DNA of 64,000 nt. Source: Candidatus Nezhaarchaeota archaeon. Lineage in GTDB: Archaea > Thermoproteota > Methanomethylicia > Nezhaarchaeales > WYZ-LMO8. Made by a program: the position numbers and the translations under genes. The notes beneath the pieces were generated by a model, which worked only from the letters and a program-made list of their open reading frames with translations, was not told the DNA's origin and ran no database searches. The number at the start of each line of letters is the position of its first letter. Position 1 is the first letter of the stretch. The stretch is from NCBI GenBank assembly GCA_025059375.1, contig JANXDO010000002.1, positions 64,966 through 128,965 of the forward strand. The letters run 5' to 3'. Positions 1 through 64,000 of the stretch are shown piece by piece.

Positions 1-1
1 A

Positions 2-202
2 GCTGGCTCTATAACCTCAATGACCTCGGGGTTGATCGTAGGGCTGCTCTGGTACGTGCTCTTATACAAGAAGGCTGCTAACCCTGTCGTGGCATGGGTG
101 CACCCAATAGTCCCTGCCTTGGCTATCTCGCTTCCACTATTCTTCATTGTTAGCTTGTTCACAAAGAAGCCTCCAAAGGAAGTTGTGGATCTGCTAGGGT
201 GA
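2..202 (+). CDS. C-terminal fragment of a membrane protein, possibly a solute transporter; its 5' end lies outside the window
   Basis: The reading frame is open from position 2 with no upstream stop. The translation is hydrophobic (…GLIVGLLWYVLLY…LPLFFIVSLF) and ends in a charged tail. Confidence 0.4.
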   Translation, partial: AGSITSMTSGLIVGLLWYVLLYKKAANPVVAWVHPIVPALAISLPLFFIVSLFTKKPPKEVVDLLG

Positions 203-210
203 GTTGAAAC

Positions 211-1773
211 GTGGTGAATTTCACGTCGTTCTTGGATTCTAATGCGATTTACTATGGTGATAAGCCAGCGCTAGTCTATCCGAAGTGTGAGGAGACAATA
301 TCGCATAGAGCTCTCTTAGATAAGGTTAACAGCTTAGCTCTTGAGCTAAAGAGCTTGGGTGTTGGGAAGGGCGATAGAGTTGTCGTGATCACTGGCAATA
401 GACCTGAGACGATTATAAGCTACTTAGCCATATGGAGGGTGGGGGCCATAGCTGTCCCAGCCAACCCTGACTTTAAGTCAGAGGAATTAACCTACATAAT
501 GAGTGATTCGGAGCCTAGAGCAGTGATAGCACTTGACTTCGTGTGCACGGACGTGCTCCCGAAGGTTAACTACGACTTCAACAAGGTTGCAATTATATCT
601 CTCAGCGGAGTAGGCAACACGTATAGCCTGAATACCATGATTAAAGCCTCCTCACCCAAAATTAGACCTGAAAACTGTTCTCTGGATGATTTATGCCAGA
701 TCCAATACACATCAGGGACTACAGGTAAGCCCAAGGGTGCTATGCTGACTCACGGCAACTGGATGGCTGCTGTTGAAGCTGAGAGGTGGGTGCTGAAGTT
801 AACAGACGAGGACGTCTACTTGGGCTTCTACCCCCACTTTCACGTTGGGGTTAGCTGGGGCATAACAGCTCTTAGGTATGGAGCGACCTTCATCATGATG
901 GAGCGCTTTAATCTGGACGAGTACCTAAGGCTAGCTAGAGATTACAAGGTGACAGTGCTCTCGGGCATGCCGCCAGTACTACATTCCTTAGTTCATGCAC
1001 CACCAGGATCAGAGGATTACTTGAAGTCAGCGAGGTGCATCATAACTGGTGGAGCGCTGACGCCTGAAGAGGTCTGGAAAAGATTTGTTGAGAGGTATCC
1101 TCACATTAAGGTTGTCAATGCGTACGGCTTGTCGGAGACTATAGTTGTGGGAACTGCTACAGCAGTTCCAGCAGGTTTCCAGCAGTTATCTAGAGGATTC
1201 AAGAGCATTGGCGCCCCAGTAGGTTATTGCGAGGTTAAGATTGTCGATGCCGAAGACCCCTCAAAGGAATTGCCGCCAGGTGAAGTGGGCGAGATAGCTC
1301 TTAGAGGACCTGGAGTAGCTAAAGGGTATTGGAGGAAGGCTGAGGAAACAAAGAAGGCCTTCCTACCCGATGGCTGGTTCTTAACCGGTGACTTAGGCTA
1401 CGTGGACCATGATGGAATCCTCTACATAACTGCCAGGAAGAAGGACGTTATAATAATGTCGGGCTGGAAGATCTACCCAGCTGAGGTTGAGAACGTACTT
1501 CTCAAGCATCCAAAGGTTTCTGAGGCTGCAGTCTTCGCTAAGTACGATGAAAGGAGGGGGGAGGTTCCAGCAGCTGCAATAGTATTGAAGCCTGGTGTAC
1601 AAGCGACAGCTGAAGAAATAATTAACTTTTGCAAGGAGAGAATGGCTGGCTATAAGGTTCCAAGATACGTCATCTTCCTTGAATCCCTACCAAAGGTTGG
1701 TGGCTGGAAGATCCTGTATAGGGTTTTAAGAGAGAAGTATGGAGGTTTTCCAGCTCAAGAAGTTCGTAGATAG
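211..1773 (+). CDS. AMP-dependent acyl-CoA synthetase/ligase with a GTG start
   Basis: It carries the AMP-binding signature YTSGTTGKPKGAML. It is 520 aa with a C-terminal ...GWKIYPAEVE... adenylation core. Confidence 0.85.
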   Translation: MVNFTSFLDSNAIYYGDKPALVYPKCEETISHRALLDKVNSLALELKSLGVGKGDRVVVITGNRPETIISYLAIWRVGAIAVPANPDFKSEELTYIMSDSEPRAVIALDFVCTDVLPKVNYDFNKVAIISLSGVGNTYSLNTMIKASSPKIRPENCSLDDLCQIQYTSGTTGKPKGAMLTHGNWMAAVEAERWVLKLTDEDVYLGFYPHFHVGVSWGITALRYGATFIMMERFNLDEYLRLARDYKVTVLSGMPPVLHSLVHAPPGSEDYLKSARCIITGGALTPEEVWKRFVERYPHIKVVNAYGLSETIVVGTATAVPAGFQQLSRGFKSIGAPVGYCEVKIVDAEDPSKELPPGEVGEIALRGPGVAKGYWRKAEETKKAFLPDGWFLTGDLGYVDHDGILYITARKKDVIIMSGWKIYPAEVENVLLKHPKVSEAAVFAKYDERRGEVPAAAIVLKPGVQATAEEIINFCKERMAGYKVPRYVIFLESLPKVGGWKILYRVLREKYGGFPAQEVRR

Positions 1774-1882
1774 TGTTGCCACTACAGCCAGCATCCTCCC
1801 AATTACCCCTCGACTTCATTCATGTTAAGCTGGTAAGCTTGAAATTAATCCCCTCTTGTAGAGTTGTTGGGGAGGCTGGAGC

Positions 1883-2929
1883 TTGAAGGAGGCCATGCTA
1901 TACTCTCAACTGCCTAATGGGGTTGTTGAGTGCAATCTATGTTATAGGCGATGTAGGATAGCAAGTGGGCATGTGGGCTTTTGTGGTGTTAGGAGAAACG
2001 TTGAGGGCACGCTTTACAGTCTGGTTTATGGTAAGGCGATAGCTGCTAATGTTGATCCGATAGAGAAGAAGCCCCTCTTCCACTACTATCCTGGATCTGC
2101 CGTAATGAGCATAGCGACTGTTGGATGCAACTTTAGGTGTAAGTTCTGTGATAATTGGGTCATAAGTCAGAGTAAGGAGATTGAAGGGTTTAGCTTCCCA
2201 CCTGAGAAGGTTGTCTCCTCATCCTTAAGACATGGATGCCACGGAATAAGCTACACCTACACGGAGCCGACGATATTCTTCGAATACGCATACGATACGG
2301 CTAAGCTAGCTAAGGAGAAGAGGCTCTTCAATACCTTCGTAACCAACGGATACATGACCCCCGAGGCCGTTAGAACTATAGCTCCATACTTAGACGCTGC
2401 GACAGTCGACTTCAAAGGGTCTGGGGATCCAAAGTTCTATCGAGAATTTATGTCTGTACCAGACCCAGAGCCCATCTTCGAGACCCTAAAGGAGATGAAG
2501 AGGTGTGGTATATTCATTGAAGTGACAAACCTCATAGTAACGAAGTATGGTGATGACATGAATAGGCTTAGGGGGCTAGCATCCAGGATTGTAGAGGTCT
2601 TGGGTAAGGATGTACCGTTCCACGTGCTTAGATTTCATCCAGATTATCAGCTATTTGATGTATCTTCAACTCCAGTTTCAACGCTTGAAAAGGCGGCTGA
2701 GATAGCTAAGGAGGAGGGTCTTAAGTACGTCTACATAGGCAACGTGCCTGGCCACGAGTTAGAGCACACTTACTGCCCTAGTTGTGGTTTAAAGGTCATA
2801 GAGAGGTTCTCCTTTGATATATTAAGGTGGAACCTTAAGCCCGACAACACTTGCCCTAAGTGTGGAGAGAGGATGAACATCATTGGGAGTCTTCAAAGAG
2901 GAGGCAATAAGTGGTTGAGCTTAATATAA
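1883..2929 (+). CDS. AmmeMemoRadiSam-system radical SAM enzyme (PFL-activase-like)
   Basis: The N-terminal ECNLCYRRCRIASGHVGFCGVRRN motif and the CNFRCKFCDNW radical SAM cluster motif are the family hallmarks. The GTLYSL…IEKKPLFHYYPGS block also matches. Confidence 0.75.
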   Translation: MKEAMLYSQLPNGVVECNLCYRRCRIASGHVGFCGVRRNVEGTLYSLVYGKAIAANVDPIEKKPLFHYYPGSAVMSIATVGCNFRCKFCDNWVISQSKEIEGFSFPPEKVVSSSLRHGCHGISYTYTEPTIFFEYAYDTAKLAKEKRLFNTFVTNGYMTPEAVRTIAPYLDAATVDFKGSGDPKFYREFMSVPDPEPIFETLKEMKRCGIFIEVTNLIVTKYGDDMNRLRGLASRIVEVLGKDVPFHVLRFHPDYQLFDVSSTPVSTLEKAAEIAKEEGLKYVYIGNVPGHELEHTYCPSCGLKVIERFSFDILRWNLKPDNTCPKCGERMNIIGSLQRGGNKWLSLI

Positions 2930-3086
2930 GCTGACCAAGTCTTAACTTAAGAGTCTAGCTTTGTGTTTAGAGAAGTTTTAAAGTGCGAAGTTAACTAAGA
3001 CGTTGAAGGTCCGTTTTTGGCGGCACACCTACTCATATCTGATAAAAGTCATTTTCACCTCAGCTCTATTTAAGTTGGGGAGGTAA

Positions 3087-4139
3087 GTGATAATAGCAAA
3101 GACGCTCATCGGGATGGAGAACGTAGCTGCAACTAGGATTAAGGAGCTAGACCCTAACGCTAAGATTCAAGTATCACCTCAAGGATTTGCTGGTCTATTG
3201 CTTATTGAATCACAAGATGAGGAGAATCTCTTACGCTCAATAAATCAGAGCGTTGTCGAGGTGGAGAGAGCATTTAAGTCTGTGGTTGAGTGTAGAGCGG
3301 ACCTCAAAGAGCTATCTTCAAGAGCTGCTGAAGCTGTTAGGGGCTTGATAAGCCCCGATGAGACCTTTGCCGTTAGAACTACGCGACGTGGAAGGCACGA
3401 GTTCACAAGCGTCGACGTGAATGTGGCGGTGGGAGCTGCTATTAAGGAGGCTACTGGCGCATTGGTTAACCTCAATAATCCCGACAAGGTCGTAGCCGTA
3501 GAGGTAGTAAGTGACAGAGCTTACGTAGCGGTTTACCCTGGAAGCGAGGAATACAAGAAGTTCACGCCTCACAAAAGACCTATACTAAAAGTTCTAAGAA
3601 GAATGTCGATAGTTCAGATGCCATATCTTGGTGATGAGAGGACGTCGAAAACCATGGGCATTAGGATAGGCAGGGCAATACAAACATTCGAAGTGGGCGA
3701 GCTAGTGATAGCTTTCATAGGCCCCGTTAATGCAAAACAGCTTAGAGACTTCATTGATGGAGTTTATGAGGGGATAAGAACGAGGTACGAGATTCAGCGT
3801 AGAGTGTATGGAAGAGAGGTTCACAAGGTCCCAGTAATGGTTCAAGACCTCTTCCAACTTGTTAGAGAGAGAGCAAACGAGAATATAGTGGTCTTTGAAC
3901 CTGAGGGGAGCTACATAGGTTCCATAAGCGGTAAGCTGAGGGACCTATTGTTGAGCGGTAGAAGGGTCAATATACTAGTAGGCTCGAGAGAGGGAATTCC
4001 AAAGGGAGTGTTTAGGTTCGCATCGGCAGTCGTAGACCTGTGCCCTGGAGTAACGATAGCTACAGACTTCGCTGCTTCAAGTGCGATTATCGCACTAGCA
4101 TCTTTACTACAAGCTGAGGTTGAGGGTCAAGGGACTTAA
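3087..4139 (+). CDS. THUMP-domain RNA-binding protein with a C-terminal SPOUT-like (knotted methyltransferase-like) region
   Basis: A central THUMP-like block (FAVRTTRRGRHEFTSVDVNVAVGAAIKE…VVAVEVVSDRAYV) is followed by a C-terminal ILVGSREGIPKGV…VTIATDFAASSAIIALASLL that resembles SPOUT motifs. Confidence 0.5.
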   Translation: MIIAKTLIGMENVAATRIKELDPNAKIQVSPQGFAGLLLIESQDEENLLRSINQSVVEVERAFKSVVECRADLKELSSRAAEAVRGLISPDETFAVRTTRRGRHEFTSVDVNVAVGAAIKEATGALVNLNNPDKVVAVEVVSDRAYVAVYPGSEEYKKFTPHKRPILKVLRRMSIVQMPYLGDERTSKTMGIRIGRAIQTFEVGELVIAFIGPVNAKQLRDFIDGVYEGIRTRYEIQRRVYGREVHKVPVMVQDLFQLVRERANENIVVFEPEGSYIGSISGKLRDLLLSGRRVNILVGSREGIPKGVFRFASAVVDLCPGVTIATDFAASSAIIALASLLQAEVEGQGT

Positions 4140-4190
4140 GGTGACAGGTTTTTATGAGGCTAGGGCAAATTTAACATGGGGATCTAAATA

Positions 4191-5003
4191 TTGGGGAAGG
4201 TCCTCATAATAGTAGTATTAATGTCACTATTATTAGTGCCTACTCTTCATGCTCAGAACGAGTTTTTGGTTAGATTAGAGGAAAACATAGTGCTAAGCCC
4301 CCGAGATTCGTTAATGGTAGAGGTCCAAGGGAGTGATAGGGTTTTCGTAATGTACCGTCGCGATCCTAATGTCCTTGTCGAGCTAGCTGAGGCTTTTGGG
4401 GCAAGCTTTGAGGGGATTATAATCTTGAGGCTTAACATCTCTAAGTTTAGTGTGATTGATTACGACTTGAGCTTTTACTCCATTAGCCCCTACAACTTAA
4501 CGATATCCAAAATCTCAACAACAGATGGTAAGAGGGTCATAGCCTCGTATGCCTGTCCAGCGGGTGTAACTCTAAGGTTAATTATGGAGCTAACAGCGAC
4601 ACCAGCATCAGGCATTCGAGAACCGAGTATGAGCTCGATACCAGCGAGTTTCTGGCTAATTGACCCATGGAAGTTGCTGGTGTACTGCTTCTTCATATCA
4701 CTATTTGGAGCTACAGCTTTCTTAGATCTTAAAGATATGAAGCGAAAGAAGGCTGGTAGATGGAGCTTGAATGATAGTATTGCCCTAATCTTAAGGTACA
4801 TGTTTTACGCCTTCCTGCTTTCCTTCGTAGCTATAACCATATTGACCTTCGGGATGTTCATTTACTCATCACTGACTGCATTTTCGTTAGAGCTTAAGCT
4901 TGGGGGCTTATTGACGTCCTTAATCATGTTCTTAATTATAGCAATAATTTATGGGTTGGCTCGATGGAGGGGTTGGTATGAGCTTATCGATGAGGAAGAT
5001 TGA
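4191..5003 (+). CDS. secreted/membrane protein with a signal peptide, an ~150-aa extracytoplasmic domain and 3-4 C-terminal TM helices
   Basis: It has a TTG start and an N-terminal MGKVLIIVVLMSLLLVPTLHA signal-like segment. The C-terminal half is hydrophobic. Its 3' end overlaps the start of the next gene. Confidence 0.5.
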   Translation: MGKVLIIVVLMSLLLVPTLHAQNEFLVRLEENIVLSPRDSLMVEVQGSDRVFVMYRRDPNVLVELAEAFGASFEGIIILRLNISKFSVIDYDLSFYSISPYNLTISKISTTDGKRVIASYACPAGVTLRLIMELTATPASGIREPSMSSIPASFWLIDPWKLLVYCFFISLFGATAFLDLKDMKRKKAGRWSLNDSIALILRYMFYAFLLSFVAITILTFGMFIYSSLTAFSLELKLGGLLTSLIMFLIIAIIYGLARWRGWYELIDEED

Positions 5004-7731
5004 GGAGGAGAAGCCTTGGTGGCTTACTAGACCAAAGCTTCGAGCACTCTTATCACTACCATTACACTTAGCTAATAGAGATTATAGGCGATGGAAGAAT
5101 GCTAGGTTGACACCAAAGAAGCTTAAGAAGAGGCTTCACGAGCTTGACAAAAAGTTCCCGAAGAAGAGGGAGGACCTAATTGGAAGGGATAAAGAATTCC
5201 AAGCGATAATGACGGCCATAGCTTACCACGTGATTGAAGATCCTGCTGTGAGAGGATTGTTTAAGGGGGCTCCACCACCAAAGTTCTTCATACTGAAGGG
5301 CTCAACCGGCACTGGGAAATCCATGCTTGCTGAGATTTGTCTTAGAGAGGCTGTAGTTCACGGACTCAGCTTAGGGGTCAATGTCCAACCGATAGTGGTC
5401 AACGCTGATGAAATATTTCACCCACTCTACGGTCAGTCTTTGAGGAACTTGGCAGCAATATTCAAGAGGGCTAAAGACACGCCAAGCGTCATCTTCTTTG
5501 ATGAGTTTCATAGCATAGGCATGAAGGTCGAGAGACCTATGTACGGAGCTGATAGGGAGGACGTGAGGGTTCAAGACGCCTTCATAGAGTACTTAAACAA
5601 GATACTAGACACAAACGAGAGGGTGATCGTGATAGCCGCCACAAATAAGTTTGAAGCGATTAGAGAGGATATTAGGAGGAGAGCCTTTGTCTTAGACTTA
5701 GACCAGAACATTACAAGAGACATGCTACTGGCTGTCTTAAAGGCTGAGTTAAACAAGTATGGATGGACTTATTTAAATCCCGAGGAAGTGATGTCCATCC
5801 TTGAAAAGTCTGTTAGCGCTTATAGACAGACTCAACTCACACCATTTGACATCATAGATGCATGCAACAAGGTTAGATCTAGGAAAGTCGAGCCCGTGAG
5901 GGAAAAGCTATTTAAGAGACTTGGACTTTTACGCGAGGAAGAGTTTTCATACAAAGTCACTATAGATGATTTTAAGCTCGTGGCTAGGGAGCTTAGAGGG
6001 TACGTAGAGCAGGAGAAGAGCACTGAGGTCTTGAGCTCAGTGTTAAAGATAAAGCCGGCTGTGAGCTACAGGGACATTGGGGGACTCTTCGGGATTAAGG
6101 AGAAGATATTCAAGATAATATCGCTAAGCCTCAAGCCTGAGCTTGCAAGCAAACTTAACTGGGTTCCTCCAAAAGGCTTCCTACTTTGGGGGGAGCCTGG
6201 TTGTGGTAAGACCTACTTATCGAAGGCTGTGGCTAAGGAGAATGATGCTACCTTCTTTTACGTGCCAGCAGCCCAACTACTAATTAATGCTAAATGGGTT
6301 GGAGAGCCTGAGAAGAACATAAAGGATCTATTTCAGCTTGCTAGGAGACATGCTCCCAGTATAATATTCTTCGATGAATTCGACGTAATAGCTGGTAAAA
6401 GGAAGGGGGATCCAGTTAGCGATAGACTTACAGCTCAGATACTTACTGAGCTTGATGGTCTGCAGCCCCTTGAAAATGTGATTGTAATAGCCGCAACTAA
6501 CAGGCTTGACGTGATAGATGAGGCGGTTCTAAACAGGTTTGAGCCTTATATAATAGAGGTACCATTACCGAGAAATGATGAGGAAAGGCTTGATGTTATA
6601 AGAGTTCACCTTAGACAATATCTGCCCCACCTCCACGATGAAGTCACTCCTGAGAGGGTCTTGAGCATAATTAAGAGGTTTAGGGTTGTATCACCACGCG
6701 TCGTGGCTGAGGTCATTAAGGAGGCTAATAGGCTTAGAAGTCAGGAGGTTGTGGCAGCTAGCGAATGCGTTAAGGCCCTCTCCATAGGTGATAAGGTGAG
6801 GTTGACTGAGGTAATGGAGATGTATAAAGAGGATCTTGAGAGAATTAGAGAGCTAGTAGGCTCAACGGACATTGAGGTGCTCTCTAAAGTAACTCCGGAG
6901 GTGTATAAGGTAAGGCTGTATCACTTTGAGAAGGCGGCTGAACTTCTAGAACATGAAGTTGACAAGGAGTTAATGGATGCTCAGGAGAGTATGGTAACTG
7001 AGGGGCCTGGTGTAGCGCTGGGATTAGCTACTGATCCGCAGGGTAGGAGGGGTATCCTGTTGATAGTGGAGTGCTCTGTGAAGAAAGGTTCAGGTAAGGT
7101 GCACGTTACGGGCGCTGCAAAGTCGGTTACGATAGCTCCAATGACCTCAGTTGAGGACGTTAGTGTTATTGAGAGTGCTCAGAATGCTGTAGACTACGTA
7201 AAGATGTACGTGGAGGAGAAACTAGGCATAGACTTAAGCGACTACGATTTTAGATTTCAGATTGTAAGTCCTCTCGAAGGAATTCCTGGAGGGGGAGTCT
7301 CTGGTCCAAGCCTAGGATTGACCTTTAGCGTGGCGGCCATATCAGAGTTAGCGGGTCTATCATCAAGCCAATCAGTTGTCATGACTGGTAAGAGCGATAT
7401 AAAGGGTAAGGTTGGACCAGTTGGAGGTTTAGGTTGGAGAGGTGCTGGTAAGATCTTAGCGGCCATAAAGACTAGGAGAATCAAGATTAAGAAGTTCATA
7501 ATGCCTAAGTGGAATTATGAGAATGCTAGAGATGAAGTAAAGGTTCTAGAGGAGGCTGGCATTACGGTAATACCGGTTGAGAGGCAGGTAGAGGCTTGGC
7601 TCCACGCGCTGGATGTAAGTGAGGAGGAAATGCTTGAGAAGATAGCAAAGAATATGAGTGCTAAACAAGCAAACCGGGCAAAGGGGCCTCTTGAGCAGAT
7701 AGGTGAAGATGAAGCCCCACGATCCTATTAG
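4951..7731 (+). CDS. tandem AAA+ ATPase fused to a C-terminal Lon-type (S16) Ser-Lys protease domain
   Basis: Walker A-1 GSTGTGKS (~nt 5299) pairs with Walker B FFDEFHS. Walker A-2 GEPGCGKT (~nt 6190) pairs with Walker B IIFFDEFD and sensor IAATNRLD…NRFE. The C-terminal GGVSGPSLGLT (Ser codon 7309-7311) and VGPVGGLGWRGAGKILAA (Lys codon 7450-7452) match the Lon catalytic dyad context. The start is uncertain (ATG at 4951, 4978 or 4990). Confidence 0.7.
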   Translation: MGWLDGGVGMSLSMRKIEEEKPWWLTRPKLRALLSLPLHLANRDYRRWKNARLTPKKLKKRLHELDKKFPKKREDLIGRDKEFQAIMTAIAYHVIEDPAVRGLFKGAPPPKFFILKGSTGTGKSMLAEICLREAVVHGLSLGVNVQPIVVNADEIFHPLYGQSLRNLAAIFKRAKDTPSVIFFDEFHSIGMKVERPMYGADREDVRVQDAFIEYLNKILDTNERVIVIAATNKFEAIREDIRRRAFVLDLDQNITRDMLLAVLKAELNKYGWTYLNPEEVMSILEKSVSAYRQTQLTPFDIIDACNKVRSRKVEPVREKLFKRLGLLREEEFSYKVTIDDFKLVARELRGYVEQEKSTEVLSSVLKIKPAVSYRDIGGLFGIKEKIFKIISLSLKPELASKLNWVPPKGFLLWGEPGCGKTYLSKAVAKENDATFFYVPAAQLLINAKWVGEPEKNIKDLFQLARRHAPSIIFFDEFDVIAGKRKGDPVSDRLTAQILTELDGLQPLENVIVIAATNRLDVIDEAVLNRFEPYIIEVPLPRNDEERLDVIRVHLRQYLPHLHDEVTPERVLSIIKRFRVVSPRVVAEVIKEANRLRSQEVVAASECVKALSIGDKVRLTEVMEMYKEDLERIRELVGSTDIEVLSKVTPEVYKVRLYHFEKAAELLEHEVDKELMDAQESMVTEGPGVALGLATDPQGRRGILLIVECSVKKGSGKVHVTGAAKSVTIAPMTSVEDVSVIESAQNAVDYVKMYVEEKLGIDLSDYDFRFQIVSPLEGIPGGGVSGPSLGLTFSVAAISELAGLSSSQSVVMTGKSDIKGKVGPVGGLGWRGAGKILAAIKTRRIKIKKFIMPKWNYENARDEVKVLEEAGITVIPVERQVEAWLHALDVSEEEMLEKIAKNMSAKQANRAKGPLEQIGEDEAPRSY

Positions 7732-8515
7732 GATCGTAGCCCAGCGCTAGTGCTATGAATTGCGAGACGTGAAGTATGGGTATCGTCCTCGTCAATTCTT
7801 CAAGCTGTCTTAACTCGTACTGCGTCTTATCGAGAATCAGCATGCAGGCAGGACACATTGTTAGAATCATGTCAGCCCCACTCTCAATAATGCTCGTTAT
7901 TTTTCTCTGTGAGAGCTCAAGCATTATGTGACCAATCCACTTAGCTGCTGGCGCACCACAACAACTATGCTTCTCTTCATAGTCAACTACTTCAGAATTG
8001 AATGCTAAGGCCACGTCTTCAAGTATGTCTTCGCCCTCCTCCCCCCTTAAAGCCCTCCCATGGAGGGCATAGTTATAGTGGCAGCCAACATGCACTGCCA
8101 CCTTCACTTTGCTCATATCCCTCTTTACTTTTCTAGCTAGCTCGTGTCTACTCTGCCATAGTAGTTCAGCTACATGTAGACAACGTGCTCTCACTCCATA
8201 TCTTCTTCTAAACTCTTCAGAGCTCAAAGCCTTATTTAAGGCGAGGTAGCAACCGTTACACGATACGACTATGTAGTCAGGATTTGACATGAGCTTGGCC
8301 ACGTTAAAGCAAACGATTGCGTTCATTTGCTCGGCTTTTGCTATGCCGAGGAGCCCTATGGGTAGCCCGCAGCACAACATGCTGATAGGAAGCTTAGCGT
8401 CGATGCTTAAGAGCCTTAATAGCTCAAGGGTTGACCTCGCTATCCCGGGATATACGTTGATTGACATGCAGCCTGGGTAGTAAGTTACATGGCCCTTAAT
8501 CTCTTTTAGTACCAA
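7661..8515 (-). CDS. hdrB: heterodisulfide reductase subunit B-like (two CCG domains)
   Basis: The CCG-domain Cys patterns YYPGC…CCGLP…CNGC and HVGCH…CCGAP…CPAC are present. It lies adjacent to HdrC. Confidence 0.75.
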   Translation of the reverse strand: MVLKEIKGHVTYYPGCMSINVYPGIARSTLELLRLLSIDAKLPISMLCCGLPIGLLGIAKAEQMNAIVCFNVAKLMSNPDYIVVSCNGCYLALNKALSSEEFRRRYGVRARCLHVAELLWQSRHELARKVKRDMSKVKVAVHVGCHYNYALHGRALRGEEGEDILEDVALAFNSEVVDYEEKHSCCGAPAAKWIGHIMLELSQRKITSIIESGADMILTMCPACMLILDKTQYELRQLEELTRTIPILHVSQFIALALGYDPNRIVGLHLHLSAQEAPLPGLLV

Positions 8516-8915
8516 TGCTCATCACCCTTCTAAGTCTATCCTCAAAGCTTATGGCTTTCATGAAGGCCTTAAGCTCGTCTTTGAATTCTTCAGAAAGCTT
8601 TGGGATGTTGAGTTCTGACTCAGCCTTAAACTCCTTCACCTCATTGCTTACCGGCGGGACTATGACACCCTCATTGAATATAGTCTCAGCGAGGTCCATG
8701 TATAGCTCAACAATCCTCCTTTCACCTCGCTCTTCTAGGACTCGTTCTCTAAGTTCACCTATTATCTCTGGAATCTTTACTGAATTTGGACATCGTGCTT
8801 CACACGTGTGGCATCTCAGGCATAGCCATATGTCACTACCATCCACTGGAACGTCTTGCTTGATGCTGTATACGATGAGCCTCGGGTTAAAGCTCTTAGT
8901 TATCCTCGAGACCAC
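8496..8915 (-). CDS. hdrC: heterodisulfide reductase subunit C-like (4Fe-4S)
   Basis: It carries CLRCHTCEARCP plus a second Cys motif. Its size and position next to HdrB fit. Confidence 0.7.
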   Translation of the reverse strand: MVSRITKSFNPRLIVYSIKQDVPVDGSDIWLCLRCHTCEARCPNSVKIPEIIGELRERVLEERGERRIVELYMDLAETIFNEGVIVPPVSNEVKEFKAESELNIPKLSEEFKDELKAFMKAISFEDRLRRVMSIGTKRD

Positions 8916-9007
8916 GCAAGCTGATGTACAGCTGCCACACTGAATACACTTCTTAGACTCTGAAAACAGTAGGTTTATAATAGTTTGACACCTCCTAAGC
9001 TATTCTC

Positions 9008-9358
9008 GTGAGCTTGGAGCTCAAGCTGTTGTTGGATAGATTCCATGACTTTGAGAAGGCTAAGCGCTTAGGATCCTTGAGTGGAGAGTACCTGAAGGAG
9101 GCCTCTACTATATACTTGAGTAGAGATGATGCAGAGGTACTCGGAGTATCTGAGGGGGACGTTGTTGAAGTGGTATCAGGAAACCGCTTAATTAGGGTTC
9201 GAGTTAGGGTTGATGAAGGTATCAAGAAGGGTTTCGCGTTTATGCCCCCCAGCCCAATGTCAATTGCCCTATTTGATTCGAGTAGGCAGCCATTAATCGT
9301 TAAGGTCTCAAGGTCCACGGGAGAGCCTACGGAGTTACTCACAATTCTACCTCCTTAA
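9008..9358 (+). CDS. fwdD: formylmethanofuran dehydrogenase subunit D-like molybdopterin-dinucleotide-binding domain protein
   Basis: VSEGDVVEVVSGNRLIRVRVRVDEGIKKGFAFMP is typical of the MopB C-terminal/FwdD domain. The antisense ORF 8995..9342 is S/T-rich low-complexity and was judged spurious. Confidence 0.6.
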   Translation: MSLELKLLLDRFHDFEKAKRLGSLSGEYLKEASTIYLSRDDAEVLGVSEGDVVEVVSGNRLIRVRVRVDEGIKKGFAFMPPSPMSIALFDSSRQPLIVKVSRSTGEPTELLTILPP

Positions 9359-10654
9359 TTTTGATAGTACCTCATCAATCCTACCCCTCTCAAAAGCGAC
9401 CCTCCCATGGACTGTGTTCACTAGGCTCTTAAGCCTCTCAATAGCATTAACCGCCTTATTGAACCCCCTAGACATAAGGGGTTTGGGCAGTGGCGGTGGA
9501 GGGGTAATCTCAACCCTCTCAACTTTAATAGCTCTGTAGTACACGGCTGGCTTAGGAGACTTATAGTTAGTGAGCATTCTCTTAAAGTACTCGTAGCTCA
9601 TGTTGAACCACAACACACTTGAATCCTCAAACCTTAAGTCACTCCTCGCTACTCTAATGGCATTAACTGGGCAAGCTTTCTCGCATGCTCCACAGTAAAT
9701 GCAGTAGTCCTTGACGAATAACATCTTGTCTAGTGATGGGGGTTTAGCGACGTACACTACATTAGTGGGGCATATGTTTATGCAATTCTTACAGCCAGAC
9801 GGATCACAGTTGTTTGGTTGAACCATGTATACGTCCCCCTTAAATTGCTTCTCGACCTTTATTGCCCCTACAGGACATAGAGTGCATAAACCGCACCAAA
9901 CGCATTTTTCTTCGTCTACATCTATTGATCCATCGACTTCAGGTTCACATACTTCTCTAGGAGCTGCTTCCTTACACTCAACTTTGATCGCCTTTACTGG
10001 GCATATCTTTTCACAGAGTCCGCAGTAATCGCATTTACTCTCATCAACCAACACGGCTACTCCTAGCTTGAAGTGTGGAGGTTTGGATTGAGTCCACTCT
10101 ATCTTTATTGCATCGCAAAGAAGCTCACATAGACCACAGTAGCAACACTTTCCAAGGTCTATGGTTATCGTGCCTATTCCCCCCACCTTGCCCTCCTCAA
10201 GATACTTCACAAGCTTGCTCTTCTTCTTGATGTTGATGTTGACCCTTATTGCTCTCCTCGGGCATATCTTCTCACAGAATAGGCATGGAATGCACTTTTC
10301 GCGATCTACCACCATGTTTCCCTTGACCCTCGGATGAGGGAAGTCTGCCTTAAGGGTGAGCTTTAAAGCTTTAGAGGGGCAAACAGATGAGCATAGGGGG
10401 CAAGCGATACACTTTGTCTCATCTATAATTATATATGGAGCCTCCACCCTCCCTGACGCTATGTCCTTAACTGGACCCATTGATATTGCCTTGACTGGAC
10501 AGACGATCTCACAGAGCCCACATCCAAAGCACTTATCAGTGTGGTATGAAAGCTTCTTCTCTAATACTGGAGCTAGCCACCTATAATTGATGGTCTTGCC
10601 CTCCAACTCTAACTTAGATTGTGGCTTCACAATCTTCAAGAGCTTACACCTCAA
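9347..10654 (-). CDS. polyferredoxin with eight [4Fe-4S] motifs (FwdF/MvhB-like)
   Basis: Eight CxxCxxCxxxCP-type motifs are present (CFGCGLCEIVCP, CIACPLCSSVCP, CIPCLFCEKICP, CDYCGLCEKICP, CIYCGACEKACP and others). Confidence 0.8.
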   Translation of the reverse strand: MRCKLLKIVKPQSKLELEGKTINYRWLAPVLEKKLSYHTDKCFGCGLCEIVCPVKAISMGPVKDIASGRVEAPYIIIDETKCIACPLCSSVCPSKALKLTLKADFPHPRVKGNMVVDREKCIPCLFCEKICPRRAIRVNINIKKKSKLVKYLEEGKVGGIGTITIDLGKCCYCGLCELLCDAIKIEWTQSKPPHFKLGVAVLVDESKCDYCGLCEKICPVKAIKVECKEAAPREVCEPEVDGSIDVDEEKCVWCGLCTLCPVGAIKVEKQFKGDVYMVQPNNCDPSGCKNCINICPTNVVYVAKPPSLDKMLFVKDYCIYCGACEKACPVNAIRVARSDLRFEDSSVLWFNMSYEYFKRMLTNYKSPKPAVYYRAIKVERVEITPPPPLPKPLMSRGFNKAVNAIERLKSLVNTVHGRVAFERGRIDEVLSKLRR

Positions 10655-13028
10655 ATTCCGAGCCTATTGGCCCCAGCTTAGTTACCTTCTCAACGAACAT
10701 AGTTACTAGTTCAGCTATTCTCTTGCCCTCTGATGCCGAGGCTCCATCGATCATCAGCCTTTCAGGGCTTATACCAACACTCTCTAAAAGCTTTTTAAGA
10801 GCTTTAACCCTCTCGTTAGCCTTTAATCTACCAACTCTATAGTGGCAGTCCTGCTCGTAGCAGCCCAAAATCATGACCCCATCAGCTCCAAGCTTAAGTG
10901 CTTCAAGAATGTGGTCTGGAGATACTCTTGCACTACATGGGACCCTTATGACCCTGACGTTCGTTGGGTATGCAATTTTGTTTAAGCCAGCATTGTCGGC
11001 GGCTGCATAGCTACACCACATGCATGTGAAGGCCACTATTAAGGGATACTCGCTCTTACTTAGTAGGAGGGCCTTCAGCATAGCTGATATCTGCTCATTA
11101 GTTAAGTAGCCAGGTGGTATTAGGGCCCCAGCTGGACATGCAGCTAAGCAGGAACCACAACCTCTACACGCAACGTCATAGACCTCAATTTCACCCCTAC
11201 CCGCTTTCAAGGCTCCAAATGGACATGCTCCAACACAGTTGAAGCATAGCTTACACCTTGACTTATCTATGGTGGGGGCGTAGACCTCAATCTCTACCTT
11301 GCCCCTACCTAGGAATTCAGCCACTCTCGACGCAGCTAAGCCAGCTTGAGATACAGTCTCCGTTATGTCCTTAGGGCCAGTGCACGCGCCAGCAACATAG
11401 ATTCCCTTACTAAAGGTATCGGCTGGATTGAGTTTAAGGTGGTATTCAGCTAGGAAACCATCCTCACTTAAGTGGATGCCCATCATTGATGCCAGTTCCC
11501 TAATACCATCGGGAGGCTCCATACCTACAGCCAGGACCACGAGGTCGAAGTCCTCCTCCTTAAACTTGCCGTCCATGATGTCCTCGTAGAAAACCCTAAG
11601 CTTACCGTCCTTAGTCCTCCTGATCTCACCGACCCTGCTCTTCACGAAGTTGACCCCCATGTCCATAGCGCGCCTATAAGCCTCTTCAGATAGTTTTCCG
11701 GAGGCCCTGACGTCAATGTAGAAGATTGCTATGTGGGTCTCGGGTACAGTTAGCTTCGTTTGAATTGCTTGCTTAATTGCGTAGTTGCAGCAGACCCTAC
11801 TACAGTATACATGGCCGATTCTATCGCTTCTACTACCAACACATTGGATGAAAGCGATCCTCTTCGGAGGGGTTCCATCTGATGGCCTGACAATCCTACC
11901 TCTCGTGGGTCCTGTGCTATTGAGCATTCTTTCGTACTCAGGACCCGTCACAACGTCGAGGAACCTGCCATAACCATACTCCTCCATCCCTCTAGGATCA
12001 AATGGCCTAAACCCTACAGCAACTATTATGGCTCCAACCTTAAACTTCATTACCTTGTCCTCATCCCTAAAGTTTATGGCCTTAGGCTCGCAGACGCCCA
12101 AGCAGGAGTAGCAGCCAATGCAGCTCTTTATGTCGATATATGGGGCGTGCGGAACGCTTTCAGGTGATGGTTTGACTATAGCGCTTCTAAATCCAATGCC
12201 ATAGTCGTACTCGTTGGGGATCTTTATTGGACAAACTTCCAAGCACTTATTACACCCGGTACAGAGCTTTTCATCAATATACCTCGCCCTCCTAAGGATC
12301 TCGACGTCATAACTGCCCGGCATGCCTCTAACAGATCTAACTTCACTTAATGTTAGGACCTCTATGTTTGGGTGGTTGTAGGCTTTTGAGAGTTGGGGGC
12401 CAAGGACACATATGCTGCAATCGATAGTTGGGAAGACCTTATCCCACTTTGCCATGTGACCGCCTATGAAGCCTTCCTTCTCCACTAAGTACACCTTGAA
12501 GCCCATGTCAGCCAGTAGTAGAGCAGCCGTGACTCCAGCAACGCCTCCGCCTATCACCATGACGCTCTTCTCGGCATGCATGCTTACAGTCCTCGCTGGA
12601 ATAGCATGTGGAGCAGCAGCCAATGCCATCTCTATGAGGTCCATTGCCTTAACTGTGGCTCTTTCAGGGTCGTGATAGTGAACCCACGCACATTGTTCTC
12701 GAATGTTAACTATCTCCACGTAACCTCGATTTAACCCGACCTCCTCAGCTGTCTTCTTAAATAGCTCTCCGTGGAGCGATGGAGTGCAGCAAGCAACTAT
12801 TAACCTCGAAGCTTTCTCCTCCACTACAGTCTCCTTTATCCTCCTTAACCCATCATCACTACAGCAGTGTTCATGTTCCTTCACTACCACGTTACTTCTC
12901 CCTGAAAAGTGTTTGAGAAGCCTCTCGACATCTACCACCCCAGCGATATTGGTTCCACACCTACAGACGAAGAGAACCAACTTGCCCTCGCCACTTAGAT
13001 CTGATGAAGCGCTGCTCGACTGCGACAT
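10644..13028 (-). CDS. hdrA: heterodisulfide reductase subunit A with a fused C-terminal MvhD-like domain
   Basis: The FAD/NAD Rossmann motif VMVIGGGVAGVTAALLLA, multiple 4Fe-4S motifs and the HdrA thioredoxin-like N-terminus are present. The C-terminal …FTCMWCSYAAADNAG…VPCSARV…ILGCYEQDCHYR matches MvhD. Confidence 0.8.
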   Translation of the reverse strand: MSQSSSASSDLSGEGKLVLFVCRCGTNIAGVVDVERLLKHFSGRSNVVVKEHEHCCSDDGLRRIKETVVEEKASRLIVACCTPSLHGELFKKTAEEVGLNRGYVEIVNIREQCAWVHYHDPERATVKAMDLIEMALAAAPHAIPARTVSMHAEKSVMVIGGGVAGVTAALLLADMGFKVYLVEKEGFIGGHMAKWDKVFPTIDCSICVLGPQLSKAYNHPNIEVLTLSEVRSVRGMPGSYDVEILRRARYIDEKLCTGCNKCLEVCPIKIPNEYDYGIGFRSAIVKPSPESVPHAPYIDIKSCIGCYSCLGVCEPKAINFRDEDKVMKFKVGAIIVAVGFRPFDPRGMEEYGYGRFLDVVTGPEYERMLNSTGPTRGRIVRPSDGTPPKRIAFIQCVGSRSDRIGHVYCSRVCCNYAIKQAIQTKLTVPETHIAIFYIDVRASGKLSEEAYRRAMDMGVNFVKSRVGEIRRTKDGKLRVFYEDIMDGKFKEEDFDLVVLAVGMEPPDGIRELASMMGIHLSEDGFLAEYHLKLNPADTFSKGIYVAGACTGPKDITETVSQAGLAASRVAEFLGRGKVEIEVYAPTIDKSRCKLCFNCVGACPFGALKAGRGEIEVYDVACRGCGSCLAACPAGALIPPGYLTNEQISAMLKALLLSKSEYPLIVAFTCMWCSYAAADNAGLNKIAYPTNVRVIRVPCSARVSPDHILEALKLGADGVMILGCYEQDCHYRVGRLKANERVKALKKLLESVGISPERLMIDGASASEGKRIAELVTMFVEKVTKLGPIGSEFEV

Positions 13029-13039
13029 CTCTATGCCCT

Positions 13040-14281
13040 CTATACGGAGTTTATGAGTCGGCTTATGAGTTCTTCCTCACTGATCAACCCTTCCCTCGCC
13101 TTCATGAATGGTCTAAGCTCTACATCCACTCCATCGGTCCTAGTAACCTTGCCCCCGGCTTCAATCCCTAGTGCTGCTACCGGTATGGCTATGCTTGAGT
13201 AGTATTGAGTTAAGCTCTTTAGTTCTGTTGTACAAGCCAGCTTGCCTTTAAGGCTTATAGCAAGTTGAGGTGAGGTTTGAGCTACTATGTCACTATTGAC
13301 GGCAAGCACAAAGTCCACGCTACCTCGTGATATTAAGTCGTAAGCTGACTTAGTGCGCTCCTTAACTTTGAAGTCGTATGGATCGCATAAGCCCAATTTC
13401 GTGTACGTTACTTTGGCTTGACCATAGGAGTTCAAACTCTCAGCTAGTGGGTGAAGTGAGCATATACCCTCCTCACACAATCTCTTCGCCAATTTAACTA
13501 TCTCCTTAACGCTCTCCTCGTAGTTCTCACATCTTAAAACGCTATCCCCAACGAACATAGCCGTGAAAAATGCTCTCTTCAAGTCAGAGACAAGTAAGAA
13601 GACTTGCCTAGCAAATTCAAGCGAGGTGCTTGGCGCTCGCCCATCGAGAGCTTCTCTAATTGCCTTTGCTAACTCGGAGTCTCTACATGGCTCTACCACT
13701 ACTTTATGTTGAGCGATCTTCATGCTCGCTGATTCCCTGACGTCTATCATGGCTACAATCCTGCTTTCCCTCCCCATCTTTGCTGCAATTCCCCGCGGCA
13801 TAACTGTATATTTGCTCGCATGCCTCAAGTGAGTATCAGCGACGCTAGCACCCCAGTACAGTATGAAGTCAGCTGCATTCAATATCTCTGTAAAGCTGAG
13901 ATCCTTAACTTCAAAGCTCCTCTGAATAGGTGTCATCACCCTACATATTGATGGTGGGGCATCATAGACAGCATTAAGCTTTTCAGCAAGCTCTAAGCAC
14001 AATTCAATTACTCTATTACTTGAGCACTCTCCACCATAGATTAGAGGCTTTTTAGCAGACCTAAGCTTCTTTATCAACAACTCTACACTCTTGTCTATGT
14101 CGACTTCCAAACCATTTGCGAGGGCTGATTTAGGTCTATTCTCGTTAAGCCCTTTAAATCTGGCATTTCCGTGACTACATGCCCCCCATGTCTTAGTTAT
14201 GACGTTACCGTCAACCTCGACATCAACATCATCGCAAAGAAGTGAGCAGCCCGTGCATATGACATTTTCAATCTTCATCAT
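13040..14281 (-). CDS. fwdB: formylmethanofuran dehydrogenase subunit B-like Mo/W-bisPGD protein
   Basis: The N-terminus MMKIENVICTGCSLLCDDVDVEVDGNVI…GACSHGNARF matches the FwdB/FmdB signature (CxxCxxxCDD). Its 413-aa size fits. Confidence 0.7.
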   Translation of the reverse strand: MMKIENVICTGCSLLCDDVDVEVDGNVITKTWGACSHGNARFKGLNENRPKSALANGLEVDIDKSVELLIKKLRSAKKPLIYGGECSSNRVIELCLELAEKLNAVYDAPPSICRVMTPIQRSFEVKDLSFTEILNAADFILYWGASVADTHLRHASKYTVMPRGIAAKMGRESRIVAMIDVRESASMKIAQHKVVVEPCRDSELAKAIREALDGRAPSTSLEFARQVFLLVSDLKRAFFTAMFVGDSVLRCENYEESVKEIVKLAKRLCEEGICSLHPLAESLNSYGQAKVTYTKLGLCDPYDFKVKERTKSAYDLISRGSVDFVLAVNSDIVAQTSPQLAISLKGKLACTTELKSLTQYYSSIAIPVAALGIEAGGKVTRTDGVDVELRPFMKAREGLISEEELISRLINSV

Positions 14282-14667
14282 GCCACCACTTTAATTGCAC
14301 CGCTATAGCAAACAAGTTCACAGACATTACAGTTTGTCCTTGATGGAGGATAGCGCCTACACTTCCTTAGATTTAGCACCCTTACTCTACCATCTTCAAT
14401 CGTCCATAGAGCATCCGGGCTCTTAGAGTTGTTACCTTTAGCGGATTTGGGGTCGAGGATAACGTTCTCAGGGCATGCTACTATACAGTTCCCACATCCA
14501 ATACACTTATTCGGGTCTATTTCAACTAGAGTTTCAACGGCTGAGAGCAGGGGGGCTAAGAGCTCTCTAAGCTTTGTAAGCTTATCAGCATAGCGAGCAT
14601 CAGTGATGAGGGGGAGGCAATCCTCAATCTTGGCTTGCTTGGTTATTAACTTAAAGGCAAAGCCCAT
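14278..14667 (-). CDS. 2x[4Fe-4S] ferredoxin (FwdG-like)
   Basis: It carries CIGCGNCIVACP plus CNVCELVC. It overlaps fwdB by 4 nt. Confidence 0.55.
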   Translation of the reverse strand: MGFAFKLITKQAKIEDCLPLITDARYADKLTKLRELLAPLLSAVETLVEIDPNKCIGCGNCIVACPENVILDPKSAKGNNSKSPDALWTIEDGRVRVLNLRKCRRYPPSRTNCNVCELVCYSGAIKVVA

Positions 14668-14857
14668 ACAAGTCGTACCGCACTTCCCACAATTAATTGC
14701 AGGTAGGAATCCATAAACCTGTAGAGGAGAGATTCTACTAGACAGAGCCTAAACCCCCATTACTTGCTTTGAGCTTTGAAGCTACGATTTAAGGGCTTTT
14801 CGGAGAATTAGAGTTGCTTAGAAATTGTAATAATGATTATGTTGGGCGCTAATGTTG

Positions 14858-15259
14858 TCATGATTCGCTGCTTTGAAGCCTCTTCCTAACCTCAGTGAAG
14901 TCTTGGTTCAGAGCTTCAAGCACCCTCTTGCATATCGAATTTAAGACTTCTTGAATACTTCTTTTAAGTCTTTCAGGTTCAATAGCTTCATACTTGTAGT
15001 AGTATCCTCCCCTCTCGATTATGTGAGGCTTTCTCACCAAGAGGCCCATATTGGTAAGCTTTATTGCTATTCTATAGGCAGTCGGCTTACTTTTCCTTAG
15101 AGCTTCAGCTAATTCCTCGACCGTCATGGGCTTCTCGAGAATTGTGAAGTAAGCCCTTATCTCATCTCGATTTAATCCGAGGAGGCACTCCATGACGTCT
15201 TCGATGGATACCCTTGATGTAAGGGTCTTTAACTTGAGAGGTTTTAAGCCCTCGAGCAA
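14858..15259 (-). CDS. winged-helix transcriptional regulator (TrmB/MarR-like)
   Basis: The HTH segment MTVEELAEALRKSKPTAYRIAIKLTNMGLL is present in a 133-aa protein. Confidence 0.5.
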   Translation of the reverse strand: MLEGLKPLKLKTLTSRVSIEDVMECLLGLNRDEIRAYFTILEKPMTVEELAEALRKSKPTAYRIAIKLTNMGLLVRKPHIIERGGYYYKYEAIEPERLKRSIQEVLNSICKRVLEALNQDFTEVRKRLQSSES

Positions 15260-15323
15260 GGTTTATCACAGCAAAGTTAGATATGGACCACTTATAAGCT
15301 TTAGACCTTACATTACCATCAAG

Positions 15324-16913
15324 TCATCCTACTATGGCTTCATGTTTATGTAGGTAATACTCGTATCCTTCAACCAGCGCCTCTATGCTCGCTTCAAGTA
15401 TGTTGGTAGAAGCCCCCGTAGTGGACCAATAATCTTCATCGCCTTTAAACTCAATCAGCACTCTAACCATGGATGCAGTCCCCATGCTCCTCCCAACTAT
15501 TGAAACCTTGTAATTGGCTAATTCAACTTTCTCGACCATGGGGTACTCAGGTCTTAGGGCTTTGAGGAGGGCAAGATCTTGTGCATGGACGGGGCCTATG
15601 CCCTCAGCTATGCTTGTAAGTATTCTATTCTTGATCTTCAGCTTTATCGTGCATATGGACTTAATGTCAGACTTATGGAACTTACTCGTCACCCTCCAAG
15701 ATAGGACCTCAAAGTGAGGTTTAAACTTGTTTAAGGCCTTCAACATAACGAGGTAAAGTGAGCCATCAGCATTTTCAAATGTTTTGCCGCGGGCCTCAAG
15801 CTCCTTAACCATCCTAAGGATCCTGGTGATGGCGGGGTCACTTTTGTCTAGATTTAATCCAAACTTCTTGGCCTTGTACATTATGGCTGCTCGACCAGAA
15901 AGCTCGGATACGGCTATGAGCCTCTCATTGCCCACGATAGACGGGTCTATATGCTCATAGGCCCTCCTATTCTTTATTACAGCATCACTATGCATTCCAG
16001 CTTTATGTGCAAAGGCATACTGACCAGTGTATGGTTGATACTTGTTAGGCTCCATCCCCACAAGTTCGTAGACAAACATTGATAGGCTTCTTAAACCTTG
16101 AAGGCCGTTACGGCTTTGCCTCAAGGCTTTATACCCCATCTTAACCTCAAGAGCTGGAATTATTTGACATAGATCAGCATTCCCACATCTCTCACCAAGA
16201 CCATTAATAGTCCCTTGAACTTGTACAGCACCGGCGATCACAGCCATTAAGCTATTCGCTACTGCAAGTCCAGAGTCATTATGACAGTGAACCCCTATGT
16301 ATTCGCCAAACTTTTCACACATCCTCTTAGTTATCTCGTAGAACTCGTGAGTTAGTGTTCCACCATTAGTATCACAAAGAACGAGTCTCTCAGCGCCAGC
16401 CTCTCTAGCGGTCTCAAGTACCTTAACTGCGTATTCTGGATCCTCCTTGTAGCCATCATAGAAGTGTTCAGCATCAAAAACCACCTTAATTCCATGGTCT
16501 CTTAGGAAAGTTATTGAGTCGTACACCATGTCTAAGTTTTCATTTAAGCTTGTCTTCAAGACCTCCTTAACATGAAGGGTCCACGACTTGCCGACTATTG
16601 CTGCATAGTCTACATCACACTTAATTATGGCATTGAGGTTCTCATCCTCAGCAAGTTTGAGGTTATGTCTTCTAGTGCTTCCAAATGCAACGATCTTTGC
16701 TTGCTTGAGGCTGTACTCCTTAATCGACTTGAAGTACTCTTCGTCCTTCGGGTTAGATGCTGGCCAGCCACCCTCAATAAATGGGATACCGAACTCGTCA
16801 AGCTTCAGGGTTAAGCTTATCTTGTCTTGAAGTGAGAAGCTCACACCCATTCCTTGAGAGCCATCTCTAAGAGTTGTGTCGTAAATCTCAATGAACCTTG
16901 ATTTGGCGATCAC
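15324..16913 (-). CDS. citramalate synthase / 2-isopropylmalate synthase family (CimA/LeuA)
   Basis: It carries IYDTTLRDGSQ, the HxH metal site GVHCHNDSGLAVANSL and a C-terminal regulatory domain. It is 529 aa. Confidence 0.8.
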   Translation of the reverse strand: MIAKSRFIEIYDTTLRDGSQGMGVSFSLQDKISLTLKLDEFGIPFIEGGWPASNPKDEEYFKSIKEYSLKQAKIVAFGSTRRHNLKLAEDENLNAIIKCDVDYAAIVGKSWTLHVKEVLKTSLNENLDMVYDSITFLRDHGIKVVFDAEHFYDGYKEDPEYAVKVLETAREAGAERLVLCDTNGGTLTHEFYEITKRMCEKFGEYIGVHCHNDSGLAVANSLMAVIAGAVQVQGTINGLGERCGNADLCQIIPALEVKMGYKALRQSRNGLQGLRSLSMFVYELVGMEPNKYQPYTGQYAFAHKAGMHSDAVIKNRRAYEHIDPSIVGNERLIAVSELSGRAAIMYKAKKFGLNLDKSDPAITRILRMVKELEARGKTFENADGSLYLVMLKALNKFKPHFEVLSWRVTSKFHKSDIKSICTIKLKIKNRILTSIAEGIGPVHAQDLALLKALRPEYPMVEKVELANYKVSIVGRSMGTASMVRVLIEFKGDEDYWSTTGASTNILEASIEALVEGYEYYLHKHEAIVG

Positions 16914-16982
16914 CCATACTTAAACCCTCACCAGCTCTCAGCATTTTTCTTAGCCTGAACTTAAAATTTTCGTGTAATGGTT

Positions 16983-16994
16983 TTCCTATAGGAA
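16983..16994. promoter_or_regulatory. perfect 12-bp palindrome TTCCTATAGGAA with a TATA core, in a divergent intergenic region
   Basis: The palindrome is read directly from the sequence. It lies 70 nt upstream of cimA-family gene (minus strand) and 49 nt upstream of the VIT-like gene (plus strand). Confidence 0.35.
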
Positions 16995-17042
16995 TTGTAA
17001 GGTTAATATCTCGGTTAAGTTCTACTCTAACCCGCCACCCCC

Positions 17043-17717
17043 ATGGGAGAGAAGGAACCCCATAGAAGCAAGCTAAGTAAGCTATTATCGAGTCTCAGAG
17101 GTTACAGTGCTAACATCACATTGAGGCTAAGTAGTGGTTATCTAAGTTTAAAGAGAATGATAGAAATAAGTGGTGCAGATGAGATCTATAGGCGTTACTT
17201 CGTTATGAACATGTTCGATGGAGCTTTAGCCGCCCTAGGAGTTATCATGGGTATGTGGGTATCCGGGATTAAGGATTCGAGAGCTATTATCAGAACAGTC
17301 CTAGCAGCAGGTTTTGCGATGTTTCTTTCAGGGTTCTTAGGAGCATACTTAACGGAGAAGGCTGAGAGGGAGAGAAAAATTAGAGAGATTGAGGAGGCCA
17401 TGTTCATGAGGATGAGTGGCTCCCTCATAGAGAAATCATCTAAGCTCGCAATAATCCTAGTCTCAGTAGTCGATGGTATCTCACCACTAATTGCATGTGT
17501 AATATTGGTATTGCCGTTCATTGTCGTGCCGTCCTATGAATCAAACTTTGAGATCATTGCGTCAGCGTCCCTTAGCATAGGCATGATTACCCTAAGTGCT
17601 CTGGGCCTCCTTCTCAGTAGGGTAGCTCGTGAAAGATCAGTTAAGTACCCGCTGTACATGATACTTGCAGGTCTTGTATCCGCAATGATTATAATCCTCT
17701 TGGGAGGATATGTATAG
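17043..17717 (+). CDS. VIT1/CCC1-family-like membrane protein
   Basis: MFDGALAALGVIMG resembles the VIT1 signature. Multiple TM segments are present. Confidence 0.45.
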   Translation: MGEKEPHRSKLSKLLSSLRGYSANITLRLSSGYLSLKRMIEISGADEIYRRYFVMNMFDGALAALGVIMGMWVSGIKDSRAIIRTVLAAGFAMFLSGFLGAYLTEKAERERKIREIEEAMFMRMSGSLIEKSSKLAIILVSVVDGISPLIACVILVLPFIVVPSYESNFEIIASASLSIGMITLSALGLLLSRVARERSVKYPLYMILAGLVSAMIIILLGGYV

Positions 17718-17997
17718 CTTAGGTGTCTTAGTGATTGTTTCAATAAGGAGGCTTCTCATAGATGCATTGAAGCCTAGAGAGGTACCTATAACTGAACTAT
17801 CGAAAGCTATATGCTCAGCGAAGGGCGTAGACGAGGTTGATGTAATGGTAACTGAGGTTGACGCTAAGACTGAGACCGTCAAGATAACGATAATTGGAAG
17901 CAATATAGATTACGACGAGATAGTGAAGATAATTGCTGAGAATGGTGCGGCTATAAGGAGTATAGATCAAGTGATCGTATCTAAGTCTCGAAAGTAA
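17710..17997 (+). CDS. DUF211-family small protein
   Basis: …ALKPREVPITELSKAICSAKGVDEVDVMVTEVDAKTETVKITIIGSNIDYDEI resembles the archaeal COG1888/DUF211 family. Confidence 0.45.
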   Translation: MYSLGVLVIVSIRRLLIDALKPREVPITELSKAICSAKGVDEVDVMVTEVDAKTETVKITIIGSNIDYDEIVKIIAENGAAIRSIDQVIVSKSRK

Positions 17998-18001
17998 GTC
18001 T

Positions 18002-18883
18002 TTAATGCGTTTTAGTTATGAAGACATCGGCACACACGTAGGTCTTTAATGGAGATACCGACCTCACTACCCTACTCGATGTCATGAGCCACCTCACATT
18101 TAAGCTGTCAAGAACCTTCGATAGCCTACACTTTAGGTATTCCTCCACATCACTTCCACGATGTGCGGTATCGTAGTAGTGAATGTATCCTTCAAGCTTT
18201 AACGCCTCGATAGCCTTAGCCAAGTGGTCAATGGCATGCTCGGGTGAAGGCATCAAAACTCTATTAGCAATGCCCTTAAGCCTATACGTCTCAATAACTT
18301 GGGAGGCATCGCCAAATATTGGTATTACTTTATCCTCTACACGATTTAGCTTTATGTTCTCCACCATAAGGTTGTAAGCACTAGGGTTTACATCTATGGA
18401 GTAAATCTTAACGTCTGGAACCTTCTTCGCTATGACTATTGAGAATGGCCCCACCCCTGCAAACATGTTAATTATGACTTCTCCCGGCTTAACCATGCTT
18501 GCTATTCTCAGTCTTTCATATTGAAGCCTAGAGGTAAAGAACACCTTAGATATATCGACTTTAAACACACAACCGCTCTCCCTATGTATTGTTTCAAGTC
18601 CTCCACTACCTGCTAAGATCTCATAGCTATGGACTCTCTCAGGGTCCTTTGCCGGTGACGTTCTCCTTACGATGAGTCTAACCTTGGGCTTTAAGCTATT
18701 TAGTATCGCTTCAGCAAGCTTAAACCTATATGTCTCCAGCTTACTAGATAGATTCAAGATAGCTATGTCTCCTATTAGTTCAAAGCCGCTGGGGACTGAA
18801 TCGAGAAGGTGTGGTGGAACTATCTCCTTCGCCAGTCTCCTCAGTAAACCTTCTCTAGGCATGCTTTTGGTCTTAGCCTCCAA
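18002..18883 (-). CDS. class I SAM-dependent tRNA methyltransferase of the Trm5/TYW2 family
   Basis: INMFAGVGPFSIVIAKK…IDVNPSAY matches the Trm5/TYW2 motif. It overlaps the upstream radical SAM gene by 11 nt. Confidence 0.65.
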   Translation of the reverse strand: MEAKTKSMPREGLLRRLAKEIVPPHLLDSVPSGFELIGDIAILNLSSKLETYRFKLAEAILNSLKPKVRLIVRRTSPAKDPERVHSYEILAGSGGLETIHRESGCVFKVDISKVFFTSRLQYERLRIASMVKPGEVIINMFAGVGPFSIVIAKKVPDVKIYSIDVNPSAYNLMVENIKLNRVEDKVIPIFGDASQVIETYRLKGIANRVLMPSPEHAIDHLAKAIEALKLEGYIHYYDTAHRGSDVEEYLKCRLSKVLDSLNVRWLMTSSRVVRSVSPLKTYVCADVFITKTH

Positions 18884-20345
18884 CCTTAGCTAGATAAGGT
18901 ATGCTCAATGCCCTCTCAACAATGGGCCTGTGAATGCTATTGTAAGTACAGAAGGGTCTTATAGTTCCATCAGGCAAGGCGTAGTGTATGCAGCACCTCT
19001 CAACTCTCTCAAGGTCAAAGTTGTAAGGATCCATGAAGTGCATACACCCTAAGAGCACCATCCTCCTCATCAATTGACCTAAAGCATCATACGAACCTTT
19101 AATGAATACACTTAATAAGCTCCTCCTCAGCTTGCCCTTGATGTTGCGGCTTGCTAGGAGTAGCTTCAAATAAGCTCTAAGCCTCTTGCCCTTAGATGCT
19201 AGATTATGAACCTCCCAAAAGTCGCTTGCAAGCTTGTCGACATCAGCATACTTGGTTATAGGAGTTATGCTGCCATCATCCTCTACTAAGAAAAATGTAG
19301 CTACACCACAGTGTGGATGAGCTGTGAACTCCGGGTACTTCCTTCCCTTAATGGCTCCAACAGCCCTAGCCATTGCTACCGGCCAAGGGACGGGCCTAAA
19401 GTCTAACACCCTAATTGCTCCTCCAGTTTGCTCCTCGCACAGCTTCATGAAGTCCGGTATCGTTATTCTCATTTTCTCCCTCTCCTCCCTGTTTATTCTC
19501 CCGGTTATGGATACAGGCTGAACATTAATTCCCCTAACGACATCACAGTTCTTGGCTGCGAACCTTATGATGTCGCCCACCTGATGATCGTTTACCCCCT
19601 TAACCAAGGTTACTACGAGAACTATGGAGTCATGGCCCAGCTTTCGGGCATTCTCTACGACTTTAAACTTTATGTTCGTCAGAGGGACACCTCTAGTCTT
19701 AATGTAAATGTCATCTGTTAAACCATCGAACTGAAGATATACTGTTGACATTCCAGCGTCAAGCAGGCTCTTATAGAAGTTTATGTCCTTAGCAAGGAGG
19801 ATCCCATTACTGTTTACCTCAACGTGTCTAAAGCCCTCCTTCTTAGCCATGGAAATTAGGTCGGGCAGGTCCCTTCGAAGTGTTGGCTCTCCACCTGAAT
19901 ATTGAAGTGCTGCTGGAGGTAGAGGTTTCAGCTCCCTAAGGTTCTTAAGCATCCGTCCTACCTGCTCCTGAGTCGGCTCATATAGGTACCCAATAGCCCC
20001 GGCATGAGCAAAACATATTGGGCAATTAAGGTTGCACCTATTCGTTACATCAATTATAGCGAGGACTGTGCATGTCCTATGCCTTTCACATAAACCACAA
20101 TCATATGGACAGCCTCTTTCACTCCTCCTTTGTGGGTTCTTCACCCCTTCCCCCACGATCTCCCACTTCTCTGCTTCACGGTAAAGCTCATAGTCGCCCC
20201 AGTACACATCAGTGAAGTCTCCATGTTGAGGACAAGACTTAGAAATATAAACGCGATTATTGTCTTCGTACACTATAGCATCCACAACTTGCAAGCACTC
20301 TGGGCACAAACTCTTCGTCTTCTTTATTAGCTCCAATAGCATCAC
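18873..20345 (-). CDS. radical SAM enzyme with an N-terminal Cys-rich ribbon (paralog A); family uncertain
   Basis: The N-terminus has CPEC…CPQHG, then CPYDCGLCERH, then the canonical CNLNCPIC radical SAM motif. It is 490 aa and is paralogous to 26823..28181. Confidence 0.7.
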   Translation of the reverse strand: MMLLELIKKTKSLCPECLQVVDAIVYEDNNRVYISKSCPQHGDFTDVYWGDYELYREAEKWEIVGEGVKNPQRRSERGCPYDCGLCERHRTCTVLAIIDVTNRCNLNCPICFAHAGAIGYLYEPTQEQVGRMLKNLRELKPLPPAALQYSGGEPTLRRDLPDLISMAKKEGFRHVEVNSNGILLAKDINFYKSLLDAGMSTVYLQFDGLTDDIYIKTRGVPLTNIKFKVVENARKLGHDSIVLVVTLVKGVNDHQVGDIIRFAAKNCDVVRGINVQPVSITGRINREEREKMRITIPDFMKLCEEQTGGAIRVLDFRPVPWPVAMARAVGAIKGRKYPEFTAHPHCGVATFFLVEDDGSITPITKYADVDKLASDFWEVHNLASKGKRLRAYLKLLLASRNIKGKLRRSLLSVFIKGSYDALGQLMRRMVLLGCMHFMDPYNFDLERVERCCIHYALPDGTIRPFCTYNSIHRPIVERALSIPYLAKVGG

Positions 20346-20615
20346 CGAGGACCTTCTAGCAGTTAAAGCTGTTTTGCCAATATTTCACTATAAATTTTAT
20401 CTGAGAAATTGCGAGATGCGAAACTCTTAAATAGCAAGGTTAAAGCTCCAGCGACTCATTAACCACTCTGTTTAAGGTGCTGGTTAAGGAGGCTTGCAAG
20501 GTCCTATTGACTGAGGTGTTTAAACCTGGACTTGAGGGATGTAACTGACCTGAAAGCCAAGGATTTAACTTACTCTTTTATTACACGTCATCTGTTCTTA
20601 CGATACGGTGATTGG

Positions 20616-20849
20616 ATGAGGATAATAACAGTAAAGATGCCTGAAGCGTATCTAAGGGATCTAGATGAGCTAGTTAAGTCTGGAGCATACCCCTCAAGAA
20701 GTGAGGCTATAAGAGCTGCCGTGAAGGAGCTTTTAGGGAAGGAGCTGTATAGATCAATTGATGACAGAGCCTTAAAGAAAAAGCTTCAGAGTGAATTTAA
20801 GCATTCGTCGAAGCACTACGGCTTTGGCTGCCGACCACCCGATCACTGA
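20616..20849 (+). CDS. ribbon-helix-helix (CopG/NikR-like) transcriptional regulator
   Basis: MRIITVKMPEAYLRDLDELVKSGAYPSRSEAIRAAVKELL is a typical RHH. I chose the internal ATG at 20616 over the longer ORF. Confidence 0.55.
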   Translation: MRIITVKMPEAYLRDLDELVKSGAYPSRSEAIRAAVKELLGKELYRSIDDRALKKKLQSEFKHSSKHYGFGCRPPDH

Positions 20850-20916
20850 CAGTGCTCGATCGTGAAGAGTTAAGCTATATTAAGGTACCCCTATCTACCT
20901 CTATCCCGGATGAGGT

Positions 20917-21726
20917 ATGCATCCTCAGAGCATATTTTCCATGCTCTACACGCCCGGCAGAAACTTAGGGATACTTTACATAGAGGCTTCTGCTGGGCTA
21001 AGCATTAAAGAGCTTACAAGTATACTTAGAGAGCTTGATAAGTATGGTGCAATAATTTTTAGAGGCTTATATCACGAAGAACGGGTTAATGAAGCTAGAA
21101 AGACGTACTTGTGCATGGTCTGCGATCTGACCTCCTCTAAGCACCCACTTGAGGAGGTAGCATCATCTATTAATAAATTGCCAGGTATTAAGAGCGTTGA
21201 AGTGGTAAAACCAGAGACACCAGGCTTCATAGTTGATGAAAGGCATTACCCCCTAATAGTGGTTGATGAAAGAGCTTTAATATTTAGGATAGAGACGTTC
21301 AACGTCATGCTTCTTGGCATAAGACAAAAGTGGGGGGCTACAGGTCAAGTCTTCCTGTACTACTTAGGTTATGAGGGAGGTATAGGAGCAGCCAAGTTCT
21401 ACAAGAGGGTTTCCGACTTACCGCCGAATGAAGCGATAAAAGCTGCGCTTAAAGTGGCAACAGCTCATGGGCTTGGCAAGTTTGAAGTAATAGATCTTGA
21501 CATGGAAAGACCATACGTAGTAGTCAGAGTTTATGATTTGTTCGAGTGCATACCCATGAAGGGTAAAAGCGATCAACCATTTAGTGAATTCTATAGAGGA
21601 CTATTATGTGGAACGCTAAGCGAACTACTTGGAGTAAAGCTTAGAGCTGAGGAAAGAGCTTGCGTAGCCAAGGGAGATCCTTACTGCGAGTTCGTGTTGA
21701 TGAAGGAGGAGGTTGCGGAAGCTTAA
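20917..21726 (+). CDS. ACT-like + V4R-domain protein (paralog A)
   Basis: It carries the V4R signature GQVFLYYLGYEGG and the C-terminal CVAKGDPYCEF. Confidence 0.55.
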   Translation: MHPQSIFSMLYTPGRNLGILYIEASAGLSIKELTSILRELDKYGAIIFRGLYHEERVNEARKTYLCMVCDLTSSKHPLEEVASSINKLPGIKSVEVVKPETPGFIVDERHYPLIVVDERALIFRIETFNVMLLGIRQKWGATGQVFLYYLGYEGGIGAAKFYKRVSDLPPNEAIKAALKVATAHGLGKFEVIDLDMERPYVVVRVYDLFECIPMKGKSDQPFSEFYRGLLCGTLSELLGVKLRAEERACVAKGDPYCEFVLMKEEVAEA

Positions 21727-21925
21727 AAAGCCGCACTGCGAGAGTACGTGAACTGCTACTATACCCTACATGAAGCCTTCTCGATAACATTTCTTCGACT
21801 ATTGCAGATCCCATGTAGAACTCACATCATTAACCCTTAGAGTTTTTAAACAAACTTCTCACGTAAAGTCAAAAACCCTTCATAACCGACCTTCTCACTG
21901 CTGGAGCTCCTACTGGGGTGATTCT

Positions 21926-22216
21926 GTGAACTATATCATTAAAATTCATGAATATAGTTGTGGTAACTGCGGCTCAAAGTTTTTCGCTTTAACCAAAATA
22001 TACCAATGTCCTCTGTGCAGGAACAGGGTTAGGCGAAGAGAAACTGAGGTTAGAATGTTCAAGAAGCTTGACGAGTATAAGGCTGAGCTTTTACGCTTTA
22101 AAAGCGAATTCCATTATAAGGTTGTTGGTGGGAGGGGGGTTTGGTTTATGGATAGGGTAAGTCAGCTGAAGGGTAGCTGGAGAAGCAAGGTGAGGGAAGG
22201 CCCCCTCATTAAATGA
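21926..22216 (+). CDS. small zinc-ribbon protein
   Basis: CGNCGSKFF…CPLC forms a CxxC…CxxC ribbon in a 96-aa protein. Confidence 0.35.
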   Translation: MNYIIKIHEYSCGNCGSKFFALTKIYQCPLCRNRVRRRETEVRMFKKLDEYKAELLRFKSEFHYKVVGGRGVWFMDRVSQLKGSWRSKVREGPLIK

Positions 22217-22255
22217 TTAGATTTAAGTTTTTCTGCGAGTTGTAGCTACAGTTAC

Positions 22256-23647
22256 GTGGAAGTAATGGAGCCGGCAGTGATAATATCGTCAGCACTACTG
22301 ATTACACTAATACTACTTGAGCTAACATATTTCTCCTATCATTTATGGGTGGCGAGCGCAAGTTCTAAGTACTCTGTGCCAAAAGGTTACCTCGGAAGTG
22401 CGCCGATAGTAGTTTTCCACATTCCAGTTAAGGGTGAACCACAGGCTCTTCTTGAGAGGGCCCTCGCTTCAATTGAGCAGTTGAAGTACCCTAAAGATAG
22501 GATTAAGGTCGTAGTCGTATGTGATGATGAGGACCCAAAACCTATGGAGGATGTCTGTCGAAGAGCTCAGGAGAAGCTTGAAGTCATATTCATCCATCGG
22601 AGTAAAGCTAGAGGATTCAAAGCTGGAGCACTTAACGAGGCTCTTAGAGTTGAAGGTGATGTAGTAGTAGTTTTGGATGTCGATAGCATCATACCCTCTA
22701 ACTTCCTCATAAAGGCCTTGCCATCACTCTATGAGGCGGACGACGTAGCGGCAGTGACCACACGCTGGGAGCCTTTAAACCCCAGTGAGAGTCTAGTTTC
22801 GGAAGCTGTTAGTTTTGGACAGAATTTCTTTACTAGAGGACTGTTTAGAGGACTTCAAGCTAAATTTGGTAGCTCCATACTTATGGGTAGTGGTTGTCTA
22901 TTAAGAAGAGATACGTTATTGAAAGTTGGGATGTGGGATGAGAAGTGCGTCTTAGAGGATGTCGAGTTAAGTGTTAGGCTTAGAGCTAAAGGCTATAGGA
23001 TTGTCTATAATGATTCTGTACCAATATGGGTGGAGCATCCAGCAAGTTATAGCGATTTAAAGAAGCAGCAGAGAAGATGGGCTTGTGGCGCAAGCCAAGT
23101 AATATTGAAGCATATTAAATCGATCCTAACGTCGAGGCTTAAATCCACGGAGAAGTTGAGTTTATTGATCTACTTAACCCAGTACTGTGGCCTGGCAATA
23201 GTGGGATTCTCAATTATTCTGCTCCCGTTATTAGCCTCCTTTAATGGAGAGCCCTCCCTCCCACTAATACTGCCTCTTTTGGTTATTGCTATGTCATTGA
23301 TGGGTGTCTACGGTTATAAGCTTACCAGATACAGGCTTAGCGAGCATGGTTTATTACGAGGCATTAAGGCTCTTGGAAGGATAGCAGCTTTGACCGTAGC
23401 CATGTCTCTTGACGTTTTAATATCTTCATTGAGGCCTCTGATTAAGTTAAAGTGTGGTTGGAGAGTGACGCCTAAAGGGTCCTCTAAAAGGTTTCTAAAG
23501 CATGTGCCTGTTTTAGAGTTCGTGTTGGCCCTCCTACTAATGTTCACATTAATTCTGTCGGCTATGAAATCATTACTAACTCTAACCTCATGGTCTGCAG
23601 TATATCTCGCAGCACTAGCTTACGTGATCCTAAAGAGGTTTGGATGA
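22256..23647 (+). CDS. family-2 glycosyltransferase (cellulose-synthase-like, membrane-bound)
   Basis: It carries the DxD-type VLDVDS motif and the QxxRW motif KKQQRRWACG. An N-terminal TM and C-terminal TM helices are present. Confidence 0.7.
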   Translation: MEVMEPAVIISSALLITLILLELTYFSYHLWVASASSKYSVPKGYLGSAPIVVFHIPVKGEPQALLERALASIEQLKYPKDRIKVVVVCDDEDPKPMEDVCRRAQEKLEVIFIHRSKARGFKAGALNEALRVEGDVVVVLDVDSIIPSNFLIKALPSLYEADDVAAVTTRWEPLNPSESLVSEAVSFGQNFFTRGLFRGLQAKFGSSILMGSGCLLRRDTLLKVGMWDEKCVLEDVELSVRLRAKGYRIVYNDSVPIWVEHPASYSDLKKQQRRWACGASQVILKHIKSILTSRLKSTEKLSLLIYLTQYCGLAIVGFSIILLPLLASFNGEPSLPLILPLLVIAMSLMGVYGYKLTRYRLSEHGLLRGIKALGRIAALTVAMSLDVLISSLRPLIKLKCGWRVTPKGSSKRFLKHVPVLEFVLALLLMFTLILSAMKSLLTLTSWSAVYLAALAYVILKRFG

Positions 23648-23706
23648 TCATCAAGGCAGAGTAAGAAGTCTAAACAGTGTGAAGAAAAGGTGGTGGATTG
23701 ATTGCT

Positions 23707-26334
23707 TTATGAGGGCTTTATGTACCTTGGGAACTGCATGAAGGGCACGAAGCCTGTTGCCCTATAGACCTTGCATAGTAAGGCTCTATTCTGCCAAGAT
23801 CCCGTATATGGATCTAGCGTCTCTATCTCATCTAGTGTCAGTACGTTAGTGTTTGATATCCAGTTCCCATACCACCAGTACCTGTCCCCCGGTAGTTCTG
23901 GGTACCACCAACTCGCCTCAGCATTTACGCATCTTGGATGTATCGCGCTTGTAACTCTAGCTTTCATCAGTATCTTGCCCCTTATCGTCTCAATCCAAAC
24001 CCAATCACCCTCAGCTATGCCGAGTTCTCTAGCAGTATCTGTGTGAATCTCAACTATGGGCTCTGGATGCTGCTCTCTGAGGCCCATGCCCCACTGCCTT
24101 AGTTCCGAGTGGAATTGCGGTCTAAACCTACCACCAGTTCCAAGTATTAATGGATATTCTTTGGCTAATTCAGGTTGAGTTATCGGGCTTTCGTATGGCT
24201 CTATATAGTAGGGTAATGGGCTTAGTCCCAGCACCTTGAATATAGTCACCCAGAGCTCTGCCCTACCAGTTGGTGTTCCAAATCCTCTTGGTCTTCCAGT
24301 GGCTGGGTTTAAGTGTTCGTAACTTCTCGGGGTCCACGTGGATATTATGTATAGATCCTTTGCCTCCTCAAGTGTTAAGCCTATGGGGGCTAGCCTAGCA
24401 TTGTCTGCCTCCTCCAGTGTTTCCCACGGGAAGGCATCTCTCCATTTGTCCTCAGGCAATAACCTTTTGGCTAGCTCTCTGAAAATCCAGTACTCATCCT
24501 TTCTCTCACCAAGAGGTTCAATAGCTTTCTCCCAGACAGTTACTCCCGGATGGAAATCTTCAAAGGTGGCTACGTAGGGTCTCTCAAGGGACTTTGTACA
24601 GGCAGGTAGGACGTAATCAGCGAACGTACATGATGGGTTTAACCACCTATCAATTACCACAACTAATTCGAGATTGGGACTACTGAGAGCTTCATATACT
24701 AGCTTTGTGTTAGGAGCCCAGACAGCAGGGTTACCAACCCATATTATCAAACACTTAATCGGGTAAGGCTTCCCAGTTATTATGGTCCTCGCCAAGACTG
24801 GCCAGTTTATACCGAACATGTGCCCTGAAACGCAGGCATTGATCCTCCAAACCCTCCTGTAATGGGGGTTTACTAGGTCAAACATGGGCCAAGCCATTAT
24901 CGGGAATTTATCGGCTCCCAGTTGCAGCTTCTTCATCTCTGGCGTAAGGTGCTCTTGATAGTCGAGTAATGCCTCTCTAAGGAACATTTTTCCACCTATC
25001 TCTGGACCGGGTTGGGTCATGATGTCTCCGCCGACCACATCAAGGTTGCCAGTCAATATCCTCAGCATGCTTCTAGCTATTTCAACAGACATTGAGGCCC
25101 TACCTATCTGGTCAGGCGCAACGCCTCTATACATGCAGGCAGGCTTGGTGGTAGCATAGAGCTTACACGACTCTTCAAGTATTCTCTTAGGCACCCAAGT
25201 AACTTCAGACATCTTCTCAGGCGGGTACTCCATAACCCTCTCCCTGAAGGCCGTGAAGGCTGTTTTGCACTCAACTGATTGTCCATCAACCGTTTCAACC
25301 TTAAAGTATCCCTCAAGTACTACCTTGACCTCTTCGTCAGGTATGGGTTCACCTGCAAGATTATAGAATTGACACATTACCGGGTCCCATACTATTAAGC
25401 CCTTATTCTTGTCCATAGCAACATACCTATCACTCCTGCCGCCCTTGACGACATCCTTCTCGGTTAGCCACCAATCCTTATCTGTCCTAAGCAGTAGAGG
25501 ACCATTAGACCATTTCTCGACAAAGTCCCTGTCAAATAGGTTGTCCCTAAGCATTATGTACATCCAAGCTAAGAAGACCCCCGCATCAGTTCCAGGTCTC
25601 AGCTGTAACCAGTAATCAGCGACTCTAGCTTCCTCTGTAAGTCTTGGATCTAGAACTATGAGATACATCTCTTCCCCTCTTCTCTTCCTCTCCATCAATG
25701 CATGCCATTGAGCCGGGAGGGACTCCGATGGGTGTCTACTATCAAGGACGATGCACTTAGCGTTCATTATGTCAGGGGTGTGGGTGTTGGCGCCAAACAT
25801 GCAGTACTGCATCGAAACATCGCATGTTGAGCATATGGTTCCTGGGGAGGTTACGTTGCCTGGATTACCTATTGCGAACAGGAATCTAGACCTAGCCCAG
25901 TAGAGGTCAGTCCTATACGTACCTTCAGCAACAGCTATGCACTGAGGTCCATATCTCTCTATTAGCTCCTTCAATTTAGAGGCTATTTCATTGAGAGCTT
26001 GCTCCCATGATATCCTCTGCCATTGACCAGACCCTCTCTCACCAACCCTCTTTAACGGGTACTTTAATTGATCTGGATGATAAATGAAGTCGACCATGTG
26101 ATTTAATCTTTCTTTGCAGAGGAAACCTCTACTAACAGGGTGTTCAGGATTGCCCTCGACCTTAATGAGCCTTCCAGTCTTCTTGTCGATGTAGGCTAAG
26201 ATGCCGCATCGAAGCCAGCAGCCTGGCTCACCGCTATGGCAACCACACTTCTTAATTATAACTTCTTCCTCAGCCATATTGCATCCCATGCACTTAATAG
26301 TTTGAAAGAAAGGCTTTAAAAGAGTTTCGAGCAA
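23707..26334 (-). CDS. Mo/W-bis-PGD (DMSO-reductase-family) oxidoreductase catalytic subunit, standalone and cytoplasmic
   Basis: An N-terminal Cys cluster (KKCGCHSGEPGCWLRCG…C) is followed by …VEGNPEHPVSRGFLC… and a C-terminal MopB dinucleotide-binding domain. It is 875 aa. The start may be the internal ATG at 26277 (MAEEEV). Confidence 0.7.
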   Translation of the reverse strand: MLETLLKPFFQTIKCMGCNMAEEEVIIKKCGCHSGEPGCWLRCGILAYIDKKTGRLIKVEGNPEHPVSRGFLCKERLNHMVDFIYHPDQLKYPLKRVGERGSGQWQRISWEQALNEIASKLKELIERYGPQCIAVAEGTYRTDLYWARSRFLFAIGNPGNVTSPGTICSTCDVSMQYCMFGANTHTPDIMNAKCIVLDSRHPSESLPAQWHALMERKRRGEEMYLIVLDPRLTEEARVADYWLQLRPGTDAGVFLAWMYIMLRDNLFDRDFVEKWSNGPLLLRTDKDWWLTEKDVVKGGRSDRYVAMDKNKGLIVWDPVMCQFYNLAGEPIPDEEVKVVLEGYFKVETVDGQSVECKTAFTAFRERVMEYPPEKMSEVTWVPKRILEESCKLYATTKPACMYRGVAPDQIGRASMSVEIARSMLRILTGNLDVVGGDIMTQPGPEIGGKMFLREALLDYQEHLTPEMKKLQLGADKFPIMAWPMFDLVNPHYRRVWRINACVSGHMFGINWPVLARTIITGKPYPIKCLIIWVGNPAVWAPNTKLVYEALSSPNLELVVVIDRWLNPSCTFADYVLPACTKSLERPYVATFEDFHPGVTVWEKAIEPLGERKDEYWIFRELAKRLLPEDKWRDAFPWETLEEADNARLAPIGLTLEEAKDLYIISTWTPRSYEHLNPATGRPRGFGTPTGRAELWVTIFKVLGLSPLPYYIEPYESPITQPELAKEYPLILGTGGRFRPQFHSELRQWGMGLREQHPEPIVEIHTDTARELGIAEGDWVWIETIRGKILMKARVTSAIHPRCVNAEASWWYPELPGDRYWWYGNWISNTNVLTLDEIETLDPYTGSWQNRALLCKVYRATGFVPFMQFPRYIKPS

Positions 26335-26551
26335 GAAAGCAGCACACTATAATAACAATACGCATAACTTGTAAGCTTAATTGCCATAAATCGATGACAC
26401 CTTTACAAGTAGGGTTCTGCATTATCAATAACTAGTGTCTTCACTATGAAAATAGGAAGTGAGCTAGCCACTCAGCTTACCTCAAAGATATGCAAAAGTT
26501 TTAAAGAGTCAGAGACTTAAGACTGTAACTAAATGTTGGAGGTCATCGACG

Positions 26552-26821
26552 ATGATATTTCTCCCAAGATCTCAGCTTCCACCCAAGATTACGTTAATAG
26601 TTAAGAAGATTGGAGACAAGGACTATGAGGTTGTAACTGAGCCAAAACTTGATCCAAGTGTTTTCGGCATATTCCTCATTAGATTTAAGCAGTGCAGCAA
26701 GGGGCTTGCAGTTAAGATGACTGGGGGAAAGATAGTATTAAGTGGCGAAAACCCTGACTTCAACGCTATAGTTGCCTGCATGAATCAAGGCTCGCCTGTA
26801 CCAGTAGAATTAAAGATGTAG
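26552..26821 (+). CDS. small hypothetical protein
   Basis: This is an 89-aa ORF between the Mo enzyme and radical SAM paralog B with no recognisable motif. Confidence 0.3.
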   Translation: MIFLPRSQLPPKITLIVKKIGDKDYEVVTEPKLDPSVFGIFLIRFKQCSKGLAVKMTGGKIVLSGENPDFNAIVACMNQGSPVPVELKM

Positions 26822-26822
26822 C

Positions 26823-28181
26823 TCATGTCCTATACAATTTCTTACCATTGACTGACGTGATGTTGTAGAGACAGAAGGGTATGAGATTACCTTTCTCCCT
26901 TAATTCGTGGACGCAACACTTTACAACCCTCTTCAAGTCTATCGTCCAAACATCTTGGGCAAAGTGGCATCCAATGCTGAAAAAGCCTTCAGGCTTTAAG
27001 TGTTCTAAGAGGAACCTTAAAGGGGATCCCATAGCTTGAGGGTTACAGTTCAATACTAAGCTCTTTGAAGTGTTTAGCTCGCAGGCTATTGCGTTAAGAA
27101 GCTCGTCAAAGTCAACAAACCTGTTTTTAAGCGAGTACCTGTCTATGAGGTGCTCGATGTCGGCTAGCCTATTTATGACTTCAACCTTACCATCGTCCTT
27201 ATAGTAGGCGTATACAAGTGCTGAGCAGCGAGGGTCAGAGCAAGGTACTGGGATGAAGTCGAGAGCCTTCACTGCCCCTTTGCTCTGCCTTTCAATCAAT
27301 ACTTGAATGTCACTCACAGTCACCCTATCGAGAGGGTTAAAGATTGATTTGGGGTACCTACCAAGAGCAGTAAATGGCTGGAAGTTCACCCCAATGGTCT
27401 TCCTTGAAATTGAGTACCTAACTATGTCCCACAAGCAGTGATCGTTAACCCCCTTGATCACGGTCACGGCTAACGTTACGGCTAGCCCCGCCTTAATGCA
27501 ATTACTTAAGGCTCTCTCCTTGACTCTAGTAAGGTCGGCCCCCCTGATCTTGAGGTGTACGCTTGGGTCTAGGCCATCGAATTGAAGGTAAATACCGCTT
27601 AGTCCTGCATCAGCTAATTCCCTTGCAAGTTGAGGATCTTTTGCTAATTTAATACCATTTGTGTCGATCTCCATGAACTTAAAGCCTATGTCCTTAGCCA
27701 TCGAAATTATTTCAGACAAATCCTTCCGAAGAGTTGGTTCTCCACCCGAGAACTGGATTGCTGTTGGTCCCCCCTCGCAGCTGAGCAACTCCTTAAGCAT
27801 CTCGCCGATATCATCAAGTGTGGGCTCCCACCTTGATTCTCTACTAGAACCTGCCAAGCAAACTGGGCAAATTAGGTTGCATGAGTCTGTCACCTCAACT
27901 ATTGCTAGGCATGTGTGTTGCTCATGACTTGGACAAAGCCCGCAGTCGTAGGGACATCCTCTATACGTCTTATCTATGTGAGGTTTAGCTGGAGAGCCTC
28001 TCCTCGAAAATCTGAGAGCTCTCTTATACAGACCACTATCGCTCCATAGAAGCGACCTGAAGAATCCATGATTTTTACAGAACTTCTCCATGTAGACTTT
28101 GTATTCTTCAGTTACTATCTTAGCTGGTATTATGGATAAACACGTTGGACATAAACTCTTAGTTTCATCCAATAGCTCCAT
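26823..28181 (-). CDS. radical SAM enzyme with an N-terminal Cys-rich ribbon (paralog B)
   Basis: It carries CPTC…CKNHG, then CPYDCGLCPSH, then CNLICPVC. It is 452 aa and is collinear with paralog A (…YLQFDGL…GVNDH…). Confidence 0.7.
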   Translation of the reverse strand: MELLDETKSLCPTCLSIIPAKIVTEEYKVYMEKFCKNHGFFRSLLWSDSGLYKRALRFSRRGSPAKPHIDKTYRGCPYDCGLCPSHEQHTCLAIVEVTDSCNLICPVCLAGSSRESRWEPTLDDIGEMLKELLSCEGGPTAIQFSGGEPTLRKDLSEIISMAKDIGFKFMEIDTNGIKLAKDPQLARELADAGLSGIYLQFDGLDPSVHLKIRGADLTRVKERALSNCIKAGLAVTLAVTVIKGVNDHCLWDIVRYSISRKTIGVNFQPFTALGRYPKSIFNPLDRVTVSDIQVLIERQSKGAVKALDFIPVPCSDPRCSALVYAYYKDDGKVEVINRLADIEHLIDRYSLKNRFVDFDELLNAIACELNTSKSLVLNCNPQAMGSPLRFLLEHLKPEGFFSIGCHFAQDVWTIDLKRVVKCCVHELREKGNLIPFCLYNITSVNGKKLYRT

Positions 28182-28216
28182 TGCGCCAAGCTATAGCTAA
28201 CTCAATATTTAAGCTT

Positions 28217-28942
28217 TTACTTGCGTTTAAGACTGACTATGCGGCATAGGAAAATACACGAGGAGTCACCTTTAGCTTCACACTTGACCTCCTCCACCTT
28301 TACCTCTCTGTCTAAATAAAAGCTTAAAACTCCAGTTAGGTAGCCCCTCGTAAATATACAGTTCACTCTGTCTTGTGAGTTCTTCTTGTACCTTACCTCA
28401 AAGTTATCCTTAGCCTCAATTTCTAGAATGTTATTTGAATCATCGAGCCTCTTGACCTCAAACCTCCCCCATCCCACAGATAGTAGTGTGGCTAAGTGAA
28501 TCTTTATCTTAGTGATCGCATTTAAGTCTCCAAGCTTTTCACTAAGCCATTTAGCTGTGCTTTTACCACCCTCTCTGGCTAAGTACCATAAGAAAGCTTC
28601 ACCGGCAGATCCAAATTGTTTAATAATTCCATCTACCATGCCCACTAGGGTCTTAAGCCTCAGGATCACAACATCCTCAGTGTGAGAAGTCGTTACTGGA
28701 AAGCCAAAAGTCTCATACACATATCCGGGCTTATCTGGGCTGAAGAAAGCGACATCCAGCACTTCGGGCATAGACTTGAGCTTAGCGATAACATCCTCAA
28801 CAGTAGTAGTCGCATTGGTGAAGTCAACTATTATAAAGGCGTTGCCTTCATCCCCCAAGCTATATGCAATTATGTTCCTGATTAGTATGTTATGTTCGCC
28901 TAAAACTGACGTTATTTTCCCCAAGATTGATGGTCTCGCCAA
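28217..28942 (-). CDS. ACT-like + V4R-domain protein (paralog B)
   Basis: It carries GEAFLWYLAREGG and the C-terminal CEAKGDSSCIF. Confidence 0.55.
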   Translation of the reverse strand: MARPSILGKITSVLGEHNILIRNIIAYSLGDEGNAFIIVDFTNATTTVEDVIAKLKSMPEVLDVAFFSPDKPGYVYETFGFPVTTSHTEDVVILRLKTLVGMVDGIIKQFGSAGEAFLWYLAREGGKSTAKWLSEKLGDLNAITKIKIHLATLLSVGWGRFEVKRLDDSNNILEIEAKDNFEVRYKKNSQDRVNCIFTRGYLTGVLSFYLDREVKVEEVKCEAKGDSSCIFLCRIVSLKRK

Positions 28943-29250
28943 GCTTTTAACCCAAAATTCACCAAGGGCCCTCTCCTTAGATACGACGATAATGGGAAGA
29001 TCCTTTGGCGCCTTGCCCTCTAGTAATCCTAACCACCGGATGCTTCACTTCACTTAACTTAAACTAAAAACTCTTTCCCCGAATTGTTCCTCCTCGTAAA
29101 ATGCCCTATGAGTACGAAGTTAGCAAGTACTGTCCCTTATAGTGCCTAACCTATAGAGTAAGCCCGGTTAAAGCTAGCCCCTAAACGTAATGGTAATTAA
29201 TCTTACCTGCACCTTTTCGACTCGTGCAAGTCCGTTTATAGAAGCTGACA

Positions 29251-29274
29251 GCCCGCCATTAGCATGTGGCGGGC
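29251..29274. repeat. perfect 8-bp-stem hairpin GCCCGCCA-ttagcatg-TGGCGGGC in a ~400-nt divergent intergenic region
   Basis: The inverted repeat is read directly from the sequence. It is not positioned as a terminator for either flanking gene. Confidence 0.5.
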
Positions 29275-29338
29275 CATTCTAGTCAAAATAATGCTCTCTT
29301 CCTAATAGTGTCAGAGCACGTAGACCCTAAATTTTTCA

Positions 29339-30802
29339 GTGATATCGAATAACTTTAAGGCTTTTAGCTTATCGTTATGTGATGTGAGGGGATTGTTGTT
29401 GGTTATAAGGTTTGGGACCGATGGTTGGAGAGGGATCATGGATAGGGAGTTCACGATTGATGGCGTCAAGCTCGTGGCTCAAGCGATAGCTGATTACATT
29501 AGGAGTCGTGGTTTCGCAAAGAGCGGGGTGGTCATTGGGTATGATGTTAGGAGAAACTCTGAAGGTTATGCCAAGGCCTGCATTGAGGTTTTAGCTGGGA
29601 ACAACATCACTACATATAGAATGATTCTCGATACGCCGACTCCCGTAGTCGCCTTCGCAGTTACTAGGCTTAAAGCTGGTGGAGCAATAATGATAACTGC
29701 ATCCCATAACCCTCCTGAATACAATGGCATAAAGTTTATACCCCATTATGGGGGACCAGCGATGCCAGAGGTAACACAAGAAATTGAAAGGTTAGTGTCG
29801 AGTGCCAACGTTAGGGAAATGAGCATTAGAGAGGCGGAGAGGAGAGGGCTCATAGTCGATGTAGACTTTAGAGAAGAATACTTGGAGCGGATTCTCTCGC
29901 TCATAGATATCGATGTCATTAGGAGGTCTAAGCTCAAGGTGCTGGTCAACCCACTACATGGGTCTGCTATAGGCTACGTGGATGAGGCTCTAAGAAGGGC
30001 TGGCTGTGAGGTGAGGTGCATACGTGATAATAGGGATCCAACCTTTGGCGGCTTGATGCCAGACCCCACAATGTCAGAGGTCTTGAGCGACATGGCCCCT
30101 CTAATGCGAGACTTTGAGGTTGGGCTTTCAGTTGATGGCGATGGGGATAGAGTAGCTGCCTACTCGCATAGTTTCATATCACCTAATATGCTGTTCCCCA
30201 TACTTCTTAAGCTCATGCTAGATAAAGGGATTAGAGGAGGAGTTGTTAGGACTGTTGCCACGACGCACATGATTGACTACATAGCGATAAAGAATGGCTT
30301 AAGAATATACGAGGTACCAGTAGGCTTCAAGAACATAGCGCCCCTCTTATTAATGGGTGAAGCAGTCATTGGTGGAGAGGAGAGCGGAGGTTTTGGGTAT
30401 AAGTGGCATGTGCCTGAGAAAGATGGTATTATAACGTGTCTCTACATAGTTGAAGCATTAGCTAGTAGTGGTAAAAGGCGCTTGGAGGACTTAATCCAGT
30501 ACATAGGTAAAGAGTATAAGCTGCTTTATAGCCTTAGAGGTCACGTAAGTATTCAGAACCATGACATGTTTAAGGCTTCCTTGAGAGGCTTCGAACCTGA
30601 TAGCGTGTGCGGATATCCTGTTAAGAGCATAACTAGAATTGATGGGGTGAAGCTCTTAACTGATAGGGGTTGGCTCCTCATAAGACCATCAGGAACGGAG
30701 CCTATTGTGAGGGTTTATGCTGAAGCTGAGGATCTGAGCACAGCAAAGGGCTTGTTAGAGTGGGGCTTAAGGAAGGCTGAGGAATTATCTAAGCCCCGTT
30801 GA
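29339..30802 (+). CDS. phosphoglucomutase/phosphomannomutase
   Basis: It carries the active-site loop ITASHNPPEYNGIKF and FGTDGWRG. The true start is probably the TTG near 29393. Confidence 0.8.
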   Translation: MISNNFKAFSLSLCDVRGLLLVIRFGTDGWRGIMDREFTIDGVKLVAQAIADYIRSRGFAKSGVVIGYDVRRNSEGYAKACIEVLAGNNITTYRMILDTPTPVVAFAVTRLKAGGAIMITASHNPPEYNGIKFIPHYGGPAMPEVTQEIERLVSSANVREMSIREAERRGLIVDVDFREEYLERILSLIDIDVIRRSKLKVLVNPLHGSAIGYVDEALRRAGCEVRCIRDNRDPTFGGLMPDPTMSEVLSDMAPLMRDFEVGLSVDGDGDRVAAYSHSFISPNMLFPILLKLMLDKGIRGGVVRTVATTHMIDYIAIKNGLRIYEVPVGFKNIAPLLLMGEAVIGGEESGGFGYKWHVPEKDGIITCLYIVEALASSGKRRLEDLIQYIGKEYKLLYSLRGHVSIQNHDMFKASLRGFEPDSVCGYPVKSITRIDGVKLLTDRGWLLIRPSGTEPIVRVYAEAEDLSTAKGLLEWGLRKAEELSKPR

Positions 30803-30850
30803 CGAAGATGGAGACCCCAGAGCTAGTCACACCACCACGTTGAGTAACAG

Positions 30851-31246
30851 TCAGCCTTGATCTCTGAGGTACTTCGCTATCTTCTCTTTTAACTCCATGG
30901 TCCTACCGTCAGACACAATAGATATCTTAGTTTCGAGTCGAGGTCTATAGCCTAGTCTCGTGAATAACCCCATGAGCCAAGGTCCGGTTATCTTCTTAAT
31001 GAGCCCCGCCTCAACCAGCTTTATAAGCTCCTTAACAACAGTATCGGCCACTCTTGGATACTGAGCCCTAGCCGCCTCTAGAACCTCGTCAGCTCTTTCC
31101 TCCAGGAAAGGCTTTATTGCTTCATAAGGATCCTTTGACTTGGCTGATTCCTCACGCTTCTCTTCACTCTTCTTGATCGTCATCGCTAAGAATTTCTTCT
31201 GGAGCTCCAGCTTCTTCATTCTAAGCCATAAATCCTCCTCGCTCAT
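30851..31246 (-). CDS. small helical DNA-binding-like protein, possibly PDCD5/MTH1615-like
   Basis: It has a charged helical N-terminus and a C-terminal …GPWLMGLFTRLG…. The similarity was judged from memory only. Confidence 0.3.
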   Translation of the reverse strand: MSEEDLWLRMKKLELQKKFLAMTIKKSEEKREESAKSKDPYEAIKPFLEERADEVLEAARAQYPRVADTVVKELIKLVEAGLIKKITGPWLMGLFTRLGYRPRLETKISIVSDGRTMELKEKIAKYLRDQG

Positions 31247-31270
31247 TTGATACCACCATGCTTCTTGAGC

Positions 31271-31765
31271 TTAAAGTTCTATGAACTCTACTTTAAGCGT
31301 TGCTATATCAAGTAGAGCTATCGATTTAATGCCATACAGGTATCCACACGCCTCACCTGGATTTACGATGAGAGCCTTACCCATTTTATCACACCTCCTC
31401 ATGTGGGTGTGACCGTGAACAACTACGTCGTAATTGCCGCTCAACGCTAGAGCATCAACTATTTGAGAATGTAAGCCGTGGATTAATGCTATTTTAACCC
31501 CCTCAACCTTCACCTCTTCAAAGTCGCCTTCAACTTTAAACCCTATACTTGAAAACCTTTCTCTCAATAAGAGCCTATCTCCATCAACGTTACCAAAGAC
31601 TCCTACAAGTGGACACTTCAAGCCCTTATAAGCGTTGTAAGTGAATGGAGCAACATAGTCACCAGCGTGAAGAACCAGTCCCACTTTTCTATCATTAAAT
31701 ATCTTAACTGCCTCACTTATTGCCTGAATGTTATCATGGGTGTCGGATAGCAGTCCTATTATCAT
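31271..31765 (-). CDS. MJ0936/YfcE-family metallophosphoesterase
   Basis: MIIGLLSDTHDN…HAGDY…GNVDG…HGHTHM…NPGE matches MJ0936 almost motif for motif. Confidence 0.85.
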   Translation of the reverse strand: MIIGLLSDTHDNIQAISEAVKIFNDRKVGLVLHAGDYVAPFTYNAYKGLKCPLVGVFGNVDGDRLLLRERFSSIGFKVEGDFEEVKVEGVKIALIHGLHSQIVDALALSGNYDVVVHGHTHMRRCDKMGKALIVNPGEACGYLYGIKSIALLDIATLKVEFIEL

Positions 31766-32155
31766 CCCCTAACCACATTCAAATTCTCCTTTATTAGATT
31801 TTTTTAACTTACTCCACTTTATCGTTGTCATGATGGCCGTAGACAGAAAATTAACATCGCTGATGTTATTAGCAGAGGACGCTTAGAACATAAAGTTACC
31901 TGGCCACTTTTCCATGCGCCCGCATGCTTTAAATATGCCACCCCTGCAAGTTAGCTATCAAGTACACTTTGAGTTTCATACGAGTTAATTGCCTAACACT
32001 CAGGCTTCTGGAGGACTAGACCTTGAGGTGCGTTAAGCTTGAGATCAAGGTCAAGAGGTGCGGGGAGAATTTAGGGAGGATCATGTTCCTCTTTGATACA
32101 GAGGCTAAGGCAGAAGAGCTTATGAAGATCATTAAAGAGAGAGTCGAATGGAGGA

Positions 32156-33196
32156 GTGAAGAGTCTCTTGAGCGAACCGGAGATTAGGCATGATGTAACC
32201 ATTGATTGCTTGACGATAATAGCCCCCCATAGAGCAATGAGACCTAAAAAGATGGCTGAAACTAGTTGTCCATTTTGTCCTGGCAATGAGGACAAAACCC
32301 CTCCAGCCTCGCTTATCTACTCTCGAATAGGTAGCGAGATAGTTAAGCTAGCAGATAGCGAGCATGAGAGGGTGAGGAGCTGGCTTGTTAGATGTTTTCC
32401 AAACATGTTTCCAGCTCTTAGAGAAGACGTACCTTTTGAGGAGAAGTGTAGCGAGGCTTTATTCTTCGCTATGAAGGCTTACAGGGGCTTCGGCTATCAT
32501 GAAATCATAGTTGAGTCTCCAGATCATAGAGCACATCCACCTAATAGCACATTAAGACAGATGGAGTTGGTTATGGAAGCTTACTTTGAAGTCGTAACGA
32601 GGCTTTCATACGAAAGGAATGTGAGGTATGTATGCTTGTTTAGAAATTACAAGTCAGAGGCTGGAGCATCAATTAGCCACCCTCATAGTCAAGTGATAGC
32701 CCTCCCCTTAGTACCGCCCACCATAAAGAGAAAGATTAGTGCATCCCGTAGGTACAATAGAGAAAGAGGTGGATGCATGTATTGCGACTTAATAGAGCTA
32801 GAAGCAGGGTCTCCAAGGCTAATATATGCTGATGATTATTACGTTGCACTAGCACCATGGGCAAGCGCTTACCCCTACGAGTTCTGGATCATACCTAGGA
32901 GACATGAGCCATCCTTCATAAACACGTATCCGAAGGAGAGACGAAATTTAGCTAAAGTTCTTAAGGCCACGCTTACAGCTTTAAAGAGGATTCTTAACGA
33001 TCCACCATACAACCTCAGCTTCAATGTGGCACCACCGAGATGGAGGGGTGAAAGCTATCATTGGCATGTAGAGGTTCATCCAAGGCTCACAACGCTTGGC
33101 GGGTTTGAGCTAGCTACCGGGGCTTACATAAACATTGTTCAGCCAGAAAAAGCTGCTGAAGAATTTAGATTAGAGCTTGAGAAAATCGGGTACTAA
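32156..33196 (+). CDS. galT: galactose-1-phosphate uridylyltransferase (HIT family)
   Basis: It carries the Zn site CPFCPGNE and the HxHxQ active site SISHPHSQV. Confidence 0.75.
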   Translation: MKSLLSEPEIRHDVTIDCLTIIAPHRAMRPKKMAETSCPFCPGNEDKTPPASLIYSRIGSEIVKLADSEHERVRSWLVRCFPNMFPALREDVPFEEKCSEALFFAMKAYRGFGYHEIIVESPDHRAHPPNSTLRQMELVMEAYFEVVTRLSYERNVRYVCLFRNYKSEAGASISHPHSQVIALPLVPPTIKRKISASRRYNRERGGCMYCDLIELEAGSPRLIYADDYYVALAPWASAYPYEFWIIPRRHEPSFINTYPKERRNLAKVLKATLTALKRILNDPPYNLSFNVAPPRWRGESYHWHVEVHPRLTTLGGFELATGAYINIVQPEKAAEEFRLELEKIGY

Positions 33197-33274
33197 AGTT
33201 ACCATTCGATGATTGGTTCTCAAAACGGTAAAATCAACACGAGTGTTGCCTATTAATGCCAAGCCGACTCGGCA

Positions 33275-35044
33275 CTATGCCCTATAGATGTCCTTGAGGT
33301 CTGCTGCATCAATGTACATGCTTATCATTCTCATAATCCGTTCCTCCGTAAGCCTGCCTTGAGGTGTCGGGGTTTCGAAGAACCTCTTAGCTATCCTGAC
33401 ATTGTAGGGATTAAAGCCCTCTCTAGCTTTAAATGATGCCTTTGCTCTCTGAATCTCAGCACCTAGCTGCATTAATTCTTCAAGGCTCCTCCTTATCCCA
33501 AGGGTTTCAAGAGCCCTAGAGACCCTGTCAAGCTTGTATATCCCTCTGGCAAAGAGACATATGACCAAGCTTGTTAACACATTTCTAACTCTCTCTTCCT
33601 CAACGAGTTGCTTTATCATTTCCTCATCGCTCATCGGCTTCACAAGGGCTTTCTGGTCAATGCTATAGCCGGCACTATCGAGGTGCGAATTCCTAGGACC
33701 AGTGATGAAGCCAACGAGGGCTGCTGGCCCTGTATGGTAGCCAGGTATCTCATTACCCCCACACGTAAGCGCAAAGTCTAAGCCTCCATACTTTGAGGCT
33801 GCAGCCTCCACGCCATCAGCCAAAGCGCTATAGAACTCGTTCGCTCTCCTAGCTATCCTCTCAGCCATCCTTATGTAGACTTCAACATCCTCACCCCAAT
33901 TTGGCCTTAACCTCATAGTCTCCCTCTCCGTTATTAACCCCCTTTGATAAGCCTCAGTTGCCCACGCCATCACTACGCCAGTGCTTATAGCGTCAAGACC
34001 TAGACCTTCAATCTTCTCTATCAACCTCAATACGTCTCCAGCTGAGCCTATCCCAAGCATTGAGCCTAGAGCGTATATCGGTTCATAATCGTAGGGTATT
34101 ATGAGGGTCTCGTACTCATGACCTGGTGCAAACGCTATTCTAAGTGAAGCTAAGTGTATACAACCTATTGGGCAGTGAGTGCAGGCTATCTTCTTTGCTA
34201 GGTACTTCTCAGCTAATGTCTCACCAGATATGTTCTCTGCTAACTCAAACCTCGCTTGCATTAAGTTTCTCGTTGGCAAGGCACCTAGCATGTTTAATGG
34301 CAACACGTTCTCAGAAGTTCCGAGGACGTGATACTTGCTCATTACGCCCGTCTCAGTGACCTCTTTGTATATCTCCTCGTAGACCTTAGTGTATGCCTTC
34401 ACGTCATCGATCTTAACGGATCTAGTCCCCACTATGACTATAGCTTTGAGCTTCTTGCTCCCAAAGACAGCTCCAAGACCCAACCTTCCAAAGTGCCTAT
34501 AGCTCTCTACAACGACATTTGCATACCTTACTAGGTTCTCCCCCGCCATTCCTATCCTCATTATTGTTCTCTTACCGGCTCCAGGTTCCACTTCCCTCAA
34601 AACTCTACCAACAGCATAGCTTGACCTCATCCCCCATAGAGTCGTTGCATCCTTTATCTTGACCTTGTCGTTGACTATGGATATGTAGACTGGATTTCGT
34701 GATGCACCCCTAATTACTATGGCTCCATAGCCAGCGAACCTTATGGCTGCGGCCGACCTACCGCCTGCGTGGCTTTCACCGAAATTTCTAGTCAAGGGGG
34801 ACTTAAACATAGCTACGGTCTTTGATGCTAATGGAAAGAGCCCGGTTAGAGGTCCAACCGTGAAGATTATCGGGTTCTCTGGTGATAGGGGGTCAACACC
34901 CTTGGGGCACTCCTCCTCAAGGAGCTTTACTGCAACACCAGCTCCTCCCAAGTACTTCTCGAATAGGTCTCTCCTCTCTTGAACTTCATGTTTACCTTCG
35001 GTCAAGTCTATGTATAGAACGTTGTAGATGCTTGGGTCAGTCAT
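33275..35044 (-). CDS. aor: tungsten-containing aldehyde:ferredoxin oxidoreductase (AOR family)
   Basis: The N-terminus MTDPSIYNVLYIDLTEGKHEV…GGAGVAVKLL is AOR-like, and the length and family motifs fit. I chose the ATG at 35044, which overlaps the ferredoxin stop as ATGA. Confidence 0.85.
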   Translation of the reverse strand: MTDPSIYNVLYIDLTEGKHEVQERRDLFEKYLGGAGVAVKLLEEECPKGVDPLSPENPIIFTVGPLTGLFPLASKTVAMFKSPLTRNFGESHAGGRSAAAIRFAGYGAIVIRGASRNPVYISIVNDKVKIKDATTLWGMRSSYAVGRVLREVEPGAGKRTIMRIGMAGENLVRYANVVVESYRHFGRLGLGAVFGSKKLKAIVIVGTRSVKIDDVKAYTKVYEEIYKEVTETGVMSKYHVLGTSENVLPLNMLGALPTRNLMQARFELAENISGETLAEKYLAKKIACTHCPIGCIHLASLRIAFAPGHEYETLIIPYDYEPIYALGSMLGIGSAGDVLRLIEKIEGLGLDAISTGVVMAWATEAYQRGLITERETMRLRPNWGEDVEVYIRMAERIARRANEFYSALADGVEAAASKYGGLDFALTCGGNEIPGYHTGPAALVGFITGPRNSHLDSAGYSIDQKALVKPMSDEEMIKQLVEEERVRNVLTSLVICLFARGIYKLDRVSRALETLGIRRSLEELMQLGAEIQRAKASFKAREGFNPYNVRIAKRFFETPTPQGRLTEERIMRMISMYIDAADLKDIYRA

Positions 35045-35472
35045 ACTAAGATCTCCCTCCCTATAGATTCGAGGGCTATCACGTTGTGGGGACAGAACTT
35101 TGTACAAAAACCACAGTACCTGCATACTATTGGTTTATCTCTCTCGTCATCCCACACAATGGCCCTTACTATGCACGCTTCGTAGCAGCTCTTACAGGAC
35201 GTACACTTATCTTCATTTAATATGACCCCTCCACCAGGTCTAGGCTTTAAAGCACTTGTAGGGCAACTCTTAGCGCATGGAGGATCTATGCACGCTCTAC
35301 AAACAATAACTATGAAGCCTCTCTCAATGCCGCCAGCCGACCTAACTTGAATTGCACTTCTAGCCATACCAACCTCATTAAATCTAAGCCTTGAACAAGC
35401 GAACATGCAGCTGTAGCACCCAATGCACCTCTCAATACCTACTACGGAAACACGATGAGGCATAGCCCTCAC
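35041..35472 (-). CDS. AOR-associated poly-[4Fe-4S] ferredoxin
   Basis: It carries CIGCYSCMFAC, CRACIDPPCAKSCP, CTSCKSCYEAC and CRYCGFCTKFCP. Confidence 0.7.
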   Translation of the reverse strand: MRAMPHRVSVVGIERCIGCYSCMFACSRLRFNEVGMARSAIQVRSAGGIERGFIVIVCRACIDPPCAKSCPTSALKPRPGGGVILNEDKCTSCKSCYEACIVRAIVWDDERDKPIVCRYCGFCTKFCPHNVIALESIGREILV

Positions 35473-35492
35473 GTTGATAGTTACTTGAGACT

Positions 35493-35504
35493 TTATAAAA
35501 ATAG
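35493..35504 (-). promoter_or_regulatory. TATA/BRE-like promoter element (TTTATAAAAATA) for the ferredoxin-AOR operon
   Basis: The AT-rich box is centred ~26 nt upstream of the ferredoxin ATG at 35472. That spacing is consistent with a leaderless archaeal transcript. Confidence 0.45.
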
Positions 35505-35886
35505 TTTAACCGTTAAGCTTTAGGCTAAAGGTGTCGAGCTGCTGCTTCGCATCGAGGATGTGGATGAGCGGAGCCTACAACACTTTAGTAGCTAAGCAAC
35601 GCCTAACTTCGATCCTTAGAGGTAAAAGCATGGTAGCCGTGAAACTCCATGAAGTACTTCTAGCATTAGGTTTAAGATCATCGGCTACCTCCAGGCTTAG
35701 CCATAATTAGTCGCGAATGTGACTACCGTAACAGCCTTAACTCGATGATCCCTAGCGCGAGGGCATGACAGTATATGGGCCCCAACAGGGGGGACATCTA
35801 GACTAAGTTCGGTTTCTTCCTCCTTGCCTACTAAACCCTAATACTTAATAGTGGATTCCAATAAGGTTTCTTGGACTCCCTCAAGG

Positions 35887-37242
35887 TTACAGGAACCTAG
35901 TAAGTTTTTCCTGTCTTGTCGCTTCCCTAAGCATCCTACTGACCTGTAGCCAAAGTTTGCGATTTATGGTTAGCTTGCTAAAGGCACTTTCTAGAGCATC
36001 CTTCAGATTGTCATGTCTCTCACAACCTCCTCCAAGAGCTCTTCTAACGCTCTCTCTCACTATCCATACGCCTACTGGCATTATGTATCCTGGATGAGCC
36101 TCCCTAAGAACTAGAACTGAGGCTTGCTTGCCTATCTTAGCTAAATGCTCTGTCACAGCTAGCCTAGCTGCATAGTAGCATCCACCCATGCTCGCGTACG
36201 TTGTCCTACCCCAATACCCCTCCCAATCCCCACAAAAGGCTACAAAGTCCCCACTAGGATTCCAGGTTGTTCCTGGAAACCATGCTTCTATCGACTCGTA
36301 ACTCCACTTACCTGGGAACATTATTATCACGAACTTGTTGCCCATGACCTCAAGGCCATAAACCCTGTACTCTTCCAATTCGGGTGTGCTCTTGACAACC
36401 TCATCCCTTAATGTCCTAGATATGGTACTGTCGATAGCTGTTATGCTCCATCTAGTTGGGACGAGCCTTCTCTGACCCTTAACTCCAAGTAAGCCCATGC
36501 TAAAAACTCGCTGTATTTGAGAGACAGGGGTTCCCCTTTCATACAGCTCAAGTATTGCATCTCTAGCCTTCAAATCAACATCGCTAACAGCATTCTCCAC
36601 ATGCTTATCAACGCTTAATTCCTCTATCGATAGTTCCTTCATTGGAGCCGAAGGGCCCATTGGCTGGACCTCGTCATCAAGTATGAGGCTTGCACTAGGC
36701 TTCTTTAAGAGCTTCATCTCAGCATTTACAGGTCTAGCCCCCATAGCGATGAGCTGAGCTTGTTCAAGTAGTTTAGGAGGTTCATTAGCGTCACGCACGT
36801 GGAACCTGGCTTTGCCACGAAGGAGCTTCATTCTGAAGTCAACGATATCCTGTATGGAGGCTTGAAGCCAGAGCTCAGGTGTATCGAATATTCTTGTGTC
36901 ACCTCTAAATGGTGGTAAAAGGGGGCCAGCATAGACGTATGGATAGCCGTAACGCCCCACAAAGACTGCTGGAGGAGACGAACCCGCTATGTCAAGTGAA
37001 CTCACAATCGACTTGACTTTAACTAGGCTGTAAGCTCTCACAAGTATAGGACATTGGGGTTTGCCACACAGCATTTTAGAGCCCTTGCAGTATACACATA
37101 AGCTTCCTGATGGCGCCTTAACTATCACGTCTATTGGGTTTAAGTCGCAAGCGTCATCGAAGCCCTCAATAACATGCTCAATCCAAGGGGCCTTAGCCTT
37201 GACTACCTTCACGAACTTCTTAAACTTCTTAACCATGCTCAA
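35887..37242 (-). CDS. archaea-specific Nre-like (putative DNA-repair) protein with an N-terminal C4 zinc finger
   Basis: It carries CVYCKGSKMLCGKPQC. The 451-aa size and overall look resemble the Nre_N/Nre_C family. Confidence 0.35.
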   Translation of the reverse strand: MSMVKKFKKFVKVVKAKAPWIEHVIEGFDDACDLNPIDVIVKAPSGSLCVYCKGSKMLCGKPQCPILVRAYSLVKVKSIVSSLDIAGSSPPAVFVGRYGYPYVYAGPLLPPFRGDTRIFDTPELWLQASIQDIVDFRMKLLRGKARFHVRDANEPPKLLEQAQLIAMGARPVNAEMKLLKKPSASLILDDEVQPMGPSAPMKELSIEELSVDKHVENAVSDVDLKARDAILELYERGTPVSQIQRVFSMGLLGVKGQRRLVPTRWSITAIDSTISRTLRDEVVKSTPELEEYRVYGLEVMGNKFVIIMFPGKWSYESIEAWFPGTTWNPSGDFVAFCGDWEGYWGRTTYASMGGCYYAARLAVTEHLAKIGKQASVLVLREAHPGYIMPVGVWIVRESVRRALGGGCERHDNLKDALESAFSKLTINRKLWLQVSRMLREATRQEKLTRFL

Positions 37243-37374
37243 GAGGATATTTACACTGAAACATTAAAAAGCTTGTCGATCTCGCAATACCACTTGAAAC
37301 TAGCCTTCATCACATTAATCCAAACGCACGTAAATAATCTCGAAACACTACGCTGCTCTTGAGCTCCTAACTTC

Positions 37375-37749
37375 TTAGGTGCGCTTAAGCCCCTCTCTTT
37401 CCTCAAATTTAATCCATAGCTTGTAGGACCACTCATACACGTCCTTTATGTTATAACCACTTTCAACGGCTTGCTCAACAAACCTACTAAATGGAGTTCT
37501 GTCCTTCATGCCCCACCACTTCTTAAAGGCTTGGTAGAACTCGTCCGGTATCCCTCCACCTACTCTCATAGCTTGTTGAGGAGCTGTTACTTTCTTGCTC
37601 ACGATAACCTTGCGCTTTTCAATTAAATCTTCAATCAGCGATGCCGCATAGATGTCCACTGTTAATCCTTTAGCTAATGCCTCCTCCTTCAGCTTCTTGT
37701 AAGTGTCCTCTGATAGCTCAATGGTTATGGTTGGCATAGCTCTCGTCAA
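37375..37749 (-). CDS. small protein with an RHH-like N-terminus
   Basis: ITIELSEDTYKKLKEEALAKGLTVDIYAASLIEDLI is RHH-like. It lies immediately downstream of the radical SAM/SPASM gene with an 8-nt gap. Confidence 0.35.
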   Translation of the reverse strand: MTRAMPTITIELSEDTYKKLKEEALAKGLTVDIYAASLIEDLIEKRKVIVSKKVTAPQQAMRVGGGIPDEFYQAFKKWWGMKDRTPFSRFVEQAVESGYNIKDVYEWSYKLWIKFEEREGLKRT

Positions 37750-37756
37750 TCATTGC

Positions 37757-39211
37757 TTAGCATCTCGGATAACTTAATTTTTCGATAGTCTCTAGCTTGG
37801 GTTTGAGGTAGCTTAGAGAAGCGAAGTTTATGCAGCCGGGATCAGGACCGGTAATATTTCCAGTGTAAGCGTAGGCTCTCGCTCTACAGCCACCACACAC
37901 ATACCTGTAGTTACACTTGCCACATGGCTCTTCAAGGGAGTCCCTATCCCTTAGCTTAATGAATATCGGCGACCTAGCCCATAAATCCTCAAAGTTTTCC
38001 TCTCTCAAGTTGCCTACCCTGATGGGCATGAACACGCAAGGTGTAAGGTCACCATTGGGCTCTATAGCAGAGTAAATTCTTCCAGCACCACAACCGCCTA
38101 TGAATTCTGCTAATGCAACTACTCCCGGGTCTGCACCCATTGAGAAATGAGTGGGTACCACAACTCTACCTAAGCTTTGCTGCATGGCTACTCTACCAAG
38201 TTGAGGTGCTGTCGCTACGACCTCTATCTTCCTAGTCGTTGCCAGCCTGTAAACAGTCCTTAAGAAGTCTTCCCTCTCATTGCACGTCAAGTCCCAATCT
38301 ATTATCTCGGAGCCTCGACCCGTGGGTATGAAGTTGAAGAATACAACCCTATTTACTCCCAATTCCTCACAGAAGTAGACCATCTCCTCAACTTCATGAT
38401 AATTTCTCTTGGTGATGGTCATAGCCACTCCGGTAACTAAGCCAACTTCAACACAATTTCTTATGCCGTTAACAGTCCTCTCCCACGCGCCATTAACTCC
38501 TCTAAAATCATCGTGCCTCTTCGGGTTAACCGAGTCTAGGCTTACCTCAACATACTTAACCCCTAGCTTCTTGAGCCTCTCCGCAAAGCTCCTAGTTATC
38601 ATCGTGCCATTTGTGGCGACAGCAACGTACATCCCTCTTGATGCAGCTTCACGAGCAACTATTGGAAAGTGTGGGTGTATTAGTGGTTCTCCACCTGAGA
38701 AGGCTATTGCAGCCACGTCAGCCTTGTCAAGTTGGTTCACAACCATGAGCTTCTCACTTAACGTAAGTTCATCGAGCAAAGGTTTGTCGGCCGCCTGGTA
38801 GCAATGTCTGCACCTCAAGTTGCACATGTTCGTGAAGTTCCAGACTACTAGGAATGGAGCGGGCAATTTTTGAGGTCTCGTAATGCCGTACTTAGCTATG
38901 CCCTTAAGGACTAACGCTAATCCTCTCCTAACAGATGGAATCTTAGCATAATTCTTAAAGGAATTGAAGTCGATGTGTGCTAACCTCATCATCGACATCA
39001 TTAGCATTAGAGCAAGAGCCTCAATTCTACACAAGCTTAAGTTCATCCTCGAATCATTAACGATGTACTCTAAGATGTGCTCTAATCTAGTCTCGTAACC
39101 ATGAGGGCACGGGTTGATGGTGCAGTTTAGGAAAAATCTCGACAGCCTGTTTCCAAGAATGAGTCTCATGGCACTAATTAACTGCTTAATGTTCAAGCTG
39201 ACTGCCATCAC
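37757..39211 (-). CDS. radical SAM/SPASM-domain maturase-like enzyme with an ~120-aa N-terminal extension
   Basis: It carries the FTNMCNLRCRHCYQ radical SAM motif and the C-terminal SPASM Cys cluster CGKCNYRYVCGGCRARAY. Confidence 0.7.
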   Translation of the reverse strand: MMAVSLNIKQLISAMRLILGNRLSRFFLNCTINPCPHGYETRLEHILEYIVNDSRMNLSLCRIEALALMLMMSMMRLAHIDFNSFKNYAKIPSVRRGLALVLKGIAKYGITRPQKLPAPFLVVWNFTNMCNLRCRHCYQAADKPLLDELTLSEKLMVVNQLDKADVAAIAFSGGEPLIHPHFPIVAREAASRGMYVAVATNGTMITRSFAERLKKLGVKYVEVSLDSVNPKRHDDFRGVNGAWERTVNGIRNCVEVGLVTGVAMTITKRNYHEVEEMVYFCEELGVNRVVFFNFIPTGRGSEIIDWDLTCNEREDFLRTVYRLATTRKIEVVATAPQLGRVAMQQSLGRVVVPTHFSMGADPGVVALAEFIGGCGAGRIYSAIEPNGDLTPCVFMPIRVGNLREENFEDLWARSPIFIKLRDRDSLEEPCGKCNYRYVCGGCRARAYAYTGNITGPDPGCINFASLSYLKPKLETIEKLSYPRC

Positions 39212-39334
39212 CTAGTCTTTCTTCTATAGAGCTAAAAATCTTACCTCATCGTTCATGAGGGTGTTAATGAGACTTAATGCTATATTCGCTCTTTATGCGT
39301 CTCCGCGATGACTATTGAGCGTGAGGAATAAGGT

Positions 39335-40378
39335 TTATGTTCGCTGGCATGAACTTGCTATCTCTAATATGTCGCTCAATAAAGCATAGCCGGTTGGTCT
39401 CCTTCCAGCTCCAGCCCCCACAATTGTAACTTCTTCAAGTACGTCCGTCTCAAATTGTATGGCATTTAGAACCCCTGAAACACTTGATAAAGCATCTGTA
39501 ACGGGTATACGAGTTGGAGAGACTTTAGCCTTGACCTCATCGTCTTCCTTCCATATCTCAGCCAGTAACTTCACTTTATAACCATTCTTCACCGCTTCTA
39601 GAATTTCCTTCATCGATATGCCTCTTATACCTCTTCGCTCAACACTCCTTAACTTTAAATCTCCATCCATTAAGACGTTCGCTAGTATTACAGCCTTTGC
39701 GGCTGCATCCCACCCATCAACATCAAGTGTTGGGTCAGCTTCCGCGTAACCCAACTCTTGCGCTTTACGAAGAGCTTCACTGTAACTTACGCCCCTCTCC
39801 ATCTCTGTCAGTATGAAGTTTGTTGTCCCATTGAGTATACCTCTTATCCTCCTTACCTCCAGCGCTTTGAGGCACGACCATCGGAAGTTGAATGTAGGTG
39901 TTCCACTTAAAACTGTCCCTTCAAACTTCAACTTTACATTCTTGGCTTTAGCGATATCCATAAGCTCTCTATAAGCTAACGCTATGGGGCCCTTGTTGGT
40001 AGTGGCCACATGTCTTCCCAAGATTAATGCCTCCTTAATGTGAGTCAATCCTGGTTCCCCTGTCTCAAGATTTGTCCATGTGACTTCAATTACTATGTCT
40101 GATGGCACTTCCCTTATTGCTTCTAAGCTACTTAAACCCCTTCTAGCTGGCAGATCATAGTGATCAAGTGTTTTACCAGAGTCGACAAGCTTTAGCGCCC
40201 TAGCTAAGTCTAGACCATCATCATTGACTATGCTACCCCACCTCAAATCACAAATTCCCAACACTTTAACTTCAATGTTGTAGCTTGACCTCAAGACCTC
40301 CATCTTCTCTAAAATTAGTTCTGCAAGCCCTCTACCAACAACTCCAAACCCTATGAAGAGTAGGCTGATGTCACTCAA
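39335..40378 (-). CDS. hom: homoserine dehydrogenase
   Basis: It carries the NAD-binding LFIGFGVVGRGLAELI and the catalytic block LNGTTNFILTEMERGVSYSEALRKAQELGYAEADPTLDVDGWDAAAK. Confidence 0.8.
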   Translation of the reverse strand: MSDISLLFIGFGVVGRGLAELILEKMEVLRSSYNIEVKVLGICDLRWGSIVNDDGLDLARALKLVDSGKTLDHYDLPARRGLSSLEAIREVPSDIVIEVTWTNLETGEPGLTHIKEALILGRHVATTNKGPIALAYRELMDIAKAKNVKLKFEGTVLSGTPTFNFRWSCLKALEVRRIRGILNGTTNFILTEMERGVSYSEALRKAQELGYAEADPTLDVDGWDAAAKAVILANVLMDGDLKLRSVERRGIRGISMKEILEAVKNGYKVKLLAEIWKEDDEVKAKVSPTRIPVTDALSSVSGVLNAIQFETDVLEEVTIVGAGAGRRPTGYALLSDILEIASSCQRT

Positions 40379-40590
40379 ATCTTTCCCCCAATCCCCTGAT
40401 TCATGATGTCGTTAATAAGGCTTTGTTGAAGCTATTGACAAATTCGTGAGGAGATGCTTGGGATGAATGGATTAGCTAATTCGCTCTCACAAATAGGGCT
40501 TCTAAAGACCTAATAGCGAGGAAGTTGTTCAGCATAACTTTTATTATTACTTCATACTCCCCAAAAGTGTTATAGGCAGAAGAAGTAAGA

Positions 40591-41052
40591 GTGAGGCTTC
40601 CACGGGTGAGCACATTGAGTGGTGTCGTTAAGATTGAGGCTATGGGTAGGAGGCCTGGAAGAACTATATGGTCCTATAGGATCATTGGAACTGCAAGTGT
40701 TGGCACAGTCGCCATAAGCTTCGACATCGAGCTCCTATTCCCAGAGGATGAAATGAAGAAGTTCAAGAAGCCGGTGGTAACTAAAACTGCCATTAGAAGC
40801 TTGCCGCCGGAGAGTATTGGAACTGTTGAGCTTTACGTCCAGCCTAGGCAAGGTTGGGAGATGGTTCACGAACTATTCGCTAAGGTCATAAATAAGTATG
40901 GTGCTAGGAAGAGTGGACCTGAACCATCTAAAGGTCTTTACGCAAACTGGATGTTAACCATCTGGGAAATTAAGGGACCAGGCTTTAAGCCCTTAATGGA
41001 CGAGCTAGGTGCACTTTGCGACGTGGGCTACGCCGACATACCTGAAAGCTAA
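40591..41052 (+). CDS. hypothetical protein
   Basis: This is a 153-aa ORF with coding-like composition and no recognised motif. Confidence 0.3.
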   Translation: MRLPRVSTLSGVVKIEAMGRRPGRTIWSYRIIGTASVGTVAISFDIELLFPEDEMKKFKKPVVTKTAIRSLPPESIGTVELYVQPRQGWEMVHELFAKVINKYGARKSGPEPSKGLYANWMLTIWEIKGPGFKPLMDELGALCDVGYADIPES

Positions 41053-41149
41053 GATAGCGATCAATCTATAACCTTCTTTACCCCTTTACACATACCCTCA
41101 ACAACTTTTTCTAGTCAAGACGTATAGAAGGATTAATGGGTGCGATTGC

Positions 41150-41938
41150 TTGGTCTTAGTGGGTCCGAGACTTGTTCACTCCAAGGTGAAGGGATGGCCA
41201 AGACTTACCAAGTTCTTTGAAATGCTTGAAGGCAATGCTCATGTCCAGTCGCTGCTAAGAATGGCGAACATGATGGCTGTAACGCGGCTGTTCTACAATG
41301 ACCACGGCCTCATTCATTCTAGGATGGTAGCTGGCTCAGCTCTTGAAATGCTCGATATATTAGAGCGGAAGGGCATTCAACCATCACTAGTAAGGGATGG
41401 TGAGGGCGATGATGAGGATTCAAGGGTAGTAGTTTTGGGTGGTGCATACCTTCACGATATTGGAAACTCTGTTCATAGAGAGCAGCATCACATACATGGA
41501 GTCTACTTGGCTGAAAACATTCTTAGAAGGCTTCTCTTAAAGCTCTATGCTGACGATAAGTATAAAGCTATTATCGTGAAGCAGGAGATACTTCACGCCA
41601 TATTTTCTCATGATGAGAGTGTAGTTCCATTAACCATTGAGGCCGGTGTAGCTAAGGTTGCTGATGGAACCGATATGGCTGAAGGTAGGGCAAGGATACC
41701 TTACAGGTTAGGTAAAAGTGACATACATAGCTTCTCCGCCTTGGCAATCAAAAGGGTAGAGGTGAAGGAAGGTGAAGAAAGACCTATTGGGATAGTTGTA
41801 GATATGGACAATGAGGCAGGCATATTTCAGGTTGAGGAGATCTTGGGGGCCAAGATCAAGACATCCGGAATAGCACCCTTAATTGAAGTTCAGGCATTAA
41901 AAAGAGGGGTAAAATTAAAGGTTTGGAAGACAACATAG
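41150..41938 (+). CDS. HD-domain phosphohydrolase
   Basis: It carries the H…HD motif HGLIHS…GGAYLHDIGN. Confidence 0.55.
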   Translation: MVLVGPRLVHSKVKGWPRLTKFFEMLEGNAHVQSLLRMANMMAVTRLFYNDHGLIHSRMVAGSALEMLDILERKGIQPSLVRDGEGDDEDSRVVVLGGAYLHDIGNSVHREQHHIHGVYLAENILRRLLLKLYADDKYKAIIVKQEILHAIFSHDESVVPLTIEAGVAKVADGTDMAEGRARIPYRLGKSDIHSFSALAIKRVEVKEGEERPIGIVVDMDNEAGIFQVEEILGAKIKTSGIAPLIEVQALKRGVKLKVWKTT

Positions 41939-42149
41939 CTTTCGCTAATTGATTACTGAGGTTCTTCGTCTATTGCCTCAACTTCACATAATGCCATGGA
42001 CGAGAAACCCGAGACCTCATAATTCTCACGTTCAAGTCAAGACATTAGGGGGCGTAGAGAGCTAGCGTTAACGTTTGAATAGTCATTCTAAGATTCTAAG
42101 AGAGGATAGCTTTAAGCCACCGCTATGATGTTTGTCTCGGTGACGTTAA

Positions 42150-42680
42150 ATGGAGGTCTTGGAGGCAATAAAGACGAGGAGGAGTGTTAGGAAATTTAAG
42201 AGGGATAGAGTTCCATTAAACATTGTTAAGGAGATACTTGAAGCTGGGAGATGGGCTCCCTCGGCTAGAAATAGTCAGCCCTGGAGGTTCATACTGATAG
42301 TTGATGAGGACTTAAAGAGAAGGGTTGCTGAAGCAACTACAGCTGGAAAGTTCTTAGCCAACGCGCCGTTAGGCATAGCCGTGACTGTAGACCCAAGCAT
42401 TACCAGGCACCCCGTGGAGGATGGAGCTAGTGCAACAATGAACATGCTTCTAGCAGCTCACGCACTAGGTTTAGGCGCTTGTTGGATTGGAAGTCATGGG
42501 TCAGTATATGAAGATAGGGTGAAGGAGCTTCTCAATATTCCTAGAGACTGGATACTGCTCTCAATAATAGCTCTAGGTTACCCAGATGAAAAGCCATCTT
42601 CAAGCAGGGTTGAGCTTAAGGAGCTCATCTATATTAATAAGTTCGGTTCGAGAATCGAACTGGAAGAAGTGCTGGTTTAG
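42150..42680 (+). CDS. nitroreductase-family protein
   Basis: It carries RRSVRKF…SARNSQPWRFILIVD. Confidence 0.75.
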   Translation: MEVLEAIKTRRSVRKFKRDRVPLNIVKEILEAGRWAPSARNSQPWRFILIVDEDLKRRVAEATTAGKFLANAPLGIAVTVDPSITRHPVEDGASATMNMLLAAHALGLGACWIGSHGSVYEDRVKELLNIPRDWILLSIIALGYPDEKPSSSRVELKELIYINKFGSRIELEEVLV

Positions 42681-42876
42681 AGTGTGGCTAAAGCTTCACA
42701 TTCAAGGCCTACCTCTTATTCAGGATTTCGAAGCGCGAAGTAGCCTACTACAACCATCCCAATCGAAGCCCACTAAGATAAAGCTTTAAAACCACAAAAC
42801 AGCTTAAGGTAAGCGTAGGTTAGGTTAAGCCTTATAAGTAGAGCAGTGTACGTGGTAGAGTGCCTCGAGGTGATGA

Positions 42877-43170
42877 ATGATGTCGAGGATAGATGACGTG
42901 GTGAGGGAACTAGGATCTAAGGAGATAGTGACTCTAGATGATCTAAAAGAGGCCTACGCTAAGATGTATGCCTTCAAGACCGTGATGCTGACGGGTAAAA
43001 CTCACCAGATATCAATGCCTGACGAATTGTTCTCAATGCTGCAGGACCTGACTAAGAAGATCAAGAAGATAGGGGTAAAGGGTAAGATTAACGTCAACGA
43101 CTTAACAGCGCTACTAGTGCTAATGAGTTATTCAAGGGTCAAGAAGATAGTTCAGGAAGCCAAAGAGTGA
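42877..43170 (+). CDS. hypothetical protein
   Basis: This is a 97-aa ORF with no recognised motif. Confidence 0.3.
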   Translation: MMSRIDDVVRELGSKEIVTLDDLKEAYAKMYAFKTVMLTGKTHQISMPDELFSMLQDLTKKIKKIGVKGKINVNDLTALLVLMSYSRVKKIVQEAKE

Positions 43171-43181
43171 GAAGTTCAGAC

Positions 43182-43775
43182 TTAAATATTTAACTTTAAC
43201 TCAGTACCACAGAGGCCCCTCACTAAAACTTCCCCATCTCTTATCTCAACATCCAGCCTCTTTCTAGAGGGTCTTGACGGGAGCCTCCTTATAGTGGTGG
43301 GCACGGGCTTCACCGTTATCTCATCTGCCCATTTAGACCACAACTCCATGAATCTTTTCACCTTCTTTCGTACTCTAATGATCTCCTGAAGTGCGTCAAC
43401 ATTATTTGTTGAGGCATAGCCCATTTTAACCATCTTAAACACTTCTCTTGAGACGTAAGTCTCCCACCCCTTGTAGCTTAATGAGCTATTGAACCTGGAT
43501 GCACGTTGGTAATACTTGTGCACGAAGCGCCATATCTCACGAAGTGTTGCTCCCTTAACGTACTCGTCAGCTATTGCTCTAAAGACCATCTTATTTACAT
43601 TCTTTGGTGGCTTATAGACCGTGACTTCAATGCTTAGAGGGAAACGTGATGCAGTAGCTTGCACTTGCTTGACGATCATCTCTCTAAGCTTCTTTAAAAC
43701 TTCACCAGGCTCATCACATAGCTTTAAAACCTCGATTGGCTCCTCTCCACGCTCTTCGCTCAACATGCCTCTCAA
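43182..43775 (-). CDS. hypothetical protein
   Basis: This is a 197-aa basic protein with no recognised motif. Confidence 0.3.
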   Translation of the reverse strand: MRGMLSEERGEEPIEVLKLCDEPGEVLKKLREMIVKQVQATASRFPLSIEVTVYKPPKNVNKMVFRAIADEYVKGATLREIWRFVHKYYQRASRFNSSLSYKGWETYVSREVFKMVKMGYASTNNVDALQEIIRVRKKVKRFMELWSKWADEITVKPVPTTIRRLPSRPSRKRLDVEIRDGEVLVRGLCGTELKLNI

Positions 43776-44120
43776 TTTTATTTCACAACTCTCACTCTAT
43801 TTTTTATTTAGGAAGTGAAAAAGGTGGTCTTAGCCCAGCCCATCTAGTTCTCTTACTTAATGTTGGGGTCTCTATAACATGAGCCCACTTCAGAATCGAG
43901 TTAAAGTTGATAGAAGTCATAGCCTCCTATTAAGGTAACGTTGAAGTTCACGTTGAAACGTTAACTTAGGGGCCTTTATTGTGGTCGGAGCCACTATTAC
44001 CCACTTTCACCACTCGATCCTTTAGTGTCTTAAGTTTAAAGTGTGTTGAGCTTAAACCCTTTAATCTAAGCCGGTCAAAGAAATGAATCAGTTCTCAGCT
44101 CAGTTTATCGAGACCAAGGG

Positions 44121-45380
44121 GTGTATCAAATGGGTAGGAGGGTCTCCGTTGTAGCCGTTGGGTCTCCAGTTCACCCTTTAAGACAGAAGGTTAGTACACT
44201 TGACAGGCTTATAGAAGTAATTAGAAGGGCTGGTTTTGAGGTCAACATCATCGGCAATATAGTGTCTTCATTTAATGACGTCTTAACTATTCAAGACAGG
44301 ATACTGGAGGTGAGCGAGCCTCTCCTAATATTGCATTTAACTGGAGGCACATCAAAGATAGCATTGGAAACAGCTAAATGGAGCAACGCCCCCATCACGC
44401 TTGTAGCTCATGGCAAGAGCAATTCTCTTCCATCAAGCCTAGAGGCTTACAATAAACTCAAAGGCTTAGGTCTAGATGTAGAGATCAGATTTGTGAATCT
44501 TAAAAATGGTAAGCTTGAGATCAGCTATAAGACTATGGACTTTGAAGGTTGTATGGTCATTTTTGGAGAGGTAGCTCCAAGAACTTTTGATGTGACCTGT
44601 CCAGCAACACTTGCACAAAGGCTTAAAGTTAGGGTTAAGCACGTGTCAGGCGATGAGCTTGAGAGGCAGGTTATCAAGCATCAGCATCGCATAGACGTCA
44701 TGGAGGAGTTTTTATCCAGCTTCAAGGGTGAGGTTCAGGTTGCTCGAGGAGAGCTTCAATTGAGCTTGGCTTTCAAGGAGGCCATTAGCGAGGTGATCAG
44801 GAGGGCAGGCTGTAACGTGTTTACCATCGACTGCTTTGAAGTGATTAAGAGGATGCATGTAACGCCCTGCTTAGCGGTATCACTCTTAGCTAGGGAGGGA
44901 ATTTTAGGAATATGTGAGGCTGATATTCAGGCAGCAGCGTGTATGATCTCAGTATGGAGGCTCACACACCCATTTATGGGTAACATAACCGCAATAGACG
45001 ATGAGGAGGATAGCGTGATCTTAGCCCATTGCACCGCTGCCATCACGTTAGCGTCTAATGAAAGTGCTGTAAAGCTAAAGAGCCACTTTGAGACTGATAG
45101 AAGCGTCTCAGTCGACGTTCCATTGAAGCTCGGCGATTCAGTCATGATTAGCTGCGACCCTAAGCTTAGGGAGGCAAGCCTTGTTGAGTGCCTCGTAGAC
45201 AGAAGTCAACTTGAGCATGAAGGCATGTGTCGCACACAAGTGCTGCTTAAAGTAAAGTCTAAGCCATCTAAGATATTAAGCTCATGGCCTAGTGGTCATG
45301 CAGTACTAGCGCTTCAAGTTAGCATGCAAGAAGTTAAGAGAGAACTCATTAAGAGGGGATTTCATGTCAATGAACTTTAG
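44121..45380 (+). CDS. hypothetical protein (419 aa)
   Basis: It is a long ORF with good coding statistics but no motif I can name. Confidence 0.35.
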   Translation: MYQMGRRVSVVAVGSPVHPLRQKVSTLDRLIEVIRRAGFEVNIIGNIVSSFNDVLTIQDRILEVSEPLLILHLTGGTSKIALETAKWSNAPITLVAHGKSNSLPSSLEAYNKLKGLGLDVEIRFVNLKNGKLEISYKTMDFEGCMVIFGEVAPRTFDVTCPATLAQRLKVRVKHVSGDELERQVIKHQHRIDVMEEFLSSFKGEVQVARGELQLSLAFKEAISEVIRRAGCNVFTIDCFEVIKRMHVTPCLAVSLLAREGILGICEADIQAAACMISVWRLTHPFMGNITAIDDEEDSVILAHCTAAITLASNESAVKLKSHFETDRSVSVDVPLKLGDSVMISCDPKLREASLVECLVDRSQLEHEGMCRTQVLLKVKSKPSKILSSWPSGHAVLALQVSMQEVKRELIKRGFHVNEL

Positions 45381-45528
45381 TCGATACCATCAAGTATTTA
45401 GAGACTTTTAGGATTATTATGAACACTTAAAGGTGGTGTGGTCAGTGAGTATCATTCCATGTCAACAAAGAAAGGTGTTAGTGAAAAGAAAGATGGCACG
45501 GTAGAGGACTCTTGTCTGGAATGCCAGC

Positions 45529-45822
45529 TTAAGCCTTTCTCTCCATGGTTATCTCTATTGTCGAGATGTTTCTGGCCTGCTCGCCTTCACCTACTTTCTC
45601 TGTACCGATTTTGACGTCAGTTATCTCAACTTGGTTCATCAAGAACCTTGTCTTGACTATTTCAGCTGTATCAACGGCCTTCGATATAGCTCTTCCTCGA
45701 GCCTTAATGACTACTTTGTTTACTCCTTGATTGAACTGTATCACTGTTGCAAGCACATAGTTCATGGTTGGCTTGTTTCCGACTAAGACCACGTTTTCAC
45801 TAACGGGTCTTGATTTGCTCAT
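45529..45822 (-). CDS. albA: chromatin protein Alba
   Basis: [51 protein letters not shown] is near-identical in pattern to Sso10b. I chose the internal ATG at 45822. Confidence 0.85.
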
Positions 45823-45900
45823 GTCTTGGACCTCCGCATCGATGGAGTCTAGCGGTCTGATACTGAGCATGTATGAGTGGTTTTAAACCCTTCGCTTGAC

Positions 45901-46659
45901 TTAACGAAATAGGTCTTCTTGGGGGGGCATTAATAGTTCCTTTACTGATGAATCATCGCATACCTGATACTTGAGCCCCCTAACTATTACAGCTGGAATT
46001 CCCTCACTGGCTTGACCTATCAATAGCTCTGCGGCTGAAGCTATCTCATCAGCTATGGCTATGACCTTAGACTTAAGGATGTAGCCAAAGAGGTCACTTT
46101 CCCCCCTTCTATCTTTAAGGGGTTTTATTCCAGAGACACCTATAGCAACATTTACTTGACCTCTTCTAAATGGCCTCCCATGAGTGTCGCTTATTATGAC
46201 TGCTACATTGACTCCCTCAATTCTCTTAATTGATGCTCTGATCTTAGAAGCTTCCTCATCCGGGTTTGGAGGGAGCGTTGTTGCACTATAGCCTCCATCA
46301 ACATTCGACACGTCAACCCCTGCATTAGCACACACAAAACCATGCTTCGTCTCGCATATCACTAGGCCCTTCCTAATCCTAACAATATTCTTGGTTTCTC
46401 TTAGAATCAACTCAACAAGCTCGGGGGGCTTATCGAGTATTGGTGAAAGTTCTATGGCTTCTTTCGATGGTTTAATGTCCCTAAGCTTAAAGATGAGCCC
46501 CTTGGACTTAGAAATTATTTTGTGGGTTATTACGAGGATGTCACCTTCTTGTAGTGGAGTCCCTTGCTTACGTGCAGCCTCACATATGAGCCGAGCTATA
46601 TCGCTACCTGGTTCTACGGGTATTGGAATTCCTCTTATTGGGATGAGCTTTACCTCCAT
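45901..46659 (-). CDS. cofE: coenzyme F420-0:L-glutamate ligase
   Basis: It aligns along its whole length with MJ0768 CofE as recalled (IPxxGIPxxxxGD…HGxxCANxGVDxSNVxGG…PxNPDExAxKIR…VAIIIxDTxGRxFRRGxxNxAIGVSG…ADEIASAAxLLMGxxxEGIPAVIVRG). Confidence 0.8.
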   Translation of the reverse strand: MEVKLIPIRGIPIPVEPGSDIARLICEAARKQGTPLQEGDILVITHKIISKSKGLIFKLRDIKPSKEAIELSPILDKPPELVELILRETKNIVRIRKGLVICETKHGFVCANAGVDVSNVDGGYSATTLPPNPDEEASKIRASIKRIEGVNVAVIISDTHGRPFRRGQVNVAIGVSGIKPLKDRRGESDLFGYILKSKVIAIADEIASAAELLIGQASEGIPAVIVRGLKYQVCDDSSVKELLMPPQEDLFR

Positions 46660-46671
46660 TAAGGCACCATC

Positions 46672-47082
46672 CTAAGCTAAGTTTTCAGCTAAAACCTCCT
46701 CATCAACCATAGATCTCAATCTGTCACGGATCCATGATGTTCTCTCTCCACAGTAAGTGATATAGAGGTTGAAGCATTTAGCCTTAGCTGAAGCTTTCAA
46801 AATTTCACATAACTTCAAGTACATCTTTACGCTCGCATAGTTGCTTAATGCAGATAATCTAGAGGCGTGCGCATAGAGGTCCAGTATCAAGTTTTCTCTA
46901 GGTGAGAGGCGTGAAGGTAGTGAAGCTAATAGAGGAAAGGCTTTAAAGATGTCTAGAACCTCTATGAGATCCTCAGCGTCGATGGCTTTGTCTGTAACGA
47001 TGATAGTCCTACCTTGAGCAATCTCGAGTGCCCTTGAGAGTAACCCATGACCAGCTCCGACGATCAGGTAAGTTTTACCCAT
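46672..47082 (-). CDS. hypothetical protein with a Rossmann-like N-terminus (LIVGAGHGLL)
   Basis: This 136-aa ORF overlaps neighbours within a tight operon. Confidence 0.3.
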   Translation of the reverse strand: MGKTYLIVGAGHGLLSRALEIAQGRTIIVTDKAIDAEDLIEVLDIFKAFPLLASLPSRLSPRENLILDLYAHASRLSALSNYASVKMYLKLCEILKASAKAKCFNLYITYCGERTSWIRDRLRSMVDEEVLAENLA

Positions 47083-47101
47083 AAGCTCACCTTAGAGGGC
47101 G

Positions 47102-47437
47102 TTAGTGGAGTATGTGGTGTAGGAGGCATGCGCCGATGTGGCTGCACGAGCCTCTCCTATTGTTCGCATACGGCTTATGCGCTTGACTGCATGTGCATCT
47201 AAACCTCCTCGCTCTCTCATCGTAGGTGACTATGTACAGGGGCTCAGCATCACCCATCCTCTTCCTGCCTCTGACAGCCCACTTACCCTCCCCACATGCA
47301 TAGACGTCGTTGATCCTCGTTAAGCTCCTTTTGACCCAAGACTTACCCTTAACCTCAATGAGCCTTAAAAGCTCCTCCACCATGTACTCATTCAATAGCT
47401 TTGTGTTGATGGATGCTTCTCTAGTGGGCATCCTCAA
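47102..47437 (-). CDS. SWIM-type zinc-finger protein
   Basis: CTCSQAHKPYANNRRGSCSHIGACLLHH gives a CxC…CxH SWIM pattern. Confidence 0.5.
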   Translation of the reverse strand: MRMPTREASINTKLLNEYMVEELLRLIEVKGKSWVKRSLTRINDVYACGEGKWAVRGRKRMGDAEPLYIVTYDERARRFRCTCSQAHKPYANNRRGSCSHIGACLLHHILH

Positions 47438-48389
47438 TTCCCCTCTCAGTTATTAAGTAGCTAGCTGTTGCACCATATGGTAGCGCTGGGCTATCTAAGA
47501 CTGTGATTGACCCTTTAAGTAGACCCCTCTCGCTCCTACTCGACATTAGGAGTCTGTGCGTCGTTGCATGTGCCAGAGTCGTCCCGCCAGTCGGCTTTAT
47601 CCTATCTGTAAAGCTTGTAAACGCTACTGGTACCTCCATGACTGGAGTTGTGATGACCACTATCACCTCATACATCCTAGCTATCCTTATGAGCCAATCC
47701 AGTACGTAGCCGAGCCTACTTTGCCTCAAGGCTAAGCTCTCTCTACCAGAATACTCTGTTCTAAACCTAGACATTAGAGAATCGACGACAACTAACTTAA
47801 CATTGCTCTCCTCTATAGCTTTCACTAGGTCAGACATAACTACATGGAGCAAGTGATCTGTGTTCATGACGTCTATGACGTAGATGCAGTTCAAAGCTTC
47901 TCTTGAATCCAAACCAAACCTCTCAGCTACCACCTTGACCCTATCAGCATGGAAGGTCCCTTCGGCATCCATGAAGTAACATTTGCCATCAAGGCCACCT
48001 CTATTAACTGATAGTTGAACTGTAACTGAGAGCTGAAGACATAGCTGCGTCTTTCCCGCCCCCGGCTGGCCACAAAGTTCATACAAGGCTCTAGGTCTCA
48101 ACCCACCTCTAAGCAAGCTGTCTATGCTCTTAACGCCGGTAGTCAGCTGTTGTGGAGAGCTCCATACAGCATGCTCTGATGCTCTTATCGCCCTGATTGG
48201 CATGAAGATGCTTCTAGCATGAGCAAGCGCTCTCCTCAAAGCCCTCTCGTCAGCTTCAACAATGTTTAAGAGCTCATCGACATTAAATAGTGAGAGGTGT
48301 TTAGCTGAGCAGATGCCCGCGCTACGAAGCTTTTCAGCCGTCTTAGGGCCTATTCCGTCCAGGTCCTCTAGCTTAACTTCGCTCTTCAT
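47421..48389 (-). CDS. radA: DNA repair/recombination protein RadA (Rad51/RecA family) with an N-terminal HhH domain
   Basis: It carries the HhH segment LEDLDGIGPKTAEKL and Walker A GQPGAGKTQLCLQLSVTVQL. The blocks VVDSLMSRFRTEYSGRESLALRQ…MYEVIVVITTPV closely parallel Sulfolobus RadA. Confidence 0.75.
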   Translation of the reverse strand: MKSEVKLEDLDGIGPKTAEKLRSAGICSAKHLSLFNVDELLNIVEADERALRRALAHARSIFMPIRAIRASEHAVWSSPQQLTTGVKSIDSLLRGGLRPRALYELCGQPGAGKTQLCLQLSVTVQLSVNRGGLDGKCYFMDAEGTFHADRVKVVAERFGLDSREALNCIYVIDVMNTDHLLHVVMSDLVKAIEESNVKLVVVDSLMSRFRTEYSGRESLALRQSRLGYVLDWLIRIARMYEVIVVITTPVMEVPVAFTSFTDRIKPTGGTTLAHATTHRLLMSSRSERGLLKGSITVLDSPALPYGATASYLITERGIEDAH

Positions 48390-48723
48390 GTTCTAGAGAC
48401 CTCAACTCACTGATTAAGGCGTTAATGATGGCGCTAGCTCTAGAGGCAAGGTTGAGGCACGACTCCACGCTATCACTGCTTATTAGTGTTATCATTGACT
48501 GGCACGACTCCATGATCTCCTGAAACTCTAAGAGATCGTAATCCTCGATGAACAGGGTTATCTCATGATCGGCCCTCTTAGGCTGCAACCTTATCTCTCG
48601 CTTAACTCTCCACCGACCATTAGAGCTGTAGAATGTTAAGTGGACTGAGTAAACACCTTTACTTGATGCCGCTACATTCCACTTGAGACTACATCCTCTC
48701 CTATCGATCCTCATGTCAGCCAC
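48373..48723 (-). CDS. hypothetical protein
   Basis: This 116-aa ORF overlaps both neighbours. Confidence 0.3.
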   Translation of the reverse strand: MADMRIDRRGCSLKWNVAASSKGVYSVHLTFYSSNGRWRVKREIRLQPKRADHEITLFIEDYDLLEFQEIMESCQSMITLISSDSVESCLNLASRASAIINALISELRSLEHEERS

Positions 48724-49988
48724 CCCTCAAGCACTTCAAGCTCCTCTATCGCACTTAGCCCCTTGGGAGTGATCTTGAGCCAGTACTTGCCGTCAGCACC
48801 AACAACCTCGCTTGCAAGGCCGTGGATTATCAGGGAGTTTATGAGCCTTGATGCTTCTAGCGATGTTATGTCTAGTTTATGCATGGCGTAGGAGATGGTA
48901 GAGTCCCTCGTGGACGCTCCATCTCTTAGGAAGCTAAGGACGTCGTAAGCCATCTTTGCCCTATCGCCTAGCTTAACGTAGAGCATTGGCTTGGGGGTCT
49001 CCTTAGGCGGTCTTATCGTCTCCTCCACCTTAGCCTTCTCAAGCCGCTCGAGCGGTACTTCAACTATCCCACTTGAAGTCGTAAGCTTGTAGGCATGCCT
49101 CTCTCTATTGTTGAGGAGGCTAACTGCACGATTACCAATTAATCCCTTAATGTATCTCAAGTCTTCTAAGGTTGATGGCGCCCCCATTATTGTCATGTGT
49201 GCTTCAGCTCTTAAGCTAATGGGCAAGCTGGTCACGCTCCTCGAGGAAATTATCACAGTTGAGCCCCCTCTTGCCAGCTTGAAGATCACATCGACAATGA
49301 GCTTCCAGGCTGATCCGGCGAAGTTGAGTAGGAAGTCTACGTCTCGCACTTCCACGATACCTTTAAAGCCCTCTATGCATAAGCGTCTAAGCAGGATTAT
49401 CGCCATGATTGAGGCGTAGTGCGGGGGTAATCCGGACATTATTACCGCTGATGACCCCTTGGGCAACTCTATTGAACTTTGACATGCAGCTCCTAGCCTC
49501 CCCCTACTCATAGACTCTAAGAGTTCAATGAGCACAATGGAGTCTTGCCCCCTCAACTCTGTGGTCTCCACCTCAACAGCTGAAAGTACATCCTCAACAC
49601 TCGGATCGCGTTTACTTGAATACAGTCTTAGCAGGGCTCTCCTTAACACCGAGACTTGAGCCACATTTAGTTCGAAGATCCCTTTAAACATCTCAGACAA
49701 GAAATGAGAGTGAGCGAACTTTTCACCGGAGAGGCTGAAGATGTTTAAGTGGATGTTGAAGCCTGGATGAAGAGCTTGAGCCCAGCAAGGGGTCTCATCG
49801 GAGTATGGCGATATGATCACTGAGTTCATGGAGCCTACCGCCTGTTCGATTATGTGAGCAGCGACATTAGGGCTCCACCTACCGCCTATGATTATCGTGT
49901 CCGCCTCAGCCATGTCAATTGTAAGCTTATTTAAAGTGGTCTCTGCATCTGGGTCTACCATCCACCCGACTTCAACTAGGACTTTCAT
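48711..49988 (-). CDS. hypothetical protein with a C-terminal winged-HTH; no Walker A motif found
   Basis: It is 425 aa. The C-terminal …ISYAMHKLDITSLEASRLINSLIIHGL… is wHTH-like. Confidence 0.35.
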   Translation of the reverse strand: MKVLVEVGWMVDPDAETTLNKLTIDMAEADTIIIGGRWSPNVAAHIIEQAVGSMNSVIISPYSDETPCWAQALHPGFNIHLNIFSLSGEKFAHSHFLSEMFKGIFELNVAQVSVLRRALLRLYSSKRDPSVEDVLSAVEVETTELRGQDSIVLIELLESMSRGRLGAACQSSIELPKGSSAVIMSGLPPHYASIMAIILLRRLCIEGFKGIVEVRDVDFLLNFAGSAWKLIVDVIFKLARGGSTVIISSRSVTSLPISLRAEAHMTIMGAPSTLEDLRYIKGLIGNRAVSLLNNRERHAYKLTTSSGIVEVPLERLEKAKVEETIRPPKETPKPMLYVKLGDRAKMAYDVLSFLRDGASTRDSTISYAMHKLDITSLEASRLINSLIIHGLASEVVGADGKYWLKITPKGLSAIEELEVLEGWLT

Positions 49989-50608
49989 GCCACAACACCT
50001 CTAACGGCCTTTACGAGCTCATCGAATTCGAGGACTTGAAGCTCTGACTTAGGTAGCCTAGCCTTCACGGCACTCATTGCTGCTGTAAGCCCCCTCATTA
50101 CCTCGTCCACCACGGTCCTTACTGTATCAGCAAAACTGTTCTCGAGTAACCTTCGAGACTTGACCATTATCATGAAGCTCGCTTCTTCAGTTCCTCGCCT
50201 CGAAATTATGAGGTGCCCCTCAAACCCAGATCTTGCAGTTGCATCCACCGCACTTAGTAGCTCAGCGACTTTGCCCCCTCCCAACGACTTAACTTCGATG
50301 CAACCTAGGCCCAAGGCCTCAAGACCATTCTTCACAACTAAAACTGGTCCAACACCATCCATCTCGTATACTTGGATGTCCCCTACAACTGATACTGATT
50401 TTTGGTTGACGACTTTAGATGACCTCTTAGGCCACTTAAAGCTCTTTACAAGCCTGTAAAGCCATCTTCCAACTTTGTAAGCTACGTAAGCGCTGATTGG
50501 GATTAAGAGCCACGGTATTAAGGCTGATAATAGTAATAGCAACAATAATAACAATAGTGTCTTTAGCGAGCCTCTTCCATATTTAGAGCTTGCGAGCTCC
50601 ACGTTCAT
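49985..50608 (-). CDS. N-terminally membrane-anchored hypothetical protein with a poly-Leu TM segment
   Basis: It carries …TLLLLLLLLLLSALIPWLLIPISAYVAY…. The Leu run is encoded by TTA/TTG repeats. Confidence 0.35.
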   Translation of the reverse strand: MNVELASSKYGRGSLKTLLLLLLLLLLSALIPWLLIPISAYVAYKVGRWLYRLVKSFKWPKRSSKVVNQKSVSVVGDIQVYEMDGVGPVLVVKNGLEALGLGCIEVKSLGGGKVAELLSAVDATARSGFEGHLIISRRGTEEASFMIMVKSRRLLENSFADTVRTVVDEVMRGLTAAMSAVKARLPKSELQVLEFDELVKAVRGVVA

Positions 50609-50661
50609 GGAGCATCAAACTGACCGCATGCTAGCTAGAGTTAGACTTTTAGCTCGGCAGC

Positions 50662-51399
50662 TTGCCCCCCTATGACATTAAGGGTACAACGCAGAAGTGT
50701 ACACCTCTGCAACTTTGTGGGGGCGTTACAGAAATTAAGTTGAGCGAAGATAAGTTGTTAAGTGAATTGACCTTGTTTAGCAGCGAGAAGCTCAGGACAT
50801 TGGAAGTTATAGCTAAAGAGATAGTTGAGTGTAAGAAATGTAGGTTATGGTATACGAGAAATAGAGCGGTCCCAGGCGATGGGAATTCAAATGCCGATGT
50901 GATGTTAATTGGTGAGGCTCCAGGGTACAATGAAGACTTAGAGGGAAGACCATTTGTCGGCGCTGCTGGCAAGCTTTTAGATAAGCTCTTAAGCATTGCA
51001 GGGATTGTTAGGAATGAGGCTTACATAACCAATGTTGTGAAGTGTAGGCCGCCCAGTAATAGGGATCCATTACCTGATGAGATAGATGCATGCTCAGTTT
51101 ACCTTGATAGGCAAGTTATGATCATAAGTCCTAAGCTGATAGTCTGCCTCGGAAAGCACTCAACTGACTACGTTTTAAGAAGAGGTGGAGCCAAAGCCCG
51201 CTTTAGACATGGATTGAGCATGATCGCGGTTAGGGGTCAAGTATTCTCGATAAACTATCAGGGATTGAGGACCTTAGCTATACCAACATATCATCCAGCC
51301 GCGGCCCTATATAACCCGAAGATCAAGGAGGACTTAATAGAGGACTTTAAAACTATAGGCAGGGTGCTTATGGATGTGAGAGGAGGGCGCTTGACTTAG
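50662..51399 (+). CDS. udg: family-4 (thermophilic, Fe-S) uracil-DNA glycosylase
   Basis: It carries [23 protein letters not shown] and an upstream CKKC cluster ligand. The length fits. Confidence 0.75.
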
Positions 51400-51477
51400 C
51401 TTTTATTAAGTTAAACATAATTATTAGTCCATAGAGTAGCTTACGGGATGATGAGGAAGGGATGAGGAGAAGACGTC

Positions 51478-52257
51478 ATGTTCGAAATACGCGGGTCTGA
51501 CCGGCCCTGTGATGCTTTAGTAACATTCGATAAGCGCACGTTCTTTATTGCTGGCGGAGGCTTCTTTGGCTCACTCGCATTAAAGGACTTTAATCATAAA
51601 GTTAGAGTTATCATTGCCGACATGAATGAACAATGTGCAGCTAGGGGGCTTGTTGAAACTGTCATTAAGCTTGAAGATCTTAGACGTGAGAACTTAAAGA
51701 TTCACAGGACAATATTAGTTGTTGGAGATGCCTCAGAGACTCTTAGAAGGATTGTGAATTTTGGATTTGCTCCTAAGATAGTGATTCCAGCCATTCCGAG
51801 GCATTTCGCAGCCGATTTCTATAAGCGTGAGCTTGAAGCCAGGGGGTTTAAGGTCTATGCGTCAAATAAGACTTTAGAGAGGGCTTTAAGCGTCTTCAAC
51901 AACGACTTAATATTGAGTTTAGACTTTAAGGATGCTACTTTCACTTCTAGCTACATGCCGAGTAACGTTAGATGTATGCTGTCGTGCACGCAGCCTAACA
52001 TATGTCCAGTTACAGGTCGCTATAAGCCTAAACCCATGATGCAATTAATAGAAGAGTGTGTAGGGAGTATCGTCAAGTCCATTGTCTTGAGAGTCACGAG
52101 GATTGGAACGTTCGTGGGGGGATTCGAGCTTCCAGCTCTATGGAACTTTGTAAGCGATAGCTCTAGAAAGGCGCTGAACGATGAAGTTGAAGTTGCTTTG
52201 GCAACAGCTTGTAGGTGTCATGGTGTGGCTAGCTTTTTTAGAATTGTTCGATGTTAA
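51478..52257 (+). CDS. hypothetical protein (GGGFFG Rossmann-like motif)
   Basis: This is a 259-aa ORF with no confident family call. Confidence 0.3.
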   Translation: MFEIRGSDRPCDALVTFDKRTFFIAGGGFFGSLALKDFNHKVRVIIADMNEQCAARGLVETVIKLEDLRRENLKIHRTILVVGDASETLRRIVNFGFAPKIVIPAIPRHFAADFYKRELEARGFKVYASNKTLERALSVFNNDLILSLDFKDATFTSSYMPSNVRCMLSCTQPNICPVTGRYKPKPMMQLIEECVGSIVKSIVLRVTRIGTFVGGFELPALWNFVSDSSRKALNDEVEVALATACRCHGVASFFRIVRC

Positions 52258-53327
52258 GCTATACCTATTGGTGGCATCTCAACTTCGGGCTCACTCTTCA
52301 CACTGATACCCTTCTTAGTGAGACCTAGCTTAGCAACGACCTCGAGCTTTAGCTTGCCTTCACTTACATGTGATACCTCTAAGTAGCCATCCTTCACTGC
52401 ATTCATTAATATCATCTCGCCGAGCTTAGTTCTTACAATGACCGTAGACCAACCTTGGGGTGCTCCAACCGCTCCAACTGACACGTCAGCCATCTCAGCT
52501 GCAAAGTCACCACAATTCTTTTTGCAGCCAGTCATGCAGTTTTCTAGCTCCTTTAGAGGTACCTTTAGAATCTCAGATCCATCCTTATTTATAACTATGA
52601 ACTTGCCTCTCGTAATCTCGAACTTCTTTACCTCCTCAATCTTTACACCCTTACTCCATAAGTACCTCAAGAAGCGTTCAAAGTGCATGCTCTCCATGCA
52701 GAATATACCTATTGTGAAGGCTACTGCGTGACCCAATTTAAGGTAGCCACGATCGCTGTACATCATCTTCCTTATGGCCCTAATGTGGCATGGAACGCCA
52801 ACTACAGCAACTCTACGCTTATCCATTTCCATAACAGCACTGGCTAATGCCTGAACCACTGGGCTCGACGTGTACTTGGTCCCAGCAGCATCAATTATCT
52901 CTTCCTTAGTTGTCGCTACGTGAGGGTAAGCTTCCCAAACAAAGGTAGCGCAAGTTACTATGGCGGCATCAATTATCCTCTTATCCATTAAGTACAAGAG
53001 GAGACTGGTTACAGCACCACCTTTGTAAGCCCTCTCGAGTATAGCTGGAACTTTAGATCGAGCAATGTAGGCATCCCTAAAGTGTCCTATTCCTTCCACG
53101 TAGTGCCCCCCATGAATTAACCTTGCAAACTCTGGATCTTCAAGTGGCTCGGTCTGAGGGCAATGGGCATAGCAGAATCCGCACTTCTCACAGCTACCCA
53201 CTAAATAGTGTCTACCACCTCTAATCGTGATAGCAACGACAGGGCAAGTAGCAACACAAGCACCACATAGAGAGCAATAGCCTTTATCTATAACATCTCT
53301 AACCAATTCTTCAAAGCTCTTATTCAA
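52254..53327 (-). CDS. F420-dependent oxidoreductase subunit of the FrhB/FpoF/FdhB family with an N-terminal 2x[4Fe-4S] ferredoxin domain
   Basis: N-terminal CSLCGACVATCP and CEKCGFCYAHCP are present. The FrhB blocks AGTKYTSSP, GVPCHIRA, GIFCMES and ADVSVGAVGAPQGWSTVIVRT match FrhB as recalled. Confidence 0.65.
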   Translation of the reverse strand: MNKSFEELVRDVIDKGYCSLCGACVATCPVVAITIRGGRHYLVGSCEKCGFCYAHCPQTEPLEDPEFARLIHGGHYVEGIGHFRDAYIARSKVPAILERAYKGGAVTSLLLYLMDKRIIDAAIVTCATFVWEAYPHVATTKEEIIDAAGTKYTSSPVVQALASAVMEMDKRRVAVVGVPCHIRAIRKMMYSDRGYLKLGHAVAFTIGIFCMESMHFERFLRYLWSKGVKIEEVKKFEITRGKFIVINKDGSEILKVPLKELENCMTGCKKNCGDFAAEMADVSVGAVGAPQGWSTVIVRTKLGEMILMNAVKDGYLEVSHVSEGKLKLEVVAKLGLTKKGISVKSEPEVEMPPIGIA

Positions 53328-53824
53328 GCAAAATCACCAGCTCTAATCCTCCTTATAAGAGGGAAAGTAAATTTAAATATTTACAGTGATCGAATTTTAA
53401 GATACGTTAAAAATCGACGTTTGCATGCTCCTCACGTCTGTTTAGCTCTTAGAAGCGCACAGAATTCCCACTACTAAGTGTGCAGCTCAAAGTGAGTACA
53501 GTATGGACGTGGTCTCGCTACGCTTCTCAAGCTCTTAACTAGATTTCGCTATTAAACTATTAATCTCCATTCCTGCTTGCCCACTGAGCATCAAGCCCTA
53601 TTGGGTACCAAGTCTAGAGAGACTAGAAGGAGAGGGCTTATTGAGCCAATAGTTGTTAGTAAGTCTTAAGGTAAGCCCCCTTATCCTGAAGGTCAAGACC
53701 TTTGTAAGGCCGAGCAGTGGTTTAAAGCGTTCATGGTGTAACCACCATAACTTGAGAATTTACGTCCATGTGGATGATGAAGCTCATGCTAAAGATTCGC
53801 TCCCTTGATGAGGTACCTTAATAA

Positions 53825-54403
53825 ATGCTCCCTGCAATACACCACTTGGGTTGTGGCTTGAACGGAAGCGAGGAGAGTAAGGGGGAGCTTAAGAGCTTGG
53901 CTTCAGACTTTAGTGTTTTAAGTAATCCTGTTAGGTTGAAGTTGCTAATGAAGGTCCATGAGCGAGGTTCCTGCACATTAAAGGAGCTAATAGATGAGGT
54001 TCAGCGTGATGAGAGCACCATCAAGAGGCATGTAAAGGAGCTCATTGAGCGCGGCTTCTTGGCTAGGAGTGATGATAAGAGGCCTAAGTACTACGTTACC
54101 GACAAGGGGATCTTAGCGATAACGTTCCTCAAGGTGGGGGCCGAGCCATCAATAATGCGAAGACCAGGAGAAGGAGTTGAGTCTAAAGTTGAGTTGAGGA
54201 CGAGAGGTAAGGGGTTGTTGTCCAACCTAGCTTACAGCTTAAGGAGGATGACTATTAGGAAGGCAGTCGCGTACTCATTATCAATTGGCTGTGTAATAGT
54301 GGGCTTACTCGGTTTCTTAACCAACGTCGAGGTCTTATTTAAGATACTATGGTTGTTGATGTGGCTTATCATTGCCTACATACTTAAGGTGCTCGCTTCT
54401 TAG
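53825..54403 (+). CDS. ArsR-family HTH regulator with a C-terminal transmembrane tail
   Basis: It carries VLSNPVRLKLLMKVHERGSCTLKELIDEVQRDESTIKRHVKELIERGFL. The last ~50 aa are hydrophobic. Confidence 0.5.
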   Translation: MLPAIHHLGCGLNGSEESKGELKSLASDFSVLSNPVRLKLLMKVHERGSCTLKELIDEVQRDESTIKRHVKELIERGFLARSDDKRPKYYVTDKGILAITFLKVGAEPSIMRRPGEGVESKVELRTRGKGLLSNLAYSLRRMTIRKAVAYSLSIGCVIVGLLGFLTNVEVLFKILWLLMWLIIAYILKVLAS

Positions 54404-54417
54404 ATTCGTTTAATCGA

Positions 54418-55602
54418 TTACTGTAAGTGTTTAATCCTCCTCAAGACGGCCTCAATCCTCTTAGTCCCCTCTTCAATATTGGATTTTGATGTTGCGTAGC
54501 AGAACCTTAAGTAACCTTCACCGTTTGGGCCGAACGTTGAGCCTGGGACTGTTGCCACGCGAGCCTCATTTAGTATTAGCTCAGCTAGTTCTGCAGACTT
54601 TAGACCAAGCTCCTTGATGTTGGCAAACACGTAGAAGGCTCCCTTTGGAGGTTTTGCTTTAAAGCCATAGATTTTGTTTAAACGTTCAACCATGAGGAGC
54701 CTACGGCTATCGTACTCCTTAATCATATAATCAATAAACTTCTTAGTCTCTGGACTTCTAAGACCCTCTAGCGCTGCCATTTGTGATATGCTTGGAGCAT
54801 GGACAACTGTAAACTGTTGAAGCTTCACCATCTCGTCTATCAATCTTTTGCTTGCAGCAACATAACCTATCCTCCAGCCACACATAGCGAAGGTCTTCGA
54901 GAAGGCGTTTACCGTCACCGCAAGCTCCTCCATACCAGGTATTGAAGCTATGCTGTAGTGCTTAGCTCCATCGTAGACGAGCTTCTCGTAGACCTCATCC
55001 GAGATCACGTAGATCCCGTGGTCCATTGCTATCTCCGCTATCCCCTTGATGTCGCTATATTCTAGGACCGCACCTGTCGGGTTGTGGGGGGTGTTTATGA
55101 ATATGCACTTAGTCCTTGGTGTTACTAGCTCATTAACCTTCTCGGGGAGCATTCTGAAGTCATCCTCTTCTCTTAGTGGAACCCTAATGGGCTTCCCTCC
55201 AGCAATGTGAGTAACGGCCTCATATATCACGAAGCCTGGATCTGGGATTAACACCTCGTCTCCTGGCTCAACTATGACGAGTGTTGAGAGCAGGAGGCCA
55301 GCCGATGCGCCCACCGTGACCATGACTTCATCGGCCGCAACGTCAATGTTGTTCTCAAATCTAAGCTTCTCAGCTATAGCACCCCTCAACTCTGGATAGC
55401 CAGCATTAGGTGTGTAGTGGGTATAACCTAAATCGAGAGCCTTCTTGCCGGCCTCCTTTAAATGTAGTGGCGTATCAAAATCTGGCTCACCAATTCCAAA
55501 GTTTATAACACCTGACATCTTTTGAGCTAAGTCGAATAGTCTTCTAATGCCTGAGATCGTTATCGCCTTGGTTCTAAAGCTTAATTCTCTAGGGGCTTTC
55601 AA
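54418..55602 (-). CDS. PLP-dependent class I aminotransferase (aspartate aminotransferase-like)
   Basis: It carries the Lys-containing motif SKTFAMCGWRIGY and NPTG. It is 394 aa. Confidence 0.8.
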   Translation of the reverse strand: MKAPRELSFRTKAITISGIRRLFDLAQKMSGVINFGIGEPDFDTPLHLKEAGKKALDLGYTHYTPNAGYPELRGAIAEKLRFENNIDVAADEVMVTVGASAGLLLSTLVIVEPGDEVLIPDPGFVIYEAVTHIAGGKPIRVPLREEDDFRMLPEKVNELVTPRTKCIFINTPHNPTGAVLEYSDIKGIAEIAMDHGIYVISDEVYEKLVYDGAKHYSIASIPGMEELAVTVNAFSKTFAMCGWRIGYVAASKRLIDEMVKLQQFTVVHAPSISQMAALEGLRSPETKKFIDYMIKEYDSRRLLMVERLNKIYGFKAKPPKGAFYVFANIKELGLKSAELAELILNEARVATVPGSTFGPNGEGYLRFCYATSKSNIEEGTKRIEAVLRRIKHLQ

Positions 55603-55723
55603 GGCTTAATCCCCACTCAAAGAGTACTTTCATAAAGAGGTTGCTGAGCACTATTAAAGTTATTTGCTTATTGTCGGGTGGCTACTTCAATGCTAGCGTA
55701 ATGCTAATGTGGAGCGAATAAGA

Positions 55724-56764
55724 TCATGGTATTGGCTTCACATAGTCCATTCCACGAGCTTCCGGAGAGCCTATAAGAAGTCTATAGTGGCTTAGCCCTT
55801 CACGCTTAAATACGGCCTCTACCTTGCCTCTAGCCTCAAACTCTTCCCCCTCATCCACGATACCCATGTATAGACCCTCATAGCTACATAACTCTGTTAA
55901 GCCTTCAACTCTATTACCTTCATAAAATCCTAGAACCTCTATCCTCCACCTTGATGGCATGAAAAGTGAGTCTCTGGAGTCAACCACAACCCCTCTGATC
56001 GTTGCAAGCCCAAGTGGTTTATACTTGAACTCTCCAAATACTTCGCTTACTTCATGCTCCTTCTTCACTGGGTGGATTGAGAACTCTTTGCCCTTAAATA
56101 GCCCCCTATTCCACTTTCTAGAGGAGATTATTTCAGCATCACGTTTAGAGAGGTGGAAGAGTCTCTGCCTCCTCTCGAGAAGTTCAGCGAGTCTATTGTG
56201 AGGTAGTGCACTGATATCCTTACGAGGTGCATGGTATAGTCTCAAAAGGGCCTCCTTAACTCTCAACGCGTTCTCCTTACCATAAATCACTAAGTCTATG
56301 TCCGAGAATGGCCTATGTATGTTTATCAGTATGGACCCCGTTACGCCCAAATCGCTCATAAACACTCCAGCTTCATCAGTTATTAATTTTGCTAGCTCAG
56401 CTACCATCCCCTCTAGCTGATCTCTAGGCTTCTCGATTATCTTTTGAAGCCTTTCTTCAGGTTTATAGTGTTCCCGAATTCTATTCGTTGAGACCGTGGA
56501 CATCTCCACACCTAGCTCTTCAAGGAATTTAACGTAGTAGGGACTGTACTGCTTAAGGTAGCTTATGGTGTCGAGCAGCATTGGGACCGTGTAGTAAGGC
56601 AGTGCTCTCTTAAACCTTCTATTCCCACTACCCCACTCGCCCTCCGGGCTTGGGATGTACTTTAAATATGCTATCACGCTATCTCTTGGATGTACATTCC
56701 CCACGACCGTGAAGAATAGGCCTTCAAGTGTCTCGATGTAGTCTCTATCCCTAAAGCTCCTCAA
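55724..56764 (-). CDS. predicted nucleotidyltransferase (Pol-beta superfamily fold)
   Basis: It carries the GS…DxD motif GVTGSILINIHRPFSDIDLVIYG. Confidence 0.35.
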   Translation of the reverse strand: MRSFRDRDYIETLEGLFFTVVGNVHPRDSVIAYLKYIPSPEGEWGSGNRRFKRALPYYTVPMLLDTISYLKQYSPYYVKFLEELGVEMSTVSTNRIREHYKPEERLQKIIEKPRDQLEGMVAELAKLITDEAGVFMSDLGVTGSILINIHRPFSDIDLVIYGKENALRVKEALLRLYHAPRKDISALPHNRLAELLERRQRLFHLSKRDAEIISSRKWNRGLFKGKEFSIHPVKKEHEVSEVFGEFKYKPLGLATIRGVVVDSRDSLFMPSRWRIEVLGFYEGNRVEGLTELCSYEGLYMGIVDEGEEFEARGKVEAVFKREGLSHYRLLIGSPEARGMDYVKPIP

Positions 56765-56889
56765 GTTAAAGCACCGCTCACTTAGCTGAAGATCATGCTA
56801 ATAAAGCTTGTAGCCTTTTATAACCCTACTTGCTGAGAGCTAATAAATTTCAAGTTTTAGATCTTTACTAGTCTATCTGAGGGTCCAAC

Positions 56890-57681
56890 GTGATTTTAAG
56901 GGAACTACTCAAGAGGGTGGCTGAGGGTTCTCTAAGCATCGAAGAGGCGGAACGTCAAATTAGACTTCTAGCAATAGAGGAGATAGCCGGCATGCTAAGA
57001 CTAGACGTTGGGAGAGAGTTACGTAAAGGAGCTCCAGAGATAGTGATGGGAGAGTATAAGGATTCAAGCCAATTTGAAGCCGCCATTAGGAGCCTAGTGG
57101 AAAAGAGTGGTAGAGCGATAGCTTCAAGATTGAGAGAGGAACACATTAAGGTCTTAGAGAAACTGAAGAGTGAGGGTTATAGTGCGACTCTGAGCATTTC
57201 ACAGAGGGTTGCTGTAGTTAAGAAGGAGGGTTACAGGACACCTAAGAGCGGAGGTAGGGTTGGGATAGTCGCCGCCGGGACGGCTGACGTACCGATAGCT
57301 GATGAGGTTAAGCTGATAGTTGAAGAGCTTGGATGTGATACTGTGATACTTTACGATGTGGGGATAGCTGGACTTCATAGAGCTCTTAATGCAGCCAAGA
57401 AGATCATTGAGGGGGACGTAGATGTTGTTGTAGCTATAGCTGGCATGGAGGGGGCACTACCATCAGTCCTCGCATCACTACTTGATGTCCCAGTCATAGG
57501 TCTACCAATATCAACTGGTTATGGTTTGGGTGGAGGAGGCATTGCCGCCCTACTATCTATGCTTCAATCATGCTCTCCAGGATTACTTGTCGTAAATATT
57601 GATAACAGCGTTGGAGCTGCTGTGGCTGCTGCACTCATGGCTAATAGAGTCGCTAAGTTTAAGTGTGGAGGTCAAACATGA
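56890..57681 (+). CDS. larB: LarB-like (PurE-fold) nickel-pincer cofactor biosynthesis carboxylase/hydrolase
   Basis: It has the LarB-type N-terminal extension and the PurE-like core GRVGIVAAGTADVPIADE…GMEGALP. Confidence 0.7.
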   Translation: MILRELLKRVAEGSLSIEEAERQIRLLAIEEIAGMLRLDVGRELRKGAPEIVMGEYKDSSQFEAAIRSLVEKSGRAIASRLREEHIKVLEKLKSEGYSATLSISQRVAVVKKEGYRTPKSGGRVGIVAAGTADVPIADEVKLIVEELGCDTVILYDVGIAGLHRALNAAKKIIEGDVDVVVAIAGMEGALPSVLASLLDVPVIGLPISTGYGLGGGGIAALLSMLQSCSPGLLVVNIDNSVGAAVAAALMANRVAKFKCGGQT

Positions 57682-58904
57682 AGGTCCTACTTATAGACCC
57701 TATGTTAGCAGGCATCTCAGGTGACATGCTGTTAGCCTCTCTTGTCGATCTAAAGGGAGAGATCAGTGAACTGTACCAATTGGCTGAAATCATTGAGGAG
57801 AAGGTGAATTACTGTAGGAGAGTGACCTTAAGCATTCGGGACGTTAGTAGGCGTGGCATTAGGGCTAAGAGTGTTGATCTAAAGGTTGATGAGGTCTTGA
57901 GTGGCATCACCCCAAGTAGATTCAGAGAAAACGTTGTCAGAGTCTTAGGGGCTGTGGACATAAGCAGTGAAGCTAGGGAGCTCGCCATGAAGGTGGTTAA
58001 TGAGCTCTTAGAGGCTGAAGCTCGCGTTCACTTTGAGCTAGAGGAGTTACATGAAGTGGCCTCTGTGGACACCATCTTTGACGTAGTTGGAGTAGCACTT
58101 ATACTCGACAAGACGGGACTTCTGAAAGCACCGGTGTATACGACACCACCCGCTATAGGCTCAGGCATTATTGAAACAAGTCATGGATTCCTACCAGTTC
58201 CTGCTCCAGCTACGCTAGAGATTATACGTAAGCATGGATTTCCCTACTCCAACATTAAGGTGAATCGTGAGCTAACGACACCAACAGGTGCTGCTCTCTT
58301 AGCTACCCTCACTAAGAGAGTTGTGGACTTCTATCCGCCAATGAGGGTCGTGGGTGTCGGTTACGGAGCTGGCTTAAGCGATTTAGCGGAGATACCTAAT
58401 TTATTGAGGGTTGTTGAAGGTTACGTTCAGCCTGGAATACTCGAAAGAGTGGTTGTGCTTGAGACTTCAGTTGATGATATTACTGGGGAGGTTTTAGGGT
58501 ACCTCTTTGATAGAATGTTTGAACTTGGAGCTCTTGACGTCGCCGTAATACCAGGCATAGGCAAGAAGAACAGGTTAACTAACTTAGTTAAAGTGGTTGC
58601 AAGAATTGAGGATACCGATAAGATAATTGAGGCATTAATAAGTGAGCTGGGAACTTTGGGTGTTAGGGTCCATGAAGAACCTAGAGTTACTGTTGAACGA
58701 AATTTAGAGAAAGTTGAAGTTGAAGTTGAGGGCAAGAAGTTCGTGGTTACGGTTAAGGAGGCTAAGAGGCCAGATGGTAAGGTGCTAAGAATTAAGCCTG
58801 AGTACGAGGACTTAAAAGCAATAGCTAAGGAGCTCAATATGCCGCTAAGAAGAGTCATTGAGATAGTTACGAGACAATTGACCAAGAGTTGTGAGGGTCC
58901 TTAA
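57678..58904 (+). CDS. larC: LarC-like nickel insertion protein (DUF111)
   Basis: The N-terminus MKVLLIDPMLAGISGDMLLASLVDL is the LarC signature. It overlaps larB as ATGA. Confidence 0.7.
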   Translation: MKVLLIDPMLAGISGDMLLASLVDLKGEISELYQLAEIIEEKVNYCRRVTLSIRDVSRRGIRAKSVDLKVDEVLSGITPSRFRENVVRVLGAVDISSEARELAMKVVNELLEAEARVHFELEELHEVASVDTIFDVVGVALILDKTGLLKAPVYTTPPAIGSGIIETSHGFLPVPAPATLEIIRKHGFPYSNIKVNRELTTPTGAALLATLTKRVVDFYPPMRVVGVGYGAGLSDLAEIPNLLRVVEGYVQPGILERVVVLETSVDDITGEVLGYLFDRMFELGALDVAVIPGIGKKNRLTNLVKVVARIEDTDKIIEALISELGTLGVRVHEEPRVTVERNLEKVEVEVEGKKFVVTVKEAKRPDGKVLRIKPEYEDLKAIAKELNMPLRRVIEIVTRQLTKSCEGP

Positions 58905-58982
58905 CGCTTACATGGAGCGAAGAATGTTGTAGTCATTAATGATAGTCGCTGGGACTTCATGGAGTTTTGGACTACACTCAAT

Positions 58983-60314
58983 TTAATCCGATTTAGGTTC
59001 AACTATCAACTTTGGACCATCCTTACTCACTATCCTCACCTTCGACCCCTTCTTGATCGTCTTCAATGCCTTTGCTACCCATAACTCTCCACGAAACATT
59101 ACGTAGCCCTCACCCCCTTCACTTATATCGTCTATGGCCTCAGCATCCTCACCGATTATTAGGCCCACTACAGGCTTCTTTCTCCTTATCCTTACTACCT
59201 TGTAAGCCATGAAGGCTGTCAAGGCAATTATTGGAGCGGTAATGGTAGCTATGGTTAGCACGAACGCGTTAACCCACTCTGGACTTACAGCCCACCTAAC
59301 TGGCTCCATAGCTATCATGAGCAGGCCCCCCATAGCAATCGATATGACACCCGAGACACCAAATAGGCCAAAGCCGGGTGTCAAGGCTTCTACGAGCAGC
59401 AAGATCATTCCTAATGCTATCAGTGCTAGTGCACCTATGCTCAGAGGTGTTGCTCCTAATCCGATTACACCAAGTAGTGCCATTATCGCCCCTATAACTG
59501 CTGATGGATATACCCCAGAGGCTAGCCCAAAAAGTAAGGCTAGCATGCCAACAGTCATTAGCATGTAGGCTATTTGAGGATCAGATATAGCTGTTAAAAA
59601 TAGTACTCTGAGTGATGGCTCGTACTCTACGATCCTTGAGTTTATGGTCTTTAAGGTTACGTTGCCAGCGATTGTATTAACGGTCATGCCGTTAATTGCT
59701 CTTAGGAGCTCACCTACGTTTTCTACCGGTGGAATGTCAGTGATGTCTAACCTGTATGCTTCATCAGCTCCTAGGTTGAGATTTTCAGTTATGAAGCGAA
59801 TGGCAACCTCAACATTCCTACCTCTCTCCTCTGCCTTTTCCTTCATGATTGCTATCAACGCGTTTACGTACTTAGTGTCTTCTATAGGTTGACCCATGAA
59901 GTCAACTGGTTGACACGACCCTATAATGGTGTGTGGAGCCATAGCAGCTATGTGAGATCCTACTAGGATGTATGTTCCAGCGGACCAAGCTCTAGCTCCT
60001 CTTGGATAGACGTATGCAACTACTGGTATCGGTGAGAGCTCTATGCTGTCTAACATCTTGATCATGGAGTCAACTAAGCCACCAGGTGTGTTTAGCGTTA
60101 AGATTATTGTTGAAGCACCGGCACTACGAGCTGAGGAGAAGCCTTCCTCAATGTAGAGAGCTGTTGCAGGTGTTATGGTCCCCTCAATCTTCAGTACATA
60201 GACGAGCGAGCCTTCTTGAGCAGCTGTAGCTGGATGCGTGAAGCTTAGGATGGTAACTATGAGTGATAGCAACAAAAAGGTTATGAGGGGTGTTTTGAGG
60301 CCTATCGTCCTCAT
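58983..60314 (-). CDS. nfeD: NfeD-family membrane-bound serine protease (stomatin operon partner)
   Basis: It has a ClpP-like N-terminal domain, a central polytopic TM region and a C-terminal OB-fold. It is 443 aa and lies immediately downstream of stomatin. Confidence 0.75.
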   Translation of the reverse strand: MRTIGLKTPLITFLLLSLIVTILSFTHPATAAQEGSLVYVLKIEGTITPATALYIEEGFSSARSAGASTIILTLNTPGGLVDSMIKMLDSIELSPIPVVAYVYPRGARAWSAGTYILVGSHIAAMAPHTIIGSCQPVDFMGQPIEDTKYVNALIAIMKEKAEERGRNVEVAIRFITENLNLGADEAYRLDITDIPPVENVGELLRAINGMTVNTIAGNVTLKTINSRIVEYEPSLRVLFLTAISDPQIAYMLMTVGMLALLFGLASGVYPSAVIGAIMALLGVIGLGATPLSIGALALIALGMILLLVEALTPGFGLFGVSGVISIAMGGLLMIAMEPVRWAVSPEWVNAFVLTIATITAPIIALTAFMAYKVVRIRRKKPVVGLIIGEDAEAIDDISEGGEGYVMFRGELWVAKALKTIKKGSKVRIVSKDGPKLIVEPKSD

Positions 60315-60320
60315 GACCGC

Positions 60321-61154
60321 TTACCTTTTCTCAGATGCCCTCTCAGAGAGTCTCATCGTTGTGCCTAGTACTGTTGCCATTTCCCCAAGAGCTTGAGGAG
60401 CTATTATTACGAGGTTTCTCTCTCTGGCTACATCGATTAGAGTTTGAAGTTCTCTTAGTCTTAACGCTATAGGTTGTTCTTGATATGCTTTAGCAGCTTC
60501 AGCCATTATCTTTGAAGCCTGATACTCACCTTCAGCAACAATGATCCTGGCTCTCCTCTCCCTCTCAGCTTCAGCCTGCTTTGCCATAGCTCTAAGCATG
60601 CTTTCGGGCAAACTTACGTCTTTAATTGATACCGCAGTAACCTTTATCCCCCATGGATCAGTCAGGACGTCGAGCACTTGTGTTAGTCGCTTATTGATCT
60701 CCTCCCTCTTAGTTAGTAGTTCATCTAATTCTGACTGTCCTATTACATCTCTAAGAACTGTCTGTCCAAGTAGGCTTGTCGCATAGACGTAATTTTCAAC
60801 CGCCGTTACAGCTTTAACTGGCTCCATGACCCTATAGTATATTACCGCATCGACATCAACTGTCACGTTATCCTTCGTTACGATACGCTGCTTTGGCACA
60901 TCTATAGTTACAACCCTTAAATCAACCTTCACGAACTTATCTATTATCGGTATCCTGAAGAAAAGCCCTGGACCCTTTGAGCCTAAAAGCCTCCCAAGCC
61001 TGAAGATTACAGCTCTCTCGTACTCGTATACCATTCTTATTGATGAACCTATTATGATTAGAATGACGAACAGTAGAAGTATCAAGGCTATAATCTCTGT
61101 GCCCACTGGAAATCTTATCTGCTCTATAAGCCATGACAACACGTTGCTCACCAC
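60321..61154 (-). CDS. stomatin/prohibitin (SPFH) family protein
   Basis: It has an N-terminal TM followed by YEYERAVIFRLGRLLGSKGPGLFFRIPIIDKF…DAVIYYRV, a typical p-stomatin. Confidence 0.85.
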   Translation of the reverse strand: MVSNVLSWLIEQIRFPVGTEIIALILLLFVILIIIGSSIRMVYEYERAVIFRLGRLLGSKGPGLFFRIPIIDKFVKVDLRVVTIDVPKQRIVTKDNVTVDVDAVIYYRVMEPVKAVTAVENYVYATSLLGQTVLRDVIGQSELDELLTKREEINKRLTQVLDVLTDPWGIKVTAVSIKDVSLPESMLRAMAKQAEAERERRARIIVAEGEYQASKIMAEAAKAYQEQPIALRLRELQTLIDVARERNLVIIAPQALGEMATVLGTTMRLSERASEKR

Positions 61155-61409
61155 CTTGCAGTATAGTGAACGTTCTAACTGAAAATTAAGAGCTCTAGGT
61201 TAAAAAGTTATGGATGGGAAGAGCTTTAACAAGGCGTGGATCATCTTTAATAATACCGCCTTATCATTGACCTTAAAGTGCCCCTAAACCTTAACAGCCT
61301 AAAGTGAGAACTAAGTTACACCATTGGATCCTTCCGATTGCAGCGACAAACCTTATGCCCGTCTAAGAGCACTATATAGTGGACATTATTATTGTGAGCT
61401 AGTTTCGCT

Positions 61410-62258
61410 TCAAGACTTTGCAATTCTTCCAAGTATGTCGCTATGCAGCTCTGATGTGCATGCAGCCACAATTGTTGATCTACTCCTCGGCTCTAATCTG
61501 CACTCAATTTCACGTCCATCAGAGTTAGTTATTATGCCTCCAGCCTCCTTTAATGTGAGTACTGCTGCTGCGAAGTCGGGTACTCGAAGGAAGCCTCTGA
61601 GATCAATGAAGGCATCGGAAGCACCTGAAGCTATGAAGCATATTTCGAGTGCGTCGGAGCCTATGAGTCTAACATGCTTTGCATTCTCTATGATTTTAGC
61701 TACTTTATTCACGTAGCCGCTTATTTGACCTCTCACGTTTAGTTCGAAAGCTATGAGTGCATCCTCAACTCTACTGACATTACGAGGTCTTATTCTCAAA
61801 CCATTAAGGAATGCCCCCAAACCTTTCTCGGCGTAATATACATCACCCGTGATTAAGTTGATAACCCCCGCTGCTACTAAGCTGTTAAGGGTGTCACCCT
61901 CAGCAATAGCTATGGCTGAGCTACAAGCAGGATAACCTCTTAAAGCGTTAGTACTGCCATCTACTGGATCGACAACTACATTGAGTCCACCTGAACCGTG
62001 TCTTTTAATGCCACTTTCCTCACTAATTAAAACGAAATCTTTGATATCTTCCTTGAGTGATCTGAGTATCGCGTTCTCAACTTCAAGGTCTAGTACCCTA
62101 ATAACGTCGCCCCCAGCTCCTATGCCAAGCTCTTTCTGTGCTTCGCTTGAACCTTGTATCTCTAAGAAGCGTGCTCTAGCCGTAGCCAGGGCATTTAATA
62201 TGACTTCCCTGAACAACGTGGGCACCAAGGAGACGTTGGCTGAGAACCTAAAAAGCAT
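61410..62258 (-). CDS. suhB: inositol-monophosphatase/fructose-1,6-bisphosphatase family protein (archaeal IMPase/FBPase)
   Basis: It carries VVDPVDGSTNALRG and GSDALEICFIASGASDAFIDLR. Confidence 0.7.
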   Translation of the reverse strand: MLFRFSANVSLVPTLFREVILNALATARARFLEIQGSSEAQKELGIGAGGDVIRVLDLEVENAILRSLKEDIKDFVLISEESGIKRHGSGGLNVVVDPVDGSTNALRGYPACSSAIAIAEGDTLNSLVAAGVINLITGDVYYAEKGLGAFLNGLRIRPRNVSRVEDALIAFELNVRGQISGYVNKVAKIIENAKHVRLIGSDALEICFIASGASDAFIDLRGFLRVPDFAAAVLTLKEAGGIITNSDGREIECRLEPRSRSTIVAACTSELHSDILGRIAKS

Positions 62259-62385
62259 TTTCTAAGGATGTCGCTGATGTCGTGGAGCCTTCCCTCCACC
62301 CTCGAGGTACCAATTTGAACATTAAGTTGTGGGAGACATAACATTATTAAGATGAATGATGTATGTAGTGAGTTCGGTGAGCGTC

Positions 62386-62814
62386 ATGGAGTGTGTCTTC
62401 TGTAGAATTATTGAGGGCTTTGAAAGGTCGGTTAAAGTCTATGAGGATGATGCTTGCATTGCAATCATGGACATAGCGCCAGTCAATAAAGGGCACCTCT
62501 TAGTGATACCTAAGAGGCACTATGAAACTGTCCTCGACATGCCCCTTAACGAGGCGTCACACGTCTTTGGAGTAGCATGCTTAATGGCTAAGGCGCTAAA
62601 GAAAGCTGTTAAGGCTGAAGGGATAAACATCTTACAAAATAGTGGGGCAGCGGCTTGGCAGCACATATTTCACGTCCATGTCCACGTAATACCGCGATGG
62701 AGTAGAGACAAGATCTATGTGTATTGGCCTGCATCACCAAGTAACTTTGAAGAGCTAGAAAGGGTTGCCTCAGTCATAAGGGATGAAGTCACAAGATTAA
62801 AACGAGAATATTGA
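62386..62814 (+). CDS. HIT-family nucleotide hydrolase
   Basis: It carries NKGHLLVIPKRH and the histidine triad HVHVHVIP. I chose the internal ATG. Confidence 0.75.
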   Translation: MECVFCRIIEGFERSVKVYEDDACIAIMDIAPVNKGHLLVIPKRHYETVLDMPLNEASHVFGVACLMAKALKKAVKAEGINILQNSGAAAWQHIFHVHVHVIPRWSRDKIYVYWPASPSNFEELERVASVIRDEVTRLKREY

Positions 62815-63064
62815 GAGAAGATGCTGCTCATCGAGTAGGCAGTGAGATCATCAATGAGGTGTATTAGGAGGCTCTAGACCAGGGTTAGTCAGCCTGCTCG
62901 TCATGCTAAGTGGAAGGAGAAAGTTGGAGCTACACAAGCTCTACGATACGTCACTTAAGTAGTAAAATACGCGAATATAGCTTCACATTCCAACCCTTGT
63001 TAAAGCGCTAATTCGATGTTCCAATGTTTTAATACAAAATAAAACTGGGGGTTGAGTTGAAAGC

Positions 63065-63532
63065 TTATCCCCCTCCTTCAATTTCTGTACTTTCCTCCAT
63101 TGGGTTGTAAAGCTCCCTCTTACTTATTGAAACCCTATCCATTACTTCATTTGATACCATTATTGGCGCCCTGGCTATAAAGGCTAAGGTGACCACGTCT
63201 CCAGCATTACCTTGAACCTCCTTTAATCCCTCTTTAGTCTCTAGTGTAACTTTAGATAGGAATCTGGACTCAGTGATGCCGTAAATGATGGCATTCTTAA
63301 CTCTTACATTGAGGCTATTTAGGACATCCAGCATGAAGTTGTGCGTTAACATGGCTGACTCTCCATTCAATGTGCGCTGTACAGCCGAGGCTTGAGCACC
63401 ATCCATCACAAGTAGAAGTACTCTCTCCCTATCATCTTCAAGAACTGCTACCGGAATAGGTCCTTGCGGGGTACCGGCCACCGCTACAGCTGTGACCTTA
63501 ACTTCTGTTAACTCACCATAGTTCTTACTCAT
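63065..63532 (-). CDS. DUF151/bifunctional-nuclease-domain protein
   Basis: …IPVAVLEDDRERVLLLVMDGAQASAVQRTLNGES…NFMLDVLNSLNVRVKNAIIY… resembles the BFN domain. Confidence 0.55.
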   Translation of the reverse strand: MSKNYGELTEVKVTAVAVAGTPQGPIPVAVLEDDRERVLLLVMDGAQASAVQRTLNGESAMLTHNFMLDVLNSLNVRVKNAIIYGITESRFLSKVTLETKEGLKEVQGNAGDVVTLAFIARAPIMVSNEVMDRVSISKRELYNPMEESTEIEGGG

Positions 63533-63685
63533 TATCCCTCCTAGATGAGGAAGTTCCGAACTACTTAAACTTGCCTCTGTAAATTCTGGTTTAATGAGGC
63601 TTTGTTAGCGCATGACCTCGCGAACTTGATGAGCGTAGTGGGGATGATAGCTATAACGTGAATTTTAAAGGCTCTTTCCAGAATC

Positions 63686-64000
63686 TTAGATTAACCACGA
63701 TGACTTCGACTCAAGTTTCCTTACCCTCTCAACTATCGCCATTAAGACCTCTCCAGCCTTCGCACGCACTACGACGTCAGCCATATCGTCGAGTGGTGTT
63801 GGCTCTAAGTTTATTATTGCTAATTTAGCGCCTTGACGCTTAGCTAAGAGGGGTAGGTGTGCTGCTGGGTACACTTGCAGTGATGTACCCACAGAGATCA
63901 TTAGGTCACAGCTCTCACTCTCTGCATAAGCCTTGAAGAGAGCACTTTGAGGGATAGGTTCATTAAATAGAACAACGTTAAACTTGAGCAGGCTATCACA
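63686..64000 (-). CDS. NAD-dependent protein deacylase (Sir2) C-terminal part; its N-terminus lies beyond the window end
   Basis: MISVGTSLQVYPAAHLP…GAKLAIINLEPTPLD matches the Sir2 C-terminal Rossmann region. The ORF continues to position 64000 without a start. Confidence 0.6.
   Translation of the reverse strand, partial: CDSLLKFNVVLFNEPIPQSALFKAYAESESCDLMISVGTSLQVYPAAHLPLLAKRQGAKLAIINLEPTPLDDMADVVVRAKAGEVLMAIVERVRKLESKSSWLI

Follow-up and report, generated by a model that had tools for sequence, protein, structure and literature searches.

Introduction

The closest described systems are Lon proteases, Cdc48-type unfoldases and FtsH. Archaeal LonB (MEROPS S16.005) is a membrane-associated, ATP-dependent Ser-Lys protease, and in Cdc48/VAT two classical AAA modules in tandem make up an unfoldase serving the 20S proteasome. 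Archaea lack FtsH (PMC4343526). Papers on Lon classification give A, B, C and BA subfamilies only, and the Ser-Lys gap is reported to be constant at 42 residues in LonA and LonB (PMC9569914). A survey of S16 architectures from 2008 does not include AAA-AAA-Lon_C. Full-text literature searches turned up no account of a Lon protease with tandem AAA modules, nor was a curated family found, in line with the original prediction, which recognised no described archaeal protease family in the protein encoded here.

Here we describe a gene pair within the window, i.e. the whole stretch of 64,000 nt that was analysed. The pair encodes a membrane protein (the partner) and a protease with two AAA modules and a Lon S16 domain. 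At least 119 TACK and Asgard species genomes encode a member of this protease family, for which the only annotations are 'AAA family ATPase' and 'hypothetical protein'. No genes for LonB, the proteasome or Cdc48 were found within the window.

Organization of the gene pair

The following features were located, all on the forward strand:

4191–5003, +, membrane partner gene (270 aa, TTG start)
4647–5000, +, putative three-TM anchor module and acidic tail of the partner (residues 153–270), homologous to the fused Asgard N-terminal extension
4966–4972, +, SD-like GGAGGGG within the partner coding sequence (codons W-R-G), 5 nt before the protease ATG at 4978
4978–5003, +, overlap of the partner 3' end and the protease 5' end (26 nt, out of frame)
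4978–7731, +, protease gene (917 aa from ATG 4978)
4978–5250, +, N-terminal basic helical region of the protease (residues 10–100, net charge +12)
5251–5955, +, D1 AAA module (Pfam; best match VAT D1 residues 215–341)
6136–6690, +, D2 AAA module (Pfam; best match VAT/p97 D2)
6694–6990, +, helical spacer of ~100 aa from the D2 lid to the protease domain (AF2 model; family-specific)
6949–7593, +, Lon S16 protease domain (Pfam, residues 667–881; phmmer against PDB)

The two ORFs had the coordinates originally given for them (4191–5003, 270 aa, and 4951–7731, 926 aa). The mechanical ORF of the protease starts at ATG 4951 on the forward strand, and protease residue numbers are those of this 926-aa ORF. 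Homologs and the conserved SD-like GGAGGGG favoured ATG 4978 as the start; P0001, with 917 aa, was 100% identical to the protease. The overlap with the partner gene, predicted as 26–53 nt, was real and, with this start, is 26 nt long, with the partner stop TGA at 5001–5003. This geometry was identical in roughly 30 clade-A species loci, and GGAG[GA]GG was kept 5–6 nt ahead of ATG/TTG in clade-A loci. The arrangement is that of translationally coupled genes, for which we propose GGAGGGG (4966–4972) as the signal. An Rfam gathering scan of the whole window for RNA elements gave 0 matches.

The strong conservation of the overlap geometry would also suit a +1 programmed frameshift at the partner stop, by which TACK lineages would make some fused TM-AAA-AAA-Lon polypeptide. 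Skipping one nucleotide at GAT-T-GAG (4998–5004) would yield ...ELIDEED-EEE-KPWW, with the same spacing as ...ELIDEE-LYGF-KPWW in the fused proteins of Asgard archaea (see below). However, both the last sense codon (GAT, GAG, GAA or GAC) and the stop codon (TGA, TAA or TAG) varied, so there was no conserved slippery site. The conserved SD-like element was at the canonical distance from the ATG/TTG start, clade-B modules had genes without overlap (gaps of +1 to +79 nt), and an evolutionary 1-nt indel accounts for the fused genes equally well. We therefore consider frameshifting very unlikely.

Domain composition and catalytic residues of the protease

Pfam identified two PF00004 AAA stretches in the protease (193 bits) and PF05362 Lon_C at residues 667–881 (62.1 bits, cutoff 21.1, profile positions 8–197 of 205), as had been predicted from the motifs GSTGTGKS/FFDEF, GEPGCGKT/FFDEFD, NRFE, GPSLG and GGLGWRGAGKILAA, all of which were present. 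D1 contained Walker A GSTGTGKS (K123, nt 5299–5322), the pore loop Y160-G161, Walker B D184-E185 (nt 5500–5505, FFDEF) and R242-R243-R244. The description of its P-loop as atypical was overstated, as it is a normal GxxGxGK[ST] and D1 best matched VAT D1. D2 contained Walker A GEPGCGKT (K420, nt 6190–6213), the pore loop KWVG (W449–G451), Walker B D475-E476 (nt 6373–6378, FFDEFD), sensor-1 N517 and R529 in LNRFE.

The catalytic residues of the Lon domain were S787 in GPSLG (nt 7309–7311) and K834 in GAGKILAA (nt 7450–7452). The predicted position of the Ser/Lys dyad held in a phmmer alignment against PDB, in which S787 and K834 aligned to S509 and K552 of A. fulgidus LonB. The Ser-Lys gap was 46 intervening residues (offset 47) in all 70 of the 70 pattern-matched members. 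The extra length corresponds to a GWRG-type insertion, here the four residues GWRG between the GG turn and the Lys. Across 78/78 full-length relatives no variation was seen in Walker A and B, the pore loops (including Tyr-Gly), sensor-1, the Arg residues, or the Pro-Ser and Lys of the Lon domain. The invariant positions included all of the D1 residues above and P786, which precedes the catalytic Ser in the GPS motif; the MTG motif was invariant or near-invariant across the 78 relatives.

The AF2 monomer model of the protease (pLDDT 81, pTM 0.52) matched p97/Cdc48 over ~630 columns (E 2e-29). It placed the helices of the spacer, which is conserved in the family, at residues 573–670 (917-aa numbering). 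The N-terminal helical region stands where Cdc48 has its N domain, and W23-W24 and G78-R79 within it were invariant. We propose that the membrane and the partner dock onto this basic region. No TM-like segment was found in the protease itself; the highest 19-residue Kyte-Doolittle average was 1.26.

Features of the membrane partner

The original prediction of a protein with a signal peptide and 3–4 C-terminal TM helices was matched by a signal-like helix (residues 1–22) and three TM helices (residues ~159–186, 193–230 and 237–259). Between them lay a beta-sandwich ectodomain (residues ~24–136) with sequons at N82 and N102, and the C-terminus formed an acidic cytoplasmic tail, RWRGWYELIDEED. 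The topology was consistent, with the K/R-rich loop and the C-tail cytoplasmic and the sequons in the ectodomain. The partner had 11 unnamed homologs and no match in Pfam, NCBIfam or PADLOC. Its AF2 model was of low confidence (pLDDT 62), and a Foldseek search against PDB returned nothing at E<=1e-3, only generic Ig-like sandwiches. Beta-sandwich ectodomains with conserved Cys and sequons occurred in many lineages, and the C-terminal tail was invariant among close homologs. The ectodomain was missing from the 124-aa partners of Bathyarchaeia clade A and from the Asgard fusions, and is thus dispensable.

Distribution, synteny and gene fusion

The two-gene module was kept in about 70 species genomes, from Nezhaarchaeota, Methanomethylicia, Bathyarchaeia, Sulfolobales-type MAGs, Marsarchaeota, Brockarchaeota and Heimdallarchaeota. 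Among 73 loci whose flank was intact, about 68 had a membrane gene upstream on the same strand, in two clades only 35% identical; in Brockarchaeota it was placed divergently. The upstream gene encoded either a signal/TM segment followed by an ectodomain and 2–3 TM helices, or a three-TM-only protein of 124–127 aa. Other neighbours of the module were not conserved between lineages. Protease identity tracked taxonomy, mostly with one gene per genome; together with a chromosomal context and no match in phages or plasmids (see below), this points to a housekeeping gene.

The proteases of Odin-, Hod- and Promethearchaeota carried the three-TM segment as an N-terminal fusion. Homology between the partner TM module and this extension was detected with hhalign of A6 against P0045 (probability 98.3%, E 2.2e-14), in which partner residues 153–269 corresponded to residues 2–122 of the Odin protein. 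It was also found with BLASTP of a Bathyarchaeia 124-aa partner against P0045 (E 7e-15) and in alignment A2. An FtsH-like N-terminal TM anchor in cis was thus found only in the Asgard homologs; in the window the corresponding segment belongs to a separate, translationally coupled protein. Since the module is conserved and Asgard proteases include the three-TM segment in the same polypeptide, the partner is most likely a membrane anchor. The originally proposed membrane-tethered two-ring unfoldase-protease, in which the two proteins would be physically associated, is much better supported now that the partner has been found syntenic in about 70 genomes and fused in Asgard lineages. More distant AAA-AAA-Lon clusters appeared soluble, some with a degenerate D1, so the wider superfamily is not membrane-anchored throughout.

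The partner could instead be a regulated substrate or sensor, similar to an anti-sigma factor or an RseA/FtsH substrate. Its ectodomain would then sense an envelope signal, and the AAA-Lon machine would extract and degrade the partner or a client bound to it. The extracellular beta-sandwich with conserved Cys and sequons would fit a sensor, and the cytoplasm-exposed C-terminal tail, invariant in close homologs, could be a degron. Yet the ectodomain is dispensable, and the DNA for the tail also contains the start and SD of the protease gene, a dual coding that partly accounts for the invariance of the tail. Moreover, proteases of three Asgard lineages have the three-TM segment covalently attached at their N-terminus, an FtsH-like anchor topology that is hard to square with a consumed substrate. 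We regard a substrate or sensor role as unlikely, though not negligible.

Another explanation is that the protein works in soluble form as a Cdc48-like unfoldase and its Lon-like domain does not cleave proteins, as in ATPase-dead LonC, with the synteny of the membrane gene physically meaningless. The lack of a hydrophobic segment in the protease would agree with this, and the Lon domain could be structural or chaperone-like, given a Ser-Lys spacing that is unusual compared with PMC9569914. Against it, the dyad Ser and Lys, the Pro ahead of the Ser and the MTG motif were invariant or near-invariant in 78 sequences, the TM module is fused to the protease in Asgard archaea, and synteny was held across clades about 35% identical. 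This makes a soluble, non-proteolytic protein highly improbable.

A defence or abortive-infection role had also been suggested. The gene pair would then be an anti-virus module of the Lon-like BrxL or AAA effector type, since Lon-like domains and AAA ATPases are known in some defence systems; PADLOC gave matches to the IetA and TRIP13 AAA models. These matches, however, reflected generic AAA similarity, and no Lon-type defence model was matched. The gene pair was chromosomal, its neighbours were housekeeping genes that differed between lineages, and the mostly single gene per genome diverged along taxonomy. A tblastn search of phage and plasmid collections with the family-specific C-terminal 362 aa found nothing. 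The suggestion gained no support, and we rejected the defence reading on the generic PADLOC matches and the lack of phage or plasmid matches; its chance of being correct is minimal.

Proposed mechanism and significance

We conclude that the gene pair probably encodes a membrane-anchored, ATP-dependent, processive Ser-Lys protease with a three-tier large subunit (probability roughly two in three). The large subunit would form a probable hexamer of three stacked tiers, namely the D1 ring, the D2 ring and the Lon S16 proteolytic ring. From the small subunit each protomer would gain three TM helices and, in some lineages, an extracellular beta-sandwich; this subunit would keep the D1 face of the barrel against the membrane on its cytoplasmic side. 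The contact is likely to be made by the acidic C-terminal tail or the basic loop of the partner with the helical N-terminal region of the protease, which is very basic. Substrates would enter through the D1 pore next to the membrane, be pulled along hand-over-hand by aromatic pore loops in the two rings (Y160-G161 and KWVG), and pass straight into the Lon chamber, where the S787/K834 dyad would cut them. By analogy, the protease would most plausibly act on proteins in or near the membrane, with a function like that of FtsH in bacteria and LonB in archaea. The domain make-up, the invariant active-site residues, the conserved gene pair, its fusion in Asgard archaea and the coupling geometry are observations; hexamerization, the threading direction, the contact between the two proteins, proteolysis and the kind of substrate are what we infer.

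A 'dislocase-protease' is also conceivable, in which a hexameric ring of partner TM helices (18 helices) would make up a conduit through the membrane or guard one, the Cdc48-type double ring would extract and the Lon domain would degrade; we consider this quite unlikely. Its targets would be misfolded membrane or even extracytoplasmic proteins, pulled out of or through the membrane, and the conduit ring would bear an extracellular beta-sandwich in some lineages. Asgard and TACK archaea would then have, in one machine, a counterpart of both the Cdc48-driven ERAD of eukaryotes and the proteasome, which would possibly bear on the origin of Cdc48-dependent membrane extraction.

If the membrane-anchored protease is active, the family would add a third type to the energy-dependent proteases of archaea, with a Cdc48/VAT-type double-ring unfoldase joined directly to a Lon chamber and tethered to the membrane by a dedicated three-TM module. 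It offers a natural experiment in which a two-ring classical AAA motor is coupled in cis to a non-proteasomal protease, and the split and fused forms of the gene pair define the anchor cleanly. It is also a candidate for membrane-protein quality control in lineages near the eukaryotic ancestor.

Comparison with known proteases and unfoldases

By defining features the protease is neither LonA, LonB, LonC, Cdc48 nor FtsH. No NCBIfam model reached its cutoff with the protease, and since every model was far below cutoff, no NCBIfam family applies.

With Cdc48/VAT the protease shares tandem classical AAA modules, D1 nearest to VAT D1 and D2 nearest to VAT/p97 D2, and aromatic pore loops in both rings. 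The claim that it is not Cdc48 stood, but its tandem AAA is not unrelated; it is clearly Cdc48/VAT-derived. The double-psi barrel and beta-clam of the Cdc48 N domain were missing (no PF02359/PF02933), whereas both models were present in the true Cdc48 matches P0097–P0120. The Cdc48 model TIGR01243 gave 225 bits (cutoff 802.65), and D2 had LNRFE in place of the Cdc48 arginine-finger motif RPGRFD. Where Cdc48/VAT delivers to the 20S proteasome, a Lon S16 domain is fused here in cis, and the protein, unlike Cdc48/VAT, is read as membrane-tethered.

The predicted exclusion from LonA and LonB agreed with the absence of a LON N-domain (Pfam) and of an internal TM segment, and with scores below the cutoffs of TIGR00763 (lon equivalog, 70 bits, cutoff 608) and TIGR00764 (LonB, 62 bits, cutoff 517). 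A. fulgidus LonB was the best PDB sequence match of the P domain (phmmer, E 2e-13), LonA P domains matched as well, and LonB resembles the protein as read here in being a membrane-associated ATP-dependent Ser-Lys protease. However, the ATPase part of LonB is a single AAA+ module of the Lon type, interrupted by a TM segment between Walker A and B, in contrast to two classical AAA modules here. Its anchor is thus inside the AAA+ module, and not a separate or N-terminally fused three-TM module. LonB also has Asp rather than Pro before the catalytic Ser and a Ser-Lys spacing 4 residues shorter. The Pro before Ser is shared with LonA and LonBA and marks an A-type catalytic centre (rule from PMC9569914); LonBA, known from B. 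subtilis as the 'hybrid' subfamily (PMC9569914), is also anchored in the membrane by its N-terminus. In place of the LonA N-domain the protease has a 90-aa basic helical region, and its AAA modules are tandem and not of the Lon type found in LonA/LonBA. In the Lon family a single Lon-type AAA+ module directly precedes the P domain, whereas here two classical modules of the Cdc48/PAN/FtsH clade and a ~100-aa spacer do so.

The fused Asgard form has the domain order of FtsH, with N-terminal TM helices, classical AAA and a C-terminal protease, and some partners also have an extracytoplasmic domain. FtsH has one AAA ring and an M41 zinc metalloprotease, whereas the protein here has two rings and an S16 domain with no M41 match, and TIGR01241 gave 149 bits (cutoff 600). 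In contrast to FtsH, the anchor is a separate polypeptide in most lineages.

Gene pair and its setting

The window was ordinary archaeal chromosome, with genes for an acyl-CoA ligase, a THUMP-SPOUT methyltransferase, Hdr-like proteins, RadA, AOR and an F420 ligase, among others. No RNA family, tRNA included, was found in positions 1-64000 with an Rfam gathering-threshold scan. The module consisted of two overlapping genes:

4191..5003, plus strand, partner ORF, 270 aa, TTG start
4951..7731, plus strand, protease ORF, 926 aa, overlapping the partner ORF
4966-4972, plus strand, GGAGGGG element, 5 nt ahead of ATG 4978
5001-5003, plus strand, partner stop codon TGA, inside the protease gene

The originally reported overlap with an upstream gene for a signal-bearing transmembrane (TM) protein was thus found again, and amounted to 26 nt when counted from ATG 4978. 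An Hdr-type set (HdrB-like CCG protein, polyferredoxin, HdrA/FlpD-like protein; 7661-13028, minus strand) converged on the protease gene. As ORFs listed mechanically, its HdrB-like member (7661-8515) and the protease (to 7731) shared 71 nt, tail-to-tail, at their 3' ends; the last ~30 protease residues were disordered and without conservation. Further downstream, two paralogous gene pairs (18873-21726 and 26823-28942) flanked a GT2 glycosyltransferase and a molybdopterin oxidoreductase; in each pair, one gene encoded a radical-SAM enzyme whose N-terminal zinc ribbon was of the HMPTM type, and the other a V4R-domain protein.

Protease domains and catalytic residues

All sequence motifs quoted in the original prediction were present in the large product, and the two AAA modules and C-terminal S16 domain that it had described were recovered with Pfam as two AAA stretches (PF00004, 193 bits together) and a Lon_C domain at residues 667-881 (62 bits, cutoff 21.1). 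The same scan detected no Cdc48 N-domain, LON N-domain or M41 domain. Every score against the curated NCBIfam models was far below its cutoff: CDC48 (225 bits, cutoff 802), PAN (218, 500), FtsH (149, 600), lon (70, 608) and LonB (62, 517). The protease contained no hydrophobic segment by hydropathy (maximum KD19 1.26), and its first 92 residues carried a net charge of +12.

A search of PDB sequences gave Thermoplasma VAT and p97/Cdc48 as top matches. Because D2 (residues ~337-556) aligned to VAT D2 and D1, searched alone, aligned best to VAT D1 (residues 215-341), the AAA tandem is, judged by sequence, Cdc48/VAT-derived. An AlphaFold2 monomer model (72 homologs in the input, mean pLDDT 81) comprised, in the 917-aa numbering from ATG 4978, an N-terminal helical region (1-95), D1 with an alpha/beta core and lid, and D2 with lid. 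Residues 573-670 made up a spacer of ~100 residues, also helical, and 679-880 the protease domain, of alpha/beta type. With Foldseek, this model matched p97/Cdc48 chains in the PDB over ~630 aligned columns (E 2e-29). The C-terminal domain searched alone matched the protease domain of Archaeoglobus fulgidus LonB (AfLonB) best (E 2e-13), followed by LonA structures.

The predicted Ser/Lys dyad held up in the alignment with AfLonB, in which S787 fell on S509 and K834 on K552; four extra residues (GWRG) were inserted ahead of the lysine. S787 was preceded by Pro, and 46 residues intervened between Ser and Lys. Among 78 full-length family members taken from the loci, P786-S787 and K834 of the Lon domain were invariant (78/78), as were K123, D184/E185, the pore-loop Y160-G161 and R242-244 in D1, and K420, D475/E476, N517 and R529 in D2.

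Membrane partner

No match to the partner was obtained in Pfam, NCBIfam and PADLOC scans. The protein began with a signal-like helix, followed by an all-beta ectodomain of ~110 residues with N-glycosylation sequons, three TM helices (~159-186, 193-230 and 237-259) with a K/R-rich loop behind TM1, and an acidic cytoplasmic tail (...RWRGWYELIDEED). In the NCBI record, the identical protein (P0121, 229 aa) starts at an internal Met and lacks the signal-peptide region (4191-4316). Since this region was kept in homologs (alignment A6 of partner homologs), the deposited gene model is probably 5'-truncated.

Conservation of the module and Asgard fusion

The closest relatives of the protease were from Nezhaarchaeota MAGs. 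In contigs of Nezhaarchaeota, Methanomethylicia and Bathyarchaeia, the upstream membrane gene always ended exactly 26 nt within the protease gene, and the remaining neighbour genes varied. Relatives turned up in 119 genomes in a scan that represented each species by one genome, and 79 loci were retrieved. Besides Nezhaarchaeota and Methanomethylicia, the family occurred in Hecatellales, Sulfolobales/Desulfurococcaceae-type MAGs, many Bathyarchaeia (two paralogous clades, A and B), Odin-, Hod-, Prometh- and Heimdallarchaeota, Mars- and Brockarchaeota, one Nitrososphaera MAG and one complete 'Thermoproteati archaeon' genome. Some Bathyarchaeia-type genomes (CAZAGP01, DATKOK01) carried two module paralogs, one per clade, which were about 58% and about 38% identical to the window protein. 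Archaeal modules were also present on contigs binned as bacterial, namely in GCA_035624825.1 (locus L009, Dormibacteraeota label), the Methylomirabilota bin DATKOK01 (L042/L064; the CAZAGP01 loci are L039 and L066) and an Acidiferrales bin (L053). As locus L009 also encoded TFIIB, SUI1 and an actin-family protein, its contig is archaeal and was placed in a bacterial bin by error.

A same-strand gene lay immediately upstream in ~68 of the 73 loci with an intact 5' flank (scripted count; gap -29 to +79 nt). Its product had either a signal/TM segment, a ~150-aa ectodomain and 2-3 TM helices or, in Bathyarchaeia clade A, just three TM helices in 124-127 aa. A gene of the partner architecture was placed divergently in Brockarchaeota. 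At the Bathyarchaeia loci L005/L006 (9370-13600), the genes just downstream of the module encoded a site-2 protease (M50), TatA and a rhomboid protein; this arrangement was absent from the other lineages examined and may mark a neighbourhood for membrane proteostasis or secretion.

In the three Odin-, Hod- and Promethearchaeota loci, the upstream gene was absent and the protease (~1010 aa) had a hydrophobic N-terminal extension, with ~4 TM helices by a crude hydropathy count. Partner residues 153-269 aligned with Odin residues 2-122 (hhalign, probability 98.3%, E 2.2e-14), and a Bathyarchaeia partner matched the Odin protein by BLASTP (E 7e-15). The Odin extension closed with the same YELIDEE motif as the partner, directly ahead of the protease KPWW motif. 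On these alignments, the Asgard extension is homologous to the three-TM region of the partner. Partner and protease are a classic split/fused (Rosetta-stone) pair, and physical association of the partner with the protease as its anchor is therefore by far the most economical reading. Synteny and fusion together support and extend the predicted membrane-tethered two-ring unfoldase-protease.

A 1-nt deletion at the partner stop would join the two frames with a spacing equal to that of the Asgard proteins, so the split and fused states differ by a simple indel. A programmed +1 frameshift joining the two ORFs at this stop is unlikely, since the loci differed in the stop codon as well as in the sense codon ahead of it. 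In clade A, a GGAGGGG-type element was kept ahead of the ATG/TTG protease starts. As the genes were separate and without overlap in clade B, we infer that the split pair is ancestral and the Asgard fusion derived.

Family size and novelty

When the C-terminal 362 aa, which are specific to the family, were searched exhaustively with HMMER against 1.84 billion cluster representatives, 667 matches were obtained at E<=1e-3 (generic Lon domains), only 33 at E<=1e-10 and 9 at E<=1e-30. Strong matches were mostly proteins of ~900-1070 aa, matched at ~570-910; the AAA-AAA-Lon family is small and deep. Distant clusters (P0142, P0145, P0162, P0164, P0157 and P0150) had 27-33% C-terminal identity and a canonical RPGRFD in D2. 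Their N-termini were long, hydrophilic and free of TM segments, and the D1 Walker B of some was degenerate (FMDSAQ, FLDRAD). These clusters may be soluble cousins.

Relatives were annotated only as 'AAA family ATPase', 'hypothetical protein', 'SpoVK/Ycf46/Vps4' or 'transitional ER ATPase'. No description of a tandem-AAA Lon protease was found in the literature searched, which agrees with the original failure to recognise a described archaeal family; an arCOG, InterPro or MEROPS entry or a paper may exist beyond that literature. The Lon classification covers the A, B, C and BA subfamilies only (PMC9569914), and a review lists only the proteasome and LonB as ATP-dependent proteases of archaea (PMC4343526). 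The suggested defence or abortive-infection role gained no backing from the PADLOC scan or from phage and plasmid searches.

Proposed mechanism

The basic N-terminal helices of the protease and the acidic partner tail were electrostatically complementary, and we hypothesize that they are in contact. In Cdc48/VAT, substrates pass through D1 and then D2, and a protease docked under D2 can be supplied with them. FtsH and LonB have their AAA ring at the membrane and the protease on the far side. The roles of FtsH and LonB are also treated in PMC4343526. The D1 ring would face the membrane, because the protease N-terminus does, and the Lon ring would lie past D2; we therefore propose a hexameric barrel of three tiers, with six three-TM modules as its tether. 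Membrane or membrane-proximal proteins would be captured at D1, unfolded and translocated by the aromatic pore loops of both rings, and degraded at S787/K834. We put the probability of a membrane-anchored, active protease at roughly two in three, and have much lower confidence in any specific substrate class.

Comparison with known systems

The protease shares its tandem AAA origin with Cdc48. The original distinction from Cdc48 stands on the missing N-domain, the score below the CDC48 cutoff and the fused protease, but not on the D1 P-loop, as GSTGTGKS is ordinary rather than atypical. The distinctions from LonA and archaeal LonB were upheld: the LON domain of LonA is missing, although the Pro ahead of the catalytic Ser is common to both, and LonB differs in having Asp at this position and an intramodule TM insertion. 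Lon proteases in general have one Lon-type AAA module, whereas the protease has two classical ones, and its Ser-Lys spacing is 46 rather than the 42 that is constant in LonA and LonB (PMC9569914). The M41 domain of FtsH is lacking. The working mode would be that of FtsH or LonB, and the parts are a Cdc48/VAT tandem and an S16 domain. With this S16 domain and its Ser-Lys dyad, the protease is best regarded as a new subtype of the Lon family that carries a double ATPase of the Cdc48 type.

Follow-up and report, generated by a model that had tools for sequence, protein, structure and literature searches.

A conserved gene cluster joins HdrABC to an FwdB2-type CO2-reductase-like module in a Nezhaarchaeota archaeon

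What is the role of an HdrABC gene set that is interspersed with genes for parts of a formylmethanofuran dehydrogenase, but not with those for FwdA and FwdC? This question is raised by a seven-gene cluster at positions 7661-14745 of a 64-kb stretch of DNA (the window) from a Nezhaarchaeota archaeon. Genes were identified by Pfam and NCBIfam profile matches. Six lie on the minus strand, in the order FwdG/RnfB-like ferredoxin, FwdB-like protein, HdrA-MvhD fusion, FwdF-like polyferredoxin, hdrC and hdrB, and an fwdD-like gene lies antisense in the middle of the cluster. All seven are present at the coordinates and in the order given by the initial annotation (Table 1). The overlaps of 4-12 nt described there were found for ferredoxin/fwdB (4 nt), hdrA/polyferredoxin (11 nt) and polyferredoxin/fwdD (12 nt, convergent), but hdrC and hdrB overlap by 20 nt, and fwdB and hdrA are separated by a gap of 11 nt. 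The approximately 70 ORFs scanned across the window yielded no domain of FwdA (amidohydrolase), FwdC (GXGXG), Mcr, Mvh or Cdh, in agreement with the earlier statement that the cluster lacks FwdA and FwdC and that no mcr genes are visible. The regulator gene immediately upstream is syntenic with the cluster in six of seven Nezhaarchaeales loci, the seventh contig (L008) stopping at fwdB, and its product may control the cluster. The window also carries the F420 genes cofE and an frhB-like gene.

Table 1. Features of the seven-gene cluster and its surroundings (positions in the window).
Feature	Position	Strand	Match or remark
hdrB	7661..8515	-	Two CCG domains, PF02754 4.7e-26 (two stretches)
hdrC	8496..8981	-	Two [4Fe-4S] motifs; listed ORF 8496-8915
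Archaeal TATA-box-like element TTTATAATA	8974..8982	+	Read from sequence; ~30 nt upstream of fwdD GTG
fwdD-like, MopB domain IV, beta-barrel	9008..9358	+	PF01568 (Molydop_binding) 6e-10; FwdD NF042908 2.4e-5
FwdF/FmdF-type polyferredoxin	9347..10654	-	Best NCBIfam match NF042909 FwdF, 245 bits (cut-off 375)
hdrA-mvhD fusion (type Ia, 'HdrA2')	10644..13028	-	Best NCBIfam match NF040770 HdrA2, 968 bits (cut-off 1100); FlpD/MvhD domain 1.6e-48
fwdB-like, FwdB2 paralog type	13040..14281	-	TIGR03129 242 bits (cut-off 328)
Three-cluster ferredoxin ('FwdG-like')	14278..14745	-	PF04060-type FeS domain + 2x[4Fe-4S] domain
TrmB/Lrs14/Sta1-family HTH regulator	14858..15259	-	Immediately upstream of cluster

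The Hdr proteins carry intact domains and cofactor motifs. The HdrA-MvhD fusion contains an N-terminal domain, an FAD/thioredoxin-reductase-like core, an inserted and a C-terminal ferredoxin domain and, at the C-terminus, an MvhD domain for binding a [2Fe-2S] cluster. It matches HdrA of 8rvu with 636 bits and 5odc_A with 617 bits, and it conserves the bifurcation residues equivalent to E356 and K409 as well as all cluster motifs. In HdrB both CCG motifs are complete, with all ten cysteines for two non-cubane [4Fe-4S] clusters conserved in comparison with 5odc_B and 9sfi_C (C16, C48-C49, C86, C89; C145, C185-C186, C221, C224). HdrC has the motifs CIQCGSCTSAC and CLRCHTCEARCP, both of which align with 5odc_C (1.9e-16). 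The first of these lies upstream of the listed GTG; translation probably starts at an ATT (8981-8979) located 7 nt after AGGAGGTG (8996-8989), and the listed ORF appears shortened for that reason. The orthologue at locus L002 has 161 amino acids and both clusters.

The ferredoxin gene also appears to have been shortened. Its N-terminal FeS motif (CGKCGTTC...C) sits upstream of the listed ATG, and the start is probably a CTG at 14745-14743, 7 nt after GGGGGT, which would have been missed in the ATG ORF (14278-14667); the orthologue at L002 has a TTG start at the aligned codon. Translated from the CTG, the protein shows matches to RnfB and, at 1.5e-14, to the N-terminus of the ACDS gamma subunit; its N-terminal domain is 35-56% identical to that of CdhE (44-51% in Nezhaarchaeales). 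Labelled 'FwdG-like' earlier, the protein is a three-cluster ferredoxin with a CdhE/RnfB-type N-terminal domain and not a canonical FwdG.

A count of the [4Fe-4S] motifs in the polyferredoxin gave the eight reported previously: six CxxCxxCxxxC motifs, one CVWCGLCTLCP and one Cx4CxxCxxxCP. It has a Cys-free C-terminal extension of approximately 100 amino acids and a conserved loop cysteine, C227, where Group-1 FmdF carries a CxxC pair; its PDB matches are 9sw6_H (4.8e-54), 5t5i_F, 9sfi_T and 7bkb_K. The FwdD-like protein matches FwdD of 9sfi (9sfi_S, 1.9e-4). Its gene lies on the opposite strand, so that stoichiometric co-expression with the cluster is not guaranteed, and it occupies this same position at loci of Nezhaarchaeales, Baldrarchaeota, Bathyarchaeia, Methanomethylicia and the Kor-like group. 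The TATA-box-like element, a candidate promoter for what would be a near-leaderless fwdD transcript, shares positions with the start codon of hdrC on the opposite strand.

The FwdB-like protein departs from its canonical counterparts. The N-terminal [4Fe-4S] motif (CTGCSLLCDD...C35) and the pterin-region motifs (HxRHxS..PRG, SD, G..G..R.DG) are intact, and the ligand position, singled out for checking in the initial annotation, holds Cys113 as the metal ligand. Arg114, however, stands in place of His119, and Ala280-Glu281 in place of Arg288-Gly289, based on PDB and family alignments. Arg288 and His119 are present in every canonical FwdB/FmdB compared, and both are counted among the active-site residues common to FDH and FMD (PMC11656701). 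Because this pair is lacking, CO2/formate chemistry is not assured. An AF2 model (pLDDT 89) has 5t5i_B as its best Foldseek match (TM 0.89). The name 'FwdB' is over-simple: the score falls below the TIGR03129 cut-off, a Pfam scan gave no match to PF00384, and the alignments assign the protein to a distinct family of paralogs, the "fwdG2B2D2" type of Methanosarcina, which forms its own clade and differs in its active site.

The cluster was already known: Kohtz et al. (Sci Adv 2025) described its orthologue, a "Fwd-Hdr" cluster, in the cultured methanogen Ca. Methanonezhaarchaeum fastidiosum YNP3N (PMC12700198), a member of the same taxonomic order, in which FwdB, FwdD, the FwdF polyferredoxin and FwdG are co-located with HdrABC and without FwdA/C. 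WYZ-LMO8, the genome after which its family is named, shows identical synteny including upstream cimA and trmB-like genes, with proteins 50-78% identical. The organism of the window belongs to a different lineage from YNP3N and is most closely related to a Guaymas MAG; its FwdB is only 56-60% identical to those of other Nezhaarchaeales. The publication on YNP3N makes no mention of the missing Arg/His pair, the antisense fwdD or a wider distribution beside cdh (PMC12700198). Our analysis adds the FwdB2 assignment with its missing residues, the wider distribution of the module, and the ATT and CTG starts.

Three other known systems resemble parts of the cluster. The closest solved relatives of every subunit lie in Hdr-Fmd/Fwd supercomplexes (7bkb, 9sfi, 9sw6, 5t5i, 5odc and 8rvu), and matches to the first five cover HdrA, HdrB, HdrC, MvhD, FwdB, FwdD and FwdF, which bears out the earlier view that the modules mirror such a supercomplex. 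HdrABC, MvhD, the FmdF-type polyferredoxin and the FmdBD-type module in the Fdh-Hdr-Fmd supercomplex from M. hungatei (7bkb) and the Mvh/Elp-Hdr-Fmd complexes of M. marburgensis (9sw6, 8rvu), which wire low-potential electrons directly to the CO2-reducing site, all have homologues here. The window's cluster differs in lacking FmdA/C, FdhAB, MvhAG and ElpAB, in the fusion of MvhD to HdrA, in the extension and missing CxxC pair of the polyferredoxin, and in the altered FwdB active site. The second system is HdrA2B2C2 of Methanosarcina acetivorans with polyferredoxin MA2867, where an HdrA-MvhD fusion is likewise followed by a polyferredoxin gene (PMC5296606, PMC2838876); identity is approximately 44%. 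In Methanosarcina sp. Ant1 and Methanosalsum the hdrA2-polyferredoxin pair adjoins a ferredoxin-FwdB2 pair. Unlike in the window, hdrB2C2 of Methanosarcina is unlinked, and no physical or functional tie to FwdG2B2D2 is reported (PMC5296606, PMC2838876). The fwdG2B2D2 genes of Methanosarcina and Methanothrix (PMC2838876) share with the window the CTGCSLLCDD motif, a CdhE/RnfB-type ferredoxin ahead, an FwdD following or accompanying, and the absence of A/C and of Arg288. Identity to these proteins is only 28-31%, however, and the genes are co-directional and in most Methanosarcinales not fused into an hdr cluster.

The gene order recurs in at least ten independent genomes of several phyla, and the arrangement therefore lies far beyond chance. 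It is kept in seven Nezhaarchaeales loci, including WYZ-LMO8, and the core of ferredoxin, FwdB2, HdrA/MvhD, polyferredoxin and FwdD is also found in Baldrarchaeota, Culexarchaeia, Bathyarchaeia, Methanomethylicia, Korarchaeia-like and Asgard (Thorarchaeota) genomes. At 61 loci the FwdB2-type gene scores at least 100 bits, and 55 of these have the ferredoxin ahead of it. In seven of those lineages the core adjoins cdhABCDE and cooC (CODH/ACS), in Baldrarchaeota also ftr, and is thus a neighbor of the second enzyme that reduces CO2 in the Wood-Ljungdahl pathway.

We tentatively favor, at somewhat less than even confidence, the interpretation that the locus encodes a soluble HdrABC-type flavin-based bifurcating complex whose low-potential branch would be wired through the polyferredoxin and the three-cluster ferredoxin to an FwdB2/FwdD2 tungsto- or molybdopterin module. 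The initial annotation had likewise suggested a bifurcating Hdr coupled to FwdBD; the conserved HdrA residues and HdrB cysteines fit this, but the idea had already been published for YNP3N (PMC12700198). In the solved complexes, polyferredoxins (FmdF, MvhB) connect the low-potential side of HdrA to FmdBD, and donors dock via MvhD-type subunits (PMC13580544, PMC12350162). Counting against the favored interpretation are that the FwdB-like subunit lacks the Arg/His pair, that fwdD is on the opposite strand, that neither a donor module nor FwdA/C is encoded nearby, that all NCBIfam scores of the cluster proteins fall below the family cut-offs, and that the sole published proposal runs in the opposite direction with formate as donor (PMC12700198). 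According to that proposal, made by Kohtz et al. for the orthologous cluster, FwdB2D2 would be a stand-alone formate dehydrogenase from which electrons pass through FwdG and FwdF to HdrA, there to be bifurcated to heterodisulfide and ferredoxin, the module replacing a missing FdhAB/MvhAG donor. YNP3N indeed has no FdhAB or MvhAG beside its soluble hdrABC, and its canonical FwdBD, a fused form accompanied by A and C, is encoded separately (PMC12700198); the cluster encodes no other donor, and the formate/CO2 potential is close to that of ferredoxin, so that the wire could run either way. We nevertheless consider a formate-driven Hdr unlikely: in all solved complexes the donor enters via MvhD, and the low-potential output is the side of the FmdF-type polyferredoxin (PMC13580544, PMC12350162); the active site is without the Arg/His pair that formate dehydrogenases have; and the module in other lineages adjoins the CO2-fixation genes cdh and ftr, not formate transporters.

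The same missing residues raise the question of whether FwdB2D2 interconverts CO2 and formate at all. It could use some other substrate, with an Ala-Glu pocket at a Cys-ligated W/Mo centre, or have only an electron-transfer or scaffold role, in which case the Hdr-polyferredoxin module would pass low-potential electrons to partners such as CODH/ACS. No member of the paralog family has Arg288; the position following the Cys is variable (R, H, Q or K within the Thermoproteota/Asgard clade of the window's protein, also F or L in Methanosarcinales); and the Cys itself is lost, for example as SSYSQG, in some Asgard members and in about half of the Methanothrix-type loci (17 of approximately 31 with this paralog), where Ser stands in its place. 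Pterin-free MopB proteins have precedents in FhcB (6s6y), ElpA of Elp-Hdr (PMC12350162) and the 'Molybdop' clade (PMC12054007), Methanosarcina fwdG2B2D2 is poorly expressed and without known function (PMC2838876), and both the CdhE-like ferredoxin domain and the proximity to cdh are consistent with this role. Yet we find it doubtful, since the window's clade strongly conserves Cys113, the Ala-Glu pair and the motifs of the pterin region, which argues for a working metal site; FwdB2 is always accompanied by an FwdD-like domain IV, which is required for holding the pterin (PMC11656701); and the fold is closer to true FwdB than to FhcB (TM 0.89 against 0.66). That the cluster encodes an ordinary formylmethanofuran dehydrogenase in pieces, completed by FwdA and FwdC from elsewhere, with the hdr adjacency only mirroring the methanogen supercomplex, is highly improbable. 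All three Nezhaarchaeia families retain the Wood-Ljungdahl pathway (PMC12700198), hdr-fwd clustering is known from Methanocella and other methanogens (PMC12054007), and FwdA/C do lie elsewhere in YNP3N, the closest relative studied, as the initial annotation had allowed; but there they adjoin the fused FwdBD in a separate FwdABCD set (PMC12700198), FwdB2 forms its own clade, and in no genome examined do FwdA/C occur beside FwdB2.

For the favored bifurcating complex, we infer from homology with the solved Hdr-Fmd supercomplexes that the proteins associate, which way the electrons flow, what donates them and what the pterin site acts on, as follows. A two-electron donor would reduce the FAD of HdrA, either F420H2 directly, in the manner of Methanosarcina acetivorans, or a donor that is not linked and docks on the fused MvhD; HdrA2 with fused MvhD needs no additional subunits to use F420H2 or ferredoxin (PMC5296606). 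The high-potential electron would pass through HdrC and the two non-cubane clusters of HdrB to reduce a heterodisulfide. The low-potential electron would pass through the HdrA ferredoxin domains, the polyferredoxin and small ferredoxin, and the FwdB [4Fe-4S] cluster to the pterin metal, where CO2 would be reduced to formate, to be released or passed to separately encoded FwdA/C. This chain is probably reversible. Some Nezhaarchaeia families lack MCR; in a methanogenic host the heterodisulfide would be CoM-S-S-CoB. The seven-gene cluster is real and joins Hdr to a W/Mo CO2-reductase-like module via iron-sulfur "wires", and its orthologue is reported to be within the expressed energy metabolism of YNP3N (PMC12700198).

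The cluster spans 7661-14745 of the window and consists of seven genes, six on the minus strand and the fwdD-like gene on the plus strand. The domain-level identity of each gene was confirmed with Pfam and NCBIfam, and ORF, family and motif reading bore out the coordinates, the gene order and the count of eight clusters in the initial annotation. The overlaps of 4-12 nt reported there are roughly right, but we measured 4, 11, 12 and 20 nt together with one 11-nt gap. All NCBIfam scores fall below the curated equivalog cut-offs, indicating that these proteins have diverged from the textbook members of their families. A minus-strand ORF at 8995-9342, antisense to fwdD, is of low complexity with no domain and was discarded as an artefact. 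Convergent with hdrB, and overlapping it by 71 nt at the 3' ends, is a gene whose 926-aa product joins two CDC48/PAN-like AAA+ modules to a C-terminal Lon-protease-like domain.

Coordinates of the cluster genes, of start-site and promoter elements, of other genes in the window, and of FwdB2-type loci (L-numbers) adjacent to cdh genes in other genomes; cut-offs are those of NCBIfam
Feature	Coordinates	Strand	Remarks
Small ferredoxin	14278-14667 (as ATG ORF)	-	first in transcription order
FwdB-like	13040-14281	-	413 aa; TIGR03129 242 bits (cut-off 328)
HdrA-MvhD fusion	10644-13028	-	794 aa; HdrA2 model 968 bits (cut-off 1100); FlpD/MvhD domain
Polyferredoxin	9347-10654	-	435 aa; NF042909 FwdF 245 bits (cut-off 375); eight cluster motifs
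FwdD-like	9008-9358	+	116 aa; Molydop_binding (PF01568) 6e-10; NF042908 24 bits (cut-off 175); between polyferredoxin gene and hdrC
hdrC	8496-8915 (as listed)	-	139 aa; HdrC 49 bits (cut-off 160); after polyferredoxin in transcription order
hdrB	7661-8515	-	284 aa; two CCG domains; HdrB 123 bits (cut-off 345)
hdrC candidate start	ATT at 8981; box and start 8979-8996	-	AGGAGGTG box
Ferredoxin candidate start	CTG at 14745; box and start 14743-14758	-	GGGGGT
fwdD TATA-like box	8974-8982		TTTATAATA
AAA+/Lon-like gene	4951-7731	+	
Radical-SAM/V4R pair	18873-21726		Tes 18873-20345; V4R 20917-21726
Radical-SAM/V4R pair	26823-28942		TrsS/Tes-like 26823-28181; V4R 28217-28942
Molybdopterin oxidoreductase	23707-26334	-	875 aa
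Aldehyde:ferredoxin oxidoreductase and ferredoxin	33275-35472	-	
CofE	45901-46659	-	
FrhB/FpoF-like	52254-53327	-	
LarB-like/LarC-like	56890-58904	+	
cdh-adjacent L003/L012	15267-21257		
cdh-adjacent L011	16786-21278 and 7055-7969		
cdh-adjacent L014	6856-12091		
cdh-adjacent L016	9046-15005		
cdh-adjacent L019 and L020	1-5254		
cdh-adjacent L047	8311-10689		

Genes for FwdB, FwdD, FwdF and FwdG relatives lie here beside hdrABC, with no FwdA or FwdC, in a member of the Nezhaarchaeales, which is the composition of the published "Fwd-Hdr" cluster. Kohtz et al., who brought Ca. Methanonezhaarchaeum fastidiosum YNP3N into culture, proposed that its cluster couples formate oxidation to heterodisulfide reduction and to ferredoxin reduction (PMC12700198). 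The cluster is thus a further member of a described type, and the earlier interpretation, a split FwdBD enzyme coupled to Hdr, was largely sound but already in print (PMC12700198).

Standard ORF calling shortens hdrC and the ferredoxin gene, each of which thereby loses a whole Fe-S cluster. The first [4Fe-4S] motif of HdrC (CIQCGSCTSAC) is encoded upstream of the listed start, and an in-frame ATT lies 7 nt after a AGGAGGTG box. Translation from this ATT yields a protein of 161 aa with both [4Fe-4S] motifs, which align with the solved chain 5odc_C and with a 161-aa orthologue; the possibility that HdrC had lost a cluster was rejected once this upstream frame was read. For the ferredoxin, CGKCGTTC...C is encoded in frame upstream of the ATG, and a CTG, replaced by TTG in an orthologue, is found 7 nt after GGGGGT. 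ATT and CTG, each exactly 7 nt behind a strong box of Shine-Dalgarno type, therefore seem to serve as non-canonical starts, and the apparent truncations would be start-codon artefacts.

In the Hdr part of the cluster, comparison of HdrA with solved bifurcating chains gives 617-636 bits. The protein contains four CxxCxxCxxxC motifs as well as N-terminal and central cysteines, and conserves the ERM and CCNYAIK motifs together with the counterparts of E356 and K409 (M. wolfei numbering), which are key for bifurcation (PMC12054007). Residues 664-786 constitute an FlpD domain (1.6e-48), and the C-terminal ~130 residues (661-789) align with the MvhD chains of the solved complexes 9sw2, 5odc and 7bkb; MvhD is fused to a full five-domain HdrA, the arrangement that defines type Ia (HdrA2). 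HdrB has both CCG motifs, and every one of their ten cysteines, which bind the non-cubane clusters, aligns. These data indicate that the cluster encodes all of HdrABC, in its HdrA2 (type Ia) form.

The FwdB-like subunit retains the framework of the enzyme but differs at its active site. The four cysteines of the N-terminal [4Fe-4S] motif (C9, C12, C16 and C35) are present, the pterin-region motifs are conserved, and Cys113 occupies the position of Cys118 in 5t5i_B and of Sec in 9sfi_Q; the metal ligand is Cys and not Sec. An AF2 model (pLDDT 89) superimposes on FwdB of 5t5i with a TM score of 0.89, with FhcB (0.66) and FdhH lower; Pfam returned no match to PF00384. Where canonical FwdB has SVC-H, the window's protein has SIC-R, with Arg in place of the His119 that adjoins the ligand; where canonical FwdB has PM-RG-HYN, it has PL-AE-SLN, with Ala-Glu in place of the catalytic Arg288. 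His119 and Arg288 are second-sphere catalytic residues that formate dehydrogenases have too. Within the window's FwdB clade the Ala-Glu pair hardly varies, whereas C/U-H and R-G-H occur in all three canonical PDB sequences and in canonical-type (SVCHG/RGH) gammaproteobacterial homologues. A scan of 1.84 billion representatives for the FwdB superfamily gave only 756 clusters, and residue states were taken from the best 127 of these. Among those 127, the ligand Cys and Arg288 occur together in 19 clusters, most with the full SVCHGP and PMRGH[YF]N signature; Cys with Ala at the Arg288 position occurs in 11, and in seven of these the signature that marks the window's clade, SIC[RHQK] and P[LMI]AExxN, is complete; and in many others of the 127 the ligand Cys is gone. 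The FwdB2 proteins, the paralog family of the window's protein, separated from canonical FwdB in a crude neighbour-joining tree that has no support values and only three canonical sequences rebuilt from PDB alignments, so the tree makes the paralog split visible but is not a proper phylogeny. The label "FwdB" is thus accurate for the MopB fold, the [4Fe-4S] motif and the Cys ligand, but the protein is a distinct paralog with an altered active site.

Of the remaining Fwd-type subunits, the FwdD-like protein has FwdD of 9sfi (1.9e-4) as its closest solved chain, and from its sequence it is predicted to be the MopB domain IV partner that helps to hold the pterin. Its gene, antisense in an otherwise co-directional cluster, runs towards the polyferredoxin gene and shares 12 nt with its 3' end, and a TATA-like box ~30 nt upstream of its GTG suggests a near-leaderless candidate promoter of its own, which overlaps the start of hdrC on the opposite strand. 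At ~430-450 aa, the polyferredoxin and its TACK/Asgard homologues have a C-terminus ~100 aa longer than that of FwdF; this extension (residues 335-435 in the window's protein) is Cys-free and absent from solved FwdF/FmdF. In Group-1 FmdF, which forms the tetramer of the C2 supercomplex, a CxxC loop pair builds the bridging FF9 cluster (PMC13580544). By contrast, only the first loop cysteine (C227) is common to the window's protein and its TACK/Asgard homologues, which places them among the uncharacterized FmdF groups of that study; Cys236, nine residues beyond C227, is unique to the window's copy. The small gene annotated as FwdG-like does encode a ferredoxin, but the extended product is 155 aa long and its N-terminal FeS domain matches the ACDS gamma subunit (1.5e-14) and RnfB, making it a three-cluster protein rather than a canonical two-cluster FwdG.

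Relatives were collected from a scan of GTDB representatives and a BLAST synteny table. Three Ca. Nezhaarchaeota MAGs encode proteins 100% identical to the FwdB-like protein of the window; its best match in the GTDB-representative scan is 60% identical, and in the synteny table and the neighbour-joining tree it is nearest to a Guaymas MAG. Gene order is identical in WYZ-LMO8 (L006) and in five further Nezhaarchaeales loci, with cimA and a TrmB/Lrs14-like regulator part of the shared order where the contig reaches upstream. The core ferredoxin-FwdB2-HdrA/MvhD-polyferredoxin occurs together with hdrCB in Baldrarchaeota and in three Methanomethylicia-type MAGs, and an antisense fwdD was detected in three of these four loci (none in L013). 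The same core without hdrCB is found in Culexmicrobium, a Bathyarchaeia MAG, Kor-like Thermoproteota and another MAG. In Thorarchaeota, Methanosarcina sp. Ant1 and Methanosalsum, ferredoxin-FwdB2 adjoins a divergent hdrA2-polyferredoxin pair, and in Methanothrix, Methanosarcina and Methanoperedens ferredoxin-FwdB2(-FwdD) stands alone as the "fwdG2B2D2" of Rohlin and Gunsalus. The fwdD-like ORF is opposite in strand to the polyferredoxin gene in 16 of the 17 TACK/Asgard loci in which one was detected (L080 is the exception), unlike in Methanosarcinales, where ferredoxin, fwdB2 and fwdD are co-directional. Synteny kept across phyla rules out co-location by chance. All FwdB2 proteins compared share the N-terminal motif CTGCSLLCDD and are without Arg288. 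Ser takes the place of the ligand Cys (SSYSQG) in roughly half of the Methanothrix-type proteins (17 loci; Methanothrix and Methanocrinis loci such as L030, L034-L044, L050 and L054), and the Thor- and Helarchaeota copies have neither the ligand Cys nor Arg288.

In seven lineages outside the Nezhaarchaeales, the module ferredoxin-FwdB2-HdrA/MvhD-polyferredoxin-FwdD directly abuts cdhABCDE and cooC, the CODH/ACS operon. Baldrarchaeota have ftr adjacent as well, in L003 the cdh operon ends with fwdD, and several Methanothrix loci have a CdhE-like ORF ~9 kb upstream. The N-terminal domain of the ferredoxin is 35-56% identical to that of CdhE over all loci and 44-51% identical in Nezhaarchaeales.

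Other genes for redox enzymes and cofactors occur in the window. An 875-aa full-length molybdopterin oxidoreductase has an N-terminal Fe4S4 domain and fits no curated family, scoring 246 bits against Fdh-alpha, 245 against DMSO-reductase type II and 217 against PhsA, all far below the cut-offs; its exact sequence was not found in the protein collection, and hydrogenase and hdr genes do not adjoin it. A second tungstopterin enzyme is an aldehyde:ferredoxin oxidoreductase, whose gene adjoins one for a 4Fe-4S ferredoxin. Genes for a LarB-like AIR carboxylase and a LarC-like nickel-insertion protein, of the nickel-pincer cofactor, adjoin each other. Two paralogous radical-SAM genes with an HMPTM-type zinc ribbon each adjoin a V4R-domain gene; we dropped methanopterin biosynthesis (a hint of H4MPT) as their role, since in NCBIfam one scores above the cut-off for Tes, the tetraether lipid synthase, with 635 bits, and the other resembles TrsS/Tes but stays below both cut-offs. 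The organism uses F420, as judged by genes for the F420 gamma-glutamyl ligase CofE and for a stand-alone F420-binding Fe-S flavoprotein that resembles FrhB/FpoF and has a 2x[4Fe-4S] domain at its N-terminus; the latter is a candidate for the module by which F420H2 feeds Hdr-type complexes.

For the cluster itself, we infer complex formation, electron direction, donor and substrate alike. In all solved supercomplexes the donors (Mvh, Fdh, Elp) dock via an MvhD-type subunit, and the low-potential electron travels from HdrA over FmdF/MvhB polyferredoxins to FmdBD (PMC13580544, PMC12350162); HdrA2 with fused MvhD uses F420H2 or ferredoxin directly (PMC5296606). Because of homology with these supercomplexes and the cdh/ftr neighbourhoods, we tentatively favour a model in which the pterin module would lie at the output side of the low-potential branch and reduce CO2, with HdrBC reducing heterodisulfide. 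The published direction, with formate as donor, is somewhat doubtful; it was put forward for the orthologous cluster of YNP3N. The altered His119 and Arg288 positions mean that formate/CO2 chemistry at this site is not to be assumed in either direction. A remodelled or non-catalytic pterin subunit is somewhat unlikely as well. From the sequences compared, the FwdB2 family seems repeatedly to lose or change its metal site; the window's copy keeps its ligand.

We consider it very unlikely that the cluster is a plain assembly completed by FwdA and FwdC from elsewhere in the genome. The suggestion that these subunits are encoded elsewhere does hold for YNP3N, which has a separate, expressed FwdABCD with fused BD (PMC12700198), and neither an FwdA amidohydrolase nor FwdC GXGXG domains were found in the ~70 ORFs of the window or beside the orthologous clusters. 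The fwdG2B2D2 of Methanosarcina likewise has no A or C subunit, shows little expression and is without a known function (PMC2838876), this 2010 expression study being the sole report on FwdB2 function that we found. An unlikely reading is that FwdB2/FwdD2 is not a CO2/formate enzyme, but a Cys-ligated W/Mo-pterin centre with an Ala-Glu pocket in an ancient TACK/Asgard module tied to CODH/ACS; the cdh-adjacent loci are those of other lineages. Such a module may comprise FwdB2/FwdD2, an HdrA2-type bifurcase, the extended polyferredoxin and the CdhE-like ferredoxin, and could possibly catalyse a novel C1 or sulfur reaction at low potential, or pass bifurcation electrons straight to acetyl-CoA synthesis.

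Structures of electron-bifurcating Hdr supercomplexes come from Euryarchaeota only, and Hdr complexes from TACK archaea have been called for to test the evolution of these machines (PMC13580544). The Nezhaarchaeota cluster is an obvious TACK candidate; a cultured relative expressing it exists, and the predicted complex would be unusually compact, without FmdA/C and with MvhD fused. Two sister families lack MCR yet retain the Wood-Ljungdahl pathway (PMC12700198); if the host belongs to an MCR-less family of Nezhaarchaeia, its intact HdrBC would act on a disulfide other than CoM-S-S-CoB. The interest of the cluster is moderate and lies in the active-site anomaly, the biochemistry and the CODH/ACS link in other lineages. 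Given that the Arg/His pair of formate dehydrogenases is missing and that the module adjoins CODH/ACS in many uncultured lineages, the published "formate oxidation" assignment merits a direct test, and the result matters for understanding what provides the Wood-Ljungdahl pathway with low-potential electrons in archaea other than classical methanogens.
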